Source: a virus (lineage: Duplodnaviria; Caudoviricetes). From it: DNA of 64,000 nt. The position numbers and the translations under genes are program-made. Within the stretch, counting starts at the first letter, position 1, and each line of letters starts with the position of its first letter. Under the pieces are notes generated by a model. It did no database searches and was not told the DNA's origin. It was given only the letters and a program-made list of their open reading frames with translations. Positions 1 through 64,000 of this stretch are shown here, one piece after another. The stretch is taken from positions 58,496 to 122,495 of the IMG/VR virus record IMGVR_UViG_3300033067_001743, one strand, 5' to 3'.

Positions 1-900
1 AATTCCGGGTTCACCAGCATTAGAATTTTCAATCCTTTTCCATAAATCTAAGAAATAATCTTTTGTTACTTTATGTCTCAGTAGAACAGCAGAATTATTT
101 GCTCTGCCAAATTGAGGGTTTAATTCCCACCAATTACCACTTTTACAAGATAACATTTCCTCATCATCAGCATTGAACAATGATATTAATGCTGCCCTCC
201 TTATTCCACCAGTTAAGACTGCATCTGCAATGTGACAAATTATGGAATGAACTTCTATTGCTTTTAATTTATCTCCATCTTCTTTACTTGATAATATCCC
301 TTCTATTTTAACAAGACATTCTTTAAGAGGTTGTGGGCCGGGTGCTTTACCACCTGATGTAATCAACCTTGCTCCTTTTGCTCTAATATCTCCAAAATCA
401 AAATTAACAGTTGATCCACCTTGAAAATAAGACTTCATCAATACTTTTATTGCATCTGCCCAACCTTCAATATTATCCGCTACCAACCATCTTCTACTTC
501 TATCTTTCCTTGGTTTTCTTATTTCTGGCAACTTTTCAACATGATGGTTTTGAACTGAAAATCCAACCCCTGTTCCACCAAGTAATAAAAACATTACCTC
601 AGAAAATGCCCGCCAATCATCAATAGGCAAAAATGCACAATTATAAATTCTAGTTGGATTTATTTCAATAGGTTTTCCGGCAAATTGTAAAGACCTCATT
701 GAAGGAAGTACCTTTTTATCCCTTACTAACTTATATGCTTTATCTATTGACTCTTTAAGTTGAGGAAATTTTTTCGTGTGCATCTCAATATTCCTATCTA
801 CTAACTCATCCCACGTTTCTCTTCTTTGTTTTGATGGTATGTATTTAGCATACTTCATAAAAACTGTCAATTCACTTAAAATTTTTTGGCTAACATCCAT
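1..900 (-). CDS. nrdJ: Class II (B12-dependent) ribonucleotide reductase, N-terminal part; runs off the window
   Basis: Not in the ORF track. Manual translation from ATG at 900: MDVSQKILSELTVFMKYAKY..RRETWDE..VLPSMRSLQFAG..YNCAF..GGTGVGFSVQ..GGIRRAALISL..RANNS..GEPG. AGGAG upstream. Confidence 0.9.
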   Translation of the reverse strand, partial: MDVSQKILSELTVFMKYAKYIPSKQRRETWDELVDRNIEMHTKKFPQLKESIDKAYKLVRDKKVLPSMRSLQFAGKPIEINPTRIYNCAFLPIDDWRAFSEVMFLLLGGTGVGFSVQNHHVEKLPEIRKPRKDRSRRWLVADNIEGWADAIKVLMKSYFQGGSTVNFDFGDIRAKGARLITSGGKAPGPQPLKECLVKIEGILSSKEDGDKLKAIEVHSIICHIADAVLTGGIRRAALISLFNADDEEMLSCKSGNWWELNPQFGRANNSAVLLRHKVTKDYFLDLWKRIENSNAGEPGI

Positions 901-924
901 GTAATTATTTTCTCCTTTTATTGA

Positions 925-2325
925 TTAAAATAAGCCATCAGGCGGCTCAACTCTATCTTGTTTTGCAAATTGCAAATATTTATCTTGTGCTACTTGCTTT
1001 AAATACTTTTCATCAGAAACCATGTCATTTGATGTTTTCTTTCCTTTTGTTGATTGTGGTGGATATAATTCAATTAATCCAATTTCTGTATCAACCTTAC
1101 TTGGAAATGTTAATCCATCTGGACCTAACCTTGATTTAGGTACGTGTACTCTGGCTGTCTTATTCTGCTTGTCTTTCTCTTTTCTTGATACAGTCATTAG
1201 AAAATCAACTGCAAATAACTTTGAATATGCGTTTGATATTCTATTTGTTCCAATTACATCTTCCTCGCTTCCATCCCTATTACTCTGGTCTGCTGACCAA
1301 AGTGCTACATTTTTTGTTCCAGCCATTCCTCTCAAATCCTTATATAACTCTCCCAGAACCTTTACTTCCCCAAGATTAGTATTAAAATCAATCTTTAAAA
1401 GTTCTACATAATCAAGTACTATTAAATCTGGAACAACTCCATTCATAATGAACCTTTCTATATGTGCCTCAAGACCTTGCAGTGAAAGTGTTCCGGGAGG
1501 AAATTCTTTTATAAAGAGTTTTCCTTGGTATTTTGACAAATCTTTCTTAACTTTTTCAATGTTATACTTTAAGTTATTGAATGGAATCCCTGTTATAATT
1601 GCATCGTATCTTTGGGCTACATAAGTATCATCTAATTCCAAAGTATAGTGTAGAACAGTCTTTCCCATTTTTAGTGCATGTGCGCCTATTGCTGCCAAAA
1701 ACCACGATTTACCGATTCCAGTTGGTGCCATTACAATACCTAACTTTTTCTTAGGTAATCCACCACTTGTCATATCATTTATTACTTGCCACGGAGTTTC
1801 AATTTTCTCATCATTTGCTTCTTCTGTGTACCTATAATCAATATCTTTTAAATAATCAAGTCCCATATCAACCTGCATATTAACTCGCTTATTCAACTCC
1901 TTTAATGCAGACTCTATTTTTTCATAATTTTTAGATTCCCAGTGCTCTACTCCATCTACTAAAAATTTCTTATACTCTTGATTAACGCAAAATTGCTTAA
2001 TGTCTTTTTTAATGTATTCAAGATCATTACTGCCAATTGCTGTCCAAACATCTCTTAATGCACTCACCACTTCTTTTTTAAAAATACCATCATTATCAAG
2101 TTTAGATACTTCAATGTGAAATACTTCTAATGTTGGCATCAACCTAAACTCTTTAAAATACAACAAAGTTTTTTCGCATATCCACTTTAATGATTTACTG
2201 CTGAAATAAGATGGTTCAAATGTATCCAGTATTTGACTGGTAAAATCTCTATCAGTTATAATAGAGGTCATTATTTTCACTTGAGTATGATAACCATATT
2301 CAAATGTCTCTATGTTGTTGACCAT
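925..2325 (-). CDS. DnaB/gp41-like replicative helicase
   Basis: Walker A APTGIGKS, YTLEL, LIVLDY, WSADQSNR, KSRLGPDG. Confidence 0.9.
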   Translation of the reverse strand: MVNNIETFEYGYHTQVKIMTSIITDRDFTSQILDTFEPSYFSSKSLKWICEKTLLYFKEFRLMPTLEVFHIEVSKLDNDGIFKKEVVSALRDVWTAIGSNDLEYIKKDIKQFCVNQEYKKFLVDGVEHWESKNYEKIESALKELNKRVNMQVDMGLDYLKDIDYRYTEEANDEKIETPWQVINDMTSGGLPKKKLGIVMAPTGIGKSWFLAAIGAHALKMGKTVLHYTLELDDTYVAQRYDAIITGIPFNNLKYNIEKVKKDLSKYQGKLFIKEFPPGTLSLQGLEAHIERFIMNGVVPDLIVLDYVELLKIDFNTNLGEVKVLGELYKDLRGMAGTKNVALWSADQSNRDGSEEDVIGTNRISNAYSKLFAVDFLMTVSRKEKDKQNKTARVHVPKSRLGPDGLTFPSKVDTEIGLIELYPPQSTKGKKTSNDMVSDEKYLKQVAQDKYLQFAKQDRVEPPDGLF

Positions 2326-3359
2326 ATGTTTAATATGTTAAACGTGTTGTTTATCCAGCCATCAAAATCTTTAAAAGAAGTGTGTAGATAATCTTCTACC
2401 AAATATCTTTTTATTTGATGTCTATCTAATTTTTGAATTGGTTGTTCTAATATTTCCCTAATTCTCAATTTACTGCTCACAGATATGTCAGTATCCTGTA
2501 ATTGCATCAACTCCATGTTCCTAATTAAAATGGCTTTATTGTCCAAAACTACCTGATAAACTTTGGGAACACTTTTTTTCTTTTTACCTTCCTGTGTTGT
2601 CTGTTTGAGAGATTCGTTAAGTAAATACTCTAAGTCTAAAACTTTCTCTGACACTTCTGGAAAATATTTCTTTAAAGTTTTTAATCCTATACCGTCAACC
2701 CCTGATATATTGTCACTTGTGTCACCATCTATCGTCCTATACAATAAATAATTTTTTGGATGAATTTCTAATTCCTCTTCCAGTGTTTGTAAATTGTATA
2801 ATTTCTTTTTTACAGGAGAGTAAACCTCGACTTGATCTGAAACTAATTGTAGGAAATCTCTATCTGTTGACACTATCCTAATTTTAGTAGCCTTATCATT
2901 GAAATACTGCATTGTCATATTCGCTATGACATCATCTGCTTCAATGTGATCCATGCAAATAATTTGTACTGGCAACAATTCAAGATATTGTATAACTCTA
3001 ACCAATTGCCGTCTACGGGCTGCATCTTCTTCTTCTTTAGTAGAGAAAAATTCCCTTCTTAATTTGAATGTCCCAGTTCTATTTTCTTTGTATTCTGGCA
3101 GTAGTTTTTTTCTTCTCATACTGCCTCCCTTCCCATCAAATACTACAATACATCTTGTTGGATTAAAGTCTCTTATTTCCTTTCCTATTGATCGCAAGGT
3201 TCCAAGTATTCCACCAACATGCTCACCATTCTCTGATATAACAGGTACACTTGAAAATATTCTTATGTATGTGTTTAACCCATCAATTATTAACACTCTG
3301 TCATTTATTGATTCAGTTTTATCATCATGTAATTTATTAAATAATTCAAGTAGGTTCAT
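2310..3359 (-). CDS. 5'-3' exonuclease / flap endonuclease (T4 RNase H-like)
   Basis: IIDGLN, VVFDG, YKENR, EADDVI, STDRDFLQL, GDTSDNISGVDGIG (H3TH). Start moved to ATG 3359, which overlaps the upstream TGA. Confidence 0.9.
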   Translation of the reverse strand: MNLLELFNKLHDDKTESINDRVLIIDGLNTYIRIFSSVPVISENGEHVGGILGTLRSIGKEIRDFNPTRCIVVFDGKGGSMRRKKLLPEYKENRTGTFKLRREFFSTKEEEDAARRRQLVRVIQYLELLPVQIICMDHIEADDVIANMTMQYFNDKATKIRIVSTDRDFLQLVSDQVEVYSPVKKKLYNLQTLEEELEIHPKNYLLYRTIDGDTSDNISGVDGIGLKTLKKYFPEVSEKVLDLEYLLNESLKQTTQEGKKKKSVPKVYQVVLDNKAILIRNMELMQLQDTDISVSSKLRIREILEQPIQKLDRHQIKRYLVEDYLHTSFKDFDGWINNTFNILNIWSTT

Positions 3360-3862
3360 TTGTTTAGTAGTATTTTTAAGCATTCGTAGGCTTTAGTTGC
3401 ACCTGTTAATGCATTATGTATTTCAGGCTCAGGTTCAATATTTAATTCTTTACATATGGCCTTCAATCCAAGAGTTTTGCCCAATTTACAATATGCCATA
3501 GTGTATAAGTCAAGATTTCTCCTAAATGGAAATGAATTAAAATCCATTTTACTATCATGGTGAACCTTCCTTAAAAATACTTGGTCAAAGTATATGTTAC
3601 AACTCAGTAATGTGTTTGATCTACCATTTGACCAATCTAAGAAGTTTTTATATAATTTTTTTGGTGTAATTAATTTACTATCTCTGATTTGAGATTCAAA
3701 AAACCCGTTAACTTTTAGGGCTTCCGGGTCAACCTTATCTTTTTTATAGATTCTACACTCTCCATAAAAGGTTTCCTCTGATTTAGTGTCTATTGCTCCA
3801 ATAGAAATAATTTGATGGATTCGTGAATTTAATCCTGTTGTTTCTAAGTCTATTACAATCAT
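3356..3862 (-). CDS. DEDDh 3'-5' exonuclease (DnaQ-like)
   Basis: IDLETTG, NIYFD, HNALTGA (the last Asp appears to be replaced). Confidence 0.8.
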   Translation of the reverse strand: MIVIDLETTGLNSRIHQIISIGAIDTKSEETFYGECRIYKKDKVDPEALKVNGFFESQIRDSKLITPKKLYKNFLDWSNGRSNTLLSCNIYFDQVFLRKVHHDSKMDFNSFPFRRNLDLYTMAYCKLGKTLGLKAICKELNIEPEPEIHNALTGATKAYECLKILLNK

Positions 3863-3883
3863 ATAAATTGATGTTTAAAAAAC

Positions 3884-3919
3884 GATACTGGTGCCAAGTC
3901 TTTACTCAACACCAGTATC
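3884..3919 (-). terminator. Intrinsic terminator-like hairpin after uvsX
   Basis: GATACTGGTG..CACCAGTATC inverted repeat followed by a T-run on the minus strand. Confidence 0.6.
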
Positions 3920-3935
3920 TTGGCTTTTAGGATTA

Positions 3936-5093
3936 TTAATCTTCTGGCTGTATAACATCTTCTCTATCAATAGAATCCGTATCAAAATCGTCTCCTATAT
4001 TATATTTTCTGATGTATGCAGTACAGATTTGATCGTAAATTCTCTGTTTCATTCCGGGAACATCGTTAACGAGTTTTTTAAATTCTTTGGCCATGAATTT
4101 ATGTACAACAATCTCCCCAGTGTCTTCGTTGATGTTTTCATATGAATACCATGCACCTGCTTGCTTTAAAAAACCGAAATCTTTTAATGCTTCAAGCCAT
4201 GATGACATATCATCAATACCACTTTCATAAGCAATGTCAAATTTTGCACTTCTTCCGGGAGGTCCAAGACGGTTTTTTACCACTGTAACTTTAACAGTAT
4301 TTCCATATTCATCTTTTGTATTTGGATAGTATAGTTTCTGCTCAAGTTTAGTTTTTAATCTAACTGATGAGTGAAATCCTATTGCGAATCCACCAGATGT
4401 TGTCATGTTTTCCCCAAATGTTACTCCCAGTTTACTTCTTACCTGATTGATAAATATAATGAGAATTTTCCTTCCCACCATCAAACTGGTAATTTTTCTC
4501 ATAGCCAATGACAAAATAATTGATTTACCAGTAGCCCAACCCTCTTTAGCATAATCTGCCTCAAGTTCAGCCAATGTTGTGGCTCCCATAACAGAATCAA
4601 CGACTATGGTAACAGGTTTATCTTTCCCAGATGCAACCTGTCTTTCAATTATAAGTGCTATGGTAGTGAAAATTTCCTCCAACGCTCTAAGTTTATCAGA
4701 GTATATTGCATTTTCTACATCTAATCCAAAGGATCGGTAGAAATCGAGCATACCTACAGCGTTTTCTGTATCAAATAATACAGCAAGTCCACCCTGCTTT
4801 TGGGTGTTGGCTAATACATGTGCTGCAATCAGTGATTTTGAAGAAGCAGATGGTCCAAAAATTTCACAAATAATTCCATAACCAAGTCCACCATTTGGTC
4901 TATTAGAGATCGCTAAATCTAAAATAGAAGAACCAGTGGATACCCAATCTGTCACTAAGTTTGCATTTGACATGTAAACAAGTGAGTTTGGAATATCTTT
5001 AAATTTTTTATTCACTACAGACATTACGTCTTCGGCGAGTGAATCCATCTGTTCATTCTTTGAGTCGGTTTCTTCGGGCTTCTTTTTTGCCAT
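3936..5093 (-). CDS. uvsX: RecA/UvsX recombinase
   Basis: STGSSILD, GPSASSKS P-loop, FDTENA, IVVDSV, IFINQVR, TSGG, KNRLGPP. Confidence 0.9.
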   Translation of the reverse strand: MAKKKPEETDSKNEQMDSLAEDVMSVVNKKFKDIPNSLVYMSNANLVTDWVSTGSSILDLAISNRPNGGLGYGIICEIFGPSASSKSLIAAHVLANTQKQGGLAVLFDTENAVGMLDFYRSFGLDVENAIYSDKLRALEEIFTTIALIIERQVASGKDKPVTIVVDSVMGATTLAELEADYAKEGWATGKSIILSLAMRKITSLMVGRKILIIFINQVRSKLGVTFGENMTTSGGFAIGFHSSVRLKTKLEQKLYYPNTKDEYGNTVKVTVVKNRLGPPGRSAKFDIAYESGIDDMSSWLEALKDFGFLKQAGAWYSYENINEDTGEIVVHKFMAKEFKKLVNDVPGMKQRIYDQICTAYIRKYNIGDDFDTDSIDREDVIQPED

Positions 5094-5096
5094 AAT

Positions 5097-5921
5097 TTAA
5101 AATGGTAAATCTGATTTTTCTGCTGGTTTAGCAAAAATGTCACTGAACTTTTGTGAAAATTCGTCTGCCACAGCGTTAACTGTTTCAATTGATGCTTCTG
5201 GCTTTTCTGCTGGTGTAGATACTGGTTCTGATTCTGTTCCGCCAATGTATGCTTTCAATGCTGCTTCCAATTCTTCTTCTGTTGGGCATTTATATACATC
5301 AGTGATGTTTTTTATTGTTTTTATTTTATCAAACAAATCAGCATCTTCTGTTGTAATAGATGGATTGCCCCGTGGACGGATAAAAGTCTCCGGAAATGCA
5401 CCTTCTTTTACTGGTGGAACAAATTCCACTGTCAAATCACGACCTCTTTCGAAATCAGTGATGTCTCCGTAATCTTCATCAGCAAACAGTTTTAGAATTT
5501 CATCATAATAACTTGGGGCAATTCCCCAGTAAAAAGGTCCACTATCTGGTTCCCCATTTTCTCCTCTAACTATGATTGGAACAAATACTCTTTTCTTTGC
5601 AGAAAGTTTATTTGCTACTTTCCAGTTGTTCGAAACTGTTTCTTTTTCTCCTCGTTCTGCCTTTAACATATTGCAGAATTTTACCACAGGATCAGGTAGT
5701 CCAAATGTTACTGGTGCAAGCATTGGTTTACCAAATTCATAGTAAAAATACAATTCTGTTCCCGGATAATCTGGGTTGTGTGGACTTGGAACGATTCGAA
5801 CTTTTTGTGTTCCCGGTTTAGGCTTCCAGAATAGATTATCTGTTTTCTGTCCACTTGATGACTTCTGTTCTTTCTGAGCATTGTGCTCGTTCAATTTTTG
5901 TTTAATCTTGTTAATGTCCAT
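5097..5921 (-). CDS. ssDNA-binding protein (T4 gp32-like)
   Basis: FWKPKPG..VRIVP, DYGDITD..GRD, acidic tail ending DLPF; adjacent to uvsX. Confidence 0.8.
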   Translation of the reverse strand: MDINKIKQKLNEHNAQKEQKSSSGQKTDNLFWKPKPGTQKVRIVPSPHNPDYPGTELYFYYEFGKPMLAPVTFGLPDPVVKFCNMLKAERGEKETVSNNWKVANKLSAKKRVFVPIIVRGENGEPDSGPFYWGIAPSYYDEILKLFADEDYGDITDFERGRDLTVEFVPPVKEGAFPETFIRPRGNPSITTEDADLFDKIKTIKNITDVYKCPTEEELEAALKAYIGGTESEPVSTPAEKPEASIETVNAVADEFSQKFSDIFAKPAEKSDLPF

Positions 5922-5983
5922 AAATGTAATTTGTGTTTAAAAAGTGAATAATGGGGTCTCTTACGGAGACCAAACGTTTTTTG

Positions 5984-6014
5984 CAATATACAACATTTTT
6001 CATTCAATTGCAAG
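5984..6014 (-). promoter_or_regulatory. Host-type promoter for the gp32 operon
   Basis: CTTGCA...TATATTG, a variant of the Bacteroidota -7 TAnnTTTG box. Confidence 0.45.
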
Positions 6015-6045
6015 TTTTTTATGTTATTATTTTCCTAAAATTTTT

Positions 6046-6816
6046 CTATTTATATTGTTTATTGAACCTTTGTATTATTTCGACAAAAGGGACAGGAATT
6101 CTGTTCATTGTTTCTTTAATTATCCAATCAGGAATTTCTTTGTAATATGCTTCGGCTATTCCACCTGCAATGCAAGCAACTGTATCACTATCTCCACCAA
6201 TTGATATAGCATTTCTTATAGCATCTTCAAAGTCAGTGCTTTGTATTACACATAAAATTGCTTGTGGTACTGTTCCTTGACATGTTTCATTAAACCTGTA
6301 ATGTGTTCTAAGTGAATCTACTGTTTCTGTCATATCAAAGGTCGGATAATACTTTAATAGTATATCAAATAAATAACCTTTGTCTGTTGCAGTTTTTCCT
6401 AAATGAATGGCTTCACATGTTGCTAAGGCTCCATCAATTCCAAGTGGATGATTATGAGTTACTGATGTAAATTCTACTGCTTTCTTTCCTATTTCATCCC
6501 AATCATTCAATGCAAATGCAACAGAACTAATTCTCATCGCCGCGCCATTTCCAAATGAATTATATGGTTTTGGATTTGGATTATCTATCCAATAACCAAA
6601 CATTGATCCATAACTCATTGCTGGATACATTCTACAAAACTCTTGTAAATAAACTGTTGGGTCTCCATCATTCATTAGACAGGCTGCCAATGCTACTGTG
6701 CAAACTGTGTCATCAGTGTACATTGAACAATCATCAAATAATGGAAAATCTTTAGTTCTAATATTATCAAATTCATAAATTGATCCTACCACATCTCCTA
6801 TAATCGCTCCAATCAT
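6046..6816 (-). CDS. ADP-ribosylglycohydrolase (DraG/ARH family)
   Basis: GAIIGDVVGS, YTDDT, SFGNGAAMR, THNHP, GGDSDT. Confidence 0.9.
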   Translation of the reverse strand: MIGAIIGDVVGSIYEFDNIRTKDFPLFDDCSMYTDDTVCTVALAACLMNDGDPTVYLQEFCRMYPAMSYGSMFGYWIDNPNPKPYNSFGNGAAMRISSVAFALNDWDEIGKKAVEFTSVTHNHPLGIDGALATCEAIHLGKTATDKGYLFDILLKYYPTFDMTETVDSLRTHYRFNETCQGTVPQAILCVIQSTDFEDAIRNAISIGGDSDTVACIAGGIAEAYYKEIPDWIIKETMNRIPVPFVEIIQRFNKQYK

Positions 6817-6822
6817 ATTTTA

Positions 6823-7524
6823 CTATCCTATTTTTATAGTTGTCATATTTTGATAATTATGTCCAACCTTTACCTTAAATGGTATGTTATTAAATGTTTT
6901 TGTTATTAGTTGTACTATCAACTCCTTTTCCTCAAGGTATACATCGAACAAAAATGAGTCATAAGTATAAAGTACTAATTTTGTCTTTGATTCACCTAAA
7001 CCTTTTAGGAGGTCAGTTAGGATGATGGAGTTAAACTCTGTTTCAAGGTTTTGCAACATGTAGTTGAAAATCTTTGTCTGATTTGGCCCTTCAATCAATT
7101 CTTTGGCTACTGGACGGTCAAACAGTAGTGTGGTGAGGGTTCCTGCCTCAAACTTGGTATGAATTGATTGTGCGAGAGCGTGAATAGAACTGAAAGGTTC
7201 AATCTCAAGTAGGTCTCTATGTATACCTCCATATATTTGTTTGAAGGTATAATCTTTTGGATTAACATCTTTTGGGTAGTGTTTAGATAGTTCTAAATAA
7301 ACATCACCTTTTGGAAAATCCAAACCACATATCATGTATAATAGATACAAGTGAAATCCACTTAAATCTACTTCTAAGAGACAACCTTTATTTGAATATC
7401 TACTTATGAACCTTTTTCTACTTCCATTGTCTTTATTCAAGGCTGCATAATTCACTTGATTAAAGTGATTACTTGGTCGGCCTGTTAATGAATATGGATC
7501 ATATTCGCAATATTCAAACATCAA
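6823..7524 (-). CDS. Family A DNA polymerase-like protein, C-terminal (polymerase) half
   Basis: TGRPSN, motif A-like VDLSGFHL, motif B-like KDYTFKQIYG, NYMLQ, motif C-like YTYDSFLFD. Confidence 0.75.
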   Translation of the reverse strand: MMFEYCEYDPYSLTGRPSNHFNQVNYAALNKDNGSRKRFISRYSNKGCLLEVDLSGFHLYLLYMICGLDFPKGDVYLELSKHYPKDVNPKDYTFKQIYGGIHRDLLEIEPFSSIHALAQSIHTKFEAGTLTTLLFDRPVAKELIEGPNQTKIFNYMLQNLETEFNSIILTDLLKGLGESKTKLVLYTYDSFLFDVYLEEKELIVQLITKTFNNIPFKVKVGHNYQNMTTIKIG

Positions 7525-8138
7525 AATTGTAATTTATAATGATCAAAGTTATCTATTTTTTTAATATCAAAACTATATTTAGGTCTTCTACTTTTACCAT
7601 TAGAGTTAATTCCTTGATTCATAATTAGTAGATTATCTGTCTTTTCGATTACTATAAAATAGATGCTTGATAACTCTGCCTTTACTTTCCTAAGTCGTGA
7701 TTTGTCAGTTCTAATTTCTCTTTTAAGTTCATACTTAGACTTTCCCCCTTTAAGATTAGAATGCCATTCCTTAAAAGAGCCATCGTTATCGTATTCTACA
7801 TCAAACCTTGCTATTACTTCACCATGAGAACCATACTTCTTTAAAGAATGATCCATCCCCACTTTATCATTTAATATAACAGTTGTAGTACTGTTAGATG
7901 ATGCTTTTAAATCCCAATTAAAACTTACTTTAAAGTCAAAGGTAACATTACCAAATGTATCTCCAATATTAAAATTTGATAATATATTTTTCGATTTATA
8001 CTCAAAATAAAAACCTAACCATTCCAGTTGTTTCCAGTTATAGTTGGCTTGCTTTAGTTCAAGTATACAACTCATCCCATTATAAAATTTTGGTAAAACC
8101 TGTAACCTATTTGATATTTGTATTACATCATAATTCAT
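7521..8138 (-). CDS. Putative PD-(D/E)xK restriction-like endonuclease
   Basis: WKQLEWLGFYFE..FD..WDLK pattern and QG.NSNG..R.PKY; family inferred. Confidence 0.4.
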   Translation of the reverse strand: MNYDVIQISNRLQVLPKFYNGMSCILELKQANYNWKQLEWLGFYFEYKSKNILSNFNIGDTFGNVTFDFKVSFNWDLKASSNSTTTVILNDKVGMDHSLKKYGSHGEVIARFDVEYDNDGSFKEWHSNLKGGKSKYELKREIRTDKSRLRKVKAELSSIYFIVIEKTDNLLIMNQGINSNGKSRRPKYSFDIKKIDNFDHYKLQF

Positions 8139-9006
8139 TAACCCCAAACTCAAAATCAGTTATCAAATAACCATCTTCAATAATACTTGAAAACAATCCA
8201 ACTTCCATTTTATACATGGTCTGAGTTGATAGGTTTTTGTATTCAATAGATGAGTAATGTTTTGGGAAGCATTCAACAAATTTTAAACTTGGAAAACTTC
8301 CAAAGAAATTTGAAAACCAACCTTGTACTACTTCTTGACTTCCGCTTCCACATTCTTTAAAATAATACATGACTTCCCAAAAACTTGGGTTATCAAAATT
8401 AGTTATAATATCATCAATCAAATACAATATTCTGTTTAAATATGTTTCAATTGTAGTTCCATTAAATACACTTGAAAGGTTATTAACTGCCTGTTTCATT
8501 ATTACATAATCTTCAACTGCTCCAAGTACTCTTATTTTATTATACCCACACATGTACATACTATAAGTATAATAAGGAGATGCTGCTTCAAGAAATGCCG
8601 TTGAAAATGCAAGTTTTGCTGAATTTGTTGTTGTTGAAAAATTCAAAACGACATTATCTTTCTTCAAACCTTCTGGTATTAAGTCAAAAACTGCATCCAA
8701 TAAACTATTTATTGGCATTACAACAGGGTCCATTGTAGGAACAGATACATTTTTCTTTTCTTCTGAATTTGTAAAAATTGATCTGTATTTATTTGGATTT
8801 TCAAGAACTGCACGACTTACCTCATTCAAGATTGTAAACCAAATGTAATCGGGCTTAACCTCAATACCATAATGGTTTGAATATCCATAGTGGAGGTAAT
8901 CAATGTATGTTTTGTGGAAAACTTCTCCTTTAATATTATCTTTAAGATAAGCAGTTTTTTTAGTTGGAGATGTAATTATCTCATCATTTTTGTAAATGTA
9001 TTCCAT
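8128..9006 (-). CDS. DUF4419-like protein
   Basis: HYGIEVKPDYIW, MCGYNKIRVLG..EDY, GSG...VQGW. Confidence 0.6.
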   Translation of the reverse strand: MEYIYKNDEIITSPTKKTAYLKDNIKGEVFHKTYIDYLHYGYSNHYGIEVKPDYIWFTILNEVSRAVLENPNKYRSIFTNSEEKKNVSVPTMDPVVMPINSLLDAVFDLIPEGLKKDNVVLNFSTTTNSAKLAFSTAFLEAASPYYTYSMYMCGYNKIRVLGAVEDYVIMKQAVNNLSSVFNGTTIETYLNRILYLIDDIITNFDNPSFWEVMYYFKECGSGSQEVVQGWFSNFFGSFPSLKFVECFPKHYSSIEYKNLSTQTMYKMEVGLFSSIIEDGYLITDFEFGVNEL

Positions 9007-9776
9007 TAACTTTTGTTTAAATTGTGATTTTGAATTTCTTGTATTAGTTTACTTAAGTCTATATCATAGAATCCGCAATTATGGATGCTACCAAATTCAA
9101 TTATTTTAAGTCCATCTGATGTATCTGCTATATCAATTACAAACATTTCTGATGGAGACCACTTAATTACCATCATTTGGGCAAAGTATTCTGCTGCTTC
9201 ACTAAGATGGTCAACATTACTATACCTAACTTGCCTTCCAACTCTATACAAAGACCCTGTTATAACCTTTCCATTTACAATAAAGAACCTATATTCTTGA
9301 TATATGTTTTTTATTGGAGCAACTTGTATTTTTATCCCTTCTTTGGGTTTACTTGTTGCAAATTGAATGGAAGTTAAATTATCTCCTGCTCTCAATACAG
9401 TTCCACTAAATGACTTATCATCAAGTACTGGACGCATGAACACATCATAATCAAGTGGTAGATTTAATTCTCCAATTGTTGTAATTTTGGAATCCCAGTT
9501 CAAACAGTCATCTTTAAAGACATTTGACCAAACTTCATAGTTAAAGTTGTCATTAAAATGGATTTTAACCCCTTGCTTTTGAGCAAGTTCGATGAATCGT
9601 ATTGATCCAAAAGCCATTTCAATATCCTTAGCATCACAAGGTAATTCAAGCGATTCTGAGAATGGTATAAGGTTCACTATTTGATATGGAATTTCATATC
9701 TCTCAAGCAGTTCTGCTACTTGATTGTACTTCTCTTCTTTCCAGATGTTATTTTGTAGTATCCACATATTAATCAA
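9006..9776 (-). CDS. ATP-grasp protein (DUF4343/R2K-like)
   Basis: FMRP..DDKSFSG, EYRFFIV, FVIDIA, KIIE, GFY. Confidence 0.75.
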   Translation of the reverse strand: MINMWILQNNIWKEEKYNQVAELLERYEIPYQIVNLIPFSESLELPCDAKDIEMAFGSIRFIELAQKQGVKIHFNDNFNYEVWSNVFKDDCLNWDSKITTIGELNLPLDYDVFMRPVLDDKSFSGTVLRAGDNLTSIQFATSKPKEGIKIQVAPIKNIYQEYRFFIVNGKVITGSLYRVGRQVRYSNVDHLSEAAEYFAQMMVIKWSPSEMFVIDIADTSDGLKIIEFGSIHNCGFYDIDLSKLIQEIQNHNLNKS

Positions 9777-10098
9777 TTAAAACTGCTAAACGAATGTGAT
9801 GTGCAATATCACCAACGGGTTGGTTGTTTGGCAACCATGCTATTAACTTTTTACTATTATACTCTTTTAAAATAGATGGAGTTACATCTGCATCTGGAAA
9901 TATCCGTCTTGTTATCATTAGTTTCTCTTCAAATCCTTCTGGCACACCAAAAGGAGAGTCTAATACTTCTATTGTAGATTTATTAAAGGCTATACGTGGA
10001 TATTTAACCTGAACAATATTATGACAGGTAAACCCTATTGCTTTTAAATCTTCTAAAGTATGTTCTTTAGGTGGTAGGTACTTTGGTATATAATCCAT
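9769..10098 (-). CDS. Hypothetical protein
   Basis: 109-aa ORF overlapping both neighbours. Confidence 0.55.
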   Translation of the reverse strand: MDYIPKYLPPKEHTLEDLKAIGFTCHNIVQVKYPRIAFNKSTIEVLDSPFGVPEGFEEKLMITRRIFPDADVTPSILKEYNSKKLIAWLPNNQPVGDIAHHIRLAVLID

Positions 10099-10636
10099 TA
10101 ATTTCTATCTCCACTAAATTGTCTGCTATATTTTGATAGCGTCTAAATGAGTCTGTTACATTAAATTCCATTATTTGATTTAATAGTTTATCTTTTATAT
10201 TTCGACAATACTCTAACTGCTTCATAATTGGTATGAAGTCATTAACGTTTGGGTATTCCTTGAAGTCTGTCCAATATCTTCTTATGACAGGACCAGCATC
10301 AAGGTTGAACCTTTGGTTTGTGTTGTACCAATATAACATCTCGACATCAAAAACATTATCTTTGTGTCGAAAGTCATATAAATACTTTTTTTTGTACACA
10401 AAACAATTGTCGTGTACAAAATCTCCCATTATGGAGGGATCAAACCTATATATGTCGTTATGATTGAAGCCCAGCAGCAATTCATTGTGAGTGTGTATAT
10501 TGAATACATAGGCAAAAGATAGCCTGTTAACACACCAATGGGCTTTGGTATCGCTTAAAATAGGAACAATGATTTTAGGGTCATTTTTAAAAACTCCCTT
10601 CATCTGTTCTATGTTCGATGCGCTACCACAATTCAT
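10067..10636 (-). CDS. Probable N-terminal (degenerate exonuclease-like) half of the PolA-like protein
   Basis: PILSD..H..NRLS, FNHND, IPIMKQLE, EINGLYT resemble the N-terminal half of compact phage PolA-like proteins (recalled, not searched). Confidence 0.55.
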   Translation of the reverse strand: MNCGSASNIEQMKGVFKNDPKIIVPILSDTKAHWCVNRLSFAYVFNIHTHNELLLGFNHNDIYRFDPSIMGDFVHDNCFVYKKKYLYDFRHKDNVFDVEMLYWYNTNQRFNLDAGPVIRRYWTDFKEYPNVNDFIPIMKQLEYCRNIKDKLLNQIMEFNVTDSFRRYQNIADNLVEIEINGLYTKVPTT

Positions 10637-10642
10637 TTACCG

Positions 10643-10697
10643 CAAATGTACAACAAGTATTCTCACTTGTCAAGCCCATTAACAAATATTAACATTT
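10643..10697 (-). promoter_or_regulatory. Early host-sigma promoter
   Basis: TGTTAA x2, TTGACA, then TACATTTG (TAnnTTTG). Confidence 0.7.
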
Positions 10698-11266
10698 CAT
10701 TTGTAAAATTCGAGTGTATTTGGCAAAAAAGTGCCAATTCCGGGAAAATCAGGGGTGCTTATTTGTAAAATGTACTGGTTTAGGTACTGAGCATCTTCCT
10801 TTGGGATTTTGCTTATCTTCCAGTTTATGAGAAGTCTGTTGTATAGAACACCATTGATGCCCGGATTGTTCAAAGTGTTGACCTGATTATATTGTGTTGC
10901 ATCTATCTCGACAATGGTGTTCAATGGGCTATTCCTTTTTTGAACAAAGAACCTATCAAACTTCCCTTTCTTGTAGTCTTCGGTTGTTGGTGCAGGTTGA
11001 TAGTCTATTGGAGGAACATATCTGTTAATTTTGTTACCTGTTATCTGGTTATACCTTAATATGTCTTGAGTCGGGTTCATCTTCTTCTCAAACAACTCCA
11101 CCGATTTGTCTGTTGGTCTAAACTCGCTGAACTTTTGGCCATTTGGCAAAACATGGTAGCCGCCAACATATTCTTCACCAGTTGACAACACAAACTCATT
11201 CCCATCAGTATACTGTCCTGTGAGAATTTGATGTAAATTATAGTATGGCTGCTGAATTATTGGCAT
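10697..11266 (-). CDS. Hypothetical protein, probably virion/baseplate-associated
   Basis: YT.GNEF..GEEYVG.YH; last gene of the tail operon. Confidence 0.5.
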   Translation of the reverse strand: MPIIQQPYYNLHQILTGQYTDGNEFVLSTGEEYVGGYHVLPNGQKFSEFRPTDKSVELFEKKMNPTQDILRYNQITGNKINRYVPPIDYQPAPTTEDYKKGKFDRFFVQKRNSPLNTIVEIDATQYNQVNTLNNPGINGVLYNRLLINWKISKIPKEDAQYLNQYILQISTPDFPGIGTFLPNTLEFYK

Positions 11267-11645
11267 CTTCTATCTTACGTTTATATATTGATCCATATCT
11301 ATTGTACTTCTCTATAAGTTCTTTACTCCATCTAATATAGACATTTATATTGTTTACAGTTTTATGTAATTTTTCTATGTCTTCATCATAAACTGGCGCA
11401 TCTAATTCAAAATCAATAGAATATGTGCAACGGACTTTATTATTTACTACTAAAAAATGAAATCCATTTGTTTTGTCATCTTCTTCAATTTTAAATTTCT
11501 TAACAACATCTTCATTTTTTATTCTATTTTTTTCGAACAACTCTTCTTTGGTTGTAAAACTTTTTTCTTCTTGGGATTCAAATACGCCATCAAAATCCAT
11601 TTGACAATGACACCAAAGATTATGTTCTAAGTAATGCTTTTTCAT
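11238..11645 (-). CDS. Hypothetical protein
   Basis: 135-aa ORF in the operon. Confidence 0.55.
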   Translation of the reverse strand: MKKHYLEHNLWCHCQMDFDGVFESQEEKSFTTKEELFEKNRIKNEDVVKKFKIEEDDKTNGFHFLVVNNKVRCTYSIDFELDAPVYDEDIEKLHKTVNNINVYIRWSKELIEKYNRYGSIYKRKIEDANNSAAIL

Positions 11646-11651
11646 ATACTA

Positions 11652-11960
11652 TTAAATTAGTTGTTCTAAGATCATTAATATTTTTATTGGGCTTACATCA
11701 ATCTTTTTTTCTTTCTTATCTCCAACAGTCAGTTCATAAGCACACAAGGTTCTGTTGTTTGGAGACCTGTAAACAAAAATAGTGCCTTTACTGCCTTCAT
11801 ATTTATTTTCTAATAGTTCGGCTATCTTAACCATTTTCTCTATCTTTTGCAAAGTTTGGTCTGATGCTAATTCTTGGACTTTACTTTGTAAATGATTAAG
11901 TATCAAATGTTTCAACATAACAACATTTTTGATTTCTTCGTAAATTGCTTTTAGTTTCAT
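11652..11960 (-). CDS. Hypothetical protein with an MKLK..xxE leader
   Basis: 102-aa ORF; ATGA overlap with the upstream gene. Confidence 0.6.
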   Translation of the reverse strand: MKLKAIYEEIKNVVMLKHLILNHLQSKVQELASDQTLQKIEKMVKIAELLENKYEGSKGTIFVYRSPNNRTLCAYELTVGDKKEKKIDVSPIKILMILEQLI

Positions 11961-13969
11961 AATGGTATATATTTTATGTTATCATAGTATGCAAGTATCC
12001 CATCTACCTGAGTAGACCAATCGGAATCTTGTATTTTTTGAGTTACACGAGTAACCATGAAATATGAGTTATAAGCATCTCTCCATTTCTTTGGAACTTG
12101 TGTGGTACTTATCCCATTTCCCGGAATGTATCCCCAAACTCCATCCAATTCTAAACTTATGCTTAATCCCGGATAGTGAATTGTTTCTTGGGTAACTGCA
12201 TGTGGATTGTTTCTGTGTAATCGAACCATTATTGATTTTAGTGCATTAATGTCTTGGCCATTAAAAGCATTAGTTCCTAAATTTCCGGGGTCTCTCACTA
12301 AACAAATAAAATCTTCTTTTGCTTTAGCCCACTCATTTGAGGCAGATGTTTTTAATTCTGGTTTACAACCTCTTAATACAGTTACTGCATCACCATTTTT
12401 GCTTGAACCTACAAACATGGATGCTTTATATTCCTCTGAACCTACATTACTTGCCACTTCACATGATCTTGTTGTACCATCACCATCAATTGGATCAAAT
12501 ATAATAACTCTTAATTGATCACTTACTCCATAATTCTGATCTACAACCATTAAAATATGTTGTTTTTCTGGATGTTCAACCAATCTAAGTGCAATTGCTC
12601 CACCAGTACATGAACTTATGTGATCAGCAATTTTTTCAAAGAAGTCTGATATATTTATGATTGTTTGTGCTGTGTCTTTTACATCTGTATGATCTGCTTG
12701 TGCCTCTCTTGGTTTTGTTGCTGCATTTAATGCACCTACAACAGCATCCCTATGTATTAAAATATTTTGAAGTTTTATTTCTCCACCACCTAATGCAGCC
12801 TTTACTGCTCCTAAATTTTTACAATCTGCATCAAAGTCTTTTCCATTCCCTTCACTATTTTTATAGTTTCCTTTTCCAAGTATTAACATTGTCAATGGAT
12901 CACCACTTGTAATAGATGGTGATATTTGACATTTAGAGTATTTTTTATCGAAGTCTAATTTTAAATCATTAAAATCTTTCCTATCTGTTGCTCCAATTCC
13001 ACATGTCATTGCTCTAAGTAATTGATCATTTATTATTCTATTTACAATATATCCAAGTGTAACATATACTTGGTTATTTGTTGATTCTACTTCATTTCCA
13101 GTAAAGAAGAATGAACCAGCCCATGCAGATAATTTACCTAATGTATCCCTCATGTGATCACCTGTATAAAGTACAATTGCAGCACTTCCATCAAGCCCAC
13201 TTCCCGGATTATAATTTACAAGTTGACCTCTATCAATAACCTCACCATCTTTTGCATCATCAATGCTAATAGTTCCGTTTATTTGTGCGTCTGCTGCTAT
13301 TAATTGGGCAACACCTCTTACTGCATTTCTTGTTTGAGGTTTACCTGTGAAATATTTTATTGGTCCATCATTACCACTTGAACCTACACCTCCAATAGGA
13401 TTACATCCATTACAAACTACTGCTTGCATGTCAAGGGTTTTAATTGCTGTTGAAGCAGAAACACCCGTAAATGAACAAATCCAAAATCCTTCCGATGTTG
13501 TATTAAATGCAAAGGTTGCTACTTTAAACCCTTTTAAAGAAATTCTTCCTTGACCATATCCCCAAGATTTTTTGTATCCAAATTTAACATCAATTATATT
13601 TCCCGGTAATAGGAAATTCTGTTGAACCTTTTGAAAGTCATCAATATCATAACATCTAATTTCTCCACTAACCTTTCTGGCAAGTCCCCAGTTTCCACCA
13701 TATTCAATTGTAACAGATACTAAATCAGGCGAAGGTTTTATCTTTGGTGAATAAACATCGCTCCATGTTTCTTGAACAATTGGAAGAGTCATGTGTCCGC
13801 CTTTATTACCACAACTTTTATCATATCCAGTCACAGATGCCCATGCAGGATTTCTAACAGATGCAGACTTTCCGTTTGCTGTTTGAACCTTGTCCAATAA
13901 CCCTCTTCGGTCTTTTATAATATCTTCTATATTACCTTCTGGATTTCTTCTGTATAAACTTTCAGCCAT
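11957..13969 (-). CDS. Putative baseplate hub protein
   Basis: 670 aa, downstream of tape measure and LysM-like genes; C-terminal LELDGVWG..PGN..FMVTRVTQKI..WST. Confidence 0.5.
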   Translation of the reverse strand: MAESLYRRNPEGNIEDIIKDRRGLLDKVQTANGKSASVRNPAWASVTGYDKSCGNKGGHMTLPIVQETWSDVYSPKIKPSPDLVSVTIEYGGNWGLARKVSGEIRCYDIDDFQKVQQNFLLPGNIIDVKFGYKKSWGYGQGRISLKGFKVATFAFNTTSEGFWICSFTGVSASTAIKTLDMQAVVCNGCNPIGGVGSSGNDGPIKYFTGKPQTRNAVRGVAQLIAADAQINGTISIDDAKDGEVIDRGQLVNYNPGSGLDGSAAIVLYTGDHMRDTLGKLSAWAGSFFFTGNEVESTNNQVYVTLGYIVNRIINDQLLRAMTCGIGATDRKDFNDLKLDFDKKYSKCQISPSITSGDPLTMLILGKGNYKNSEGNGKDFDADCKNLGAVKAALGGGEIKLQNILIHRDAVVGALNAATKPREAQADHTDVKDTAQTIINISDFFEKIADHISSCTGGAIALRLVEHPEKQHILMVVDQNYGVSDQLRVIIFDPIDGDGTTRSCEVASNVGSEEYKASMFVGSSKNGDAVTVLRGCKPELKTSASNEWAKAKEDFICLVRDPGNLGTNAFNGQDINALKSIMVRLHRNNPHAVTQETIHYPGLSISLELDGVWGYIPGNGISTTQVPKKWRDAYNSYFMVTRVTQKIQDSDWSTQVDGILAYYDNIKYIPL

Positions 13970-14214
13970 TATTTTTTAACCCAAATTCCTTTGTCTTTAT
14001 CAAAGTCTAATGGTTTATAGTTGGCAATTTTCTTTACAGTTTTATTACCTCTTTTTTCGGATTGATTCACTTTCCAACCTCCATTAGCATTTTTACTTAT
14101 CAATTCTATTTGATAGTCATCAGGATTGTGTTTGTGTACTAAAATATCACCTTCTTTAAAAGTGTCTGATAATGCCTCTTTGATTATTTGACTGTATAAT
14201 TTTTTTAAATTCAT
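13969..14214 (-). CDS. Small protein with an IIKE leader
   Basis: AGGAG SD; MNLKKLYSQIIKEA. Confidence 0.6.
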   Translation of the reverse strand: MNLKKLYSQIIKEALSDTFKEGDILVHKHNPDDYQIELISKNANGGWKVNQSEKRGNKTVKKIANYKPLDFDKDKGIWVKK

Positions 14215-14223
14215 ATTACTCCT

Positions 14224-14529
14224 TTAAAATTGTGCCTCTCTAAATAATCCTTCAATGTCTCCACTATTAAGTGGATATGGAATTCTAAGTCTAATTCCTA
14301 ATGGAGGGTGAATTGTTCCAGCATGTAATTTATTTGATTTTGCAAGGATAACCCAATACCTTGGGTCTCCATAATATTGATTTGCAAGGTTATCTAATCT
14401 ATCTGACCTTTTAGTTATAATGTAAATGTCAGATGATCTTTTTTCAAATTTTGGGTAGTATAAGGTTTCATACCTTCTCTTCCCATTATTTGCTGTTATT
14501 TTGTCTACAAATTCTTCGTATCTCTGCAT
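14224..14529 (-). CDS. LysM-like baseplate protein (gp53/tail X-like)
   Basis: DRLDNLANQYYGDPRYWVILAKSN..G.RLRIP. Confidence 0.75.
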   Translation of the reverse strand: MQRYEEFVDKITANNGKRRYETLYYPKFEKRSSDIYIITKRSDRLDNLANQYYGDPRYWVILAKSNKLHAGTIHPPLGIRLRIPYPLNSGDIEGLFREAQF

Positions 14530-14541
14530 TATTTAATCCTT

Positions 14542-15084
14542 TTATATGAAATATCTATCTTCTGCACTTGGTCTCTTTCCTACACTATTTGCAAGTATTT
14601 TAATGCTTAAACTTACATCTGTGTATAATGGTCTATTGTCTACTGCTGCCCACGGATACTCTGGTTGCCAATCATAGGTTAATGAGGTTATTATGCCATA
14701 GCCTTTGATTAAACCTCCAATTTGAAACCTTACATGTGGTGCATTAAATCCATATCCACCCTGATATATTGGATACGTCATTCTTCCTAATCTTGCAAGC
14801 AATACTTCATGGTTATCTCTGTGTTCTTTTTCATTTAATCCAATTAATGCAAATGATACATTTAATGTTCTACTTGCACCTCCATACATAACCTTTGGGT
14901 CTGCTCTACCCATGTCAAAATATTCATTCCATTGTGGACTTGATGAATCCTGCAACGATGTTATATGTGCTTCAAATTTTAAATTAGAAGAGTCTACTGG
15001 TCCTTTTCCGGGGTCATGTCTATAGAAGTAAAAATACTCCTTACTAAATTCCGATCCGGGAGGTCCGTTTCTTGGTCTTGGCAT
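14542..15084 (-). CDS. Baseplate/tube-initiator-like protein
   Basis: W....MGRADP..MYGGASR.L.VSF; directly after the tape measure gene. Confidence 0.55.
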   Translation of the reverse strand: MPRPRNGPPGSEFSKEYFYFYRHDPGKGPVDSSNLKFEAHITSLQDSSSPQWNEYFDMGRADPKVMYGGASRTLNVSFALIGLNEKEHRDNHEVLLARLGRMTYPIYQGGYGFNAPHVRFQIGGLIKGYGIITSLTYDWQPEYPWAAVDNRPLYTDVSLSIKILANSVGKRPSAEDRYFI

Positions 15085-15098
15085 TTTTTAACTTCCTA

Positions 15099-18000
15099 TT
15101 ATGAGTTATTTTCTTTCTTTATTATTGTTCCAACCTTTTGTCCATTCATTTGAAGTACAAGGTTCTTTTGTGCATCTGCTTCCATTAATTGAATCATTCT
15201 CATAAGCAACATTTCTAACTTCTTGGTTTCCATTCCCGGTCTGTTATAAATATCACTTCCACCACTATTATCACCATAATAAGAATTACTTACACTACTA
15301 TTTGTTGAACCTGAGTTTCCATTAGATTCTTCATCTTTTGATTGCTTTGTTCCCGGAACAGTGTTTATTTTTACGTTTTGTGCTACTGACTCTTTTTTTG
15401 GAGTTTGTACTTCTGCTGTTTGAGTTTGCTGTGGCGCAACTTTAAATCCAATACTTGGTTCACTGTAGTTTTGAACATTACCACTTACAGTGTTTATTCT
15501 TTGATTCACATCTTGATCAAGCGATTTAACATCAATATCATTTAACTTTTTTATACTATCGAAGTCTGCATTTCCAAGTACATTAGAAAGTTCAAGAATA
15601 GAAGCGGCAAGTTGTGATATAACTTGATTAACTGTATTTAAAGGTTCTGCCAATACAGCAAGTCTTTCCAAATCTTTAATCGCATCACCACCAAATAATT
15701 TAGCAACTGATGTTCCTATTCCAACTGCACTAAATGCCATCATTGATGCTGATATTGCTGCTATTCCAGTTGCAACACCAAATAAAGATGTAATTGATAT
15801 ATTTGTTACCTCAATTAATGATAATGTTAAATCTTTTAATGGTTTAATATCTAAACCTTTCATTGAAATATTAATAGCCAAAACTGATCCTGCAAATGCA
15901 AGTAGTGATATTGAGGCTACTCCAATAGTTAAGGCTCCTGCAAGAATTAGTGGTGCAACTAATCCAAATCCTGCTGCTATAAGCCCAAATCCTGCTAATG
16001 CTGCTCCTGCTTTTTTAAGAGAATCCCATTCAATGTCATTGAACATTTTCATTCCTATTGCAAGTGGTATGATTGATGCACCTAATGCTGCAATACCTAA
16101 TGATCCTGCCAACATCAATGCTAAGATAACTGGTGTACCAATAATAGCGGCTGATGCTGCAAGTCCAACCAAAGCAACACCTGCTTTAGCCAAACTTTCC
16201 CAGTCAACACTATTAAACATATTTAAAGCAAATGCAGTAGGAATTAAACTTGCACCTAATATTGCTATAGCAGCAGCACCAATCAAAATATCTCCTGATG
16301 CTTTACCCAATACTAATGCAGCAACTACAAGACCTCCAAGTGCTACAATACCTTTACCAATACTTTCCCAACTAACATTAGCAAAGTTTTCCAATGCTTT
16401 TGAAGTTATCCATAATGCTCCTGAAACCAAAACCAATGCTGCGGCTCCTTTAATGGCATCTGTTTTAAACGATGATAGTCCACGACCTATTCCCTTTAGT
16501 AAGTTCTCAATAGACTTACCTATGGCTGCTGTGAGGCTTTTAAGGGCATCTCCAACAAACTTTACAATGTCAAGTATAACAGATTTTATTGTGTCCCATG
16601 CACCTTTTATTATTTTTGATAATTTTTCAAATATTGAACCTGTTGATGATACTGTTTTTTCTGCTGATTTTGGAAGTTCTATTTTTGATGATTTTTTAGT
16701 TACAGTTTCTTCAACTTTTTCAGTGACTGATTTTATTGGGTTTAACTTATCCTTTACTTTATCAAAACTTCCTGCCAATGATTCACCTGTTTCAGGTAAT
16801 GTTGACTTGCCAAAACTTGTTATTTTAGAAAATATTGATTTGCCATATGATCCTATTTTGCTAAATACTCCTTTTCCACTTGATTCAACATCTCCAAAAC
16901 CTTTTGTTAATTTTCCTGCTATTGACCCAAAAATACCTTTTCCTGAATCTCCAACTTTTACTAATTTCTTTGATAATGTTTCAGTAACCTTTCCAAATCC
17001 ACCTTCTATTCTCTTTTCAAATCTTCTTGAAAATACTTTTTCAACACTACCTTGTAATGCGTCAACTAAAAATGTTGAACCTCCCATTGCAGCCATTTCT
17101 ATAATACCTTGCATTTGTGCGCCAGTTCCTGATAATTGCTGTGCTCCTTCCTTTTGTGCAAATACATAAGATGATAATGTCTTTGTAGCCATTACTGCCA
17201 ATGCTTTTGTTCCTATCTCTGTTATTAATCCAAATGATTTTTTAATTGGACCAACTGGAATCAAATTTGCACTTTCTGCTTTAATTTCTTTAAGTTTCTT
17301 CTTGGAAATATCACTGCCTTTAGTTACACTACTTTCCATTTTATCATAACTTGCCATTGCCTCATTTGCAACTGCTTGACTTGTAGATACTCCCTCTGTT
17401 TTTATATCTTGTAAAAGTTTTGTTGTTGGTGATTTTGTAAACCCTTTATTTATGGAATCTGCTGCATTACTTACAGATGCTTTAATGTGTGTTACCATAT
17501 CATCCATAGAAGTCTTTATACTTTCAACCATTCCAGACATAGATGATTGAACCTTTGTCGTCATATTTACAAGTGGGTCAGTACTTTCTTTTGCTGCATC
17601 TTCTGACTTTTTCCCAAGTGATCCAAACATTCCACCCATGCCACTTGTAAGTGAGCCAATTAATGTCCCAACCCCCGGAATAAAGGATAATATTGTTTTA
17701 AATACACCAACAACAGAACCTAATACAGCAGGCATTTTAAATAATAATGCCCAAGTTCCTATTGCAACACCAATTCCGTATATTGTATCTTTTACAAGAT
17801 CAAATTTATACCCAAATAATGTAACTGTTGTATTTATTGGTTTTAATGTATCTCCCCAACCATCTAAATAACCTGTTATACTGCTTAATATAGTTCCAAT
17901 GGCTTTAAAAGGCCATAACATTCCTTTAATAATGGGTGATATGGCCTTTATAAGTACTCCAACTATTTTAAGTCCACCCACAATAATATCAATAAATGGA

Positions 18001-20453
18001 GATACTGCATCTATTGCATCAGCAAACGATTCTGCTAGTGGAATTATGGCTTTTAATAGTACTCCTTTAATTTTATCCCATGCAACACTCAGTCTATCTG
18101 TCGATTGTAATTGTTGTAGTCTATCCCTTATTTGATCTTTGTTTAATTTAGAAATATCTCCCATTCTCTCTATATTGCCTTCCAGAGCCTCTTTCATTGG
18201 ACCATCAAATGCTGCTAATTGCTCATTTAATTTAACACTTTTTCCTAATTCATCAGCACTCATTCCTAATGTTTTTGCAATTTTTGATCTTGTCAAATAA
18301 TCCATTTTATTGAATTCGGCAGTTGTTCCAATATCGTTCATTATATCTCTGGTCATTCCTTCTATATCCCCTACTAAACCTTTGTCAAAGGCATTAGAGA
18401 AATCTATACCACCACCAGTCATAGCCTGTAATTCGTACATGTCTGTCATAAATGCTTCAAGATTAAGCATATTCTGTGCTATCTCCCCTGCCTTTTGAAT
18501 AGACATTCCCATTCTTCTAATTTGGAGAGTTGCTTTTGCTGCTTCTGCTGGCATACCTGCAAAATAAGTTGCTACTGCATCGGCTCCATCAATTAAATCT
18601 TGACTTACTATTTGTGGACTTATTCCAGCCATTTCAGACATAAATCCTAAACTCTGTTGTAGGTTTAATGCTAAATCGTCATTTGCTCCTAACTGTGTAA
18701 ACGTATTTTGTAATTTTGTTGCTTGCTCTGATCCATATCCAAATGCTTTACCTGCTTCACTGAGATTTATAGCCATCTCTTTAGAACCTTTTTCACTGAG
18801 GCTATAGAAGTTCTTTCCATACTGAATCATTTCAGTTTGGATTTGTGTTATATCTTCCATAGTTGTGAATTGGTTTTTTTGAGAAGTCAATATGTCTAAC
18901 TGAACTCCATGTAGTTGTTTGGCTTGTAAGATGGAAATTTTCATCTCAGATGCCATTTGCTTATAAGTCTCTACTGCTGTTTTCAATGTTTGAAACAACA
19001 ATGCACCAGCAGCAACCAATAAAGTCATAGGACTTAGTGCTGTTCTTATAGATGGTCCCATCTCTTTCATGTAAACACTCATAGATTCTGTTAAATCTCC
19101 ACCTTGTTTTACATAATCTGAGAATTTTTCCATCCCTTTTTTATGGGCATCTAATAACCCTAATGATACTTTTGATATTCCAAGAAAATCACTAACACCT
19201 GATGGTAATAATCCATCAATATAATCAAATCCTTCACCTATCTTCTCAACAATTCCACGAGCAGCAGTTAATTTGCTGGTATACTTGCCTACAAGTGTTA
19301 GTCTACTTTTTTCAGTATTTATAGACTCCTGTAAAGTGCTTAAATCTCTATACCTTTCATCGAATTGTTGAAGCATTATTTTATTTGTATCATCTAATAA
19401 TCCTTTGTACTTTACTATTTGATCATTTTGACTTTCGGATAATGTAACACCTTTACCTAAAAGGGATACCATATCTTTTAAGTTTGAACCTACAACATCT
19501 CCTAATTTATTGTCAGATACTATTTTAGTTAGTTGATCTAATACGTTTTGATATTCTGTAGTACCTTGTTCTAATAAACCAGCAGCAGTTGTTATATTTG
19601 ATGTATTTACGTCAAAATTTATACCTTTTGTAAAATTCTGTGCAGCCATTTGTTTGGCCATCTTATCTTGTAAATCTGAATTTTTGCTGTAATATTCCTG
19701 TAATCCTTGTAGTCTCTTTGATTTCTCCTCATCTATACTATCAAGTGTCTTCTTAACTTCGTTGTTTAAATCGTCTGATAATGGATTAAAATGGAAATCT
19801 ACTTGTATCATTGAGTCTGATGCTCTTTGTACTAATGCATCTATGTCTGACTGTATGTTATCAATCAAGATACTACCATTTTCCATACCTTTAAACATTC
19901 CATCAAACATACCAGTCAAGTCTACTTTCTTTTGAAGTAGTTTATCTGTTAATTGACTAATATCTCCTGTGCTTCCAGCAAGTGCATTTGCCTGTTTCTT
20001 ACTTGCTTCTATTGCATCTGTTATTTTATTTTGACTTCTAAGTAATTTTGTAGAAAGGTCTATATTTGTTTCTATGGAATCTATTTGATCTTCAAGTAAA
20101 TCTGTATAATCTTTTGCAGAGTCTATAACATCATCACTTAGATTATCAATCTCTTTGAACCTTTTTACAATATTTTTTAAGTCTTCATCTGTAGCCTTTC
20201 TTGCTTTAGCCCACTTCTTTATAAATTCATCTGTAAGACTAAATCCGTTGTCTTTTATAGTATCTATTAGTTTATTAGCATCGTCAGCACTTTCAACAAA
20301 ACCAGAATTAAGCAAAGACATAACCTTCATCAACTCTCTGTTGATGCGGCTCTGTTCTGCACTTGCTGATGACATTACTTTTACTGCCTTAAAAAGGTCT
20401 TGTAACATCCTCTTAATTTCTTTACTGTCGTCTTGTGGTGGTTTTGTTGGCAT
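15099..20453 (-). CDS. Tape measure protein
   Basis: 1784 aa, helical, with Ala/Gly-rich hydrophobic repeats (V.WESI.K); downstream of tube and chaperone genes. Confidence 0.85.
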   Translation of the reverse strand: MPTKPPQDDSKEIKRMLQDLFKAVKVMSSASAEQSRINRELMKVMSLLNSGFVESADDANKLIDTIKDNGFSLTDEFIKKWAKARKATDEDLKNIVKRFKEIDNLSDDVIDSAKDYTDLLEDQIDSIETNIDLSTKLLRSQNKITDAIEASKKQANALAGSTGDISQLTDKLLQKKVDLTGMFDGMFKGMENGSILIDNIQSDIDALVQRASDSMIQVDFHFNPLSDDLNNEVKKTLDSIDEEKSKRLQGLQEYYSKNSDLQDKMAKQMAAQNFTKGINFDVNTSNITTAAGLLEQGTTEYQNVLDQLTKIVSDNKLGDVVGSNLKDMVSLLGKGVTLSESQNDQIVKYKGLLDDTNKIMLQQFDERYRDLSTLQESINTEKSRLTLVGKYTSKLTAARGIVEKIGEGFDYIDGLLPSGVSDFLGISKVSLGLLDAHKKGMEKFSDYVKQGGDLTESMSVYMKEMGPSIRTALSPMTLLVAAGALLFQTLKTAVETYKQMASEMKISILQAKQLHGVQLDILTSQKNQFTTMEDITQIQTEMIQYGKNFYSLSEKGSKEMAINLSEAGKAFGYGSEQATKLQNTFTQLGANDDLALNLQQSLGFMSEMAGISPQIVSQDLIDGADAVATYFAGMPAEAAKATLQIRRMGMSIQKAGEIAQNMLNLEAFMTDMYELQAMTGGGIDFSNAFDKGLVGDIEGMTRDIMNDIGTTAEFNKMDYLTRSKIAKTLGMSADELGKSVKLNEQLAAFDGPMKEALEGNIERMGDISKLNKDQIRDRLQQLQSTDRLSVAWDKIKGVLLKAIIPLAESFADAIDAVSPFIDIIVGGLKIVGVLIKAISPIIKGMLWPFKAIGTILSSITGYLDGWGDTLKPINTTVTLFGYKFDLVKDTIYGIGVAIGTWALLFKMPAVLGSVVGVFKTILSFIPGVGTLIGSLTSGMGGMFGSLGKKSEDAAKESTDPLVNMTTKVQSSMSGMVESIKTSMDDMVTHIKASVSNAADSINKGFTKSPTTKLLQDIKTEGVSTSQAVANEAMASYDKMESSVTKGSDISKKKLKEIKAESANLIPVGPIKKSFGLITEIGTKALAVMATKTLSSYVFAQKEGAQQLSGTGAQMQGIIEMAAMGGSTFLVDALQGSVEKVFSRRFEKRIEGGFGKVTETLSKKLVKVGDSGKGIFGSIAGKLTKGFGDVESSGKGVFSKIGSYGKSIFSKITSFGKSTLPETGESLAGSFDKVKDKLNPIKSVTEKVEETVTKKSSKIELPKSAEKTVSSTGSIFEKLSKIIKGAWDTIKSVILDIVKFVGDALKSLTAAIGKSIENLLKGIGRGLSSFKTDAIKGAAALVLVSGALWITSKALENFANVSWESIGKGIVALGGLVVAALVLGKASGDILIGAAAIAILGASLIPTAFALNMFNSVDWESLAKAGVALVGLAASAAIIGTPVILALMLAGSLGIAALGASIIPLAIGMKMFNDIEWDSLKKAGAALAGFGLIAAGFGLVAPLILAGALTIGVASISLLAFAGSVLAINISMKGLDIKPLKDLTLSLIEVTNISITSLFGVATGIAAISASMMAFSAVGIGTSVAKLFGGDAIKDLERLAVLAEPLNTVNQVISQLAASILELSNVLGNADFDSIKKLNDIDVKSLDQDVNQRINTVSGNVQNYSEPSIGFKVAPQQTQTAEVQTPKKESVAQNVKINTVPGTKQSKDEESNGNSGSTNSSVSNSYYGDNSGGSDIYNRPGMETKKLEMLLMRMIQLMEADAQKNLVLQMNGQKVGTIIKKENNS

Positions 20454-20692
20454 TATTTATCCCTTTGACTATCTTTACATTTCTCATCTTCTGGATTTCT
20501 CTTGCAATAATCTTTCAATAACTTAATCGTATTTTCTGCTGATTTCTTCATCGTGTTCATTGCCTCTTTAACTTCCGGGTCATTTGGAAGTTCTTTCATT
20601 GCATCTCCAACCTTCTTATCTATTTGAAGGGCTGCAAACATTTTGGCAAGGGTTAAGAAGATATTTTCTTGGAGTATGGTTTGTTTTTTCAT
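20453..20692 (-). CDS. Hypothetical protein
   Basis: 79 aa; late motif and GAGG SD upstream. Confidence 0.65.
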   Translation of the reverse strand: MKKQTILQENIFLTLAKMFAALQIDKKVGDAMKELPNDPEVKEAMNTMKKSAENTIKLLKDYCKRNPEDEKCKDSQRDK

Positions 20693-20711
20693 GTTTTCCT
20701 CTTGAATATGA

Positions 20712-20719
20712 TATAAATA
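20712..20719 (-). promoter_or_regulatory. Late promoter-like motif TATTTATA
   Basis: Recurrent intergenic motif; precedes the tape measure operon. Confidence 0.55.
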
Positions 20720-20748
20720 TGATAAAATAAAAAATATTTAAACTTTAT

Positions 20749-20779
20749 TTTGTTTTTTCGTTGAAGTGTTTTACCTTTG
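20749..20779 (+). promoter_or_regulatory. Bacteroidota-type promoter
   Basis: TTTG at 20749 and TACCTTTG at 20772. Confidence 0.6.
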
Positions 20780-20805
20780 CACCTCATCATAAATATAAAA
20801 CGAAT

Positions 20806-20911
20806 ATGAAGAAATTTACAGACATTGCTCAGTTTCGAAATGTTATTCGAGAGTTGAGAACACGCCATGATTACAAAGGCAAGACAGTGGTACTTTCAAA
20901 ATCTTGAGTAA
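20806..20911 (+). pseudogene. Internally deleted RNA-ligase-like gene remnant
   Basis: MKKFTDIAQFRNVIRELRTRHDYKGK joins an out-of-frame KARQWYFQNLE* at AAGGCAAG. Confidence 0.45.
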
Positions 20912-20913
20912 TC

Positions 20914-20982
20914 TGTCACAAAAGTATGCTATATTTGTGACAAAAATAGGGGAGACGGTTTTACCGCTTCCCCTTATTTTTT
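20914..20982. terminator. Two hairpins between convergent genes
   Basis: TGTCACAAA..TTTGTGACA and GGGGAG.CGGT..ACCGCTTCCCC followed by a T-run. Confidence 0.55.
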
Positions 20983-21192
20983 TGTGCTTGTGCTTCTGCT
21001 GCTTTCTGTAGTTCACTCTTCAAGTTAGCAAACTTTAAATAATAGTAAGATCGAAGGTTAACAGGCATTTCATATAATTCAGTAAATGTAAAATTACTTG
21101 TAAGACTGTAATCTCCTGCATTCAAATTAACGGTTAGATCAAATATTTGATCCATAACCTTTTGATCATAATCCTGAGTCAGGCCAAAAAAA
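20961..21192 (-). CDS. Small tail/baseplate chaperone ORF, probably reached by frameshift
   Basis: FFGLTQDY..QIFDL..FTFTELYEMPVNLRSYY; +1 frame relative to the upstream gene. Confidence 0.55.
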
Positions 21193-21981
21193 TGATGGCC
21201 CGATGGCAACCGAAGTACGAAAGGGTTCTCCCGTATCGGAATCCTCCAATTCAATTTCCATATTTACTCCGGGTGTAATACTGGCAACATGTTCTCTAAA
21301 CTTTCTTGAATCATTTGCCAAGAATTCATTCTCAATAAACAACTTGATGAACATTGGGTCTGAATTTCCATTTACTGCTGTTATAATCTGTTCCAACCTT
21401 GTTGTTATTTGTTTATCAGCAGCACCAACAGCACGATACTTCTTTAGTTTGTCCTGAATGGCCTTGTCATCCGCTACAGTCAATAATTTAAACTCTAAGG
21501 TGTATTTACCTACCCTATTCTCAAAAGTCCAACTAAAACGATTCTGATGCGGTTCTACTTGTTTTTCTATTACTTTATTCTCAAGGGTTGTTAAGTCAAT
21601 ATCTACTTTTTGTTTTTTACCAGATGGTGTGGTTACTTCTATTGGGTAAATCTCTCCATATCCATAAATTCGAGATGCAATCATAAGACCGTCTCTATCC
21701 CCAATTAACAAGTCATCATAGTTAAATTTTGGAGATACTATCATAGACTGTAAAAATTTATCAATCACAACTCCACTTTTAATATAAGATTCTGTTGTTA
21801 ATATATTTTCCTCTTTTGCAGTCATAAACTTCATTTCTAAAGTTCCTGATGATAGTGGATGTCCTTCTGGATAGTAAACTCCCATTGAAGGTAATTCTAT
21901 TAGGTTTGTAGGAAATATTCCTTTTTGTGGTGGTTCTGTGTGAACCTCTTGTGTTTTGTTTATTTTTACTGTTTCGCTCAT
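21166..21981 (-). CDS. Baseplate hub / tail assembly chaperone (gp26-like)
   Basis: IELPSMG..YP, MTAKEENIL, LLIGDRDGLMIASRI.GYG, C-terminal FFWP. Confidence 0.7.
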   Translation of the reverse strand: MSETVKINKTQEVHTEPPQKGIFPTNLIELPSMGVYYPEGHPLSSGTLEMKFMTAKEENILTTESYIKSGVVIDKFLQSMIVSPKFNYDDLLIGDRDGLMIASRIYGYGEIYPIEVTTPSGKKQKVDIDLTTLENKVIEKQVEPHQNRFSWTFENRVGKYTLEFKLLTVADDKAIQDKLKKYRAVGAADKQITTRLEQIITAVNGNSDPMFIKLFIENEFLANDSRKFREHVASITPGVNMEIELEDSDTGEPFRTSVAIGPSFFWPDSGL

Positions 21982-22008
21982 ATTTGTTTTTATTTATTAA
22001 AGTTTTAA

Positions 22009-22503
22009 TTATGCTTGATCAAGTCCTTGTGGTTTAAAAGTAGCATAATCGTATGATATTACCATTGTAGGTTGTACAACCTCTTCGGCTCCCCAATCCA
22101 AGTCTCCGAAATTTATATTATTTGCAAATGCTCCTATTAATGTCCATGTTGCTATTGGAATATCACTTGGACTTAGTAATTGTATTTGTATGTCTTTTTT
22201 ATAATCATCTCCATACTTATCTTCGCCTTTAACTATGTCTTGATGGAGTACATTCATGTAATCCCACAATTGTTCCATAGTCATCTTTTCATATGCGTAC
22301 ATTGATAAAGTTACATCATTCCACTTTGTCTTTCCCTTAACCTTTATCTGTGTGTTTCCGTACTCAAAGGTTATAGGAGCATTATCAATTGTTGGAAGAT
22401 TTATAGCCTTACCATAAAATGTAACATCCTGTAAAGAACTAAATTGTATTTTAAATCTAAATGATAGTATTGGATCATATGCCTCTGGTGATAACCTTGC
22501 CAT
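22009..22503 (-). CDS. Tail tube protein paralog (gp19-like)
   Basis: KVKGKTKWND, YKKD, W.LIGAF, FGDLDW, SYDYA. Confidence 0.8.
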   Translation of the reverse strand: MARLSPEAYDPILSFRFKIQFSSLQDVTFYGKAINLPTIDNAPITFEYGNTQIKVKGKTKWNDVTLSMYAYEKMTMEQLWDYMNVLHQDIVKGEDKYGDDYKKDIQIQLLSPSDIPIATWTLIGAFANNINFGDLDWGAEEVVQPTMVISYDYATFKPQGLDQA

Positions 22504-22517
22504 GTAATTTTCCCTGT

Positions 22518-23000
22518 TTAAAATGGTAGTAAATCAAATTCTGCATAATCATAACTTAATGTTAAGTTTACTTCTACAATACCCTCTTCTCCCCATCCCA
22601 TATCTCCAAATGAAACACTATTGTAAAATGCACCTCTTAATTTCCATGTTCCTATTGGTAAACCCATTGGATTTAAAGATACTATTTGTAAATTATGCTT
22701 GTACGACCTTGCTCTAAAATCTGTTGCTGTTTTTGTTATTTGATGTTGTTGTAAATATGCATAAAACATAGGAACTGTTATCCCCTCAAATTGATAACAG
22801 GTCATACTTATATCGTTCCAGTTTGTCTTCCCCTTAACCTTTATATTTGAGTTTCCATATTCTAACTTTATAGGATTGTTCTCAAAGGTTGGCTGTTGGG
22901 CTGATTTAGCAAATAACGCTGCACCCGGCAATCGACTGGTTAATATCGTATACCGGAACTGTAACTGTGGATGAAGTATTTCTGGTCTTGCTAATCTCAT
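22518..23000 (-). CDS. Tail tube protein paralog (gp19-like)
   Basis: Same motifs as its neighbours; start corrected to ATG 23000 (MRLARPE). Confidence 0.8.
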   Translation of the reverse strand: MRLARPEILHPQLQFRYTILTSRLPGAALFAKSAQQPTFENNPIKLEYGNSNIKVKGKTNWNDISMTCYQFEGITVPMFYAYLQQHQITKTATDFRARSYKHNLQIVSLNPMGLPIGTWKLRGAFYNSVSFGDMGWGEEGIVEVNLTLSYDYAEFDLLPF

Positions 23001-23006
23001 ATTCAA

Positions 23007-23014
23007 TATAAATA
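23007..23014 (-). promoter_or_regulatory. Late promoter-like motif TATTTATA, only 6 nt before the ATG
   Basis: GATATTTATATTGAAT-ATG. Confidence 0.55.
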
Positions 23015-23059
23015 TCAAACCTTTGATAATTTTATCAATTGTTAATAATTTGCAAACGA

Positions 23060-23091
23060 TTTGGTAGTTCAAAAACCTTCCAGTATCTTTG
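23060..23091 (+). promoter_or_regulatory. Bacteroidota-type promoter of a plus-strand insert
   Basis: TTTG at 23060 and TATCTTTG at 23084. Confidence 0.65.
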
Positions 23092-23113
23092 TACTATCAA
23101 AAAAGGAAACACA

Positions 23114-23296
23114 ATGAAATATTTGAAAATTTACACTAATCAACCTGAACTGATTCCTGATTACCTAAAAGAGGCTTTAACATATGTTGGGCTTTTAATG
23201 GTTGATCTTGATCCCTTTGATGTTTTGGTTCAAATGATCCCATTTGAAAAGATGGAAGTCATTGAAAACGGAATTATAATTGAAACATTTTACTAA
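23114..23296 (+). CDS. Small hypothetical protein
   Basis: ATG at 23114 downstream of the promoter. Confidence 0.55.
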   Translation: MKYLKIYTNQPELIPDYLKEALTYVGLLMVDLDPFDVLVQMIPFEKMEVIENGIIIETFY

Positions 23297-23314
23297 ACCT
23301 TTAAATCTTTACAC

Positions 23315-23620
23315 ATGGATTTTATCTTTGATCTTTTGGGAATTCTTTTAAAATTTTTGTTTGGAACTACATTTGGTTGGTTGTGTACTTTGATCGGTGC
23401 AACTTGGATCATTACCACTTACCGAAAAAAGACAGGAGAGGTTGATTCCAGATTTGTTGAAACCAACCAAACTCGAAACGAACTTCGAAAAAGAAACAAG
23501 GCAGCAATGGAAAACCTTGACGGTCCACCTGTTAGTTCGAAAAATGTTCGAGGTGGTTATTACAATGAGTCCGAAAATACGATTGTAAACGGACAAATAG
23601 TTAAACCTCCTAAAAAATAA
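23315..23620 (+). CDS. Small membrane protein
   Basis: Hydrophobic N-terminal segment and charged tail. Confidence 0.6.
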   Translation: MDFIFDLLGILLKFLFGTTFGWLCTLIGATWIITTYRKKTGEVDSRFVETNQTRNELRKRNKAAMENLDGPPVSSKNVRGGYYNESENTIVNGQIVKPPKK

Positions 23621-23659
23621 GTTTGTGAAACCGCCAATTGATTAGTCACTCAAAAACAA

Positions 23660-23700
23660 AAAGGGTTGCCCGCAATTAAGCAGGCAGCCCTTCTTTCTTT
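23660..23700. terminator. Bidirectional intrinsic terminator
   Basis: AAGGGTTGCC..GGCAGCCCTT flanked by A- and T-runs, between convergent genes. Confidence 0.7.
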
Positions 23701-23712
23701 TATACCTTATGC

Positions 23713-24099
23713 TTACTCAGCAGGAGGAGTGTTAACTGAATTGTTCACATCAATAACTGCGGCTGTTAAGTCTAAGTTAGCGTCTGCGAATGCCTCAAGT
23801 GCGGCCTCTACATTTGCATCTGGGTGTGTTATAACCTTCTTCAAATTAGCACGGTATGTTGCTTCCTGTTCTTCTGTTAAAGAACCTACAAACGTACCAG
23901 CACCTTGTGTGATGCCTGCAATACCTGCAACATAGTCATCTAAGTTTGCATCAGGATCAACACCTTCAATTTTGTAAAGTGCATCCATAGCAGTTGCACC
24001 TGCAATAAAAGCCTTCTCTACAAGAACTTCAAGTTCGTCGTTTGTGAAATCTAATCCAGCAACAAGTTCGTCTATTACTGTTGATAATCTGTTTGACAT
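23713..24099 (-). CDS. Acidic hypothetical protein
   Basis: 128 aa; GGAG SD. Confidence 0.65.
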   Translation of the reverse strand: MSNRLSTVIDELVAGLDFTNDELEVLVEKAFIAGATAMDALYKIEGVDPDANLDDYVAGIAGITQGAGTFVGSLTEEQEATYRANLKKVITHPDANVEAALEAFADANLDLTAAVIDVNNSVNTPPAE

Positions 24100-24134
24100 T
24101 TGGAAATCTCCGTTTTTAAAAAAGTTTGTTTTAC

Positions 24135-24377
24135 TTATTTTAAGTTTTTCATGTCAAGTGATGTTCTTGATCCTTGTAATGCAAGTAATGCAGTTCCAAG
24201 CCATTTTAAAACATCAGAAACACCTTGTGGAATTGTGATAACTCCAAGTAATGTGCCTTGATCTGCAAAGTAAATAATTGTACCTAAAATCAATACAATT
24301 AAGGTTGCTACTTTTGCATTTTTGGCTTTAAACTTATCCCATAATTGAACAAGTAATGCAGTTAAAAAATCATTCAT
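24135..24377 (-). CDS. Small two-TM protein (holin-like)
   Basis: Two hydrophobic segments; AGGAG SD before ATG 24377. Confidence 0.45.
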   Translation of the reverse strand: MNDFLTALLVQLWDKFKAKNAKVATLIVLILGTIIYFADQGTLLGVITIPQGVSDVLKWLGTALLALQGSRTSLDMKNLK

Positions 24378-24402
24378 TTTTATTTCTCCTATATATTTTT
24401 TG

Positions 24403-24879
24403 TTAAGAATACTCAGCGTGATCATAAGCGATTGTTAAATCTACTTGGATCACGTCATCTGTACCGTAATCCATTTCACCCCACTTCACCCCACTATAGA
24501 AGGCTCCTATGAGTTTCCAAGTTCCAACTGGTGTTGAACCATCTGGTGCAAGGATTTGAATCTGTAAATCGTGTTTATACGATGTTGCGTACTGGTCTTC
24601 TGCTCCGGGAACGGCTTGGTGTTGTTGTAAGTAATCCCAAAATTGTAAGGCTGTTATACCTTCAAATTGGTAACAACTCATGGTCAAATCGTCCCAACGT
24701 GTTTTTCCCTTAACCTTGAAATAATAGTTGATATGCTCAACTGAAACAGGGGCATTTTCAAAGCCGGGTTGTTGTGAACTACGTGCATAAAACTGTGCGC
24801 CGGGTAATTTTGATGTCAAAACCTTATATCTAAACTGTAGACTTGGTTTGTAGGCATCTGGTGTTACTACTCTTGGCAT
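24403..24879 (-). CDS. Major tail tube protein (gp19-like)
   Basis: Directly after the sheath; KVKGKTRWDD, W.LIGAF, AYDHA. Confidence 0.85.
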   Translation of the reverse strand: MPRVVTPDAYKPSLQFRYKVLTSKLPGAQFYARSSQQPGFENAPVSVEHINYYFKVKGKTRWDDLTMSCYQFEGITALQFWDYLQQHQAVPGAEDQYATSYKHDLQIQILAPDGSTPVGTWKLIGAFYSGVKWGEMDYGTDDVIQVDLTIAYDHAEYS

Positions 24880-24947
24880 TTTATATTTCCTCTATTTTTC
24901 AGTCAACTTAATGACTTTACATATAACTATTATCTGGTTAAAATTTT

Positions 24948-26792
24948 TTATTCCTTCGCATCAACTGGGAATACTGCACCTGTTGGCAATACTACAAAGT
25001 CTACTATGATAAATTCGGCTGTTTTAGCAGGTTTCAAGTAGATTTGTGCTCTCATTTCATTTCTGTCAACAACGTCTGGGGTGTTATTTCTTTCGTCGAT
25101 TATAATTCTATAATCGTATAAACCTTGTTGGTTTTGAACATTCCTGAAATATGGCTCCACTAACTCAATGAATTTCGCACGAGTTTCGACTGTGTTGTTC
25201 TCAAACACTAAATACTTAACTGTGTATGATACGAACCTTTTTGCGTCAATCAAAAGCCTTCTAACGTTAATACGGTCAAGTGCTGAACGTTTCTTCTGCA
25301 AGGTTTTTTGTCCCCATACTGTAATACCCTGACGAGGGAATGTAGCAATAGGATTTATAGACTTAATGTATAGATTATCTCTATCATTTTGAGTCATTAA
25401 CCTTTCAGTTTGTATAACTGTATCCAATCCACCTCTATTCAAACCTGCTGGGGCAAACCAAGGATGTGCTACCAAGTCATTGAAAGAGTAAACTGCTGAA
25501 ACAACTGCTGATGGTGGAACCCACACATTCCTTCCCAAATCTGGGTCTGGAATTTGACACCAAGGATAGTACATAGCAGCATAATTTGTATTACGTGCTT
25601 CTGCTGTCTGTTGTGCTTGTCCTACTGTAGAACCTTTATACGTTGGATCAATGATGTACATAATATCACCACGATCTTCACACATATTAATACCACGAGT
25701 TATTATCGCTCCATGACCTGTTGCATTATCCAACAATCCCGGTGTAAACAACAAATTGATGTCGTATTGGTCTTTGTTACTCAAAATGTCAATAGCGTCT
25801 TGGTAAGCAGTTTGTCCCCATCCACCTGATGCCGGATTAAATCCTTGTGTATTTACATCTTTAATGTTTTCATACATTGCTCTTGGGTGAAGTACATTAC
25901 CCTCACTACCACCTGCAAAAGTTCCTGATGCAGCCTGTGGAAGTGATCCTGATAATGATCCTGCCCTTATCTGTCCTGCTGCATTCAAATATGCTAATGT
26001 GTTTTGCACACCTTCTACACGAATAAACCTTGATCTATTTGGAAATGATCCTGATCGTTCTAAATATGGAGCACCCGATGAATCGTATCTTAACGTATTT
26101 GTTTGGTCTCCAATTACACGAGAAATGTAATTAGTTGTATCTGGATCAAGACTCAATTGTGAGTATTGTTCTAATACTATTTTTCTATTTGGAAGATCAT
26201 CACCCCTACGAATATAAAGATCAAATACACCTCTATTTTGGTCAACGTTTGCTATCTCCCAACGAATGTTGTAGGCAGAACCTGACAACAACAATCCATT
26301 TACTCCATCTTCATCAGAAGTTAATCCAGAGCCTGATACAGATGCTGATAATTGACCACTGTTTAGGGCTTCACCTTCACTAAGTCCTACAATCTTAAAT
26401 GACATGTTATTAGCACCATATGACGCTGTTCCAGTAGATGCAGATACAGCATAAGAACCTGATGACCATACATAAGAATATGCTGGTTGATAGTTTCCAT
26501 TAAGTATCCTAACTACTGTCATAACTTCACCATGACGCAAATACTCTTGTACACAGTGAGTTGTTAAATATTTATACATTCTCTGACTTGCACCAGAACC
26601 TGAAACAAATATATCTCCAAACCATCTTATGTATTCGCTATATGTACTAATAGGAGTAGGTGAAAAGGCTGGACCTCTAACAGTTGGTCCGATTACGGCT
26701 GCACCAACTGCTGGAATTTGCTGTGGTAAAAAACTTAAATCAAATTCCCTTGTAAAAACTCCCGCCGAAAGAAAGACATTATTACTTGCCAT
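24948..26792 (-). CDS. Tail sheath protein (gp18-like)
   Basis: SAGVFTREFDLS, WFAPAGLNRG, VWGQKTL, RINVRRLL, NNTPDVVDRNE. Confidence 0.95.
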   Translation of the reverse strand: MASNNVFLSAGVFTREFDLSFLPQQIPAVGAAVIGPTVRGPAFSPTPISTYSEYIRWFGDIFVSGSGASQRMYKYLTTHCVQEYLRHGEVMTVVRILNGNYQPAYSYVWSSGSYAVSASTGTASYGANNMSFKIVGLSEGEALNSGQLSASVSGSGLTSDEDGVNGLLLSGSAYNIRWEIANVDQNRGVFDLYIRRGDDLPNRKIVLEQYSQLSLDPDTTNYISRVIGDQTNTLRYDSSGAPYLERSGSFPNRSRFIRVEGVQNTLAYLNAAGQIRAGSLSGSLPQAASGTFAGGSEGNVLHPRAMYENIKDVNTQGFNPASGGWGQTAYQDAIDILSNKDQYDINLLFTPGLLDNATGHGAIITRGINMCEDRGDIMYIIDPTYKGSTVGQAQQTAEARNTNYAAMYYPWCQIPDPDLGRNVWVPPSAVVSAVYSFNDLVAHPWFAPAGLNRGGLDTVIQTERLMTQNDRDNLYIKSINPIATFPRQGITVWGQKTLQKKRSALDRINVRRLLIDAKRFVSYTVKYLVFENNTVETRAKFIELVEPYFRNVQNQQGLYDYRIIIDERNNTPDVVDRNEMRAQIYLKPAKTAEFIIVDFVVLPTGAVFPVDAKE

Positions 26793-26844
26793 TCATATTC
26801 CTCATTATTTTAATTTGTAAGACTTGAAAATCCTACTGTTCATC

Positions 26845-26852
26845 TATAAATA
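26845..26852 (-). promoter_or_regulatory. Late promoter-like motif TATTTATA
   Basis: Intergenic, upstream of the sheath gene. Confidence 0.55.
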
Positions 26853-26874
26853 TTGTCAAAAAAATCGAAACCAA

Positions 26875-27156
26875 TTACAACAATCCCTTCTTTCCAGATA
26901 GATTAATTGTCCTTATAGACTCTTGTATATTTAATGATGATCTCTGTAAAAATTTTTCTATTGGCTCAAACTTTTTATATCCAACATATACAAATCCTTC
27001 TTTAATTGTTAAAGCAGCATTTGGATATTTTCTGGCTATAATTCCACTAATATTTGTGAACCTTTTCTTTTGTTCTTCTGTCATTACAAAAGGTTCACTC
27101 TTAACAACAGGCTTCATTTTTCCAAATAGCCTTTCATAATTTTTCTTCAAATCCAT
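26875..27156 (-). CDS. Hypothetical protein
   Basis: 93 aa; AGGA SD. Confidence 0.6.
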   Translation of the reverse strand: MDLKKNYERLFGKMKPVVKSEPFVMTEEQKKRFTNISGIIARKYPNAALTIKEGFVYVGYKKFEPIEKFLQRSSLNIQESIRTINLSGKKGLL

Positions 27157-27171
27157 TTTTTATCCTTATTT

Positions 27172-28341
27172 TCAACGAACATATATTTTTAATGGTACAT
27201 AACTTAATTGTTTACTCATTGCATCTGCAATTGCACTTTTTCTTTCTAATTGTGCTTGCATAGATGTTGAATCTAATGTTTCTTTTAATTCTGTTAATAA
27301 TGCTTCTTTTTCTGTTGCAGCAGCACTTAATAAATCTGATCCATTTAATGTAACCTCACCATCTGGAATTGGCATTGATGAGTATTTTGATCTAATATAT
27401 CCCAACATTTCTTTACAGATTGCAAGGGTATATTTTCGTATCCACTGTTTACCAATTTCATTAATATATCTATATGTTATATTTTGATATGGTATATTAG
27501 ATATGTCACTTATTTTACCTGAACCACCATCTCCGTTTAAATCAAAATTAGTACCTTCTGCATCAAGTGAATAATGGAACCATAAATTAAATGATGTACT
27601 TGGTATTGGGAATATTCTAAGTCTATTTCCAGTCAATTGAAAACTATATCCACTTTTCCTTATTTCATCATTAAATTCTATTTGCTGCATTCTCAATACA
27701 TCATAGTATATTGGCATGAGCATATATGTTCCGGGTAAAGTGTAATTATTCCACCCAAATTCATTTGTTACTGCATCTGCAATTGTTCCTGCGGCTGGAT
27801 CATTATATCGTACTGATGCAGGTTTTAATTTATGAAATATTTTTCTAATGGTAAATTGATCTGTAGCAAATGATCCTGTTTCAATTGTTGTATCATTTAT
27901 TAAATTGTATACTTGTTTTCCCTGAACAACAGAAACCGATCCTGTGTAGTACGTTTGTGTTCCACCAGCACCAACCTCTGACCCATATGCTTTTGCTAAC
28001 CTGAATATACCTCTTAGTGTCTGTGGGATGTATTTTCCAGACAGATTTGAACTTCCTGTTGGAAATCCTTGTAAATTAATTAAATTATCCCTTGCTTGGT
28101 AGAAATTAACTAAGGCTCCATATTCATTTGTCGCTTCTTCAAATGCAGCATAAAAATTAATTTCATTTAATTCTACATCTGCTATTGGAAAACCTAATCG
28201 AAGAGCAGCCCACTTTGCAGTAGATTCAGCGTCATCTTGGAAATCTGGATCATTATCATAAAAACCAAAGGGAGTATATGTTAATGGAAAGAAAGAACCT
28301 GATCCGGGCCAAATGTCTATGTTTGGGTCTGTTTGAGACAT
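27172..28341 (-). CDS. Neck / head-tail adaptor (gp13-like)
   Basis: LGFPIADVEL, WIRKYTLAICKEMLG.IRSKY..MPIPDGEVTLNG. Confidence 0.75.
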   Translation of the reverse strand: MSQTDPNIDIWPGSGSFFPLTYTPFGFYDNDPDFQDDAESTAKWAALRLGFPIADVELNEINFYAAFEEATNEYGALVNFYQARDNLINLQGFPTGSSNLSGKYIPQTLRGIFRLAKAYGSEVGAGGTQTYYTGSVSVVQGKQVYNLINDTTIETGSFATDQFTIRKIFHKLKPASVRYNDPAAGTIADAVTNEFGWNNYTLPGTYMLMPIYYDVLRMQQIEFNDEIRKSGYSFQLTGNRLRIFPIPSTSFNLWFHYSLDAEGTNFDLNGDGGSGKISDISNIPYQNITYRYINEIGKQWIRKYTLAICKEMLGYIRSKYSSMPIPDGEVTLNGSDLLSAAATEKEALLTELKETLDSTSMQAQLERKSAIADAMSKQLSYVPLKIYVR

Positions 28342-28613
28342 TAAACTTTTCCTACTACCCTATAAAGATACTGTGCTATTTTGTTAGCATCATCCCTTGA
28401 AAAAGAAATTTTTGTATTTGCCTTTTTGTCTTCTAATATAACCAAAGTACTACCAACATCAACCCATATATTTCCGAACCTTCTGGCTGTATTTGATACT
28501 GGCTTTTTTGGCTTAAAAGCATCAGGTTTCTCCATTGGAGGTTCTTCATTTAAAACAGACTCTACTAATTTCCTAACCCTCAATCGAAGTTTAGTTTCTA
28601 ATTCTTTATTCAT
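28341..28613 (-). CDS. Small protein with an LRxxVRKLVE leader
   Basis: 90 aa; translationally coupled. Confidence 0.6.
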   Translation of the reverse strand: MNKELETKLRLRVRKLVESVLNEEPPMEKPDAFKPKKPVSNTARRFGNIWVDVGSTLVILEDKKANTKISFSRDDANKIAQYLYRVVGKV

Positions 28614-28943
28614 TTAACAGTCCTCTCCTTCTGGAAATAGTACTTTTAATTTTTGATATGCTTGTTCGTATATATTTGTCCAATTAGACAAATCATATTC
28701 GAATTCTATTTGAAACCAGTGTTGAACTTGTGCTCTATTTTCCCTTGCACCTTCATCAGGCCATACATAAATTAATGCTGTTGATTCTAATTTTTTAATC
28801 CACTTTAATTTTTGACTTCCATCTAGTAGATTTTCAAAAAATTCGTAGTCTGCACTCACACTATTTACATTCTGAACCTTTAGGTATGCTTCCTCTAAAA
28901 GGGTATCATCTGGTAATTGAAAATTTTTTACTTTTAATGCCAT
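28614..28943 (-). CDS. Hypothetical virion-associated protein
   Basis: MALK..AYLKV..NIYEQAYQKLK. Confidence 0.6.
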   Translation of the reverse strand: MALKVKNFQLPDDTLLEEAYLKVQNVNSVSADYEFFENLLDGSQKLKWIKKLESTALIYVWPDEGARENRAQVQHWFQIEFEYDLSNWTNIYEQAYQKLKVLFPEGEDC

Positions 28944-28944
28944 T

Positions 28945-29184
28945 TTATGCTTTTGATTTTTTGATTTTTGGTTTAGGTTCTACTATTTCTGGTTGAATTT
29001 CAGGTGTTTCTATTACTGTTACAACTGGTATTTCAACTGGTACTTCTTCTATAACAGGTTCTGGTTCAACTATAGGTGTTTTAACTTCTAAAGGTTTAAC
29101 TGTTGCCTTAACTTTAGGTTCTACAATTTCTACTTTTTTTGATAACAGGTTCTGCCATGCAGCCCACTTACTATTTTGATTCAT
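28945..29184 (-). CDS. Pro/Glu/Val-rich low-complexity protein
   Basis: AGGAG SD; late motif at 29201-29208. Confidence 0.55.
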   Translation of the reverse strand: MNQNSKWAAWQNLLSKKVEIVEPKVKATVKPLEVKTPIVEPEPVIEEVPVEIPVVTVIETPEIQPEIVEPKPKIKKSKA

Positions 29185-29221
29185 TTTGATCTCCTTTTAA
29201 TATAAATATCTTTTTCTATTC

Positions 29222-30883
29222 TCAAAGAATTAATGCACATTCGTAAAACAATCCTGTTGCGTTTTGTGGTACTTTACAGTGAAGAAAACTCAATGTATTA
29301 GACCCATCTATTAATGTAGATAATGCTAATTTATTTTGTATTTGATCACCTACAGAACCAACAATTGTTGGAATTGGAGTTATAGGAGTTAACTCTCTAT
29401 TTCTCACATCCAATCTAAAAACTCCAATTGGGCCTGCCCCGGTAGTAAATGGAGCATAAAAATAAATATATCTACCTTCTTTAGATATTCCATCATATAC
29501 AAATCCCATTCCTGTTATTGGAGTTATTAAATTCGCATAGTTAGGTGTAGTGGAGTAACTAGACCAGACACCAGTAGCAGCACCTGATATATCTAATACG
29601 TCCATAGGATTTCCACCTGTAGCGGCTGCTCTGGTACTATATATCATAGATGGTTTAATAAATAGTGATGGATCAACAACCCCAAAAATTTGTTCTGAAC
29701 CAATTCCAGCAGTTGATGGAGCAGATGTTCTGGCTGCCCAAGTTGAGGTATCCCATGTATTGGCCCCAACATTATAGTTGTAGACAGTTGTTGCATTTGT
29801 TAAAAATATAATTTTATCATTATCATTCTCAATAACAAACTTACAAGTTGATGAAGGTGTTACTGTCCAGTTAGAAGCCAATGTATAAACCGGACTTGGT
29901 CCTGCTGTGTGGGAAGTTATTCTTCTCCTTTGTCCTACTGCTGTTGGAGTTGTTGCATCTTCCACAATCCTAACTTGGAAGTTTCTAAATTGATTTGCTA
30001 TTAAAGTAGCATCACCATTAGAAGATTGTCCTGTTATTGTCCCAGCAGCAGTTGCAGTAGCAAGTAAACAGTTCTTTGCCCATGAACCTGAATCATATGT
30101 AGATGCTCCAACTACAAAACCTTCTCCCGGATACCTATTATAAGGTACAAATGATTCATCTAATATTACTATATCGTTAAATACAACACCTACTGTTGCT
30201 GGAAGGTTTGTAGTGGATAATGCGACAGATGTAATGCCTGTTGCTATGTCATGGTTTCTCCATTCTTTTGAAGCGCCTGTTGACAACATCCATAATTTAC
30301 CAGAAAGTAATTCATATCTACTACCTGATGTTGGTGTAAAGGTTAGTGGTTCATTCAAATATACTTGAATAGTAGACCCAGATGAATTTGCTACTATTCT
30401 TCTTTCTTCTATTTTCCCAGAAGAACCCGAATTATTATCAATAATCCTTAATATATACCCAAGACCATCCCCTCGGTCTGCAAGTTGATTTATATCTACG
30501 TTTCCAGTTGATATATTATTTAACCATAACATTGAAGTGGTTGCAGAACCTGTTGGTTGTGCTGATGAACCTGATATTGATCCAGTTGGACCACCAGAGG
30601 GCTGAAAATCCCAAGCCACAGCACTTGTTACTGTTCCTCCTAATGTTTGAGAGAATTGATTGTTTTTCCATCCGTTTGTAGTGGCATTATATGATTGGTA
30701 TATTGTTGTAGATGCTATAAACAAGTATTTCCTTGGATCAGCATAGTTTCTACTTCTCCTATCAAATGCAAACCCCCCGTTAACACTTCCTGCTGGTACA
30801 CCATAAGTGGCAGTTGGTTGTACTGCTATACCACGCCATTGTATTTTATCTAAGTATTTTTTACTATTATTTGTTATTGCCAT
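29222..30883 (-). CDS. Putative tail fibre / receptor-binding protein
   Basis: Thr/Ser/Gly-rich beta-type sequence with an internal duplication (RI..D......E/Q.RRI..). Confidence 0.55.
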   Translation of the reverse strand: MAITNNSKKYLDKIQWRGIAVQPTATYGVPAGSVNGGFAFDRRSRNYADPRKYLFIASTTIYQSYNATTNGWKNNQFSQTLGGTVTSAVAWDFQPSGGPTGSISGSSAQPTGSATTSMLWLNNISTGNVDINQLADRGDGLGYILRIIDNNSGSSGKIEERRIVANSSGSTIQVYLNEPLTFTPTSGSRYELLSGKLWMLSTGASKEWRNHDIATGITSVALSTTNLPATVGVVFNDIVILDESFVPYNRYPGEGFVVGASTYDSGSWAKNCLLATATAAGTITGQSSNGDATLIANQFRNFQVRIVEDATTPTAVGQRRRITSHTAGPSPVYTLASNWTVTPSSTCKFVIENDNDKIIFLTNATTVYNYNVGANTWDTSTWAARTSAPSTAGIGSEQIFGVVDPSLFIKPSMIYSTRAAATGGNPMDVLDISGAATGVWSSYSTTPNYANLITPITGMGFVYDGISKEGRYIYFYAPFTTGAGPIGVFRLDVRNRELTPITPIPTIVGSVGDQIQNKLALSTLIDGSNTLSFLHCKVPQNATGLFYECALIL

Positions 30884-30894
30884 ACTGTATTATT

Positions 30895-31443
30895 TTAAGT
30901 GGTTATTAATTGTAATCTGGTGTTTTGAAATGCTATATTTAATAATTGATCATTAATAGATATTGTCGTAGGTACACCAGAACTTTGGTTTAATGTGGTA
31001 ACAGTTGATACAGTGGTAACAGTTGATACAGTAGTAACAGCAGAGCAAGTTCCCAATGATGTTAAAACACCAGACGTTATTTTAAGACCTCCTACCGCAT
31101 CTACAAAATTTGGGTTAGCAACAATTTTAATTAACTCTTTAATTTCTATTGCCAAATCAGATATATTAGTGTCTTGGTTATCTGAGTTATCATAAAAAAT
31201 CTGTAATACATCTGAATTAGAATATGATGTTGTGTCAAATTCCAAAGTTAATACATTATTTGCAAAATTTGTATACCCATATCCACTAATATATGGATTG
31301 TATATTATTGTTTCTCTTGTTAAATTAACGATAATCAATACTTGCCATATCCTTAAATCATATATACCAGACAGTGTAATTGTCTTAGTTGCCGCATTGA
31401 ACAGGTATGAACTATTACCATTACCTACTATTTTTTTACTCAT
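30895..31443 (-). CDS. Virion structural protein
   Basis: Y.FNAATKTIT..LIIVNLTRETIIYN; TTVSTV repeats. Confidence 0.55.
   Translation of the reverse strand: MSKKIVGNGNSSYLFNAATKTITLSGIYDLRIWQVLIIVNLTRETIIYNPYISGYGYTNFANNVLTLEFDTTSYSNSDVLQIFYDNSDNQDTNISDLAIEIKELIKIVANPNFVDAVGGLKITSGVLTSLGTCSAVTTVSTVTTVSTVTTLNQSSGVPTTISINDQLLNIAFQNTRLQLITT
30995..31040. repeat. 18-bp tandem repeat, about 2.5 copies, in frame
   Basis: GTGGTAACAGTTGATACA repeated. Confidence 0.8.
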
Positions 31444-31446
31444 GTT

Positions 31447-33243
31447 TTATCCTAATGCTATTGCAAATGCTATTGCTTGTCCTGCTGTTATACCACCACC
31501 TACATTTGTTAACCTTGATCCATCTCCTGCAAATGCACTTGCACTTACTAAACCTGATGATGATATTGTCATTCTAACATTTTGTGGACCTCCAACTACA
31601 AAATCAATACTTGATGATGGATGTGTAGTTGGTGTTAGGTTTCCTATTATTAATTTTGATCCTGTTGTATATAAATATGCATCATTTGCTTTTCCTAAAA
31701 ATTGTGGTTGATTATATCCACTTCCATTGATTCCCATATCAATGTAATTTCCAATCTCTGTCCCAGTATCATTTGTTGCAACTATATCTGATGATGCAGT
31801 TGTTGCAGTATTTTTATTTTGAATGTTTAACTGTAAATAATTATCAATATTCCCACTTGCTGTAATAGCATTAATTGAAGTTGCACCTGATAATTTAAGA
31901 ACCTTTAATATTTTATCAAATAAAAAGTCTGATGAACCTGATATTGATCCTGCATCATTAAATTGTACTGATTGATTTGGCCCGGCTGGATTTGCTGATG
32001 CCACTATTCCTGTTAATCCAGAGCCGTCTCCTACAAACGAACTTGATATTTGTCCTACTACATTAATACTTCCAGTAACATTAATACTTCCAGTAACAAT
32101 TTGATTAGACTTAAATATATTGGAACCTGTTGTGGCGTATGAAGCAGTGTTTTGTTCAATTATACCAAGTCTTAATAAAATTGATTCAGTTACTGTATTT
32201 AAACTTCCAGTTGTTTGCTCTAAATGAAATATTCTATTTGAAAATGAACTTGATAGTGTTGTAAAAGAACCTGATATATCACTTGATATTTGACTTGATG
32301 AAGATACTACACCACGGCCTTTTCCCTCATACTTAATGTCATATGAAGAACTTATTTGATCACTTCCTGATACAATATTTGGAATTAAGTTGTTTATCTG
32401 CTGACTGGAACTAAGTAATCCAGTTGGCGTATTTGTTATTTGATTATAATTTACTTGTGCTGATGCACTAAACAATACACTTGGTCTATTTAATAAATTA
32501 TTATAATCTACTTGTTGACTGGAACTTATAAACCCATTAGAACTGCTTAAAATTCCAGAAGGTATTCCCGTAATCTGACTATATATTACTTGTGAAGAAC
32601 CTGAAAATAATGACTTACTATCATATACAGATAGTCTATTGGCCAAAGAAGATGATACGTTTGTAAATGCTCCACTTATCTCAGTTTTTATAGCATATGA
32701 AGATGTACCATTTTCTAACCTTTGTATTTTGGTATCTGTTGAACTGGTATAAGTGTTGTAACTTGATGTAAATGTATTCTGTAAAAAAGAACTTGTAGAA
32801 AATGATCCAGATATTTGTTGAAAATTTACCTGCTGAGAAGACGATATAAGAGACTTTGACTCAAATACAGTTATTCTCCCACTCAAAGCATTTGATGCGC
32901 TTAGAAATGATCCTGAGATGTCAGAGCCTATCTGTGCAGATGAAGATATTAAATTAGTACCCCGTTGCTCATATCTCAAATCATATGAACCTGTTAACTG
33001 TTCCGATCCTGATACTAAATTGGAAGGTAGGTATGCTATAACTTGTTGACTTGAACTAACTATTCCAGATGGTGGAGTGTATTCACCTCCATCACTTCCT
33101 TTTGGTCCTTGTGGTCCGGGTTCATATATTTCTACTATAGAAGGAGGGTTCTCTTCTACTGCAATTACAGTTATTTCACTATTTGACTCAAAAACCTGTA
33201 ATTTAACATCGTCTCCATCTATAATATAAACTTGATCTGGCAT
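31447..33243 (-). CDS. Ser-rich tail fibre-like protein
   Basis: Short collagen triplet run, SSSxQ repeats, SYATTGSN.F..NQ, C-terminal AIAFAIALG. Confidence 0.65.
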   Translation of the reverse strand: MPDQVYIIDGDDVKLQVFESNSEITVIAVEENPPSIVEIYEPGPQGPKGSDGGEYTPPSGIVSSSQQVIAYLPSNLVSGSEQLTGSYDLRYEQRGTNLISSSAQIGSDISGSFLSASNALSGRITVFESKSLISSSQQVNFQQISGSFSTSSFLQNTFTSSYNTYTSSTDTKIQRLENGTSSYAIKTEISGAFTNVSSSLANRLSVYDSKSLFSGSSQVIYSQITGIPSGILSSSNGFISSSQQVDYNNLLNRPSVLFSASAQVNYNQITNTPTGLLSSSQQINNLIPNIVSGSDQISSSYDIKYEGKGRGVVSSSSQISSDISGSFTTLSSSFSNRIFHLEQTTGSLNTVTESILLRLGIIEQNTASYATTGSNIFKSNQIVTGSINVTGSINVVGQISSSFVGDGSGLTGIVASANPAGPNQSVQFNDAGSISGSSDFLFDKILKVLKLSGATSINAITASGNIDNYLQLNIQNKNTATTASSDIVATNDTGTEIGNYIDMGINGSGYNQPQFLGKANDAYLYTTGSKLIIGNLTPTTHPSSSIDFVVGGPQNVRMTISSSGLVSASAFAGDGSRLTNVGGGITAGQAIAFAIALG

Positions 33244-33247
33244 TAAA

Positions 33248-33643
33248 TCATCTCGTCACTTCTTTTAAAACCTTTACTGTTCCACTTATTAATTCTTTAA
33301 CATACTGATTTACTCCTGAACCTGAATATATTTCTATATCTATAAAAGCATTATCAAAATTAAATTGGCTTGATGAATATGCACTTATAACCATTCCAAT
33401 ACTACCACTACTTCTTGGTAGAACAACAGATGCACTTGTTGGAGTCATGTAAAATCCAGTTCCATCAGGTTGAACAGAACTGGAAATATTACATAAAATT
33501 ACATTAGATGTATAGGTAGGTCTTATCTGACCACGAACCTCGTAGCCAGTAAAATCAAAAGGAACTAGTGGATTGCCAGTTTTATAGACAAATCTCCTTT
33601 CAAAGGTTTTACCCTGTTTTATTACAAACGAATACCTAGACAT
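33248..33643 (-). CDS. Fibre adaptor / beta-sandwich virion protein
   Basis: FVIKQG.TF..DFTGY..RGQIR..DIEI..G.VKVLKEVTR. Confidence 0.6.
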   Translation of the reverse strand: MSRYSFVIKQGKTFERRFVYKTGNPLVPFDFTGYEVRGQIRPTYTSNVILCNISSSVQPDGTGFYMTPTSASVVLPRSSGSIGMVISAYSSSQFNFDNAFIDIEIYSGSGVNQYVKELISGTVKVLKEVTR

Positions 33644-33665
33644 AAACTTCCCTATTTATGGGTGA

Positions 33666-33971
33666 TTAAACCCAAGCAGCCCAACTTGCTGTTACACCCG
33701 TTGATGCTGGTACAAATCCTGATCCTGTTGCATAAAATCTCAATGTTGATCCTGATGCATTTGTATTTACAACTGTAATTGAATATTGTGGAGTTGTTGT
33801 TGATGATCCATAATTTACTGAATTAGCAATTACAACACTTGGTGCTGATATTAATGAGTGTGTTATAACAATTGATCCAGAGTTATCCGTTGATCCAGAT
33901 GTTAAACCTTTAGCAAATACTGCTGTTTGATAATCAAATTGTTGGTAAGGTTGAAATTTTGCTCTTGGCAT
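33666..33971 (-). CDS. Small virion protein (fibre C-terminal-like)
   Basis: Beta-rich, ends SWAAWV; GAGG SD. Confidence 0.5.
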   Translation of the reverse strand: MPRAKFQPYQQFDYQTAVFAKGLTSGSTDNSGSIVITHSLISAPSVVIANSVNYGSSTTTPQYSITVVNTNASGSTLRFYATGSGFVPASTGVTASWAAWV

Positions 33972-33986
33972 TTTTAATCCTCGTTT

Positions 33987-34592
33987 TTATCTGTGTAATA
34001 ATGACATTATTTTAGGTGCTATTGCTTTCATTGCGGCTGTTATACCATCAATAACTTCTGTTGTTTTTATCGCTGCTTTCATGCCCTGTACTAACAACTC
34101 ACTACTAAAAAATGTTGATTTAATTGTTGTAACAATTTCTTCCAGTGTGTGTCCTAATAACCCTGCCATAACACCAGTGAATATTAGTTTAGCAATAAGT
34201 TCCTTTTTATCTGGGTCTTTTGTCATCATACCGGCTACTTTTTCAAATATCCACATAACCTTTTCATGGTATTTTTCAGCAAATTCAAGTATCTTATTTG
34301 CTATTTCTGGTTCACCTAAACCAAGACCTAAATATTTTTTAAGTAATTTGTCTATACTACTCTGCAAAAAGGACACAAATTTACCAAACATCTTAACAAT
34401 AAATGGGCCTGATAGTAGTAAACCAATAACTGTGGATACCCCTTCATTTACCAGTGTCTTATTTCTACAAATTCTTACAACATCTTCGCTTAATATATCC
34501 AACCCTTTTAAAAATTGTTTTTCGAAATGTATCTCTACTACAATTCTCCTTACTTTCCTTCTTAGGGCATTTTCTAATACTTTATTCTGCAT
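33987..34592 (-). CDS. Hypothetical helical protein
   Basis: LRRKVRRIVVE leader; amphipathic helices. Confidence 0.6.
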   Translation of the reverse strand: MQNKVLENALRRKVRRIVVEIHFEKQFLKGLDILSEDVVRICRNKTLVNEGVSTVIGLLLSGPFIVKMFGKFVSFLQSSIDKLLKKYLGLGLGEPEIANKILEFAEKYHEKVMWIFEKVAGMMTKDPDKKELIAKLIFTGVMAGLLGHTLEEIVTTIKSTFFSSELLVQGMKAAIKTTEVIDGITAAMKAIAPKIMSLLHR

Positions 34593-34597
34593 TTAAT

Positions 34598-35260
34598 TTA
34601 TCCTTTATTTAATAATTCTAATACTTCAAACACAGCCGGATGTCTGTGATTTTCTAACAATTGAGTTATATAAACAGAACTACAATCTTCTAATTTTTTT
34701 ATTTCAGATGCAGCACTACCATTATAACCCGTTTTAATATCTATTTGGTTTACATCTCCACAAAATATCATTCTACTATTTTGTCCCAACCTTCCTATGC
34801 ACATTTGCAGTTGTGATTTTGTTAAATTTTGATACTCATCTACAATACAAATCGCATCTTCAAAAGTCCTTCCTCTAAAGTGACTTAAAGCCACTATTTC
34901 CACAATACCATCTTTTTCTAATTGATCCCACTTTTCTTTCTTATTGTAGAATTTTCTAAGGTTGTGTTTTATAGGAACAAGCCAAGGGTCCAATTTATCT
35001 TCAATACTTCCCGGTAAGAATCCATTATCTTCTGTTGCCACTGTTGGCCGGGTTATCACTATCTTTGTTATATTCTTCTTAAATAACTGATCTGTTGCTG
35101 TTGCTGTTGCTAATAATGTTTTCCCAGAACCTGCTTTTCCATGTATAAATGAAAATGGATGTGATAATATTTGCTCTTTTGCTAACTTTTGTTCTTCGTT
35201 AAGTTGAATGTCGAACTTGATATTCTTTTCTCTTTCTTCTTTAACCAATTTAACCTCCAC
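34598..35260 (-). CDS. phoH: PhoH-family ATPase
   Basis: GKAGSGKT, ITRP, GFLPG, FRGRTF, DEYQN, GDVNQID, RHP. Confidence 0.92.
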   Translation of the reverse strand: MEVKLVKEEREKNIKFDIQLNEEQKLAKEQILSHPFSFIHGKAGSGKTLLATATATDQLFKKNITKIVITRPTVATEDNGFLPGSIEDKLDPWLVPIKHNLRKFYNKKEKWDQLEKDGIVEIVALSHFRGRTFEDAICIVDEYQNLTKSQLQMCIGRLGQNSRMIFCGDVNQIDIKTGYNGSAASEIKKLEDCSSVYITQLLENHRHPAVFEVLELLNKG

Positions 35261-35313
35261 ATTATGATTATTTGACTAAATTAGTCATATCATAAATATC
35301 CATACTAAAAACA

Positions 35314-35348
35314 AAAACCGCTTACAATTTTTCAACTGTAAGCGGAAA
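35314..35348 (-). terminator. Intrinsic terminator ending the accessory operon
   Basis: CCGCTTACA..TGTAAGCGG with a T-run on the minus strand. Confidence 0.65.
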
Positions 35349-35374
35349 ATAACAATCACCCTTTATTTGTATTT

Positions 35375-35482
35375 CTAATCTTTCTCATTGTAGAACCTTG
35401 CCCTTTTTGCAGATTCCCTAACTCCATTTCCCTTAAATAAACTTTCAATGAAGTCGAACAAAATAAATCCAATTCTTTTCAT
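35375..35482 (-). CDS. Possible 35-aa microprotein
   Basis: MKRIGFILFDFIESLFKGNGVRESAKRARFYNEKD; starts just after the purA-like stop. Confidence 0.3.
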   Translation of the reverse strand: MKRIGFILFDFIESLFKGNGVRESAKRARFYNEKD

Positions 35483-35484
35483 AT

Positions 35485-36609
35485 TTAATTTTCTTCTGAG
35501 TATGATGTAATTATAGTTACATCTGGATTTGATTTAATAATCTCAGATGTTAATGTTGTTGTGTCTACCAATATTGGATACTTTCTGTTATTAAGTAATA
35601 CTGGGATTTCATTTTCAAACTGATCAAGATGAGACACTATTATTGTTTTGTTAACCTTTACATTGTGATAACATGAATCAGATTCAATTGCATAATTTAA
35701 TAAATCAATAGATAATGGAGCCTTTCTAAATTCTCCCTGCCAAGGATTATTTACATTTGTCTCATTTTCATTGTTTATTAAACCTATACTAAACTCTTCT
35801 CCGAATAATGGCCCATTCCCATGTCGGGTTTGATAACATCGAGTTAAGTAATATATGTCAACATAGTCAACCACATAATTACCCAACATCTCCATTACAT
35901 TTTTACTTGTTGTTGCACTCCTCGTTACATGAGGGAAAATTCCATGTTCCCTATCCAAAAGTATCCCCTGTGCTCCTTCGAAAATAAAATGCTCAGTATC
36001 TTTTTTATTAAGCATTTCATATTCTGTTTTTAAGGTTATAACCTTTGAGCATTCCAAACAGTCTTTTATAAAATCTTCAACATGAAAATAGTGGTGCCTT
36101 AGATGAAATGCTGATTTTAGCATCAATAACTTCTGTCTCAGTATCCATTCACAACCTAAATCTTTTGCAAAGATTCTATGGGAATGTTCTAATGTTTCAT
36201 GTCGTTCTACTGTTTTACCAAATCCAGAGCCTACACTTCCATGAGCATTAATACCATCTTCATATCTGTTATGGCTAATATCAAACGGTGTTGTGATCAT
36301 AACCATTGGATCAACATATAAAACAGGGTTTGCTCCCTTCACTTTTAAGTCTTCAAATTCCTTCAATAATGCAGAAGGAAATATGGTACAATATTTTGAC
36401 CAAAAGGTAGGAGTTCCATTTAATGTTCCGCTACCAAATGACGAAAATACGTGTCTTGTTCCATTATGAACAACTGTGTGACCTGCTTGATGACCGCCAT
36501 TAAAGCGAATCACCAAGGACTTGGCTGGATTTGATTTTGATAGAAAGTTCGTTACCTTACCTTTCCCTTCATCTCCAAATCCAGCACCAAGTACAATGGA
36601 TATTTTCAT
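35485..36609 (-). CDS. purA: Adenylosuccinate synthetase-like protein (divergent PurA)
   Basis: GFGDEGKGK, GGHQAGHTV, EGAQGILLD, FPHVTRS, TRHGNGP. Confidence 0.85.
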   Translation of the reverse strand: MKISIVLGAGFGDEGKGKVTNFLSKSNPAKSLVIRFNGGHQAGHTVVHNGTRHVFSSFGSGTLNGTPTFWSKYCTIFPSALLKEFEDLKVKGANPVLYVDPMVMITTPFDISHNRYEDGINAHGSVGSGFGKTVERHETLEHSHRIFAKDLGCEWILRQKLLMLKSAFHLRHHYFHVEDFIKDCLECSKVITLKTEYEMLNKKDTEHFIFEGAQGILLDREHGIFPHVTRSATTSKNVMEMLGNYVVDYVDIYYLTRCYQTRHGNGPLFGEEFSIGLINNENETNVNNPWQGEFRKAPLSIDLLNYAIESDSCYHNVKVNKTIIVSHLDQFENEIPVLLNNRKYPILVDTTTLTSEIIKSNPDVTIITSYSEEN

Positions 36610-36827
36610 GCTGTTAAATTTATAAATTCAATTAAACCTGCTTCTGTTGATTTTTTAGATTTCCAATGGAATGGGTAGGAAACCCACATATTTGCAACGA
36701 ACCGATCACTCAAGAATAATTTTTTATCTGGTGATCGGTAAATTTCATAAGGTGGATCACCTTCTAATATACCAGTGGCTTCATACCCACTTTCAATTAG
36801 TATTCGAATAACCCTTTCCTTTTGCAT
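36606..36827 (-). CDS. Hypothetical protein
   Basis: 73 aa; ATGA overlap with the purA-like gene. Confidence 0.55.
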   Translation of the reverse strand: MQKERVIRILIESGYEATGILEGDPPYEIYRSPDKKLFLSDRFVANMWVSYPFHWKSKKSTEAGLIEFINLTA

Positions 36828-36830
36828 AAT

Positions 36831-37736
36831 TTAGAATTCAATGACTGATGCAGTACTAACTGCTGTTGATGAATTGATGTTAACCAATGCATTACTTACA
36901 GATGCAGCAATTCCTGTACCAAAGGATGACAATACACTTGCCTTATCTGCTCCTTCCATTACAGAAATAGTTGTTGCAATAGTTTCTGCTAAGTTATCAG
37001 AATCATCTAAAACAAGGAACCTTTCACCAAGTAGTCTCTTCCACTGAGTTTCAACTGCATGAGTTGGTCGGCTGTCTGCACAATGGATGTGAAATACATG
37101 GTATTTCTGCTGTGCTTCCCTCAACAGTTGTTCTGCTGTAAAATCTGCTTCTGGATTGTATCCCAATAATTCCTGAACCTTTGCCTTTGAAACAAGTTCG
37201 TGTGTATTCTCATCACCTACCGTAAATAGGTAGCCCTTTTTACCTCTCTTCTCAAAACAATCAATCGAAGTATGCCGTGCTGCAACGAGCCAAGCAAGAA
37301 GATATGACTCTTCCCCTGATCCACCTCCATTGCCTTCGAGATAAAGCCCTGTGAGCCATTTATTGAGTTCTGGTGTACCTGACTCAAACTGCCCTACTTG
37401 TAGGGGGGATTTATCAGAATAGTGATCCCCAATTCCACCAAATAAAACTGCTGGATCAGCAATTTTGTGAGCCAGTAATGTTTCAATTAATGCTCCCAAT
37501 TTATTTTTGATTAAATGCAATGGGATAGTTCCCATACTTCCAGTTTCATCAAGCCATAATTGAATGGCAAGACTATTTGGGTTTGCTACAGAATCCCTAC
37601 TTTCCCTCATTTTAAGGTCCATAGGATTCATTCCAACATCTACCGTTTTATTGGTAAAGATTGCAGCCTTTGGTTTACTTGCATATGTAGTTCTTAGACT
37701 ATCATACGTTGCACTTGAATAACGACTTCCGCCCAT
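36831..37736 (-). CDS. vWA (MIDAS) domain protein
   Basis: LWLDETGSMG, GGGSGEESY, YLFTVGDE; MGG..YS N-terminus. Confidence 0.8.
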   Translation of the reverse strand: MGGSRYSSATYDSLRTTYASKPKAAIFTNKTVDVGMNPMDLKMRESRDSVANPNSLAIQLWLDETGSMGTIPLHLIKNKLGALIETLLAHKIADPAVLFGGIGDHYSDKSPLQVGQFESGTPELNKWLTGLYLEGNGGGSGEESYLLAWLVAARHTSIDCFEKRGKKGYLFTVGDENTHELVSKAKVQELLGYNPEADFTAEQLLREAQQKYHVFHIHCADSRPTHAVETQWKRLLGERFLVLDDSDNLAETIATTISVMEGADKASVLSSFGTGIAASVSNALVNINSSTAVSTASVIEF

Positions 37737-37740
37737 ATTA

Positions 37741-38610
37741 TTATATTGTTAATTTGTGAAAAATGCGAGGACTTCTATCCAGAATTTTTTGATATGTAAA
37801 ATACCCTTCCAACAAAGTGTTGTCATATGATAGTAAAAAATCAACAAGTTCTGGGGATATATTCCCCCTGAGTGTATTAGCAAAACCTGACTTATCACCT
37901 AAAACATAGGTAGCAAGGTGTTTTGCCATTAATAAATCAATTTCTGGTATAGATCGTTTTGTTGAAAATACATCTATTGGATACCATGTTTTATATGGAT
38001 GTATTCCAATAGCCGACTTCATTGCAGAATTTACTGGAACTAAATGATAAAAACTTATTACCTGAATTCCATGTTCTTCTGGGCAAATCATTACGGAATT
38101 TGGATTTAATCCAGCATGAGTATGTCCACTCTTTTCGTTTAACAATGTTGAAAACTCAAGTAGCCTGTTTAAAAACCATCGACCATGTTTTTCTTCTAAG
38201 GTTAAACCTTGAATTAGGTATGGATCGTGTTGTAAATGTACTTTTAGACAATCAGCCTGTAATTCCATTTTTTCAGGAATAAAACGATCAAACGGTGTTG
38301 CAATTGGATCAACAGAACCTTTTATTTTATTGTAGTTATCGTAACTTAATTTCAACTTATCCATTGGACCATAAAAGGTCAGGATACCATCTTTAAATAC
38401 TATCCTTGAACAAATTTCATCAGAAAATTCAATACCATTTTCAAGTATTTCTTTATATCTTAATAATACCTGTAAAGCCTTATGTGCATTTTCATCTGCT
38501 GTTTTATCAGGATGTAAATGTTTGCTCCAATCTCTAAACTGAGTCTTCCAAATATTTAGATCGAATATATCACTTGGCTTCTTTGATTCTAATATTTTTC
38601 TAATGTTCAT
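37741..38610 (-). CDS. J-domain-like plus kinase-like (probable pseudokinase) protein
   Basis: WSKHLHPDK; HAGLNPNSVMICPEEHG in the catalytic-loop position. Confidence 0.6.
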   Translation of the reverse strand: MNIRKILESKKPSDIFDLNIWKTQFRDWSKHLHPDKTADENAHKALQVLLRYKEILENGIEFSDEICSRIVFKDGILTFYGPMDKLKLSYDNYNKIKGSVDPIATPFDRFIPEKMELQADCLKVHLQHDPYLIQGLTLEEKHGRWFLNRLLEFSTLLNEKSGHTHAGLNPNSVMICPEEHGIQVISFYHLVPVNSAMKSAIGIHPYKTWYPIDVFSTKRSIPEIDLLMAKHLATYVLGDKSGFANTLRGNISPELVDFLLSYDNTLLEGYFTYQKILDRSPRIFHKLTI

Positions 38611-39100
38611 ATAAATAAAAATTATTGTAATTAAAGTGTTCTATAAGTTGCCGGGTTTGGCTCTTTTCAGGATAACCAAACAATGTAACCATAACTGACT
38701 GTGGACAATCGTGGGAAATAACGATTTTTGGTTTATATTTTATATATGCATCAAATGCTTCTAAGCCCTCAGCATAGTTAAGTTCTTCATTTGCAAACCA
38801 GTCTACTCCTTCTCTTCTATGAACCTTGTCTATAGAGTCTGCTCCACGAACAGTGAAAATGTCAAACTTATCAAAATAATTCCAATTCCCTAATGACACA
38901 TAATGATCATCAACATATGGAAGGTAGTCATGGTTTCCCATATTTATGAAATGATTATACCCCTGAACATGTTGTTCATGCCAATCCCATTCTTTCTCAA
39001 AACCAAAATCACCAACACAAATGCTAATATTGCATTGGTCGGTGATTTCTTTATATTCTTTGATGTGACCATGCACATCTCCAATTACAGTAACATTCAT
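38600..39100 (-). CDS. Calcineurin-like metallophosphoesterase, probably C-terminally truncated
   Basis: GDVHG, GDFG, GNHD, SHDCP; final GHxH motif missing. Confidence 0.75.
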   Translation of the reverse strand: MNVTVIGDVHGHIKEYKEITDQCNISICVGDFGFEKEWDWHEQHVQGYNHFINMGNHDYLPYVDDHYVSLGNWNYFDKFDIFTVRGADSIDKVHRREGVDWFANEELNYAEGLEAFDAYIKYKPKIVISHDCPQSVMVTLFGYPEKSQTRQLIEHFNYNNFYLYEH

Positions 39101-39117
39101 ATCTTATGATTTTGCCA

Positions 39118-39149
39118 CAAAGGTATGGCTTATGGTTTTATATTCCAAA
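39118..39149 (-). promoter_or_regulatory. Bacteroidota-type early promoter
   Basis: TTTG ... TACCTTTG. Confidence 0.65.
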
Positions 39150-39160
39150 TATTTTAACCA

Positions 39161-41320
39161 TTAAATTTTCACTATTTTGTAAACCTTTCCGTTTACCCTC
39201 AAAAAGTAAACACCTGATGGTAAATTAGTTATATCTGTGCAGTTACCATCTATCTCAAATTCTGACACTTTCAACCCTCTAACATCATATAACAATGCTT
39301 TTCCAAAAGTATTTGAAAACCTAAATATACCACTTGTTGGATTAGGTGTTATAACATCTGGTTGATCTACAAGGTTTGCAGGTGTTGTAAATATAAAAGT
39401 ATTAGACCAAGTTGAACACTGATTCTTTACTCTCCACTCATATGTCGATGCCGGGGTGAATCCATAAAAATGAACAGTTGGATTTACAAATGAACTTCCT
39501 ATTGTTGAAAAATTAGGTGATCCCGGAAACTTTAACTGAATTTGATATGGTGGATTTCCTGCTTGCCATGAAAATATGGCAGATGTCGATGTAAGACTTG
39601 TGACTTGTAAGTTTATAGGAGCAGGACATCCTGTTCCACCTGAAAGTGTTACAAATTGTACTATTGGGCCATAATTTTGATTACAATCTGGTCTAACCCT
39701 TACCATGTAACTTGTATTTGGTGTAAGATTAGTTAGTGTTAAGGAAGTACTTGGTATCAATCCAAACTCTATCCAGTTAGTTACACTTGAGGCTTTATAT
39801 TGTAGATTATAAGTAGTTACTCCATTTAACGGAGTCCAAAATACCATTGCACTTGTCTGTGTTATGTTTGATGTACTTGGTAAAATTAGTGTATTACATC
39901 CATTACCACCACCTGAACCTGTTGTTGTAAATACTACTGGTACTGTGTAGTTTGAGCAATCTGTTTTAACCTGCCAGTGGTATTGTGTATTTGTAACTAA
40001 TCCAGTAATTGTATAACTTGTATTAAGTCCTACTGATACTGTAGTCCACATTGTCCCTACAACAGGTTTGTATTGAATTGTGTAAGACTGTGATCCGGCT
40101 ACTGCTGACCATTGTATTGTGGCAGTTGTATTTGTTATTCCTGTTGTTTGTAAATTTGTTGGAGCCGCACTTGTTCCTGTTAAACAGGGTGCATTGTTAA
40201 ATTTATTTCGTATTAAATTTCCCGGAACTGGACCAAATCCATTTGCAAAGTTAATCCCATATTGAGTTAAGTGGCAATAACTCATAATAGTTCCACCATT
40301 AACAGGTGTTGGGCCGGGAGGACATCCACCCTCTGTTGGAACACAATTGTCTAATGCTCCATTAGGCCAATTACATGACTGGGTATGCCATGATCCAATA
40401 TTATGACCAAGTTCATGTGTAACTACTTCTACTGACCATGAATATGTTGGTACATTTTGAAATGTAGTGGTTATAGCACTTACTCCAAATGCATAACTTT
40501 TAATACATAAAACATCTACATAGGCAATCCCACCTCCAAGATTTCTTGTACTTAAAAAGTGTGCAAGGTTCCCATTAAAATTAGAGCCTAATGTATTTCT
40601 AAATGCATTTAATACACTTGAGGTGTTGGTGTATGGGATGTATGGGTCTGGTGTATTCCAAACCTTTATTTGGGATATTTGAACTGTTATTTGTTCATTG
40701 GTGTACAACATTGATATTTGATTAAACAATGCTGTTATGTAGTTCACTGTATTTGTAACACTTGAACCTTTGTCTTGGTATAATTTGTAGTCTGCTTCAA
40801 AGTATATTTGAATGGCCTTACAAGCCACTGTAGGCGATTCTGAGACACTTACTGGACTTGGGGCATCCTGAGTATAGCATTCGAATGGAACTGCTCTCTC
40901 AGAGGGTATTAGACGCATTGTGTAAGGTTTAGATTTTTGTCCTGATATTTCATAGTTTCCTGTTTGATCAGAAAAACTACAAATTACATCACCTTTGTAC
41001 ATTGATACAGTTGCCACTGAGTTTGGAAGATTATCAATATTGCCTTGATAAAAGGTTCCTTGTACATCTGTTATAATTTCCCCACTACTTGTCTCTACAA
41101 AAAAATCTTCGGATAATATATCAACCTTATGTAGATTCAAACCAAAACCTTTTCCCGGAATATCTACATGGATATTTGTTGTATTAGTGGTCTTTAGTGT
41201 ATTGGTTGCAATATCATTTACTATACCTGATTTAAAAAGAGGTATGTCTTGGTATATTCTATTTTGAGCACTTAAATTAAGTCCTACTAATATACTCAGT
41301 ATTGATAGTAAATATTTCAT
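39161..41320 (-). CDS. Secreted M12/reprolysin-like Zn metalloprotease with 3 FN3 domains and a T9SS C-terminal sorting domain
   Basis: Signal peptide ending LSA-Q; HELGHNIGSWH; Met-turn TIMSYCH; FN3 repeats; PNPTSG..LYDVRG..DITNLPSGVYFLRV..KIVKI. Confidence 0.88.
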   Translation of the reverse strand: MKYLLSILSILVGLNLSAQNRIYQDIPLFKSGIVNDIATNTLKTTNTTNIHVDIPGKGFGLNLHKVDILSEDFFVETSSGEIITDVQGTFYQGNIDNLPNSVATVSMYKGDVICSFSDQTGNYEISGQKSKPYTMRLIPSERAVPFECYTQDAPSPVSVSESPTVACKAIQIYFEADYKLYQDKGSSVTNTVNYITALFNQISMLYTNEQITVQISQIKVWNTPDPYIPYTNTSSVLNAFRNTLGSNFNGNLAHFLSTRNLGGGIAYVDVLCIKSYAFGVSAITTTFQNVPTYSWSVEVVTHELGHNIGSWHTQSCNWPNGALDNCVPTEGGCPPGPTPVNGGTIMSYCHLTQYGINFANGFGPVPGNLIRNKFNNAPCLTGTSAAPTNLQTTGITNTTATIQWSAVAGSQSYTIQYKPVVGTMWTTVSVGLNTSYTITGLVTNTQYHWQVKTDCSNYTVPVVFTTTGSGGGNGCNTLILPSTSNITQTSAMVFWTPLNGVTTYNLQYKASSVTNWIEFGLIPSTSLTLTNLTPNTSYMVRVRPDCNQNYGPIVQFVTLSGGTGCPAPINLQVTSLTSTSAIFSWQAGNPPYQIQLKFPGSPNFSTIGSSFVNPTVHFYGFTPASTYEWRVKNQCSTWSNTFIFTTPANLVDQPDVITPNPTSGIFRFSNTFGKALLYDVRGLKVSEFEIDGNCTDITNLPSGVYFLRVNGKVYKIVKI

Positions 41321-41350
41321 TTTTTTAATCTCCTTAATTTGGATGTGTAT

Positions 41351-41358
41351 TATAAATA
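41351..41358 (-). promoter_or_regulatory. Late promoter-like motif TATTTATA
   Basis: Upstream of the protease, followed by a TAAGGAG SD. Confidence 0.55.
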
Positions 41359-41377
41359 TCCAAATTAAAAACCTTAA

Positions 41378-41983
41378 CTAATCTATGTCTACTGGCTTTT
41401 TTAGCAAGTATCTTACTATAAAGAAAGTAATTACACATAACAATGCAATAACAAGTTTAATTTGCATATCAGCCAATCTTGGAACCATTATATTTATTCC
41501 AAATATTTTCATATTCCAAAAATGTCCAGTTGGATCATCTGTCCCCATGTAATCCCAGTTGTTTCCGGGAATTATATTAATAAATAATTTTTGTAGGAAT
41601 GCTGATGGAGACACAGCCAAAATAAGCCACCATAATTGTTTTAAAGGCTTTTTGCTTGAGAAGAAGTATGTTCCTGCTATTGCGGTCTGGTGTAAGAAGG
41701 TCCATAAATGAATATCACTAAAATAAAACTTTGGGTGTGCAAACGATAAGCCAAGCATTGTACAACAAAGTATTGATCCAAACATACCTATTAATGATAA
41801 GGCAATAGTCCAATCATTCATACCGGCTATATTTTTGTAGGTATTTTCATACAATTCAAGGAATGTGAATATGGCCAATACAAATAGAACAGGCCATACC
41901 CATGTACTGTTTGCATAGTATAGCCCATTTACAATTCCTGATAACATTCTATTCAGGATGAATATACAATAATTTCTTGTCAT
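41378..41983 (-). CDS. Multi-pass membrane protein
   Basis: About 5 hydrophobic segments. Confidence 0.65.
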   Translation of the reverse strand: MTRNYCIFILNRMLSGIVNGLYYANSTWVWPVLFVLAIFTFLELYENTYKNIAGMNDWTIALSLIGMFGSILCCTMLGLSFAHPKFYFSDIHLWTFLHQTAIAGTYFFSSKKPLKQLWWLILAVSPSAFLQKLFINIIPGNNWDYMGTDDPTGHFWNMKIFGINIMVPRLADMQIKLVIALLCVITFFIVRYLLKKPVDID

Positions 41984-42252
41984 TTCTTATTATCCAAATT
42001 TCTACCTATGTGGTATCCATCACAATAAAGGCATTTATAGTTTGAATAGTAGGTTCCATTTTTATCCATCATCTGCTTTGCCACTCTAACAGCCGTCTTT
42101 TTGGTATTATACATTACTTTTGCTGTTCCATCATCTCTAAAGTGTGATCTTTTAGAACAAAGACCAATTAAATGACCTTTCCATAAATTCTTTATGAACC
42201 TTGATATTGGTAGTTGATCCCTAAAAGCGAGTATTATGTTTTTTAATTTCAT
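41980..42252 (-). CDS. Small Zn-binding-like protein
   Basis: YKCLYCDGYHIG. Confidence 0.55.
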   Translation of the reverse strand: MKLKNIILAFRDQLPISRFIKNLWKGHLIGLCSKRSHFRDDGTAKVMYNTKKTAVRVAKQMMDKNGTYYSNYKCLYCDGYHIGRNLDNKK

Positions 42253-42632
42253 TACTCAAGTGCTTTCCAAAGTCCCCAAGCAACAAACCAGACTAAACTA
42301 ATAAACCAAAGGATTACGGTTAATGTAATCCAATTTTCTTTTGAATCTATTGGTTGTATATCTGCCTCTGATAACTTAAACGTTAACTTTTCCCCAATAA
42401 CTGCATTTGCGTATGCTGTTGGAGTTACTTTAATATCAAAGGTTCGACCATCATTATTTAACACTAAAATAAAATGAGCCTGAACTTTGTACCCAGCACT
42501 CGTTTGTAATTTATGTGTTACTATGCAATCATAATAGTAATCTGTTGTATAGTTTCCTACCTTATAATGATAGGTTACAAATGCCAACAAACATATTAAA
42601 ATTGAAATTGCTAATCCTGTATATTTTTTCAT
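42252..42632 (-). CDS. Two-TM membrane protein
   Basis: N- and C-terminal hydrophobic helices. Confidence 0.6.
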   Translation of the reverse strand: MKKYTGLAISILICLLAFVTYHYKVGNYTTDYYYDCIVTHKLQTSAGYKVQAHFILVLNNDGRTFDIKVTPTAYANAVIGEKLTFKLSEADIQPIDSKENWITLTVILWFISLVWFVAWGLWKALE

Positions 42633-43264
42633 TTTATTAAATTTTTTACTACTGGCTTACTCATCCAGTGTTGATCGGTTTGAACGTGTCCTTTGCGGAC
42701 ATATTTAGCAACATTCTTTTGAAAATCATTATAATGGTAAGATGTTGTATTTCTGACTACATAACCTTCCTGAGTGTTCAAGTCTATTTGCCAACCTTTT
42801 ATCATTTCTAAGTCAAATTGACCTCTATACCAAACAGGTACAAATTTCAATCCAAAGAGGTTACACCACTCAGTAGTGTCATCTACTGATAAACATAGGT
42901 TATCTTGATTGTAGATTGCAAACACATAAAAATAAGTTTCTAATTTATCATAGAAAATACTGTGATGTGCAAAGCAGTTTTCACCAACAATTCTCCAATC
43001 TTCTGGAATATCATTTTTAATTTGACCATGAAGTGATTTAACCCAACTTCTGCTTGGATGATCACCTGAGTAAACTGATCTTGCATGGATGTGATCTTTA
43101 TACATGCTTGTATTTTCGCCATCCAATTTTTCAGTCAGTATAATTTCTTTGCCTGTAAAATTTTCTATTACATCTGACAATGGCATTTCCCTATCATCAT
43201 TTTGAAGTCCGAGACTCCAAGGGAAGTGGAGAGTTTTTCCATATTTATATCGTATAGATGCCAT
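42629..43264 (-). CDS. RNA ligase (compact nucleotidyltransferase domain)
   Basis: KYGKTLHFPWS, TEKLDGEN, GENCF, EGYVVR, AKYVR. Confidence 0.85.
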   Translation of the reverse strand: MASIRYKYGKTLHFPWSLGLQNDDREMPLSDVIENFTGKEIILTEKLDGENTSMYKDHIHARSVYSGDHPSRSWVKSLHGQIKNDIPEDWRIVGENCFAHHSIFYDKLETYFYVFAIYNQDNLCLSVDDTTEWCNLFGLKFVPVWYRGQFDLEMIKGWQIDLNTQEGYVVRNTTSYHYNDFQKNVAKYVRKGHVQTDQHWMSKPVVKNLIK

Positions 43265-43267
43265 TTC

Positions 43268-43984
43268 TTATTTATTTATCAATTGTTTCCATCTATCTTC
43301 ACAGAACCTTAGATAATCTTCCGGTTCAAGGCCATAATTTCCTATTGCCCAACCATCATTAGGTTCAATTAAAAAGGTTAAAGGTTCGCCACCATAATTA
43401 AATACACCAAAATCCAAAGTAAAACTAATATTATCAAGGTTGTCAATTGCAAAATCTACAACCCTTCTAATGTCATATTTATTTGGGAAAATAAAATGAT
43501 CTCCTTTGTAGTGTTTTATGCCAACAACCTTTTTTCGGTTTACATAGACACGCCATTCACTGAATATTGGATCAACTACTTGCTGAACCATCAATTCACC
43601 TGTAAAGTCCCTAAGAACTAATTCTGCATCACTTTTACTCAAGACTTGAGTACCAGTAAATGCTTTAATATCTTTGTAAGGTTTTACAAAAGCGGGCCAT
43701 TCTTCATTCTCCTTTAAAAAGGTTTCAACTTCTGTTGTGTACCACTTTCTTCTCAAAAAAGTGCTAAAAGGTTTTATATCAATGGCACTTGGAACAAGAA
43801 TGTTGTTCTCTTCCATCCATTTCATACACCATTCAACAGAACCAATTAAACAAGTTGCATCTGATCCCGGCATTTTCCAATGTTCACACAATTTATACGA
43901 TTTCCCAACGCTGATACAACCATGAAGTGCTGAGGAACCAAAGTCCCACATAGGAATTTTATTGTTACTTTGAATGTAAATCAT
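43268..43984 (-). CDS. ATP-grasp protein (DUF4343/R2K-like)
   Basis: FVKP..KAFTG, EWRVYV, LDFG, LIEPND..GNYG. Confidence 0.75.
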   Translation of the reverse strand: MIYIQSNNKIPMWDFGSSALHGCISVGKSYKLCEHWKMPGSDATCLIGSVEWCMKWMEENNILVPSAIDIKPFSTFLRRKWYTTEVETFLKENEEWPAFVKPYKDIKAFTGTQVLSKSDAELVLRDFTGELMVQQVVDPIFSEWRVYVNRKKVVGIKHYKGDHFIFPNKYDIRRVVDFAIDNLDNISFTLDFGVFNYGGEPLTFLIEPNDGWAIGNYGLEPEDYLRFCEDRWKQLINK

Positions 43985-44253
43985 TGTTTTTTATTTATGT
44001 CAAATGCTGTTATCACTGTGTAAACTGCTACATCTACCTGTTTACAAACATATACAATGTATTGCTTATAAACCCAGTATACATAACCATTTCTGATGTT
44101 CTTATGAATGTCATGTTCTGGACAATTTACCCTTAGTTTTCTCTTAATTTTTTGTCCGGCTGGTTGGAGTTTAAGGTTATAAGGTTCAGGAATATTTCTT
44201 TGTAATAACCTAACCTTTGAATGATTGGTTAAATTAAAAATTGCCATACTCAC
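43981..44253 (-). CDS. Hypothetical protein (possible BECR-type RNase fold)
   Basis: LTNHSKVRLLQR ... TVITAF. Confidence 0.4.
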   Translation of the reverse strand: MSMAIFNLTNHSKVRLLQRNIPEPYNLKLQPAGQKIKRKLRVNCPEHDIHKNIRNGYVYWVYKQYIVYVCKQVDVAVYTVITAFDINKKQ

Positions 44254-45238
44254 ACTGAAATGTCTTTATTCCAAGTTCACGCCACATCGAAACCACTTGA
44301 TCCCGATCATCGAATACTGCCAGTACATTATAGTTTGGTTCTATGTGATTCCAGTAGATTTCTTCTTTGATGATGCTATCTTTTCGTTTGTCCTCATTCT
44401 TTCTCATCAACAGTTTGTCATATGAAATGCCATTGTCTGATAACCATTGTTGTGTTTCTGATCGACAAAATTCATCTCTACCAGTAACTACAATAATCTT
44501 GTACTTTTTACGTAAAAGATTTATTACTTCCTTGACTGCATAATCACAATCATCTACACGAACCTTTGTCATGTCATAATGGCTCCGCTTTCCGCTGGTG
44601 TGTGCAAGAGTTCCATCTATATCAACGATTACACAATCCCATTTTGTATCATCAAATTTTGGTGGATTGTACTTTCTAATTGATGGTTTTATTGGGGCAA
44701 AATCGTGAGAATCCAGCAATGTAAGGTAATCTTTGTATTGTCTTTCAATTACATCTGCACCAACACTACGTTCTCTTTTTGAGTCACGATCTATTGCTGT
44801 TTGTTTTGGAATATCAAATATTTGATATTCTACTGTTGCAGTATAGCGAACATAATCAGCAATATCCCGGATATATTTCTTTTTTAAGTTTGTAGCATCA
44901 TACAGCACATTGTAACCAGATGCAATTAAGGTTTGAATAACACCTTTAACTTGTAATGTAATAATACTTTCGAGTTTAGAATCCACTACACCTTTATTCT
45001 GCCAAGCATACCTATAATCATCTCGTGATACAATGCACCATTTGTCGTTTTTGGCAACAAACTCCTTACACCAAGTAGATTTACCTGATGCAGAAATTCC
45101 TATCAATATTTTAAGTATTGGCATTTTATTTTTCACTTTGTCTAAGTGATGACCAACAAGGTCTTCTATTTGTTCTTGAACTTCAATCTTTGTTTCAATT
45201 GAGGTTCTGTTTCGAATTCGATCAAAAACGTTATCCAT
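44234..45238 (-). CDS. pseT: Polynucleotide 5'-kinase / 3'-phosphatase
   Basis: GISASGKST, SRDDYR, DATN, HAD motif DIDGTLA, TGR, FDDR..V..WR. Confidence 0.9.
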   Translation of the reverse strand: MDNVFDRIRNRTSIETKIEVQEQIEDLVGHHLDKVKNKMPILKILIGISASGKSTWCKEFVAKNDKWCIVSRDDYRYAWQNKGVVDSKLESIITLQVKGVIQTLIASGYNVLYDATNLKKKYIRDIADYVRYTATVEYQIFDIPKQTAIDRDSKRERSVGADVIERQYKDYLTLLDSHDFAPIKPSIRKYNPPKFDDTKWDCVIVDIDGTLAHTSGKRSHYDMTKVRVDDCDYAVKEVINLLRKKYKIIVVTGRDEFCRSETQQWLSDNGISYDKLLMRKNEDKRKDSIIKEEIYWNHIEPNYNVLAVFDDRDQVVSMWRELGIKTFQCEYGNF

Positions 45239-45255
45239 TTAACATTAATTTTAAG

Positions 45256-45310
45256 CAAAGATACGAACCTTTTAACCTTTGTCAAGACTATTAACAACTT
45301 AATAACATTT
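45256..45310 (-). promoter_or_regulatory. Early host-sigma promoter
   Basis: TGTTAT..TGTTAA, TTGACA, GTTCGTATCTTTG. Confidence 0.75.
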
Positions 45311-45575
45311 AGTTATTGCTTGGCTTAGACCTCATGTAGGCAAATACAGATTGTATTTCCAATACTTGTTTTGCTAAATCCGGCTGTTCTTTAAATAAAG
45401 AATACATCTGATCTTCCCTCATTGGAGATATACTACCATCAGATGAATACTGCCCTATTTGCCCACAATAGACACAAATTGAAATATCACCATCATTAGG
45501 TTCAACCTTTTCATTTTCTAAATTTGTGGCTGCATCCAACAAGTGTTGACAATTACTACATTTATTTACTTTCAT
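45309..45575 (-). CDS. Zn-ribbon protein
   Basis: CSNC ... CVYC. Confidence 0.6.
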   Translation of the reverse strand: MKVNKCSNCQHLLDAATNLENEKVEPNDGDISICVYCGQIGQYSSDGSISPMREDQMYSLFKEQPDLAKQVLEIQSVFAYMRSKPSNN

Positions 45576-45966
45576 ATGTTTTTATTTCGCCTTTATTATA
45601 TCTAATAAACTTTTTTAGTAGTTCCTCATTTGTTAATTTTGTATCATTATCAATTAATGGTATTGTCCAAACAAGATTGATATTTCTTATTATAGCAGGT
45701 TTAACCTCTTCATTAAGATCGTTAGTCCAATAACATTTGTGTAACTCTATTGCTTCATATAAACTATTAGATACTGGTTCCCATCTTCCATTATCATATG
45801 AATCGTAACAGTCTGGTACTTTATTTGAGTCTCTACTTGAATACTCCTCATTTCTCCAAGCATCTGCCACTTCCTTGTTTAGAAAACACATATAACCATC
45901 TGGTCGAGTTCCCCAGTCTCTTTCGTGTTCTATTATTGTGAACACATATGCAAATTTCTTTTCCAT
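45562..45966 (-). CDS. Hypothetical protein
   Basis: EHERDWGTRPDG. Confidence 0.6.
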   Translation of the reverse strand: MEKKFAYVFTIIEHERDWGTRPDGYMCFLNKEVADAWRNEEYSSRDSNKVPDCYDSYDNGRWEPVSNSLYEAIELHKCYWTNDLNEEVKPAIIRNINLVWTIPLIDNDTKLTNEELLKKFIRYNKGEIKTYESK

Positions 45967-45967
45967 C

Positions 45968-46360
45968 TTATACTAATTTTAATTCATCAAATTTCTGCCA
46001 ACACTGATTTACTCCGGTATACCAATGTACCTTTACAAGATTATTCATATTTAATAACCTTTTGTGGGCTGCATATCGGTTATCCTTTAAATATTTACCT
46101 TCTAAAGGTGAGTCTATGGCACAACAACCTGTTATTGTACCTTTATGTCCATTTAACTCAACTACTGAACCTTTTAACTCATAGAAAGGTTTCAGGTCTT
46201 GAATAGACAACCTATTAACTGGCATCTTCTCATTTGTCCAGTCAACCTTCTTAATACTATTAAACCTTACAAAGGTTGTTCTGCCACTTGTAAGGTTCTT
46301 ATAAAAGTAATCATCCATCTTTTCTAAGTATTTTGCCATTTTCGTCAAAAACATAACCAC
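45968..46360 (-). CDS. Hypothetical protein (start uncertain)
   Basis: ORF in the early operon. Confidence 0.55.
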   Translation of the reverse strand: MVMFLTKMAKYLEKMDDYFYKNLTSGRTTFVRFNSIKKVDWTNEKMPVNRLSIQDLKPFYELKGSVVELNGHKGTITGCCAIDSPLEGKYLKDNRYAAHKRLLNMNNLVKVHWYTGVNQCWQKFDELKLV

Positions 46361-46664
46361 CTTCTGCCTCCCACAAGGCTACTATTTCAGTCATATCGTA
46401 ACTCCAAATAGGCTGTGTTCCTCCAACAATTGGTGGTCCCAACTTTTTCTGGTAAACAAAGTAAGAACCTACTGGATATTCTGTTTTACCATCTAAAGGT
46501 TTTAGTTTCCAGCCAAAATTAAAACTTGAGATTATTCTTTCAAGTAAGTCCATTTGTTGAGATTCGCGCAATGCAGCACGATTTTTTATGCGTTCAGTAT
46601 TCTTTTTCATAGTATCAGTTTCTTCTTTAGAAACTAAGGCTAAGAATTTTTCTTTATTGGTCAT
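46311..46664 (-). CDS. Chimeric hypothetical protein
   Basis: N-terminus MTNKEKFLALVSKEETDT..RIKNRAALRESQ with atypical CGN codons. Confidence 0.55.
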   Translation of the reverse strand: MTNKEKFLALVSKEETDTMKKNTERIKNRAALRESQQMDLLERIISSFNFGWKLKPLDGKTEYPVGSYFVYQKKLGPPIVGGTQPIWSYDMTEIVALWEAEGGYVFDENGKILRKDG

Positions 46665-46676
46665 GTTATTTAAGAA

Positions 46677-47045
46677 TTAAATTCCTGCGTGATAGTTTTC
46701 ACAGAGTCCTAACTCATTTTTAATGTTGTGTGGTGCATCTTGAGATGGGTTGTACTCATTGTACTCCCCTATTGTTTCAAAGTACTCAACTTCGATTCCC
46801 ATTCCATCCTTTCTTTCCCATATTTGATATACCCCTTTGTCAATAGTACCTTCTCTACTCCATGCAGTTACATGAACGGCTTTAACAGGTTGCATACTCC
46901 AAGGAGAGTCATTCCAATACCTTAAATCTCTCTTGAATGGAACCTTTTTAACTGAGTAAGGTGCTTGACAATCAAAAAGTGTGATATACTTGTCAAACCT
47001 GATGGTCAACCCGTTAAAGGTTATGTATGGATCAATCTTTTTCAT
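46677..47045 (-). CDS. Hypothetical protein
   Basis: Likely ATG at 47045 (MKKIDP), which avoids overlap. Confidence 0.55.
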   Translation of the reverse strand: MKKIDPYITFNGLTIRFDKYITLFDCQAPYSVKKVPFKRDLRYWNDSPWSMQPVKAVHVTAWSREGTIDKGVYQIWERKDGMGIEVEYFETIGEYNEYNPSQDAPHNIKNELGLCENYHAGI

Positions 47046-47055
47046 AATGAGTGAT

Positions 47056-47322
47056 TTAAGAATTGAATTCGGCAGATTTTTTGAATGCATAAGTAATTGC
47101 ATATAGCACAACTTGGTCTTCGGTTTCATTTCTGATCCCAACTACTGCTCTCAGAAACGAGCAAAGTGAACCAACTGTTTCTATATGATACTGCCAGTCA
47201 TCCACAAAAGAACCATTAACAAAAACAGAATCCCATTTAGCAATTATATCAGTTCCATAATTACCATCAATCAAAGATGTTTTTATGAATTTGCAAATGT
47301 CATTGAATGAAATAAGTTCCAT
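47056..47322 (-). CDS. Hypothetical protein
   Basis: First gene after an early promoter. Confidence 0.6.
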   Translation of the reverse strand: MELISFNDICKFIKTSLIDGNYGTDIIAKWDSVFVNGSFVDDWQYHIETVGSLCSFLRAVVGIRNETEDQVVLYAITYAFKKSAEFNS

Positions 47323-47345
47323 GATGTTTGATGTTAAGTGAGATG

Positions 47346-47400
47346 CAAAGATACGAACTTATTTTGATTTGTCAATAGCATTATCAATTTATTAACAAAA
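47346..47400 (-). promoter_or_regulatory. Early host-sigma promoter
   Basis: TGTTAA..TGATAA, TTGACA, GTTCGTATCTTTG (near copy of the 45256 promoter). Confidence 0.75.
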
Positions 47401-47432
47401 TTGGCCCTACCCAAGTTAATGAGTAGAGCCAA
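47401..47432 (-). terminator. Terminator after the major capsid gene
   Basis: TTGGC.CTAC..GTAG.GCCAA imperfect hairpin plus T-run. Confidence 0.55.
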
Positions 47433-47470
47433 TATATTCTGCGTCAATATTCTGGTATGCTACACTCTAA

Positions 47471-49138
47471 TTAAAGAGTGTTCAATCCTTCAACGTATAT
47501 TTTACCGTAGTATTCGGGCCTGAGTACACCTTTCGCGTATCTTGTCATCACACCTTTTCTTGGTGTGAAGTTGTCAGGATCAAGGACAACAGGAGTCATC
47601 ATCAATGGAACGTATGGTGAGTAATATGCACCAGTTTCTAACCACTGACTTCCACGGTATCCCATAAGGATACAGTTTTCTTTCATGTATGGATTCTTCC
47701 ATACTTGGAACCTGTTATTGATTTGTCCAATCTTCTGAACACCCATGCTAAAGTTGCTCTTATTTCCATCAGTATCAGCAGCATAGCCGGGAATACTTTC
47801 AAGAATAGTTGCTACAAGAGGTGAACATACTAAGAAGTTCGCTCCACCACGTACTGTGGCTTGGTGAATCCTGTTGCTCATTTTCTGGATTTTAGTTCCA
47901 AGTGTTTGGAACCATGTACCCTGAGTGTAAGCAGTTAAGTTCTGAGTTATTGCTGCAAAACTTGTTCCGTTAAACTCATATCCAATTCTTGTTGACCAGT
48001 AGTCAGAAACTGCTGCTTCGTGTATCAACATGTCCAAAATTTCAAGATCAATTTCCTGTGAAATGTACTCTCCCAATATACCAGTCAACTCCGCCTCAGC
48101 GTCGATGTTCTGGTATGCGTTCAAGTCCTGAGCAAACTCAGGTGTCCATCTTGCTTTCAATTTACGTGTTTTAGCAACAATCGCATCTGAACGCAATTCA
48201 AGACTTAATTCTGGAATATCAATAGGGGTGTCAATTCCACTACCTGCCTGTGTCTTACCAGCCTCAAAATCACCACGAGTGATAGAAGTAGGTTGTTTGT
48301 GGTAGTTAACTACAATACCATCTGTTGCACCAAGTGCTGAACCTGAAATAATAAATGTTACTGTTGCAGCAGATTTATTATATCTTGTGAATTCTTGATA
48401 TACATCATAAACAAGAGAGTTAGTCGAGTTTGATAGAGTAAATGCACGAACACCAAGTGGATCAAAACTTGCAATAGATGCAGTTGCAATAGTTACTTTG
48501 TGCAATCTTGCACCACCAACCAATAAACTCTGGCTAAATTCTGAGTTAAAGTTGTAATCTGTTGCAGATATAGAACTGGTTGCAAAGTGAGTTGAGTCTG
48601 CTGTAGATGCAACTGTCAATGCAGAACTTGAGTAATCATTGATTGTATATCCAAATCTACCCGGTCCAAAAAGACCTTCTGTTGGGGTTGCCCATCCATA
48701 AGATGCACCTGTTCCTTTTGCAGGATCAGTAATACCGAATACAGAATCATCCTGACGGTCTTTTCCTGTACCTGTATTAAATCCGGGCTGTCCTGTTCCG
48801 TATTTAATATCCAACCAGAATACAAGACCCGAAGGCATGTTCATTGGCTGAACTGATACGAAATCCTTTGCTGAAATTTCAGCAAAAATCCTTCTAATAA
48901 GAGGGAGAGCGATACCTGCCCATTCTTCCGAACCAGCAATGGTTCCAGTTTGGTTCGCTTCTGTTACTAACTGACGCGCTTGGTTTTCAAGCAACTGCGC
49001 CATATTTCCTTTTTCTGGCCCACCTAAACCTTCAAGAAGTCCAGTGCGTTCCCATTTACGGGTAAGCATCTGTGCTTGCTTTCTTTGGTTCATATAGGCA
49101 TCTTTTGGTAATAAATCACTAAGATTCATTTGTGCCAT
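47471..49138 (-). CDS. Major capsid protein (T4 gp23-like)
   Basis: LLENQ, LPLIRR, VSVQPM..PSGLVF, AKTRKLKARWTPEFAQDL, EIDLEI, Y.PYVPL, F.PR.GVMTRY. Confidence 0.95.
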   Translation of the reverse strand: MAQMNLSDLLPKDAYMNQRKQAQMLTRKWERTGLLEGLGGPEKGNMAQLLENQARQLVTEANQTGTIAGSEEWAGIALPLIRRIFAEISAKDFVSVQPMNMPSGLVFWLDIKYGTGQPGFNTGTGKDRQDDSVFGITDPAKGTGASYGWATPTEGLFGPGRFGYTINDYSSSALTVASTADSTHFATSSISATDYNFNSEFSQSLLVGGARLHKVTIATASIASFDPLGVRAFTLSNSTNSLVYDVYQEFTRYNKSAATVTFIISGSALGATDGIVVNYHKQPTSITRGDFEAGKTQAGSGIDTPIDIPELSLELRSDAIVAKTRKLKARWTPEFAQDLNAYQNIDAEAELTGILGEYISQEIDLEILDMLIHEAAVSDYWSTRIGYEFNGTSFAAITQNLTAYTQGTWFQTLGTKIQKMSNRIHQATVRGGANFLVCSPLVATILESIPGYAADTDGNKSNFSMGVQKIGQINNRFQVWKNPYMKENCILMGYRGSQWLETGAYYSPYVPLMMTPVVLDPDNFTPRKGVMTRYAKGVLRPEYYGKIYVEGLNTL

Positions 49139-49184
49139 TTATACATATCTCCTATGTCTTTTTTGTGTGTTTTATCCAATTAAA

Positions 49185-50231
49185 TTACCAAGCATTATAT
49201 TCATCATCCTTACGGAGTCCGGCTAATCTCTGTAATCTTGTTACAGTATTTTCGCCTATGATTTGCTTTTGGCTATTTTTTGTTTTTGGATTTATCTGTT
49301 GAATTGCTTTCGATGCCAATCCCTTGTTTTCCTTAATAGCAGCCTTTCCTTTCTTGTTGAAAGATTCAACTATTGTAGTATACACAAGTTTAACTTCTCT
49401 TACTGTTTTTGCACGGTCGAAACTTTCAAGGATTCTAACTTGCTGATTTTCGTTTAGTTCAAACTGACGTAATGTCTTAGTTGTAAACATTAACTTAGCA
49501 TTTAACAAGTTTACTTCATTAATGGCTTGCTTGTAAGTTGTGATGGTTCTGAATGCTTCTTGTAGATCACCTTTAAGCCTTTTGTTCTCATTTCTGAGTT
49601 TTCTATTCTCAAGGAATTGTGGTCCATTTGGTAGACTGTCTTTGAATACTGATCCGTCTTCTTTGTTTGGACCCATATCTAATTCATCCCCTAAACCTTC
49701 TTCTTCTCCAAGTAATGCTTCAAGTACTGATTCTACTACATCATCTTCATATGCGCCGTCACCATTTGCTTCTGAAAATTGATCTTCTTCTGCTGATGGA
49801 TTTGTACTCATAAATTCATCTTCTTCACCTTCCATCATGTCGTCTTCCATTCCCATTCCATCATCTTCACCTTCAAGTTCACGAATTAAGGCTTCAAGTT
49901 CTAAATCTTCTTCTCCGGCTGGTTCTTCTGCTGGCATTTCTTCTTCACCAGTATCTGCTGAACCTTCGAAGCCTACATCTGAACCTTGTTCCTCTCCACC
50001 CATTTCATCTTCTCCACCACCAAATTCATCTTCTGAATTTACTTCGATTTCAATGTCTTCTCCAAACATGTCATCGTTTTCCATGTCATCTTCTTCTGCT
50101 AATTTTGAAGAAATCATTCTTTGAAGGGTTGGTTGAAAAGTTTCTTCGAGTGCAATTTTAGCGTTTGCAAGTGCTGCTGATTTAACCCTTTTTGCATCTG
50201 CAATTGCTTCTTGTAATATGTTCTTTGCCAT
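49185..50231 (-). CDS. Prohead core / scaffold protein
   Basis: LQEAIADAK, very acidic middle, EVNLLNAKL, RLQRLAG; directly upstream of the capsid gene. Confidence 0.8.
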   Translation of the reverse strand: MAKNILQEAIADAKRVKSAALANAKIALEETFQPTLQRMISSKLAEEDDMENDDMFGEDIEIEVNSEDEFGGGEDEMGGEEQGSDVGFEGSADTGEEEMPAEEPAGEEDLELEALIRELEGEDDGMGMEDDMMEGEEDEFMSTNPSAEEDQFSEANGDGAYEDDVVESVLEALLGEEEGLGDELDMGPNKEDGSVFKDSLPNGPQFLENRKLRNENKRLKGDLQEAFRTITTYKQAINEVNLLNAKLMFTTKTLRQFELNENQQVRILESFDRAKTVREVKLVYTTIVESFNKKGKAAIKENKGLASKAIQQINPKTKNSQKQIIGENTVTRLQRLAGLRKDDEYNAW

Positions 50232-50345
50232 TGAAATTATTCTCCTAAATTTCTATTTGGTCTTTCACACCTATTCAGAGATATGATATGTATAAATTTT
50301 TATATTTTTAAAATAGATATTAAATCTACTATATTGTCTTTATGA

Positions 50346-50353
50346 TATAAATA
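50346..50353 (-). promoter_or_regulatory. Late promoter-like motif TATTTATA
   Basis: Upstream of the scaffold-capsid operon. Confidence 0.55.
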
Positions 50354-50357
50354 TTGT

Positions 50358-50888
50358 TTAAATTTTCGAAACCTTATTTTCACCTGAACCTTGTCCTACT
50401 TGTGTTATAGTTTCTTTAATTGCATTTGCTACCTCAAGGTCTGCTTTCTTAAATATTTCTATTATTTTGGCATTTAATAAGGTTTGAACTTGCATAAAAT
50501 ATTTTTGTAATTCAGTAGTTATTTCAGGAGTGTTTTGATCTTGATTTGCACTCAATTCATATGCAGTTACAAGTTTTTCTATTTGTTTTGGTAATGGTCC
50601 AACAGATAATGTCTTTTTTTGACCACCCCCATAAATGCTTATTTCTATGTTAGCCTTACCATCTTTATCAGGTTTAACCTGAACACCATTGTTAAAACCT
50701 CCATTAACATACGTCATTTCGTACTTAAAACGATCATCTTTTGTTGCGGCTGGTGTTTTCTTCTTTGGTTGCTTTGGAGCATCAGGAGTCTGATCGGTTG
50801 GAGACGTTTGTGGTGCCTTTTCCGGTGATGCCTGTTTTGGAGGTGTTATCTGTTTTTGACCTTGTGCTTTATCTGGTGGTTGTGGCAT
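50358..50888 (-). CDS. Hypothetical protein with a Pro/Gln/Lys-rich N-terminus
   Basis: 176-aa ORF. Confidence 0.6.
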   Translation of the reverse strand: MPQPPDKAQGQKQITPPKQASPEKAPQTSPTDQTPDAPKQPKKKTPAATKDDRFKYEMTYVNGGFNNGVQVKPDKDGKANIEISIYGGGQKKTLSVGPLPKQIEKLVTAYELSANQDQNTPEITTELQKYFMQVQTLLNAKIIEIFKKADLEVANAIKETITQVGQGSGENKVSKI

Positions 50889-50892
50889 TTAT

Positions 50893-51129
50893 TTACCCAT
50901 TACTCATTGAGTCTTTTTGTTGATTGTATTTTGCAAGGGACATTTGTTCCCTCTTTGATACACTCTTTTTCTTGTAATACTTTTTATCAAACAAGTCTTG
51001 AATTATATTTGAATCTTTTTGCTGTTTCTTCCAGATTCTTAGTGCTGTTGAAATGTCTCCACCGTTAACTTTTACAGACTGTGGGCTGCCGGGAACTGTT
51101 CCCTGAAATTTCTTTGATGTTAAATGCAT
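50893..51129 (-). CDS. rpsU: Ribosomal protein bS21 homolog
   Basis: VKV..GDISTALRIWKK....II..L..KKYY.K.SV.KR; located in the head module. Confidence 0.75.
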   Translation of the reverse strand: MHLTSKKFQGTVPGSPQSVKVNGGDISTALRIWKKQQKDSNIIQDLFDKKYYKKKSVSKREQMSLAKYNQQKDSMSNG

Positions 51130-51148
51130 TTAATTTTTGTTTATATTG

Positions 51149-51466
51149 TTATTGTTGATTTAAGTAATCTAATACTTCGGGCCAGTTTACTACTCTTTTG
51201 TTTATTTCTTTGTACCCTTTGGGGTTTATAAGTTTTAACACCTCGTATACTTTTTTAATAAAATTTACTGTTAGTCTTCCTTTAAATCTATTTAATGTTC
51301 TATATAAAGGCTCTTCATTATCTAAATATATACATACTAACTTTGTGTCTTTATTAGTCCATCCTTCATAAGATTGGTCTTCTCTTATAATACTATTATA
51401 CTCTTCTCTAATTATCTTCTTTAATTTTACTTTTATTTTTGAGATAATTTCCTGTTTATATGTCAT
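51149..51466 (-). CDS. Small protein with an LKKIIREE leader
   Basis: YEGWTNKDT..V.IYLDNEE. Confidence 0.6.
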   Translation of the reverse strand: MTYKQEIISKIKVKLKKIIREEYNSIIREDQSYEGWTNKDTKLVCIYLDNEEPLYRTLNRFKGRLTVNFIKKVYEVLKLINPKGYKEINKRVVNWPEVLDYLNQQ

Positions 51467-52106
51467 AATATCTTCCTAATTTAGTTCCTATATTCTCATA
51501 CAAACCTTCCAACCTTTGTTGGAGTTGAGTTAATTCAGAACATGTCTTGCTGAATAATTTATAATCATCTTTAATAGATTTTAAATCTCGATTAACAGAA
51601 ATGTTATCAAACATATCCTGTGTTTCTCTTAGAGTAAAAGCCTCAGCAGATTCAACCATCTGTCCAAGTTGCTGAGAAATTTCTCCTAACCTCTTACTTC
51701 TATATATTTCATTTTTAAATTGTCCAAATTGCTTTAGAGATTCTAAAAACGCTTGCTTTTCTTCTTTACTATATGTTAATTCACTTTCGAATATATATCT
51801 TTTTGTAGTTTTCATTTTACTCTCATTATTTCTTTTTTTTAGAAAATCTGTCTCAACTCTAAAATAGTTTGCATCTGCTATAGCATTTAGTTTTATCATA
51901 TCAACACCATCAGTTTTAAATTCTACTCTAATTCCTGATGTGTCTTTTGGATCACTTTTATTTCTATCCATAACTGATATATGATCAGCATTTTCAAAAT
52001 GCTTTTCTATATTTGTAAGTAATGATTTTGCATAACTGTACCACTGCTGTTTTGAAGTTGATTTTGGTTTTTCATTAAAATTTGGTACTAATATTATAGT
52101 TTTCAT
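51456..52106 (-). CDS. Head-region protein, two apparent domains
   Basis: C-terminal FDNISVNRD..LQQRLE.LYE.IG..L.RYYDI. Confidence 0.6.
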   Translation of the reverse strand: MKTIILVPNFNEKPKSTSKQQWYSYAKSLLTNIEKHFENADHISVMDRNKSDPKDTSGIRVEFKTDGVDMIKLNAIADANYFRVETDFLKKRNNESKMKTTKRYIFESELTYSKEEKQAFLESLKQFGQFKNEIYRSKRLGEISQQLGQMVESAEAFTLRETQDMFDNISVNRDLKSIKDDYKLFSKTCSELTQLQQRLEGLYENIGTKLGRYYDI

Positions 52107-52107
52107 T

Positions 52108-52752
52108 TTATAATCCTTTTATACAGCAAATTCCTGATAATTCGCAAATTATTTCTTGCATAATTGAGTTTGCACTTGCATATCTACTATTTATTTTTGG
52201 AGCATATGATTCATGCAATCCACTTGCTACCATATTTGCTCCTATTGTTGATTCATCTGATACACAATCAGACAGTGTTACTAATTCAAAATCTTCCTGA
52301 ACCTCAACCATTTCATCATCGTCTCCCTCTCTCAAAGGTTCAACCGACCCAAGTCCACGAGAACTTTGTCCAACTCTAAACCCTGCTAATAATATCTCTC
52401 TAACAATATTCCCAGATGGAGTAGGTAGTATTTCTACATCTCCATATACTTCATTACCTTTCCAATTTACATCAATTATTGCATGACATACATTCTTTAG
52501 GTTTACTACATTAGATTCTGGGTGATCTAATTCTCCAAATGCTCTCTTCTCTTTTATTTTATTTGAGTAGAGGTTAATCTCCCTTTCTAAAATACGTTTG
52601 GGATAAACCCTCTTATTTCTATTAGGTGCATCTGCCCTTTGTAGAAGTACGTTTTTAAGTATTAACCTTCCATTATTCTTTTGAATGGATTCTATCAATG
52701 TTGGTCTTTCAACTCCAATCAAAGATGTATGTTCTATTAGTAGTTGTTTCAT
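52108..52752 (-). CDS. Prohead protease (gp21-like)
   Basis: QRAD..NRNKRVYP, GELDHP, TPSGNI, SSRGLGS. Confidence 0.92.
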   Translation of the reverse strand: MKQLLIEHTSLIGVERPTLIESIQKNNGRLILKNVLLQRADAPNRNKRVYPKRILEREINLYSNKIKEKRAFGELDHPESNVVNLKNVCHAIIDVNWKGNEVYGDVEILPTPSGNIVREILLAGFRVGQSSRGLGSVEPLREGDDDEMVEVQEDFELVTLSDCVSDESTIGANMVASGLHESYAPKINSRYASANSIMQEIICELSGICCIKGL

Positions 52753-52755
52753 TCA

Positions 52756-53052
52756 TTATTTCCCATAAACCCTTAATCGGGCTTTTGCTTGCTTACTTCC
52801 ATATTGTTGAACATAATCTGTTATTTCCCTTCCAACTTCATCCAACTCATCTTCACTTAATTCTTTATGTGCTACTTTTATTATATGATTAGTTTCTGGT
52901 AAAGTTCCATTTGTTTGAATGGCAAATCCTTTATCGTTTGGGAAACCTACTATAATAACGCTATTTCCATTTGAATCAAGTCCCCAACCTTTTATATAAA
53001 GATTAGAATGTGGCTGTTCAAGATTTAAACCTTTAACTGCTTCTGTTATGGC
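52756..53052 (-). CDS. Start-less 98-codon open frame continuing the upstream gene in the -1 frame
   Basis: AITEAVKGLNLEQPHSNLYIKGWGLDSNGN...RLRVYGK*; fills the gap exactly and begins at an A9 run. Confidence 0.6.
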   Translation of the reverse strand, partial: AITEAVKGLNLEQPHSNLYIKGWGLDSNGNSVIIVGFPNDKGFAIQTNGTLPETNHIIKVAHKELSEDELDEVGREITDYVQQYGSKQAKARLRVYGK

Positions 53053-53666
53053 TTTTTTTTTCCTATAACTTTTACAATTTCTTCTTTTATTATTTTTCTA
53101 AGTATACTTTTTACTTTGTTTTCTACAACTATCGATTCCCCAACATCTGAACCCTTTATATTACCATTTCTATCAATCAAACCTTTATTAATTAAAGTTT
53201 GTGCTGTCCTTCCATAAGAGCCTTGTAATTGATTTACCATACCAGTTTTTATTAAGTGGGAAAATAGATTTAAAGTTTCTGTTTTATCAAGATCACCATC
53301 TTCAAATCTCATTATATAATCAATAAGATTTTCTTTAGTTATTTTGCCACTACTGTCTTCTCGCAATGTTGATTCCATAGCATTTGGCTTACCTATTTTA
53401 ATCCATGCTCCATCCCACGGAACACCATTTAACATAGTTTTACCACCTTTAACACCAATACTCACTCCCGGTAAACCATTTAACCTTTCATAAGTAGTTC
53501 TGGTTGCCCAACCTGCATTAGTTATCCATAATTCACCATTTTTCATTTTGGCTATCTCATTTCCATGCAAATAAAATGAATTTCCATCTGTACTTGTGTT
53601 TGCTTGTTTTGCAGGTTTTCCAGCAAGGAATGCTGATACGATTGCATCTGTAACTTTTCTTGGCAT
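53046..53666 (-). CDS. Multidomain hypothetical protein (putative internal head protein)
   Basis: Domains separated by xxE motifs (TLRED, IVVEN, LRKIIKEE). Confidence 0.65.
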   Translation of the reverse strand: MPRKVTDAIVSAFLAGKPAKQANTSTDGNSFYLHGNEIAKMKNGELWITNAGWATRTTYERLNGLPGVSIGVKGGKTMLNGVPWDGAWIKIGKPNAMESTLREDSSGKITKENLIDYIMRFEDGDLDKTETLNLFSHLIKTGMVNQLQGSYGRTAQTLINKGLIDRNGNIKGSDVGESIVVENKVKSILRKIIKEEIVKVIGKKKP

Positions 53667-53681
53667 TTTATATTTCCTTTG

Positions 53682-54176
53682 TTAAGAACCCATTTCTACA
53701 ATCTTAGAAGATAGTCTATTGAGTCGTTCTCTTATTTTTATAAATGATCCTATTGTCTTTTTCCAAAATATACCCTGATCACTACCACTCTCTGATTTTA
53801 GTCGAGATGCATGGTTAATCATTTGTTCAACTTCCCTTAATTTCTTGTTTATTTCAAGGACATGACTATTTATTTTTTGAGTTTGGGTTTTTGTATCATC
53901 AGCAACATAATCTTCATACCTTGCTTCATTTAAAGACTGAACCTTATTGTTTATTCTTAGATAAATATCTTCTATTTTTTTGTAAAATCTATCTGTTTCT
54001 TCAACAGGTTCACTGTAAGAAACATCATCTGGTTCTTTTGCTTTTTTAGAAAATGCATATGGAGTTTGTGGCTGGCCTTGCCCACCATCAAGATTAGATG
54101 TTGTATTTTCCTCTTCTATTGGAAAATCATATTTATCATCTAAGGACTCTAACATTTCTCTCAAAGTACTATTCAT
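53682..54176 (-). CDS. Hypothetical head-region protein
   Basis: EEENTT..LDGG.G.PQTPYAF, C-terminal coiled coil. Confidence 0.65.
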   Translation of the reverse strand: MNSTLREMLESLDDKYDFPIEEENTTSNLDGGQGQPQTPYAFSKKAKEPDDVSYSEPVEETDRFYKKIEDIYLRINNKVQSLNEARYEDYVADDTKTQTQKINSHVLEINKKLREVEQMINHASRLKSESGSDQGIFWKKTIGSFIKIRERLNRLSSKIVEMGS

Positions 54177-55009
54177 TATTTTAACTCCTCTATGAGTTCA
54201 AAATACTTCAATAGAGATGATAAATGTTCATCTTTAATTTTCTTTGTTGAAATTATATTTTCGGTAAGACTTAACGTTTCTGTTAACTTTATTTTAGTAA
54301 TTGGATCAGTAACTGTTTCCAATAAACTATTTAATTTGTCGGTTACATAACCAACTTCTTTCATTATGTAGTTTTTAAATTCAGGAGTACTTGTATCTTC
54401 ATTGATGTATTTACTTAACAGTGTCTTTTGCCTGTCAGATAATGTTCTATACTTCTCATTAAATTTTTGAACTACAATTTTGAATCCAAGGGTTCTTGTG
54501 TCTTGATCTTGCTCTCTCCATTCTTTTTCTACTTGTTCTTCTATTACTTCTTCAACCTTTTGTCCAGATAACGACTCAATTACAAGTTTTTTTGCAGTTA
54601 GATATTCATCAGGATTTATCAATGAAGTATGTTCAAATAGTTTAAATATAGAAGCACATAACTTATAGTTTGTAGTTCTTGTTTCGAAAAACATTTTCAA
54701 GTCATACTTCTTCCGTATGTCCTTAATCAATTCATATTTTTCATTTTCAAGTTTATTTAGATTTAAACCTTTTCGAGACTCTAAGGTAAGTGATAATAAT
54801 TCTCCACTATCGTTTTTTGATTCTTTTGATAGTGATTGATATAACATCAATTCCTTTAGTATCTCAGATTTTTGGTTGAAATGCTTCTTTATGATAGGTA
54901 AGGCTATCTGTTTTTGATCTTCATTAATTACTTCATACATGACATTCTTTGACAGAATCTCAAATAAAAGTCCAGTATTTCTCAATTTATTATGACGTAG
55001 TTTCTTCAT
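54176..55009 (-). CDS. Head-region protein after the portal
   Basis: KLRHNKLRNTGLLFEIL, FNEKY..LS..QK.LL..YI; late motif at 55049-55056. Confidence 0.65.
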   Translation of the reverse strand: MKKLRHNKLRNTGLLFEILSKNVMYEVINEDQKQIALPIIKKHFNQKSEILKELMLYQSLSKESKNDSGELLSLTLESRKGLNLNKLENEKYELIKDIRKKYDLKMFFETRTTNYKLCASIFKLFEHTSLINPDEYLTAKKLVIESLSGQKVEEVIEEQVEKEWREQDQDTRTLGFKIVVQKFNEKYRTLSDRQKTLLSKYINEDTSTPEFKNYIMKEVGYVTDKLNSLLETVTDPITKIKLTETLSLTENIISTKKIKDEHLSSLLKYFELIEELK

Positions 55010-55060
55010 GTATTGTTTTCCACGAAACGGTTATTAATCAGTCCACATTATAAATATCAC

Positions 55061-56920
55061 TTAATTAGTGGAATCATCTAAAATGTTATTTTCATTTAGC
55101 ATATTTAAGTCAATATCTAATTTATTTGACTCTAATAATGATTTTCTTACATCTTTACTGTAAGTTTTTTCTAATTTTTTTATGAATCTACTGTAAGATT
55201 CTTTTGGAGCAGATGGAGTTTCCATCTTATCGTTTTCCCTTCTACCAACTGGGTCTCTTCCAAAATCTTTATCTCTTTTAGTTTCAAAATTTCCCTTATA
55301 TTGAAGAGGCTTACCTTCATTATCTTCCCTTCCATCAGGAGTGTATAATTTTTCCATGTCTTCTTGAGATGATGGAATGTTTCTACTACTAACTTGAAGG
55401 GATGCAATATCCCAAGGTGTTCCAAACGATTTTCCAGATACTTGTGGATCATTACCTTCTTCTGTTAATTGCTTTAATCTAAATTGTAATTTGGCATCTT
55501 CCACTCTTCTATCTAAGTCTGCCTTCCATTCATCTTCACTCATTCCAAATATATTTTCGTAGATGTATTTTTGAGAGAATATATTCCCTTCGACTATAGA
55601 CTTGGCTAAATCAACTTTAGCAGTCATAACATCTGTCTTTTGTCTTTCGAATACTAAACTTGGATTTGTTAGGAATAATTCAAAACTTAATAAATCATCA
55701 TCACGAAAACCTTGAACATATAAGTGTGTTAAGGCTATTTTATATAATTCAGAAACAAATATTTTTTGCACTCTCTCCACTGTTCGAGCGAACCTTATAT
55801 CAAGTGATGCTAATCCTGCTTTTGATCCACCACCAGAATCTTCCCCATAACCAAGAAAATCTTTTGGTATTTTTATGGCAGCCATCATTTTTTTCCTGAT
55901 GTATTCTACATCATCCATTGCATTCTGATTTTGTAATCCCGGTAACACATCTACAGAATTACCACTCTGTGCTCCACGTTGAGGCATGAACCAGTCTTCC
56001 ATTGTATTCTCAAGATTATATCTCAAGTTATATTCGCCGGTTTGTGGGTCAATGTATGGGGTTTTCTTCATCTCCTGAATGATACCTTCTACATGAGCAT
56101 CAACTTCCTCTGGTGCAATGTTTCCAATGTCAATTTTTACTATTCTTCGCTCTGGTGCTCTCATAATCCTATGCAATAAGACAGCATCTTCAAGTAATGA
56201 TAGCATTTTGTATGCTTTCTTTGCTGGTTCTATAAAAGACCTTCCATATGGCAAATAATTAGTGTCAGTTAATAGCCTAAAGTGCGCTATTTCAAATGTT
56301 TCAAACTTTTCTTGTGTTGACCAATAACCAACGCCTTCCCCTTCATATGAAAATTGAACAAGGTCTGGATTTTCTTTATTTAATCCTTCTTCCCTTCTCA
56401 TTAAACTTGGATGTATTGGCATTACATTAGTTACACCATATTGCTCATCTATCTGTAAATATAAAAAGTGATCGCCATATTTACACATTGTTCTAATCCA
56501 CGACCACATATTGAATTCTATATTTAGAACATCATAAAATAAGTTATGAAGTAGTTTTTTTACCTTTTCATTGTCTGTCTTTATCTTCAATAATTGACCA
56601 TCAACATCTACAGTAGTGCTTTCTTCTGCAATTAAATCAAGGGCTGATGATATAATAGCATCACTATCCATTAATTCATAGTCAATGTAAAACATCCTTC
56701 TCATTGCCTCTATTTCTTCATTAGCGGTTGCACCACCAAATCCCGGACCATAACCGCCCATTCTACCACTACGCCATTTCGACCTATTAGAAAATTTTGT
56801 TGGAGAACCGACTGATTGACTCTTACTTACATCAAGTGTCTTTAATCTTCCTCCGGGCAAATGTTTTATAATTACATTTCTAGTAAACATTTGCTTTAAT
56901 CTATCTCTTATAGAAGCCAT
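55061..56920 (-). CDS. Portal protein (gp20-like)
   Basis: YELMD.D.IISSALD, LEDAVLLHRIMRAPERR, IDIGN, EDWFMP.RG, LPG, DIRFAR. Confidence 0.93.
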   Translation of the reverse strand: MASIRDRLKQMFTRNVIIKHLPGGRLKTLDVSKSQSVGSPTKFSNRSKWRSGRMGGYGPGFGGATANEEIEAMRRMFYIDYELMDSDAIISSALDLIAEESTTVDVDGQLLKIKTDNEKVKKLLHNLFYDVLNIEFNMWSWIRTMCKYGDHFLYLQIDEQYGVTNVMPIHPSLMRREEGLNKENPDLVQFSYEGEGVGYWSTQEKFETFEIAHFRLLTDTNYLPYGRSFIEPAKKAYKMLSLLEDAVLLHRIMRAPERRIVKIDIGNIAPEEVDAHVEGIIQEMKKTPYIDPQTGEYNLRYNLENTMEDWFMPQRGAQSGNSVDVLPGLQNQNAMDDVEYIRKKMMAAIKIPKDFLGYGEDSGGGSKAGLASLDIRFARTVERVQKIFVSELYKIALTHLYVQGFRDDDLLSFELFLTNPSLVFERQKTDVMTAKVDLAKSIVEGNIFSQKYIYENIFGMSEDEWKADLDRRVEDAKLQFRLKQLTEEGNDPQVSGKSFGTPWDIASLQVSSRNIPSSQEDMEKLYTPDGREDNEGKPLQYKGNFETKRDKDFGRDPVGRRENDKMETPSAPKESYSRFIKKLEKTYSKDVRKSLLESNKLDIDLNMLNENNILDDSTN

Positions 56921-58503
56921 CTAAGGTTCTCCTTTTGTCCTGATTTACCTGTAGTCATTTCCCATTGACTTGAACCTAATGGTTCTGGTTTATAAACTGT
57001 TTTGTGTGTGTTTTTTACAGCATTTTTATTCAATTGAATTCCCAATTGTCTTAATCTTAATGCCGTATCTCTTATATACAATCCCATTGCCAAGCACATA
57101 ACTAAATCGTCAGTCTTACCCCTCTGTGCTTGTGGTTTTCCATTCAACCATATAAATACTTTTAGTTCGTTTATTAATCTTTTAGAGTGTATTATAGGAC
57201 TTCTATCTTCAAAGTACATAACTAATTTAGAAATGAATACAGGTCTTAGTCTTGTAGTTGTTGTTAATCCGGGAACCATATCTTCTTTATTAGTAGTATC
57301 ATAGTTTTTTCTCAGATGTATATTTTCATCTAAAAATGGGTCATTCTTATATGAGTAGTATAAGTTTTTATATCCTAAATCTAATGCAACTTGAACAGTA
57401 CTCCATCCTACGTTTTTATTATCTATTACAAGTAGTGCGTTATTATATTCAGTTGCTATTGCAACTCCCATTCTTCCAAAAGTTTGAGTATCTATTTGAC
57501 CTCTATACTCTGCCACTTGTTCACAAGTTTCTACATCAAATACTTCTAAACCTGAATCATCGGCTCCATCACCCCTTGCTGGGTCTTGGATTACAATGTA
57601 ATCTTTTGTTGATTCTGGATATTTCCAAATCCAAAGATCACCTCCAATTCCTCGTGTTTCTATTGGGTCTATTGTTTTATCTTCATACTCTTTTAAAATC
57701 TCTGATTCTATTACAGTATGACCAGAGGTTAAGAAGTCACAGTCACATTCCTGTGATGCCATTCTTTTTCCTAATTGATGATCTTGCTCATCTCTCCATG
57801 TTTGATCTCTTTCTGGATGTAAATACCAAGGCAATCGTATTGTATTAAATTTCTGTAATCCCGGTGTAACCTTTCCCTCTTCTGCTTGAGTCCAAAGTTC
57901 TTCAAACTTATTACCAGTTCCATTTGGAGTTGATAACATTACACACTTACCACCTGTTGCCAAAGTCATTTGTGCTGATGTCCAAATAGCATCTGCTGAT
58001 TCAACAAATGCAAATTCGTCAAATATCAATAAAGATAATGCTGATGATCTGGCTGCATCTGGCGAACTTGATACTGCCTTAATTGAACTACCATTGCTAA
58101 AAGTAAGACTAAGTTTATTGTTGTTTACAATAGATAAACCTTGTTTTAGAAAGTTTGGTAGAAATTCAAATGCCAATTGAACCTTTTCTACTAGGTTCTT
58201 TGCTACTTCTTGAGTTGTAGCGATTACAAGTATTTTAAAATCATCATTGAACATCATCTCATGTAATGCATATCCGGCTACCAGTGTACTGATACCCATT
58301 TGACGAGATTTTAAAATTATATTGTATCTATTCTGTTGTAATTGATATAATGTCTGTTCCTGAAATGGATATAAATCAAATAATATCTTTCCCCTTATTG
58401 GGTGTGCTATTTTAGCATATTTTCTAAAGAAATATACTTGATCTGTTCCACACTTCAAGAATTCATCTTTTACAATTTCTCTTAAATTAGTCTGGTTGCT
58501 TAT
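56908..58503 (-). CDS. Terminase large subunit (gp17-like); start probably ATA at 58503
   Basis: LKSRQMGIST, IFDEFAF, STPNG, DPARGDG.D, DDLVM. Confidence 0.93.
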   Translation of the reverse strand: MSNQTNLREIVKDEFLKCGTDQVYFFRKYAKIAHPIRGKILFDLYPFQEQTLYQLQQNRYNIILKSRQMGISTLVAGYALHEMMFNDDFKILVIATTQEVAKNLVEKVQLAFEFLPNFLKQGLSIVNNNKLSLTFSNGSSIKAVSSSPDAARSSALSLLIFDEFAFVESADAIWTSAQMTLATGGKCVMLSTPNGTGNKFEELWTQAEEGKVTPGLQKFNTIRLPWYLHPERDQTWRDEQDHQLGKRMASQECDCDFLTSGHTVIESEILKEYEDKTIDPIETRGIGGDLWIWKYPESTKDYIVIQDPARGDGADDSGLEVFDVETCEQVAEYRGQIDTQTFGRMGVAIATEYNNALLVIDNKNVGWSTVQVALDLGYKNLYYSYKNDPFLDENIHLRKNYDTTNKEDMVPGLTTTTRLRPVFISKLVMYFEDRSPIIHSKRLINELKVFIWLNGKPQAQRGKTDDLVMCLAMGLYIRDTALRLRQLGIQLNKNAVKNTHKTVYKPEPLGSSQWEMTTGKSGQKENLRWLL

Positions 58504-59152
58504 GGCTCACTCCTCTATTTTCAATATGACCTAACGTTTTCTTTTTAAAAGAGTCATATTGTTCATCAATGTTTTTGATGAATGTTTCTGGGTCTTGAAA
58601 TGACCAATTTTCCATAGGGTTAGTGTCATTTTCATCACCAGCAAAATTTATATTCATTAATTCTTTTTTTAATATCTCTACTTCTGCATCAGCCTGTTTA
58701 AAGAAAGCATATGCATTTTGCTTCATTTTATTTATAGCATATTCATTAAACTGTCCTTTTATTTTTAAAGAAGTTTCCATGCTTATCAAGCATTCTTCAC
58801 ACATTCCCATTATTCGTCTGAACTTTTCGTCTAACCTTGTAGGTTTAATGCAAGTACATACTTCTTTTGGACAATTAGGAAATGATTTTAACCAATCTCT
58901 CAGTTCTTGGAGACTTTTTCCAGCACTTGGATGATAACTTGTTTTTACCCTATAACCTTGTTTTTGTTCAAACCAAGTACTGTTTCCATGTATGTCTTTT
59001 ACCTCCCAAATATCTCCTACTTCTCTCTTTTTATTCTTTTCCATTTCAGAGTTTGTATCTGAAAATCCTACAGTAGTTCTAGTCTGGGTTCTATGGTTTC
59101 CGGCTATCATTTCGTTGACAGCCTTTATGTTTTTTAATTTACTTTCTGACAT
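58487..59152 (-). CDS. Hypothetical protein upstream of terminase
   Basis: REVGDIWE..W.EQKQGY, CPK..C, C..C; function unknown. Confidence 0.6.
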   Translation of the reverse strand: MSESKLKNIKAVNEMIAGNHRTQTRTTVGFSDTNSEMEKNKKREVGDIWEVKDIHGNSTWFEQKQGYRVKTSYHPSAGKSLQELRDWLKSFPNCPKEVCTCIKPTRLDEKFRRIMGMCEECLISMETSLKIKGQFNEYAINKMKQNAYAFFKQADAEVEILKKELMNINFAGDENDTNPMENWSFQDPETFIKNIDEQYDSFKKKTLGHIENRGVSHKQPD

Positions 59153-59619
59153 TCTTCTTTTTTTAGTTTAACATAATATTTAAAACATATATCACCAGCA
59201 AAATCTGCATCTACCTCTTCATATTTAATTCCATCTAATTCGAAACTGTGTAATATTTTATGAATATCAGGATTGTATATTCTTTGCATATCTTTAATTC
59301 CACACTCTTTTACTATATAATGAAATGGTAATGCTTTTACACAATTTTTTATATCAACCTTTTCTACAAACTCATCATATGTGTATGGTTTCCAACTCTG
59401 TCCTATTAATTCAGGATGGCCTTCAATACCCACATAATCAAATTCTACTTTACTCATGTAGTAAACTAAAACTTTATCTTCGTATTTTTGAAAATCAATA
59501 TATACTCCATTAGAATCGTACCAATATTCTCTGCTTGATTTTTCTAAATCAATAAAAACATCTGGTTGATGGTATCCTAATTCTTTTGCTATTTTACTCT
59601 GTTCAAATGGGTAGTTCAT
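59134..59619 (-). CDS. Hypothetical protein
   Basis: 161-aa ORF. Confidence 0.55.
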   Translation of the reverse strand: MNYPFEQSKIAKELGYHQPDVFIDLEKSSREYWYDSNGVYIDFQKYEDKVLVYYMSKVEFDYVGIEGHPELIGQSWKPYTYDEFVEKVDIKNCVKALPFHYIVKECGIKDMQRIYNPDIHKILHSFELDGIKYEEVDADFAGDICFKYYVKLKKEECQKVN

Positions 59620-59830
59620 TCTTTTTTATTTTAAAAATTGGAAATAATTTACAACCAAACATAAAGTGAGAAAATTCTTTATCTTTAAAGTGTTCCTCAC
59701 TTATTCTTGGTATTGAGTTATGTTCAACTATTGTAGAACCCTCTTCTATTAAATCATATTGATAAAAAGAAGAACCAAATTTATCTAATATGGCTGATTT
59801 TTGTGGTTCAAAAATTTCGTCTAGTGTCAT
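59603..59830 (-). CDS. Hypothetical protein
   Basis: 75-aa ORF; ATGA overlap. Confidence 0.5.
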   Translation of the reverse strand: MTLDEIFEPQKSAILDKFGSSFYQYDLIEEGSTIVEHNSIPRISEEHFKDKEFSHFMFGCKLFPIFKIKKNELPI

Positions 59831-60228
59831 TCTTTATTTGGTTCGAATGCTATTTCACATTCATTTGGTTCAAAAGTTATTGTTGCTTGTATTATATCAT
59901 CTACTCCCCAATTTACTTTACCATAATCAATTCCAGTTATATCACCAACTAACCTCCATTCATATATTGGTGTACCTACTGGACTTAATATTTTAATTGT
60001 GAGTTTGGCATTTTCTTTTTTTAAGCCATACAATTCATTTACTGTTATACCTTCAAAGTGATAACATCCTATTTTCAAAGAATTCTTCCACCCATTTTCT
60101 TTTGTCCATTTTGGCAGGTCTACTGATCGACCATAAAACTTTAATCCGGGTGCTTGTCCTGATAGTTCTGCTTGAAATCTAAATTGTAAATTTGGTTTAA
60201 AACTTGTTGGTTCTACTATTCTTGGCAT
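59827..60228 (-). CDS. Shortened tail-tube paralog
   Basis: MPRIVEP..FKPNLQFRF, CYHFEGIT, ILSP.GTP, YG.VNWG.DDIIQ match 24403..24879. Confidence 0.7.
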   Translation of the reverse strand: MPRIVEPTSFKPNLQFRFQAELSGQAPGLKFYGRSVDLPKWTKENGWKNSLKIGCYHFEGITVNELYGLKKENAKLTIKILSPVGTPIYEWRLVGDITGIDYGKVNWGVDDIIQATITFEPNECEIAFEPNKE

Positions 60229-60497
60229 TACTGCTGTTCTCCTTGACTTTGATTGTGCTGTGACTGTACTTTCATATTTGCTATAAAATCGCCAAAACGA
60301 TCTTCTGGAATTCCAAGTAAGTCTGCAAACTTTATTATTGCCTTATATTTATCTGTTGGCATTTGTATTTGAGATAATGACTTCATAAATTCTGGATTGG
60401 CTTTTAACCTATCTATCAATAGTAGTGCATTAGCAGATGCCATTGCATTTGGATCGACATCTTCCATTATTTTATTTAGTAGTGGTTTGAGTTTCAT
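60228..60497 (-). CDS. Small protein with an MKLKPLL..IME leader
   Basis: AGGAG SD; late motif at 60513-60520. Confidence 0.6.
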   Translation of the reverse strand: MKLKPLLNKIMEDVDPNAMASANALLLIDRLKANPEFMKSLSQIQMPTDKYKAIIKFADLLGIPEDRFGDFIANMKVQSQHNQSQGEQQ

Positions 60498-60532
60498 TTA
60501 TATTCTCCTGCATATAAATATTAAAAATTAAA

Positions 60533-62521
60533 CTAAAATCGTTTTTTGTTCCATAAATTGAAAATTGGAACGAGACAACCGAAACTTCCTGTTAACTTTA
60601 AGGTTCTATTATTCCAACTAAAGACTAAACCTTCTATTGGGTTTATTGATTTATACCCACCTATGTCATCAAGCATTTTCATGGAGCCTTCAAATACTTT
60701 ATACTCAATATCATTTTCTAAGTTATCTGAAACCTCTTCTACTATTCCTATTATTCTATTTATATTATTTTTGTAATCCTTTTTTGGGTAGTTTGATCTA
60801 ATAACAGCATTTCCAAGATCAAATATGAACCTTTTTATTTCCGTTTGTACATCTAAAGGTAATTGTGTTATTATACTTGGCTCAGGAATTCTGTATTTTG
60901 TCTGTATATTCAATAACTGCTGAATGTATGTTTTAGAGTTTTGAATCGGTTCTAATTTTACAGGTGTTGTCTCTTTCAATATAAATTCACCAAATGTCTT
61001 TCCAAAAAGTGAACCTATCTCTTTTGGCATTGTAGTGGTTCTGTATGACTCGTTACCATGACTGTCGTATGTTATGAGGGAATGTATAGAAAGTGCCGGG
61101 AAATCGCATTTAAAGACGTTTGTGGCCCTTTCGTGTAGTATCTCAATATTTAGAAATGTTGAGCCATTGTTAAATATTTCATTTATAAAACTTTGGTCTA
61201 TTGTAGAAAGTGCTTTAGTTATTGCCAAAAGTGATTCGCAAAACGCGAATTGCGAATCCGGCTTGCTTTTATACTTTTCCTTTAGTTGATAATAATTCAT
61301 TGGGTTAACTATTGTAGTCTTGTTTCTTGAGCAAAGTACCTCTCCATTTTTATATGTTACTTGTAAATTGTATCCATCTAATTTTAAAGTACAATTCTCT
61401 ATTGATTCTGTATTTTTTGTTACATCAAATACGAACTTTTTTAGTTCTGAAAAAGTCATATCATTTTCATGTGGATGCATTATGTGTCGAGTGTATTTTC
61501 CTTGGTTTGTTGTATTTGCTTCTAACACTGATTTAAACTGCTCAACCTTGTATATGGGATCACTTGTATAAAAATCCTTCTTCCTCATAACTGTTTTTGG
61601 TACAAGATCAAGTTCTTTTTTCTGCTTGTTCCACTTTATTATGAATGGGATGTTTATATCAGAACTCATGTCTTTTAAAACACCTTCGGCTCCTGCATTT
61701 ATCTTGGACAAGGCTTCTCCATATTTTTGAGAAACCTTTTTGAACAACTGTCTTATTTCATCTGCGGCTATTTCAGGTTTATTCCTTGGATCATTCAACC
61801 TTTGGTAGAAGTGACTGTCCTTTAACATAGTCTTGAAGTCTATATCAATACCAAACCTAAAGAACAGTGCATCTGCATACTGTTCCAGTCTCTGCAACTC
61901 TGTTTTACTTATCTGTGCCTCTTTTAGAGTATCTAGTGCCTCTTTCACAAAGGATGGATTTTTAGTCGCTTGGAACTTTCTTCTGAAAGTACTATAAATA
62001 GTCTCGTCTGACCATCCCATTAGGTCAAGCATTTCTTTCCTAGTGCAGTCCGATAGCACTTCCCTTAGATAGGTGCCACACAGTTCATTTCCGTTGTGGT
62101 TTATGCTCACATGCGGAGCCACCACAACATAGGCACTTTCTTTAAAAGAATCCAAATCATGTTGCCCAGTGTAATTTTTGAAATAAGAAGGACTTCCGTC
62201 TTTTTTCTTAAATCCTATCCTTCCATAATCTTTCTGTCCATACACTACTATTAACCTATCCACATTCTTATCAAACTTACTCAAATGATTTATAGGCATA
62301 TAAGGTTTTTCAGACTCTATTATCTTGTCTTTTGAGATTCCATACTTTCTTATTATGCTAGATTTTTCCTCAAAGTTTAAAGGACTTTTACCATCAACTA
62401 CATTACTGGTTGATATATAAACATTATCCGCTCCAAACCTTTCTGTTATCCACTTATAGGTTTGAAAGTGGTGCTTTCCAAATGGTTGAAATCTTCCGGG
62501 GTATATTACTACTGTTCTCAT
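60533..62521 (-). CDS. Multidomain protein: cytidylyltransferase-like, unknown central domain, ligase-like nucleotidyltransferase
   Basis: YPGRFQPFGKHH; HFYQRLNDPRN..KTVMRK; LKLDG..EGLVF..KLTG. Confidence 0.6.
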   Translation of the reverse strand: MRTVVIYPGRFQPFGKHHFQTYKWITERFGADNVYISTSNVVDGKSPLNFEEKSSIIRKYGISKDKIIESEKPYMPINHLSKFDKNVDRLIVVYGQKDYGRIGFKKKDGSPSYFKNYTGQHDLDSFKESAYVVVAPHVSINHNGNELCGTYLREVLSDCTRKEMLDLMGWSDETIYSTFRRKFQATKNPSFVKEALDTLKEAQISKTELQRLEQYADALFFRFGIDIDFKTMLKDSHFYQRLNDPRNKPEIAADEIRQLFKKVSQKYGEALSKINAGAEGVLKDMSSDINIPFIIKWNKQKKELDLVPKTVMRKKDFYTSDPIYKVEQFKSVLEANTTNQGKYTRHIMHPHENDMTFSELKKFVFDVTKNTESIENCTLKLDGYNLQVTYKNGEVLCSRNKTTIVNPMNYYQLKEKYKSKPDSQFAFCESLLAITKALSTIDQSFINEIFNNGSTFLNIEILHERATNVFKCDFPALSIHSLITYDSHGNESYRTTTMPKEIGSLFGKTFGEFILKETTPVKLEPIQNSKTYIQQLLNIQTKYRIPEPSIITQLPLDVQTEIKRFIFDLGNAVIRSNYPKKDYKNNINRIIGIVEEVSDNLENDIEYKVFEGSMKMLDDIGGYKSINPIEGLVFSWNNRTLKLTGSFGCLVPIFNLWNKKRF

Positions 62522-64000
62522 ATTCTTATTTCGTGTTTCATTACTCTACATGTTGATCCTATATAGGCTGTCCAACCAGACTGAGTAGGTGTCATTTGAG
62601 TTCTAAGTTGCATCCTTCCATCTCCTAAGTCTGTAACACCTAATATACTTACCCAAGAGTTTATATCAGGTCTTCCAGTGTATGTAGTTCCATAACACCC
62701 AAATGATCCTGAGTTGTTTCTTGAAGATGTTTGCATGGTTAACCCTGATATAGGTATAGATGCTGCTAGTGTGCCGGGATTTTGAAATCCTCTATACTCA
62801 ATAGTATGCGCCCAGTTGTAAAAGTTTCTAGGGAGCGCAAGTGTACCGCTAATGGCATATATATGAGTCTCTACCCTAACTGCGTATGAGACATGATGTA
62901 TTGAAGATGTTATGGGGGAATACCCTTCACTATCTTTATATACAGGGAAATATATGAAAACGTTGTTAGTTCCTATGGATAAGTTTAATATTGACTGGGT
63001 TACAAAGGTTAGGTTAGTTGACCAAAATGAACTGCTTATACCAAACTCCTGCTCAGACATGTTCATCTGCCTAACCCTATTTATAGTTGAAGAACTTATA
63101 TATGTAAAATCCTTACTGGCCTGTGATCCTGATGGTGTTCCGTCAGAAGTCAGTACTCTATATTGTCCGGGTGTTAGCAGATTTGGCTTATTAGTTATTT
63201 GGTCATAGTTGACTTGTTGAGAAGAACTGTACTGACCATCAAAAGAACCTGAAAAAGAACCAGTGGCACGGTTAACTGTAAATGAGCCAGTGACTATTAG
63301 GCTTCCGCTTATTGTTTGATCTGCTTTAAAGGTATTTGAACCAGTTGTTGCGTAACTTCCTGTTTTTGTTTCTAAATTGTTAAATCTAGTATTGGCAGAA
63401 CCCGTATAGGTATTCAAAGAGCCAGTTGTTTGTTCAATTGTATTTAGCCTAGTATTATTAGAACCAGTATAGTTGTTTAAACTACCCGTGGTCTGTTCTA
63501 TAATATTGAGTCTAGTATTATTTGATCCTGTGTAAGTATTTAGGCTTCCAGTCGTAAGTTCTATGTTACTTAGTCTAGTGCTTGCAGAACCTGTAAATGT
63601 GTTTAGGCTTCCAGTTGTTTGTTCAATAGAATAAACTCTTTTAGAAAGGGAACTTGACACGTCTGTGAACGAACCTGATACGTCCGATCCTATTTGAGCA
63701 GAACTAGAAACTATGCCAGTACCTTTTCTCTCATACCTCGTATCGTATGAAGAAGTAAGTTGTTCAGAACCAGAAGCAACACCAGTAGGTAGTAATGCTT
63801 TTATCTGAGCAGAACTTGATGGCATACCTTGGAAACTACCACTGAAACTACCAGTGATTGATATTGCTATCAATGAACCTGATACATCAATAGAACCAGT
63901 ATTTTTTTGATTACCTATGAACGTGTTTGATCCAGTTGTGGCGTATGAGCCAGTCTTGGTTTCAATAGAGTTCAGTCTTGTGTTAGCCGATCCTGTAAAT
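62518..64000 (-). CDS. Tail fibre-like protein, 5' end outside the window
   Basis: Frame is open to the window edge; SYATTGSN.F and SSSAQ motifs shared with 31447..33243. Confidence 0.7.
   Translation of the reverse strand, partial: FTGSANTRLNSIETKTGSYATTGSNTFIGNQKNTGSIDVSGSLIAISITGSFSGSFQGMPSSSAQIKALLPTGVASGSEQLTSSYDTRYERKGTGIVSSSAQIGSDVSGSFTDVSSSLSKRVYSIEQTTGSLNTFTGSASTRLSNIELTTGSLNTYTGSNNTRLNIIEQTTGSLNNYTGSNNTRLNTIEQTTGSLNTYTGSANTRFNNLETKTGSYATTGSNTFKADQTISGSLIVTGSFTVNRATGSFSGSFDGQYSSSQQVNYDQITNKPNLLTPGQYRVLTSDGTPSGSQASKDFTYISSSTINRVRQMNMSEQEFGISSSFWSTNLTFVTQSILNLSIGTNNVFIYFPVYKDSEGYSPITSSIHHVSYAVRVETHIYAISGTLALPRNFYNWAHTIEYRGFQNPGTLAASIPISGLTMQTSSRNNSGSFGCYGTTYTGRPDINSWVSILGVTDLGDGRMQLRTQMTPTQSGWTAYIGSTCRVMKHEIRI
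63355..63640 (-). repeat. Degenerate 63-bp (21-aa) tandem repeat, about 4-5 copies
   Basis: IEQTTGSLNTYTGSNNTRLN repeated. Confidence 0.8.

Follow-up and report, generated by a model that had tools for sequence, protein, structure and literature searches.

Our comparative sequence analysis gives good support to an evolutionary coupling, within one phage family, between a phage-encoded ribosomal protein bS21 and Shine-Dalgarno (SD) sites on late genes, the two being found together in nearly all cases. Bacteroidota ribosomes normally ignore SD sites. The phage described here appears to run two translation regimes, with SD-less leaders on its early and metabolic genes and on the bS21 gene, and with SD-led leaders on its late genes. 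The coupling in itself is no proof of the job of phage bS21, which is a testable matter. The window, meaning the whole stretch of DNA that was analysed, is the final 64 kb of a 122,495-bp IMG/VR viral contig (CheckV completeness 67%).

The phage has a T4-like capsid and tail. Its DNA has a GC content of 33% and holds 181 genes, nearly all on the minus strand, and the gene strand is rich in purines. The host is putatively a member of the Bacteroidota, as indicated indirectly by Bacteroidota-type intergenic promoters and by the closest cultured relative, Flavobacterium phage vB_FspM_immuto (MW353175; immuto below), whose host is a Flavobacterium. Since PHROG left many genes of the window unnamed, gene classes were set by module, promoter type and homology to the contig's modules. 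Starts were called blind to SD, as the first ATG of the ORF, and SD sites were scored by the duplex energy (dG) of bases -20 to -3 with CACCUCCUUU, an SD being called at dG <= -5.5 kcal/mol. The head genes follow the order terminase, portal, protease, bS21, scaffold and capsid, and the main features of the window are these:

56908-58458, minus strand: large terminase (phrog_2, E=9e-47), no SD, dG about 0
55061-56920, minus strand (55061..56945 with its AAGGAG): portal gene (phrog_213, E=2e-61), dG -8.9, the SD sitting within the end of the terminase gene
52108-52752, minus strand: prohead core protease, S77 (PF03420, E=5e-25)
51130..51148, minus strand: bS21 leader, A-rich, zero G and no SD (AACAATATAAACAAAAATTAA then ATG), dG +2.0
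50893-51129, minus strand: phage bS21 gene, 78 aa (Pfam PF01165, E=2.4e-8, 34 bits against a gathering score of 27)
49185..50354 including the promoter, minus strand: acidic scaffold-like gene starting at 50231 with an AGGAG SD; late-type motif ATATTTATA at 50346-50354
47471-49138, minus strand: major capsid gene, Gp23 family (PF07068, E=4e-77), AGGAG 10 nt 5' of the ATG (element 47471..49160), dG -7.3
39161..41359, minus strand: gene starting at 41320, whose 719-aa product resembles an Ig-like major tail protein (phrog_4971), AAGGAG, late-type motif at 41351-41359
11957..34592, minus strand: tail and baseplate module (PHROG matches), SD on most genes, late-type motifs at 29201-29209, 26845-26853, 23007-23015 and 20712-20720
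24948-26792, minus strand: sheath (PHROG match), within the tail module
15099-20453, minus strand: tape-measure-like gene (PHROG match), within the tail module

The original prediction had read the ORF at 50893-51129 as a bS21 gene, and the match to PF01165 above the gathering score bears this out; the gene has the prohead protease gene on one side and the scaffold and capsid genes on the other. The gene starting at 41320 had been called the protease, a role that belongs to 52108-52752. A homologue of the scaffold-like gene was found in all relatives, and the tail module also includes a baseplate hub (PHROG match; a baseplate-hub-like gene starting at 21981). Three tail-tube paralogues (phrog_4542) lie in this single tail module, at 24403-24879, 22518-23000 and 22009-22503 on the minus strand. 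A 640-nt gap in the module holds the sole plausible plus-strand ORFs of the window (23039-23620), of 85 aa and of 101 aa with a hydrophobic N-terminus.

The replication and metabolism genes of the contig include a family A DNA polymerase, a class II ribonucleotide reductase (RNR), UvsX, SSB and a DnaB-like helicase. The replicative polymerase (L004:10643-12928, on the same contig outside the window) is of family A (PF00476), unlike the family B enzyme of T4, and capsid, portal, protease, sheath and UvsX are T4-like despite this. A PurA-like adenylosuccinate synthetase homologue (phrog_1211, "2-aminooxy adenylosuccinate synthetase") adjoins PhoH (35485-36609 and 34598-35260, minus strand), an arrangement that could hint at a modified purine metabolism. 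The sequence before a 624-aa late-promoter gene (L002:2212-2370, same contig, outside the window) is tRNA-like with a GGTTCGATTCC T-arm; tRNA and Rfam scans of the 64-kb window gave no match.

Host-type early promoters, which the original prediction had placed ahead of SD-less genes, proved to be real: the Bacteroidota sigma-A type pattern TTG-N17-21-TAnnTTTG is enriched in intergenic DNA, where 7 of its 15 gene-strand copies end in a fraction that makes up 6.4% of the contig (p=2e-5). A second motif, ATATTTAT[AG], has 13 of 18 gene-strand copies in intergenic DNA (p=2e-12) with only 4 copies on the opposite strand, and precedes the sheath, the scaffold, a tube gene and other virion genes. Its position and the analogy with the T4 late promoter suggest that it is probably the late promoter of the phage family. 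It is equally enriched in immuto and in the bS21-bearing relative G002, and the difference between relatives with and without bS21 is confined to the leaders; immuto has the same late motif but short SD-less leaders. The T4 late promoter TATAAATA was tried and rejected as it shows no enrichment here; the motif in use includes TATTTATA, the reverse complement of TATAAATA. The promoters are located as follows:

45256..45285, minus strand: sigma-A type promoter TTGACA...TATCTTTG, ahead of the SD-less polynucleotide kinase gene
about 47346-47375, 39118-39148 and 10643-10673: similar sigma-A type promoters
60513-60521, 55049-55057, 50346-50354, 41351-41359, 35291-35299, 29201-29209, 26845-26853, 23007-23015, 20788-20796 and 20712-20720: copies of ATATTTAT[AG]

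The 473-nt gap before the 20692 gene contains, at 20900-20960, two TAnnTTTG elements in a near-perfect inverted repeat (TTTGTCACAAATATAGCATACTTTTGTGACA), directly preceded by a G+C-rich, terminator-like hairpin with a T-run. This repeat could be an operator or a regulated promoter.

SD statistics cover the 164 genes of the 122-kb contig with unambiguous starts. A dG of -5.5 or below was reached by 19 of 41 structural-module genes (46%) versus 17 of 123 others (14%; Fisher 4e-5, Mann-Whitney 3e-7), so that the difference between late and early genes noticed from the sequence holds as a real and significant one when pairing energies are computed contig-wide. Non-structural genes stand at the chance level, since their 14% matches the 13% background at internal ATGs. 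Core motifs of at least 4 nt gave the same picture (25/41 structural-module versus 23/123 other genes, p=8e-7), and the contrast persisted when the best-scoring start candidate was taken for each gene. Grouping by promoter alone, for genes directly behind a promoter motif, put an SD on 9 of 12 late-type but 1 of 9 host-type genes (p=0.006). GGAG/GAGG cores lie 4-13 nt 5' of the start codon in 30 of 31 cases, against a flat spread at internal ATGs. Cores complementary to CCUCC at 4-13 nt before the start codon are thus commoner than background on structural-module genes, and judged by this position and complementarity the motifs qualify as predicted SD sites.

Inspected singly, the sites named in the original prediction are there, and its list needs correction in two labels alone, those of 41320 and 20806. 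An AGGAG or AAGGAG stands before the starts at 49138 (capsid), 50231, 56920 (portal), 41320, 29184, 14214, 54176, 60228 and 60497, and GAGG or AGGA precedes those at 26792 (sheath), 24879 (tube), 33971 and 53666. The AGGAG claimed before 24377 is also present; this position is an in-frame ATG 16 codons into the longest ORF (24135-24425, minus strand), which begins at 24425 without an SD. The ATG at 24377 is preceded by ATAGGAGAAATAAAA and on this sequence is probably the true start, in which case the first-ATG rule undercounts late-gene SD. SD-less leaders were recovered for 5921, 5093, 3862, 10636, 37736, 39100, 45238, 46664, 47322 and the bS21 gene; 20806, listed with them, is not a start codon. 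SD-bearing late genes comprise those for the capsid, scaffold, portal, sheath, tubes, several small virion proteins and the lysis amidase, and structural genes without an SD are the terminase and baseplate hub. Strong SD sites outside the virion modules belong to the lysis amidase, two genes behind late-type promoters, RNR, a nuclease, a methyltransferase and an HNH gene. Two exceptions that had been conceded beforehand are among these, namely the AAGGAG of the class II RNR gene starting at 900 and the missing SD of the baseplate-hub-like gene at 21981.

IMG/VR was scanned four times on the basis of the capsid. Of the 132 distinct loci recovered, all of which extend 4 kb or more upstream of the capsid gene, 66 contain bS21. 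In 77 of 77 tabulated loci (first three scans, duplicates included) the bS21 gene shares the strand of the capsid gene and sits 1-4 kb upstream of it. The head-gene SD fraction is 0.47 with bS21 versus 0.08 without (132 loci; Mann-Whitney 6e-21), and an SD precedes the capsid gene in 94% of loci with bS21 versus 8% of those without. The original prediction had offered the same SD use in bS21-less relatives as a refutation of its claim, and the comparison shows that SD is not used there. This division extends to whole genomes, for which SD fractions are given below for late homologues and for the rest, followed by the internal-ATG background:

This contig, with bS21: 0.46 and 0.14, background 0.13
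G002, with bS21: 0.41 and 0.13, background 0.15
G007, with bS21: 0.42 and 0.19, background 0.13
G008, with bS21: 0.29 and 0.15, background 0.14
G005 (complete), no bS21: 0.05 and 0.05, background 0.12
G006 (complete), no bS21: 0.00 and 0.05, background 0.18
immuto (complete), no bS21: 0.00 (0/16 late homologues) and 0.04, background 0.18
T4 (control), no bS21: 0.57 and 0.56, background 0.10

A search with PF01165 found no S21 match anywhere in the complete genomes of G005, G006 and immuto, and the three avoid SD, as their rates are below background. T4, whose host uses SD, has it on all gene classes.

On the capsid tree phages with and without bS21 interleave: the leaf order breaks into eight runs, and parsimony needs 5-6 changes of bS21. 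In four well-supported independent pairs SD moves the same way as bS21 in 3-4 and the opposite way in none; four pairs are too few for significance in a sign test, which requires six independent contrasts, and a fourth capsid scan added mostly contigs already in the sample. The coupling rests on 4-6 independent events. Among conserved head-module genes, compared within 10-kb flanks, bS21 is present in 44/46 loci classed as bS21-bearing versus 0/47 of the others, and the neighbour gene at 51456-52106 is partly linked (45/46 versus 12/47). As bS21 identity increases with capsid identity (rho 0.39), the sequences fit a mainly vertical descent with repeated losses of bS21. Head modules of relatives without bS21, searched with every HMM filter switched off, gave no bS21 remnant (best score 2.8 bits).

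The match to PF01165 spans residues 18-70 of the phage protein and positions 1-54 of the 55 in the profile. Ahead of the S21 domain is a 17-aa basic N-terminal extension (MHLTSKKFQGTVPGSPQ), so that 20 residues precede the first strand versus 5 in 63-aa forms, and the phage protein departs from the minimal length of about 63-64 aa without extension that marks Bacteroidia-type bS21. An AlphaFold2 model of low confidence (pLDDT 69) predicts a single long helix at residues 26-76 with residues 1-25 unstructured. PDB bS21 chains including 9i5v_9 and 7jil_z align by sequence, weakly (E 0.014-0.5). The C-terminal A-x-Y-x-Q motif, whose retention had been raised as a caveat, is present: Y68 in A-K-Y-N-Q aligns with Tyr54 of F. 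johnsoniae bS21, with the Tyr of chain 9i5v_9 and with that of 63-aa bS21 forms, and is invariant among the 10 closest homologues. Ile55, which touches the 3' tail of the rRNA through van der Waals forces, is not conserved, Asn69 following the Tyr here. The C-terminus is non-basic, as is typical of Bacteroidia. The kept Tyr68 and non-basic C-terminus are features of a protein that masks the anti-SD, which speaks against a switch. With tblastn, this bS21 and two divergent relatives were searched against 50,697 GenBank phage records. This bS21 had no match at E<=1e-3, and the type is absent from the cultured phages among the records, the sole hits being two weak ones in uncultured 735-kb records.

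In F. johnsoniae the 3' tail of 16S rRNA with its anti-SD is held by bS21 (Tyr54, Ile55), bS18 and bS6 (Jha et al. 2021, PMC7797042). Tyr54 stacks on A1534. Depletion of bS21, deletion of its C-terminus or the Y54A change raises translation of a strong-SD reporter up to about 5-fold (McNutt et al. 2023, PMC9976891), which makes alteration of the bS21 site a proven means of shifting SD recognition. Loss of the masking tyrosine was considered as the cause of SD use in the phages. The residue at the Tyr54 position in 99 phage bS21 proteins is Y in 55, F in 8, R in 27, K in 6, L in 2 and V in 1, so that 36% of the family lacks an aromatic there; SD use is equal with and without it (0.49 versus 0.47), and a lost tyrosine thus fails to explain the pattern. 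All 99 proteins have an N-terminal extension, so that 16-47 residues come before the first strand versus 5 in 63-aa forms; the extension has a median length of 16 residues, a median net charge of +3 and, in 61%, a PG motif near its end. The bS21 genes of relatives have a median leader dG of 0.1 and about 80% lack an SD. A subclade (L031, L033, L045, L047, L052, L056, L060, L062, L066, L068, L071) with a 75-77-aa bS21 has no Tyr54-type residue (e.g. A-I-R-R-Q) and differs from the others in that an AAGGAA-type SD precedes its bS21 gene; SD use on head genes is highest in this subclade (mean 0.59).

We propose a mechanism in which the A-rich, SD-less leaders of the early, metabolic and bS21 genes would be usable by native Bacteroidota ribosomes with a sequestered anti-SD. 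The bS21 mRNA, being SD-less, would be read by native ribosomes first, and its product would be taken into the exchangeable bS21 site of the host 30S subunit. Ribosomes converted in this way would pair with SD, favouring the SD-led late mRNAs. The chances that phage bS21 acts so, through that site, appear to us evenly balanced. A fuller claim, to which we lean a little less, is that phage bS21 with its basic extension may be a ribosome-specificity switch that restores the SD recognition silenced in the host and opens a private high-output channel for late virion and lysis proteins. We favour the conserved basic N-terminal extension as the source of an effect on the anti-SD, because phage bS21 keeps the masking Tyr and because the extension is common to all 99 proteins; it could act by making the SD-anti-SD helix more stable, or by competing with the pocket in which the rRNA tail sits. 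The bS21 gene belongs to the late block, and that of G002 is preceded by a late-type promoter of its own. As this block is not an early one, any switch would be feed-forward within the late phase. What stands of the ribosome-switch reading in the original prediction is the SD split, the early promoters, the SD-less bS21 leader and the SD-less relatives without bS21; the replacement of host bS21 and the freeing of the anti-SD stay conjectural, A-K-Y-N-Q being kept.

The foremost alternative, unlikely in our view, is the model of Chen et al., by which phage bS21 would substitute for the host protein while the anti-SD stays masked; phage mRNAs would be picked through other contacts, for example by a changed N-terminal helix or by sequence lying 5' of the SD, and late SD sites read by natural ribosomes that lack bS21. 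The Tyr54 equivalent and Bacteroidia-like C-terminus kept in phage bS21 agree with masking, for which Chen et al. argue in the part of their paper considered here, and a bS21-free ribosome subpopulation that reads SD mRNAs does exist (PMC9976891). The same model leaves the loss of SD in bS21-less relatives, even to below background, unexplained, and SD use is unchanged in the 36% of the family without the aromatic residue.

Rather less probable is a confounding by lineage or host, where bS21 and SD would both be inherited marks of phage clades whose hosts have partly SD-competent ribosomes, or would both be tied to a third gene with no causal link between them. The small number of independent transitions (4-6) and a co-variation test within 10-kb flanks only leave room for this reading, as does the L344/L346 lineage, in which strong SD sites occur but bS21 was not detected. 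This lineage, of higher GC and with the same late motif, has AAAGGAG before the capsid gene and AAAGGAA before the scaffold gene; no bS21 was found in the head module or in recovered fragments of records that are 10-16% complete. A borderline neighbouring lineage has SD at background once whole fragments are scored. Against a confound, the early genes of bS21-bearing phages have Bacteroidota-type promoters and SD at the background rate, the clades with and without bS21 interleave on the capsid tree while sharing a late promoter motif, and immuto, without bS21, infects a Flavobacterium.

Marginally less probable again is an action of opposite sign, in which infection would deplete host bS21 and the resulting ribosomes with a free anti-SD would translate SD-led late mRNAs, phage bS21 then refilling the site and so sustaining SD-less translation or limiting the late one. 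The loose binding of bS21, its late joining in 30S assembly and its autoregulation via SD in Flavobacteriales would all suit such a timer, as would the kept masking Tyr. A feedback regulator would however be expected to bear an SD like host rpsU, which is absent here and from about 80% of the relatives' bS21 genes, and no candidate factor for removal of host bS21 was found among the window genes searched. Very improbable, finally, is that the purine-rich motifs are not ribosome-binding sites at all but parts of late transcription starts, stability elements or compositional chance: several do follow the late promoter motif at a distance of 14-20 nt on a purine-rich gene strand, but the spacing is canonical in 30/31 and flat at internal ATGs, many sites (portal, 60228, 54176, 28613, 14214) are within upstream coding sequence far from promoters, and relatives with the same late promoter have no such motifs.

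No other ribosomal protein turns up in phage genomes as often as bS21, and the proposed switch, if true, would explain why. The pattern is a concrete signal readable in sequence, an SD on late genes only that is gained and lost with bS21. If confirmed, a virus would re-specify the mRNA choice of its host's ribosome by the exchange of one small protein. The F. johnsoniae reporters and purified ribosomes already in use for the host bS21 switch make the role of phage bS21 directly testable.

The phage group is already known from Chen et al. (2022, ISME Commun 2:31, PMC9723584), who in the part considered here described it along with the position of bS21 and late expression, took the conserved Tyr to mean that the anti-SD remains blocked, and proposed a selection of phage transcripts with no recognisable signal named. 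Their freshwater Bacteroidetes myophages resemble ours in a bS21 within the terminase-portal-protease-capsid block, implying late expression, in a host phylum Bacteroidota (putative here), in an aromatic at the Tyr54 position and in the proposed substitution into host ribosomes. That part of the paper holds no analysis of SD on phage genes, whereas here SD marks the late genes and vanishes with bS21; and the myophages it describes keep the aromatic, which 36% of the wider family lacks. Full-text literature searches returned nothing that connects phage bS21 with the SD sites of late genes, and a late-gene SD regime tied to bS21 was not found in the literature; McNutt et al. (PMC9976891) only speculate on bS21 exchange. 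The T4-like Pelagibacter phage HTVC008M also has a bS21, which can enter ribosomes (Mizuno et al. 2019, as cited in PMC9976891), but its host is of another phylum and it is not known to have been linked to SD use. For huge phages Watson et al. (2020, eLife, PMC7550191) likewise asked how bS21 relates to ribosome-binding sites, and with genome-wide consensus sites of bS21 phages and their hosts saw no clear relation; here the signal emerges only when late and early genes are split and bS21-less relatives are compared. Immuto shares the head-module order and the late motif of our phage, but has no bS21 and an SD on none of its late homologues. A parallel in kind is the autoregulation of bS21 in F. 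johnsoniae (PMC9976891, PMC7797042), where occupancy or sequence of bS21 sets the reading of SD and the same lever would serve a phage; in that host the anti-SD becomes free when bS21 is missing, and rpsU has an SD, whereas in the phages SD use accompanies a variant bS21 that is present and whose gene is SD-less.
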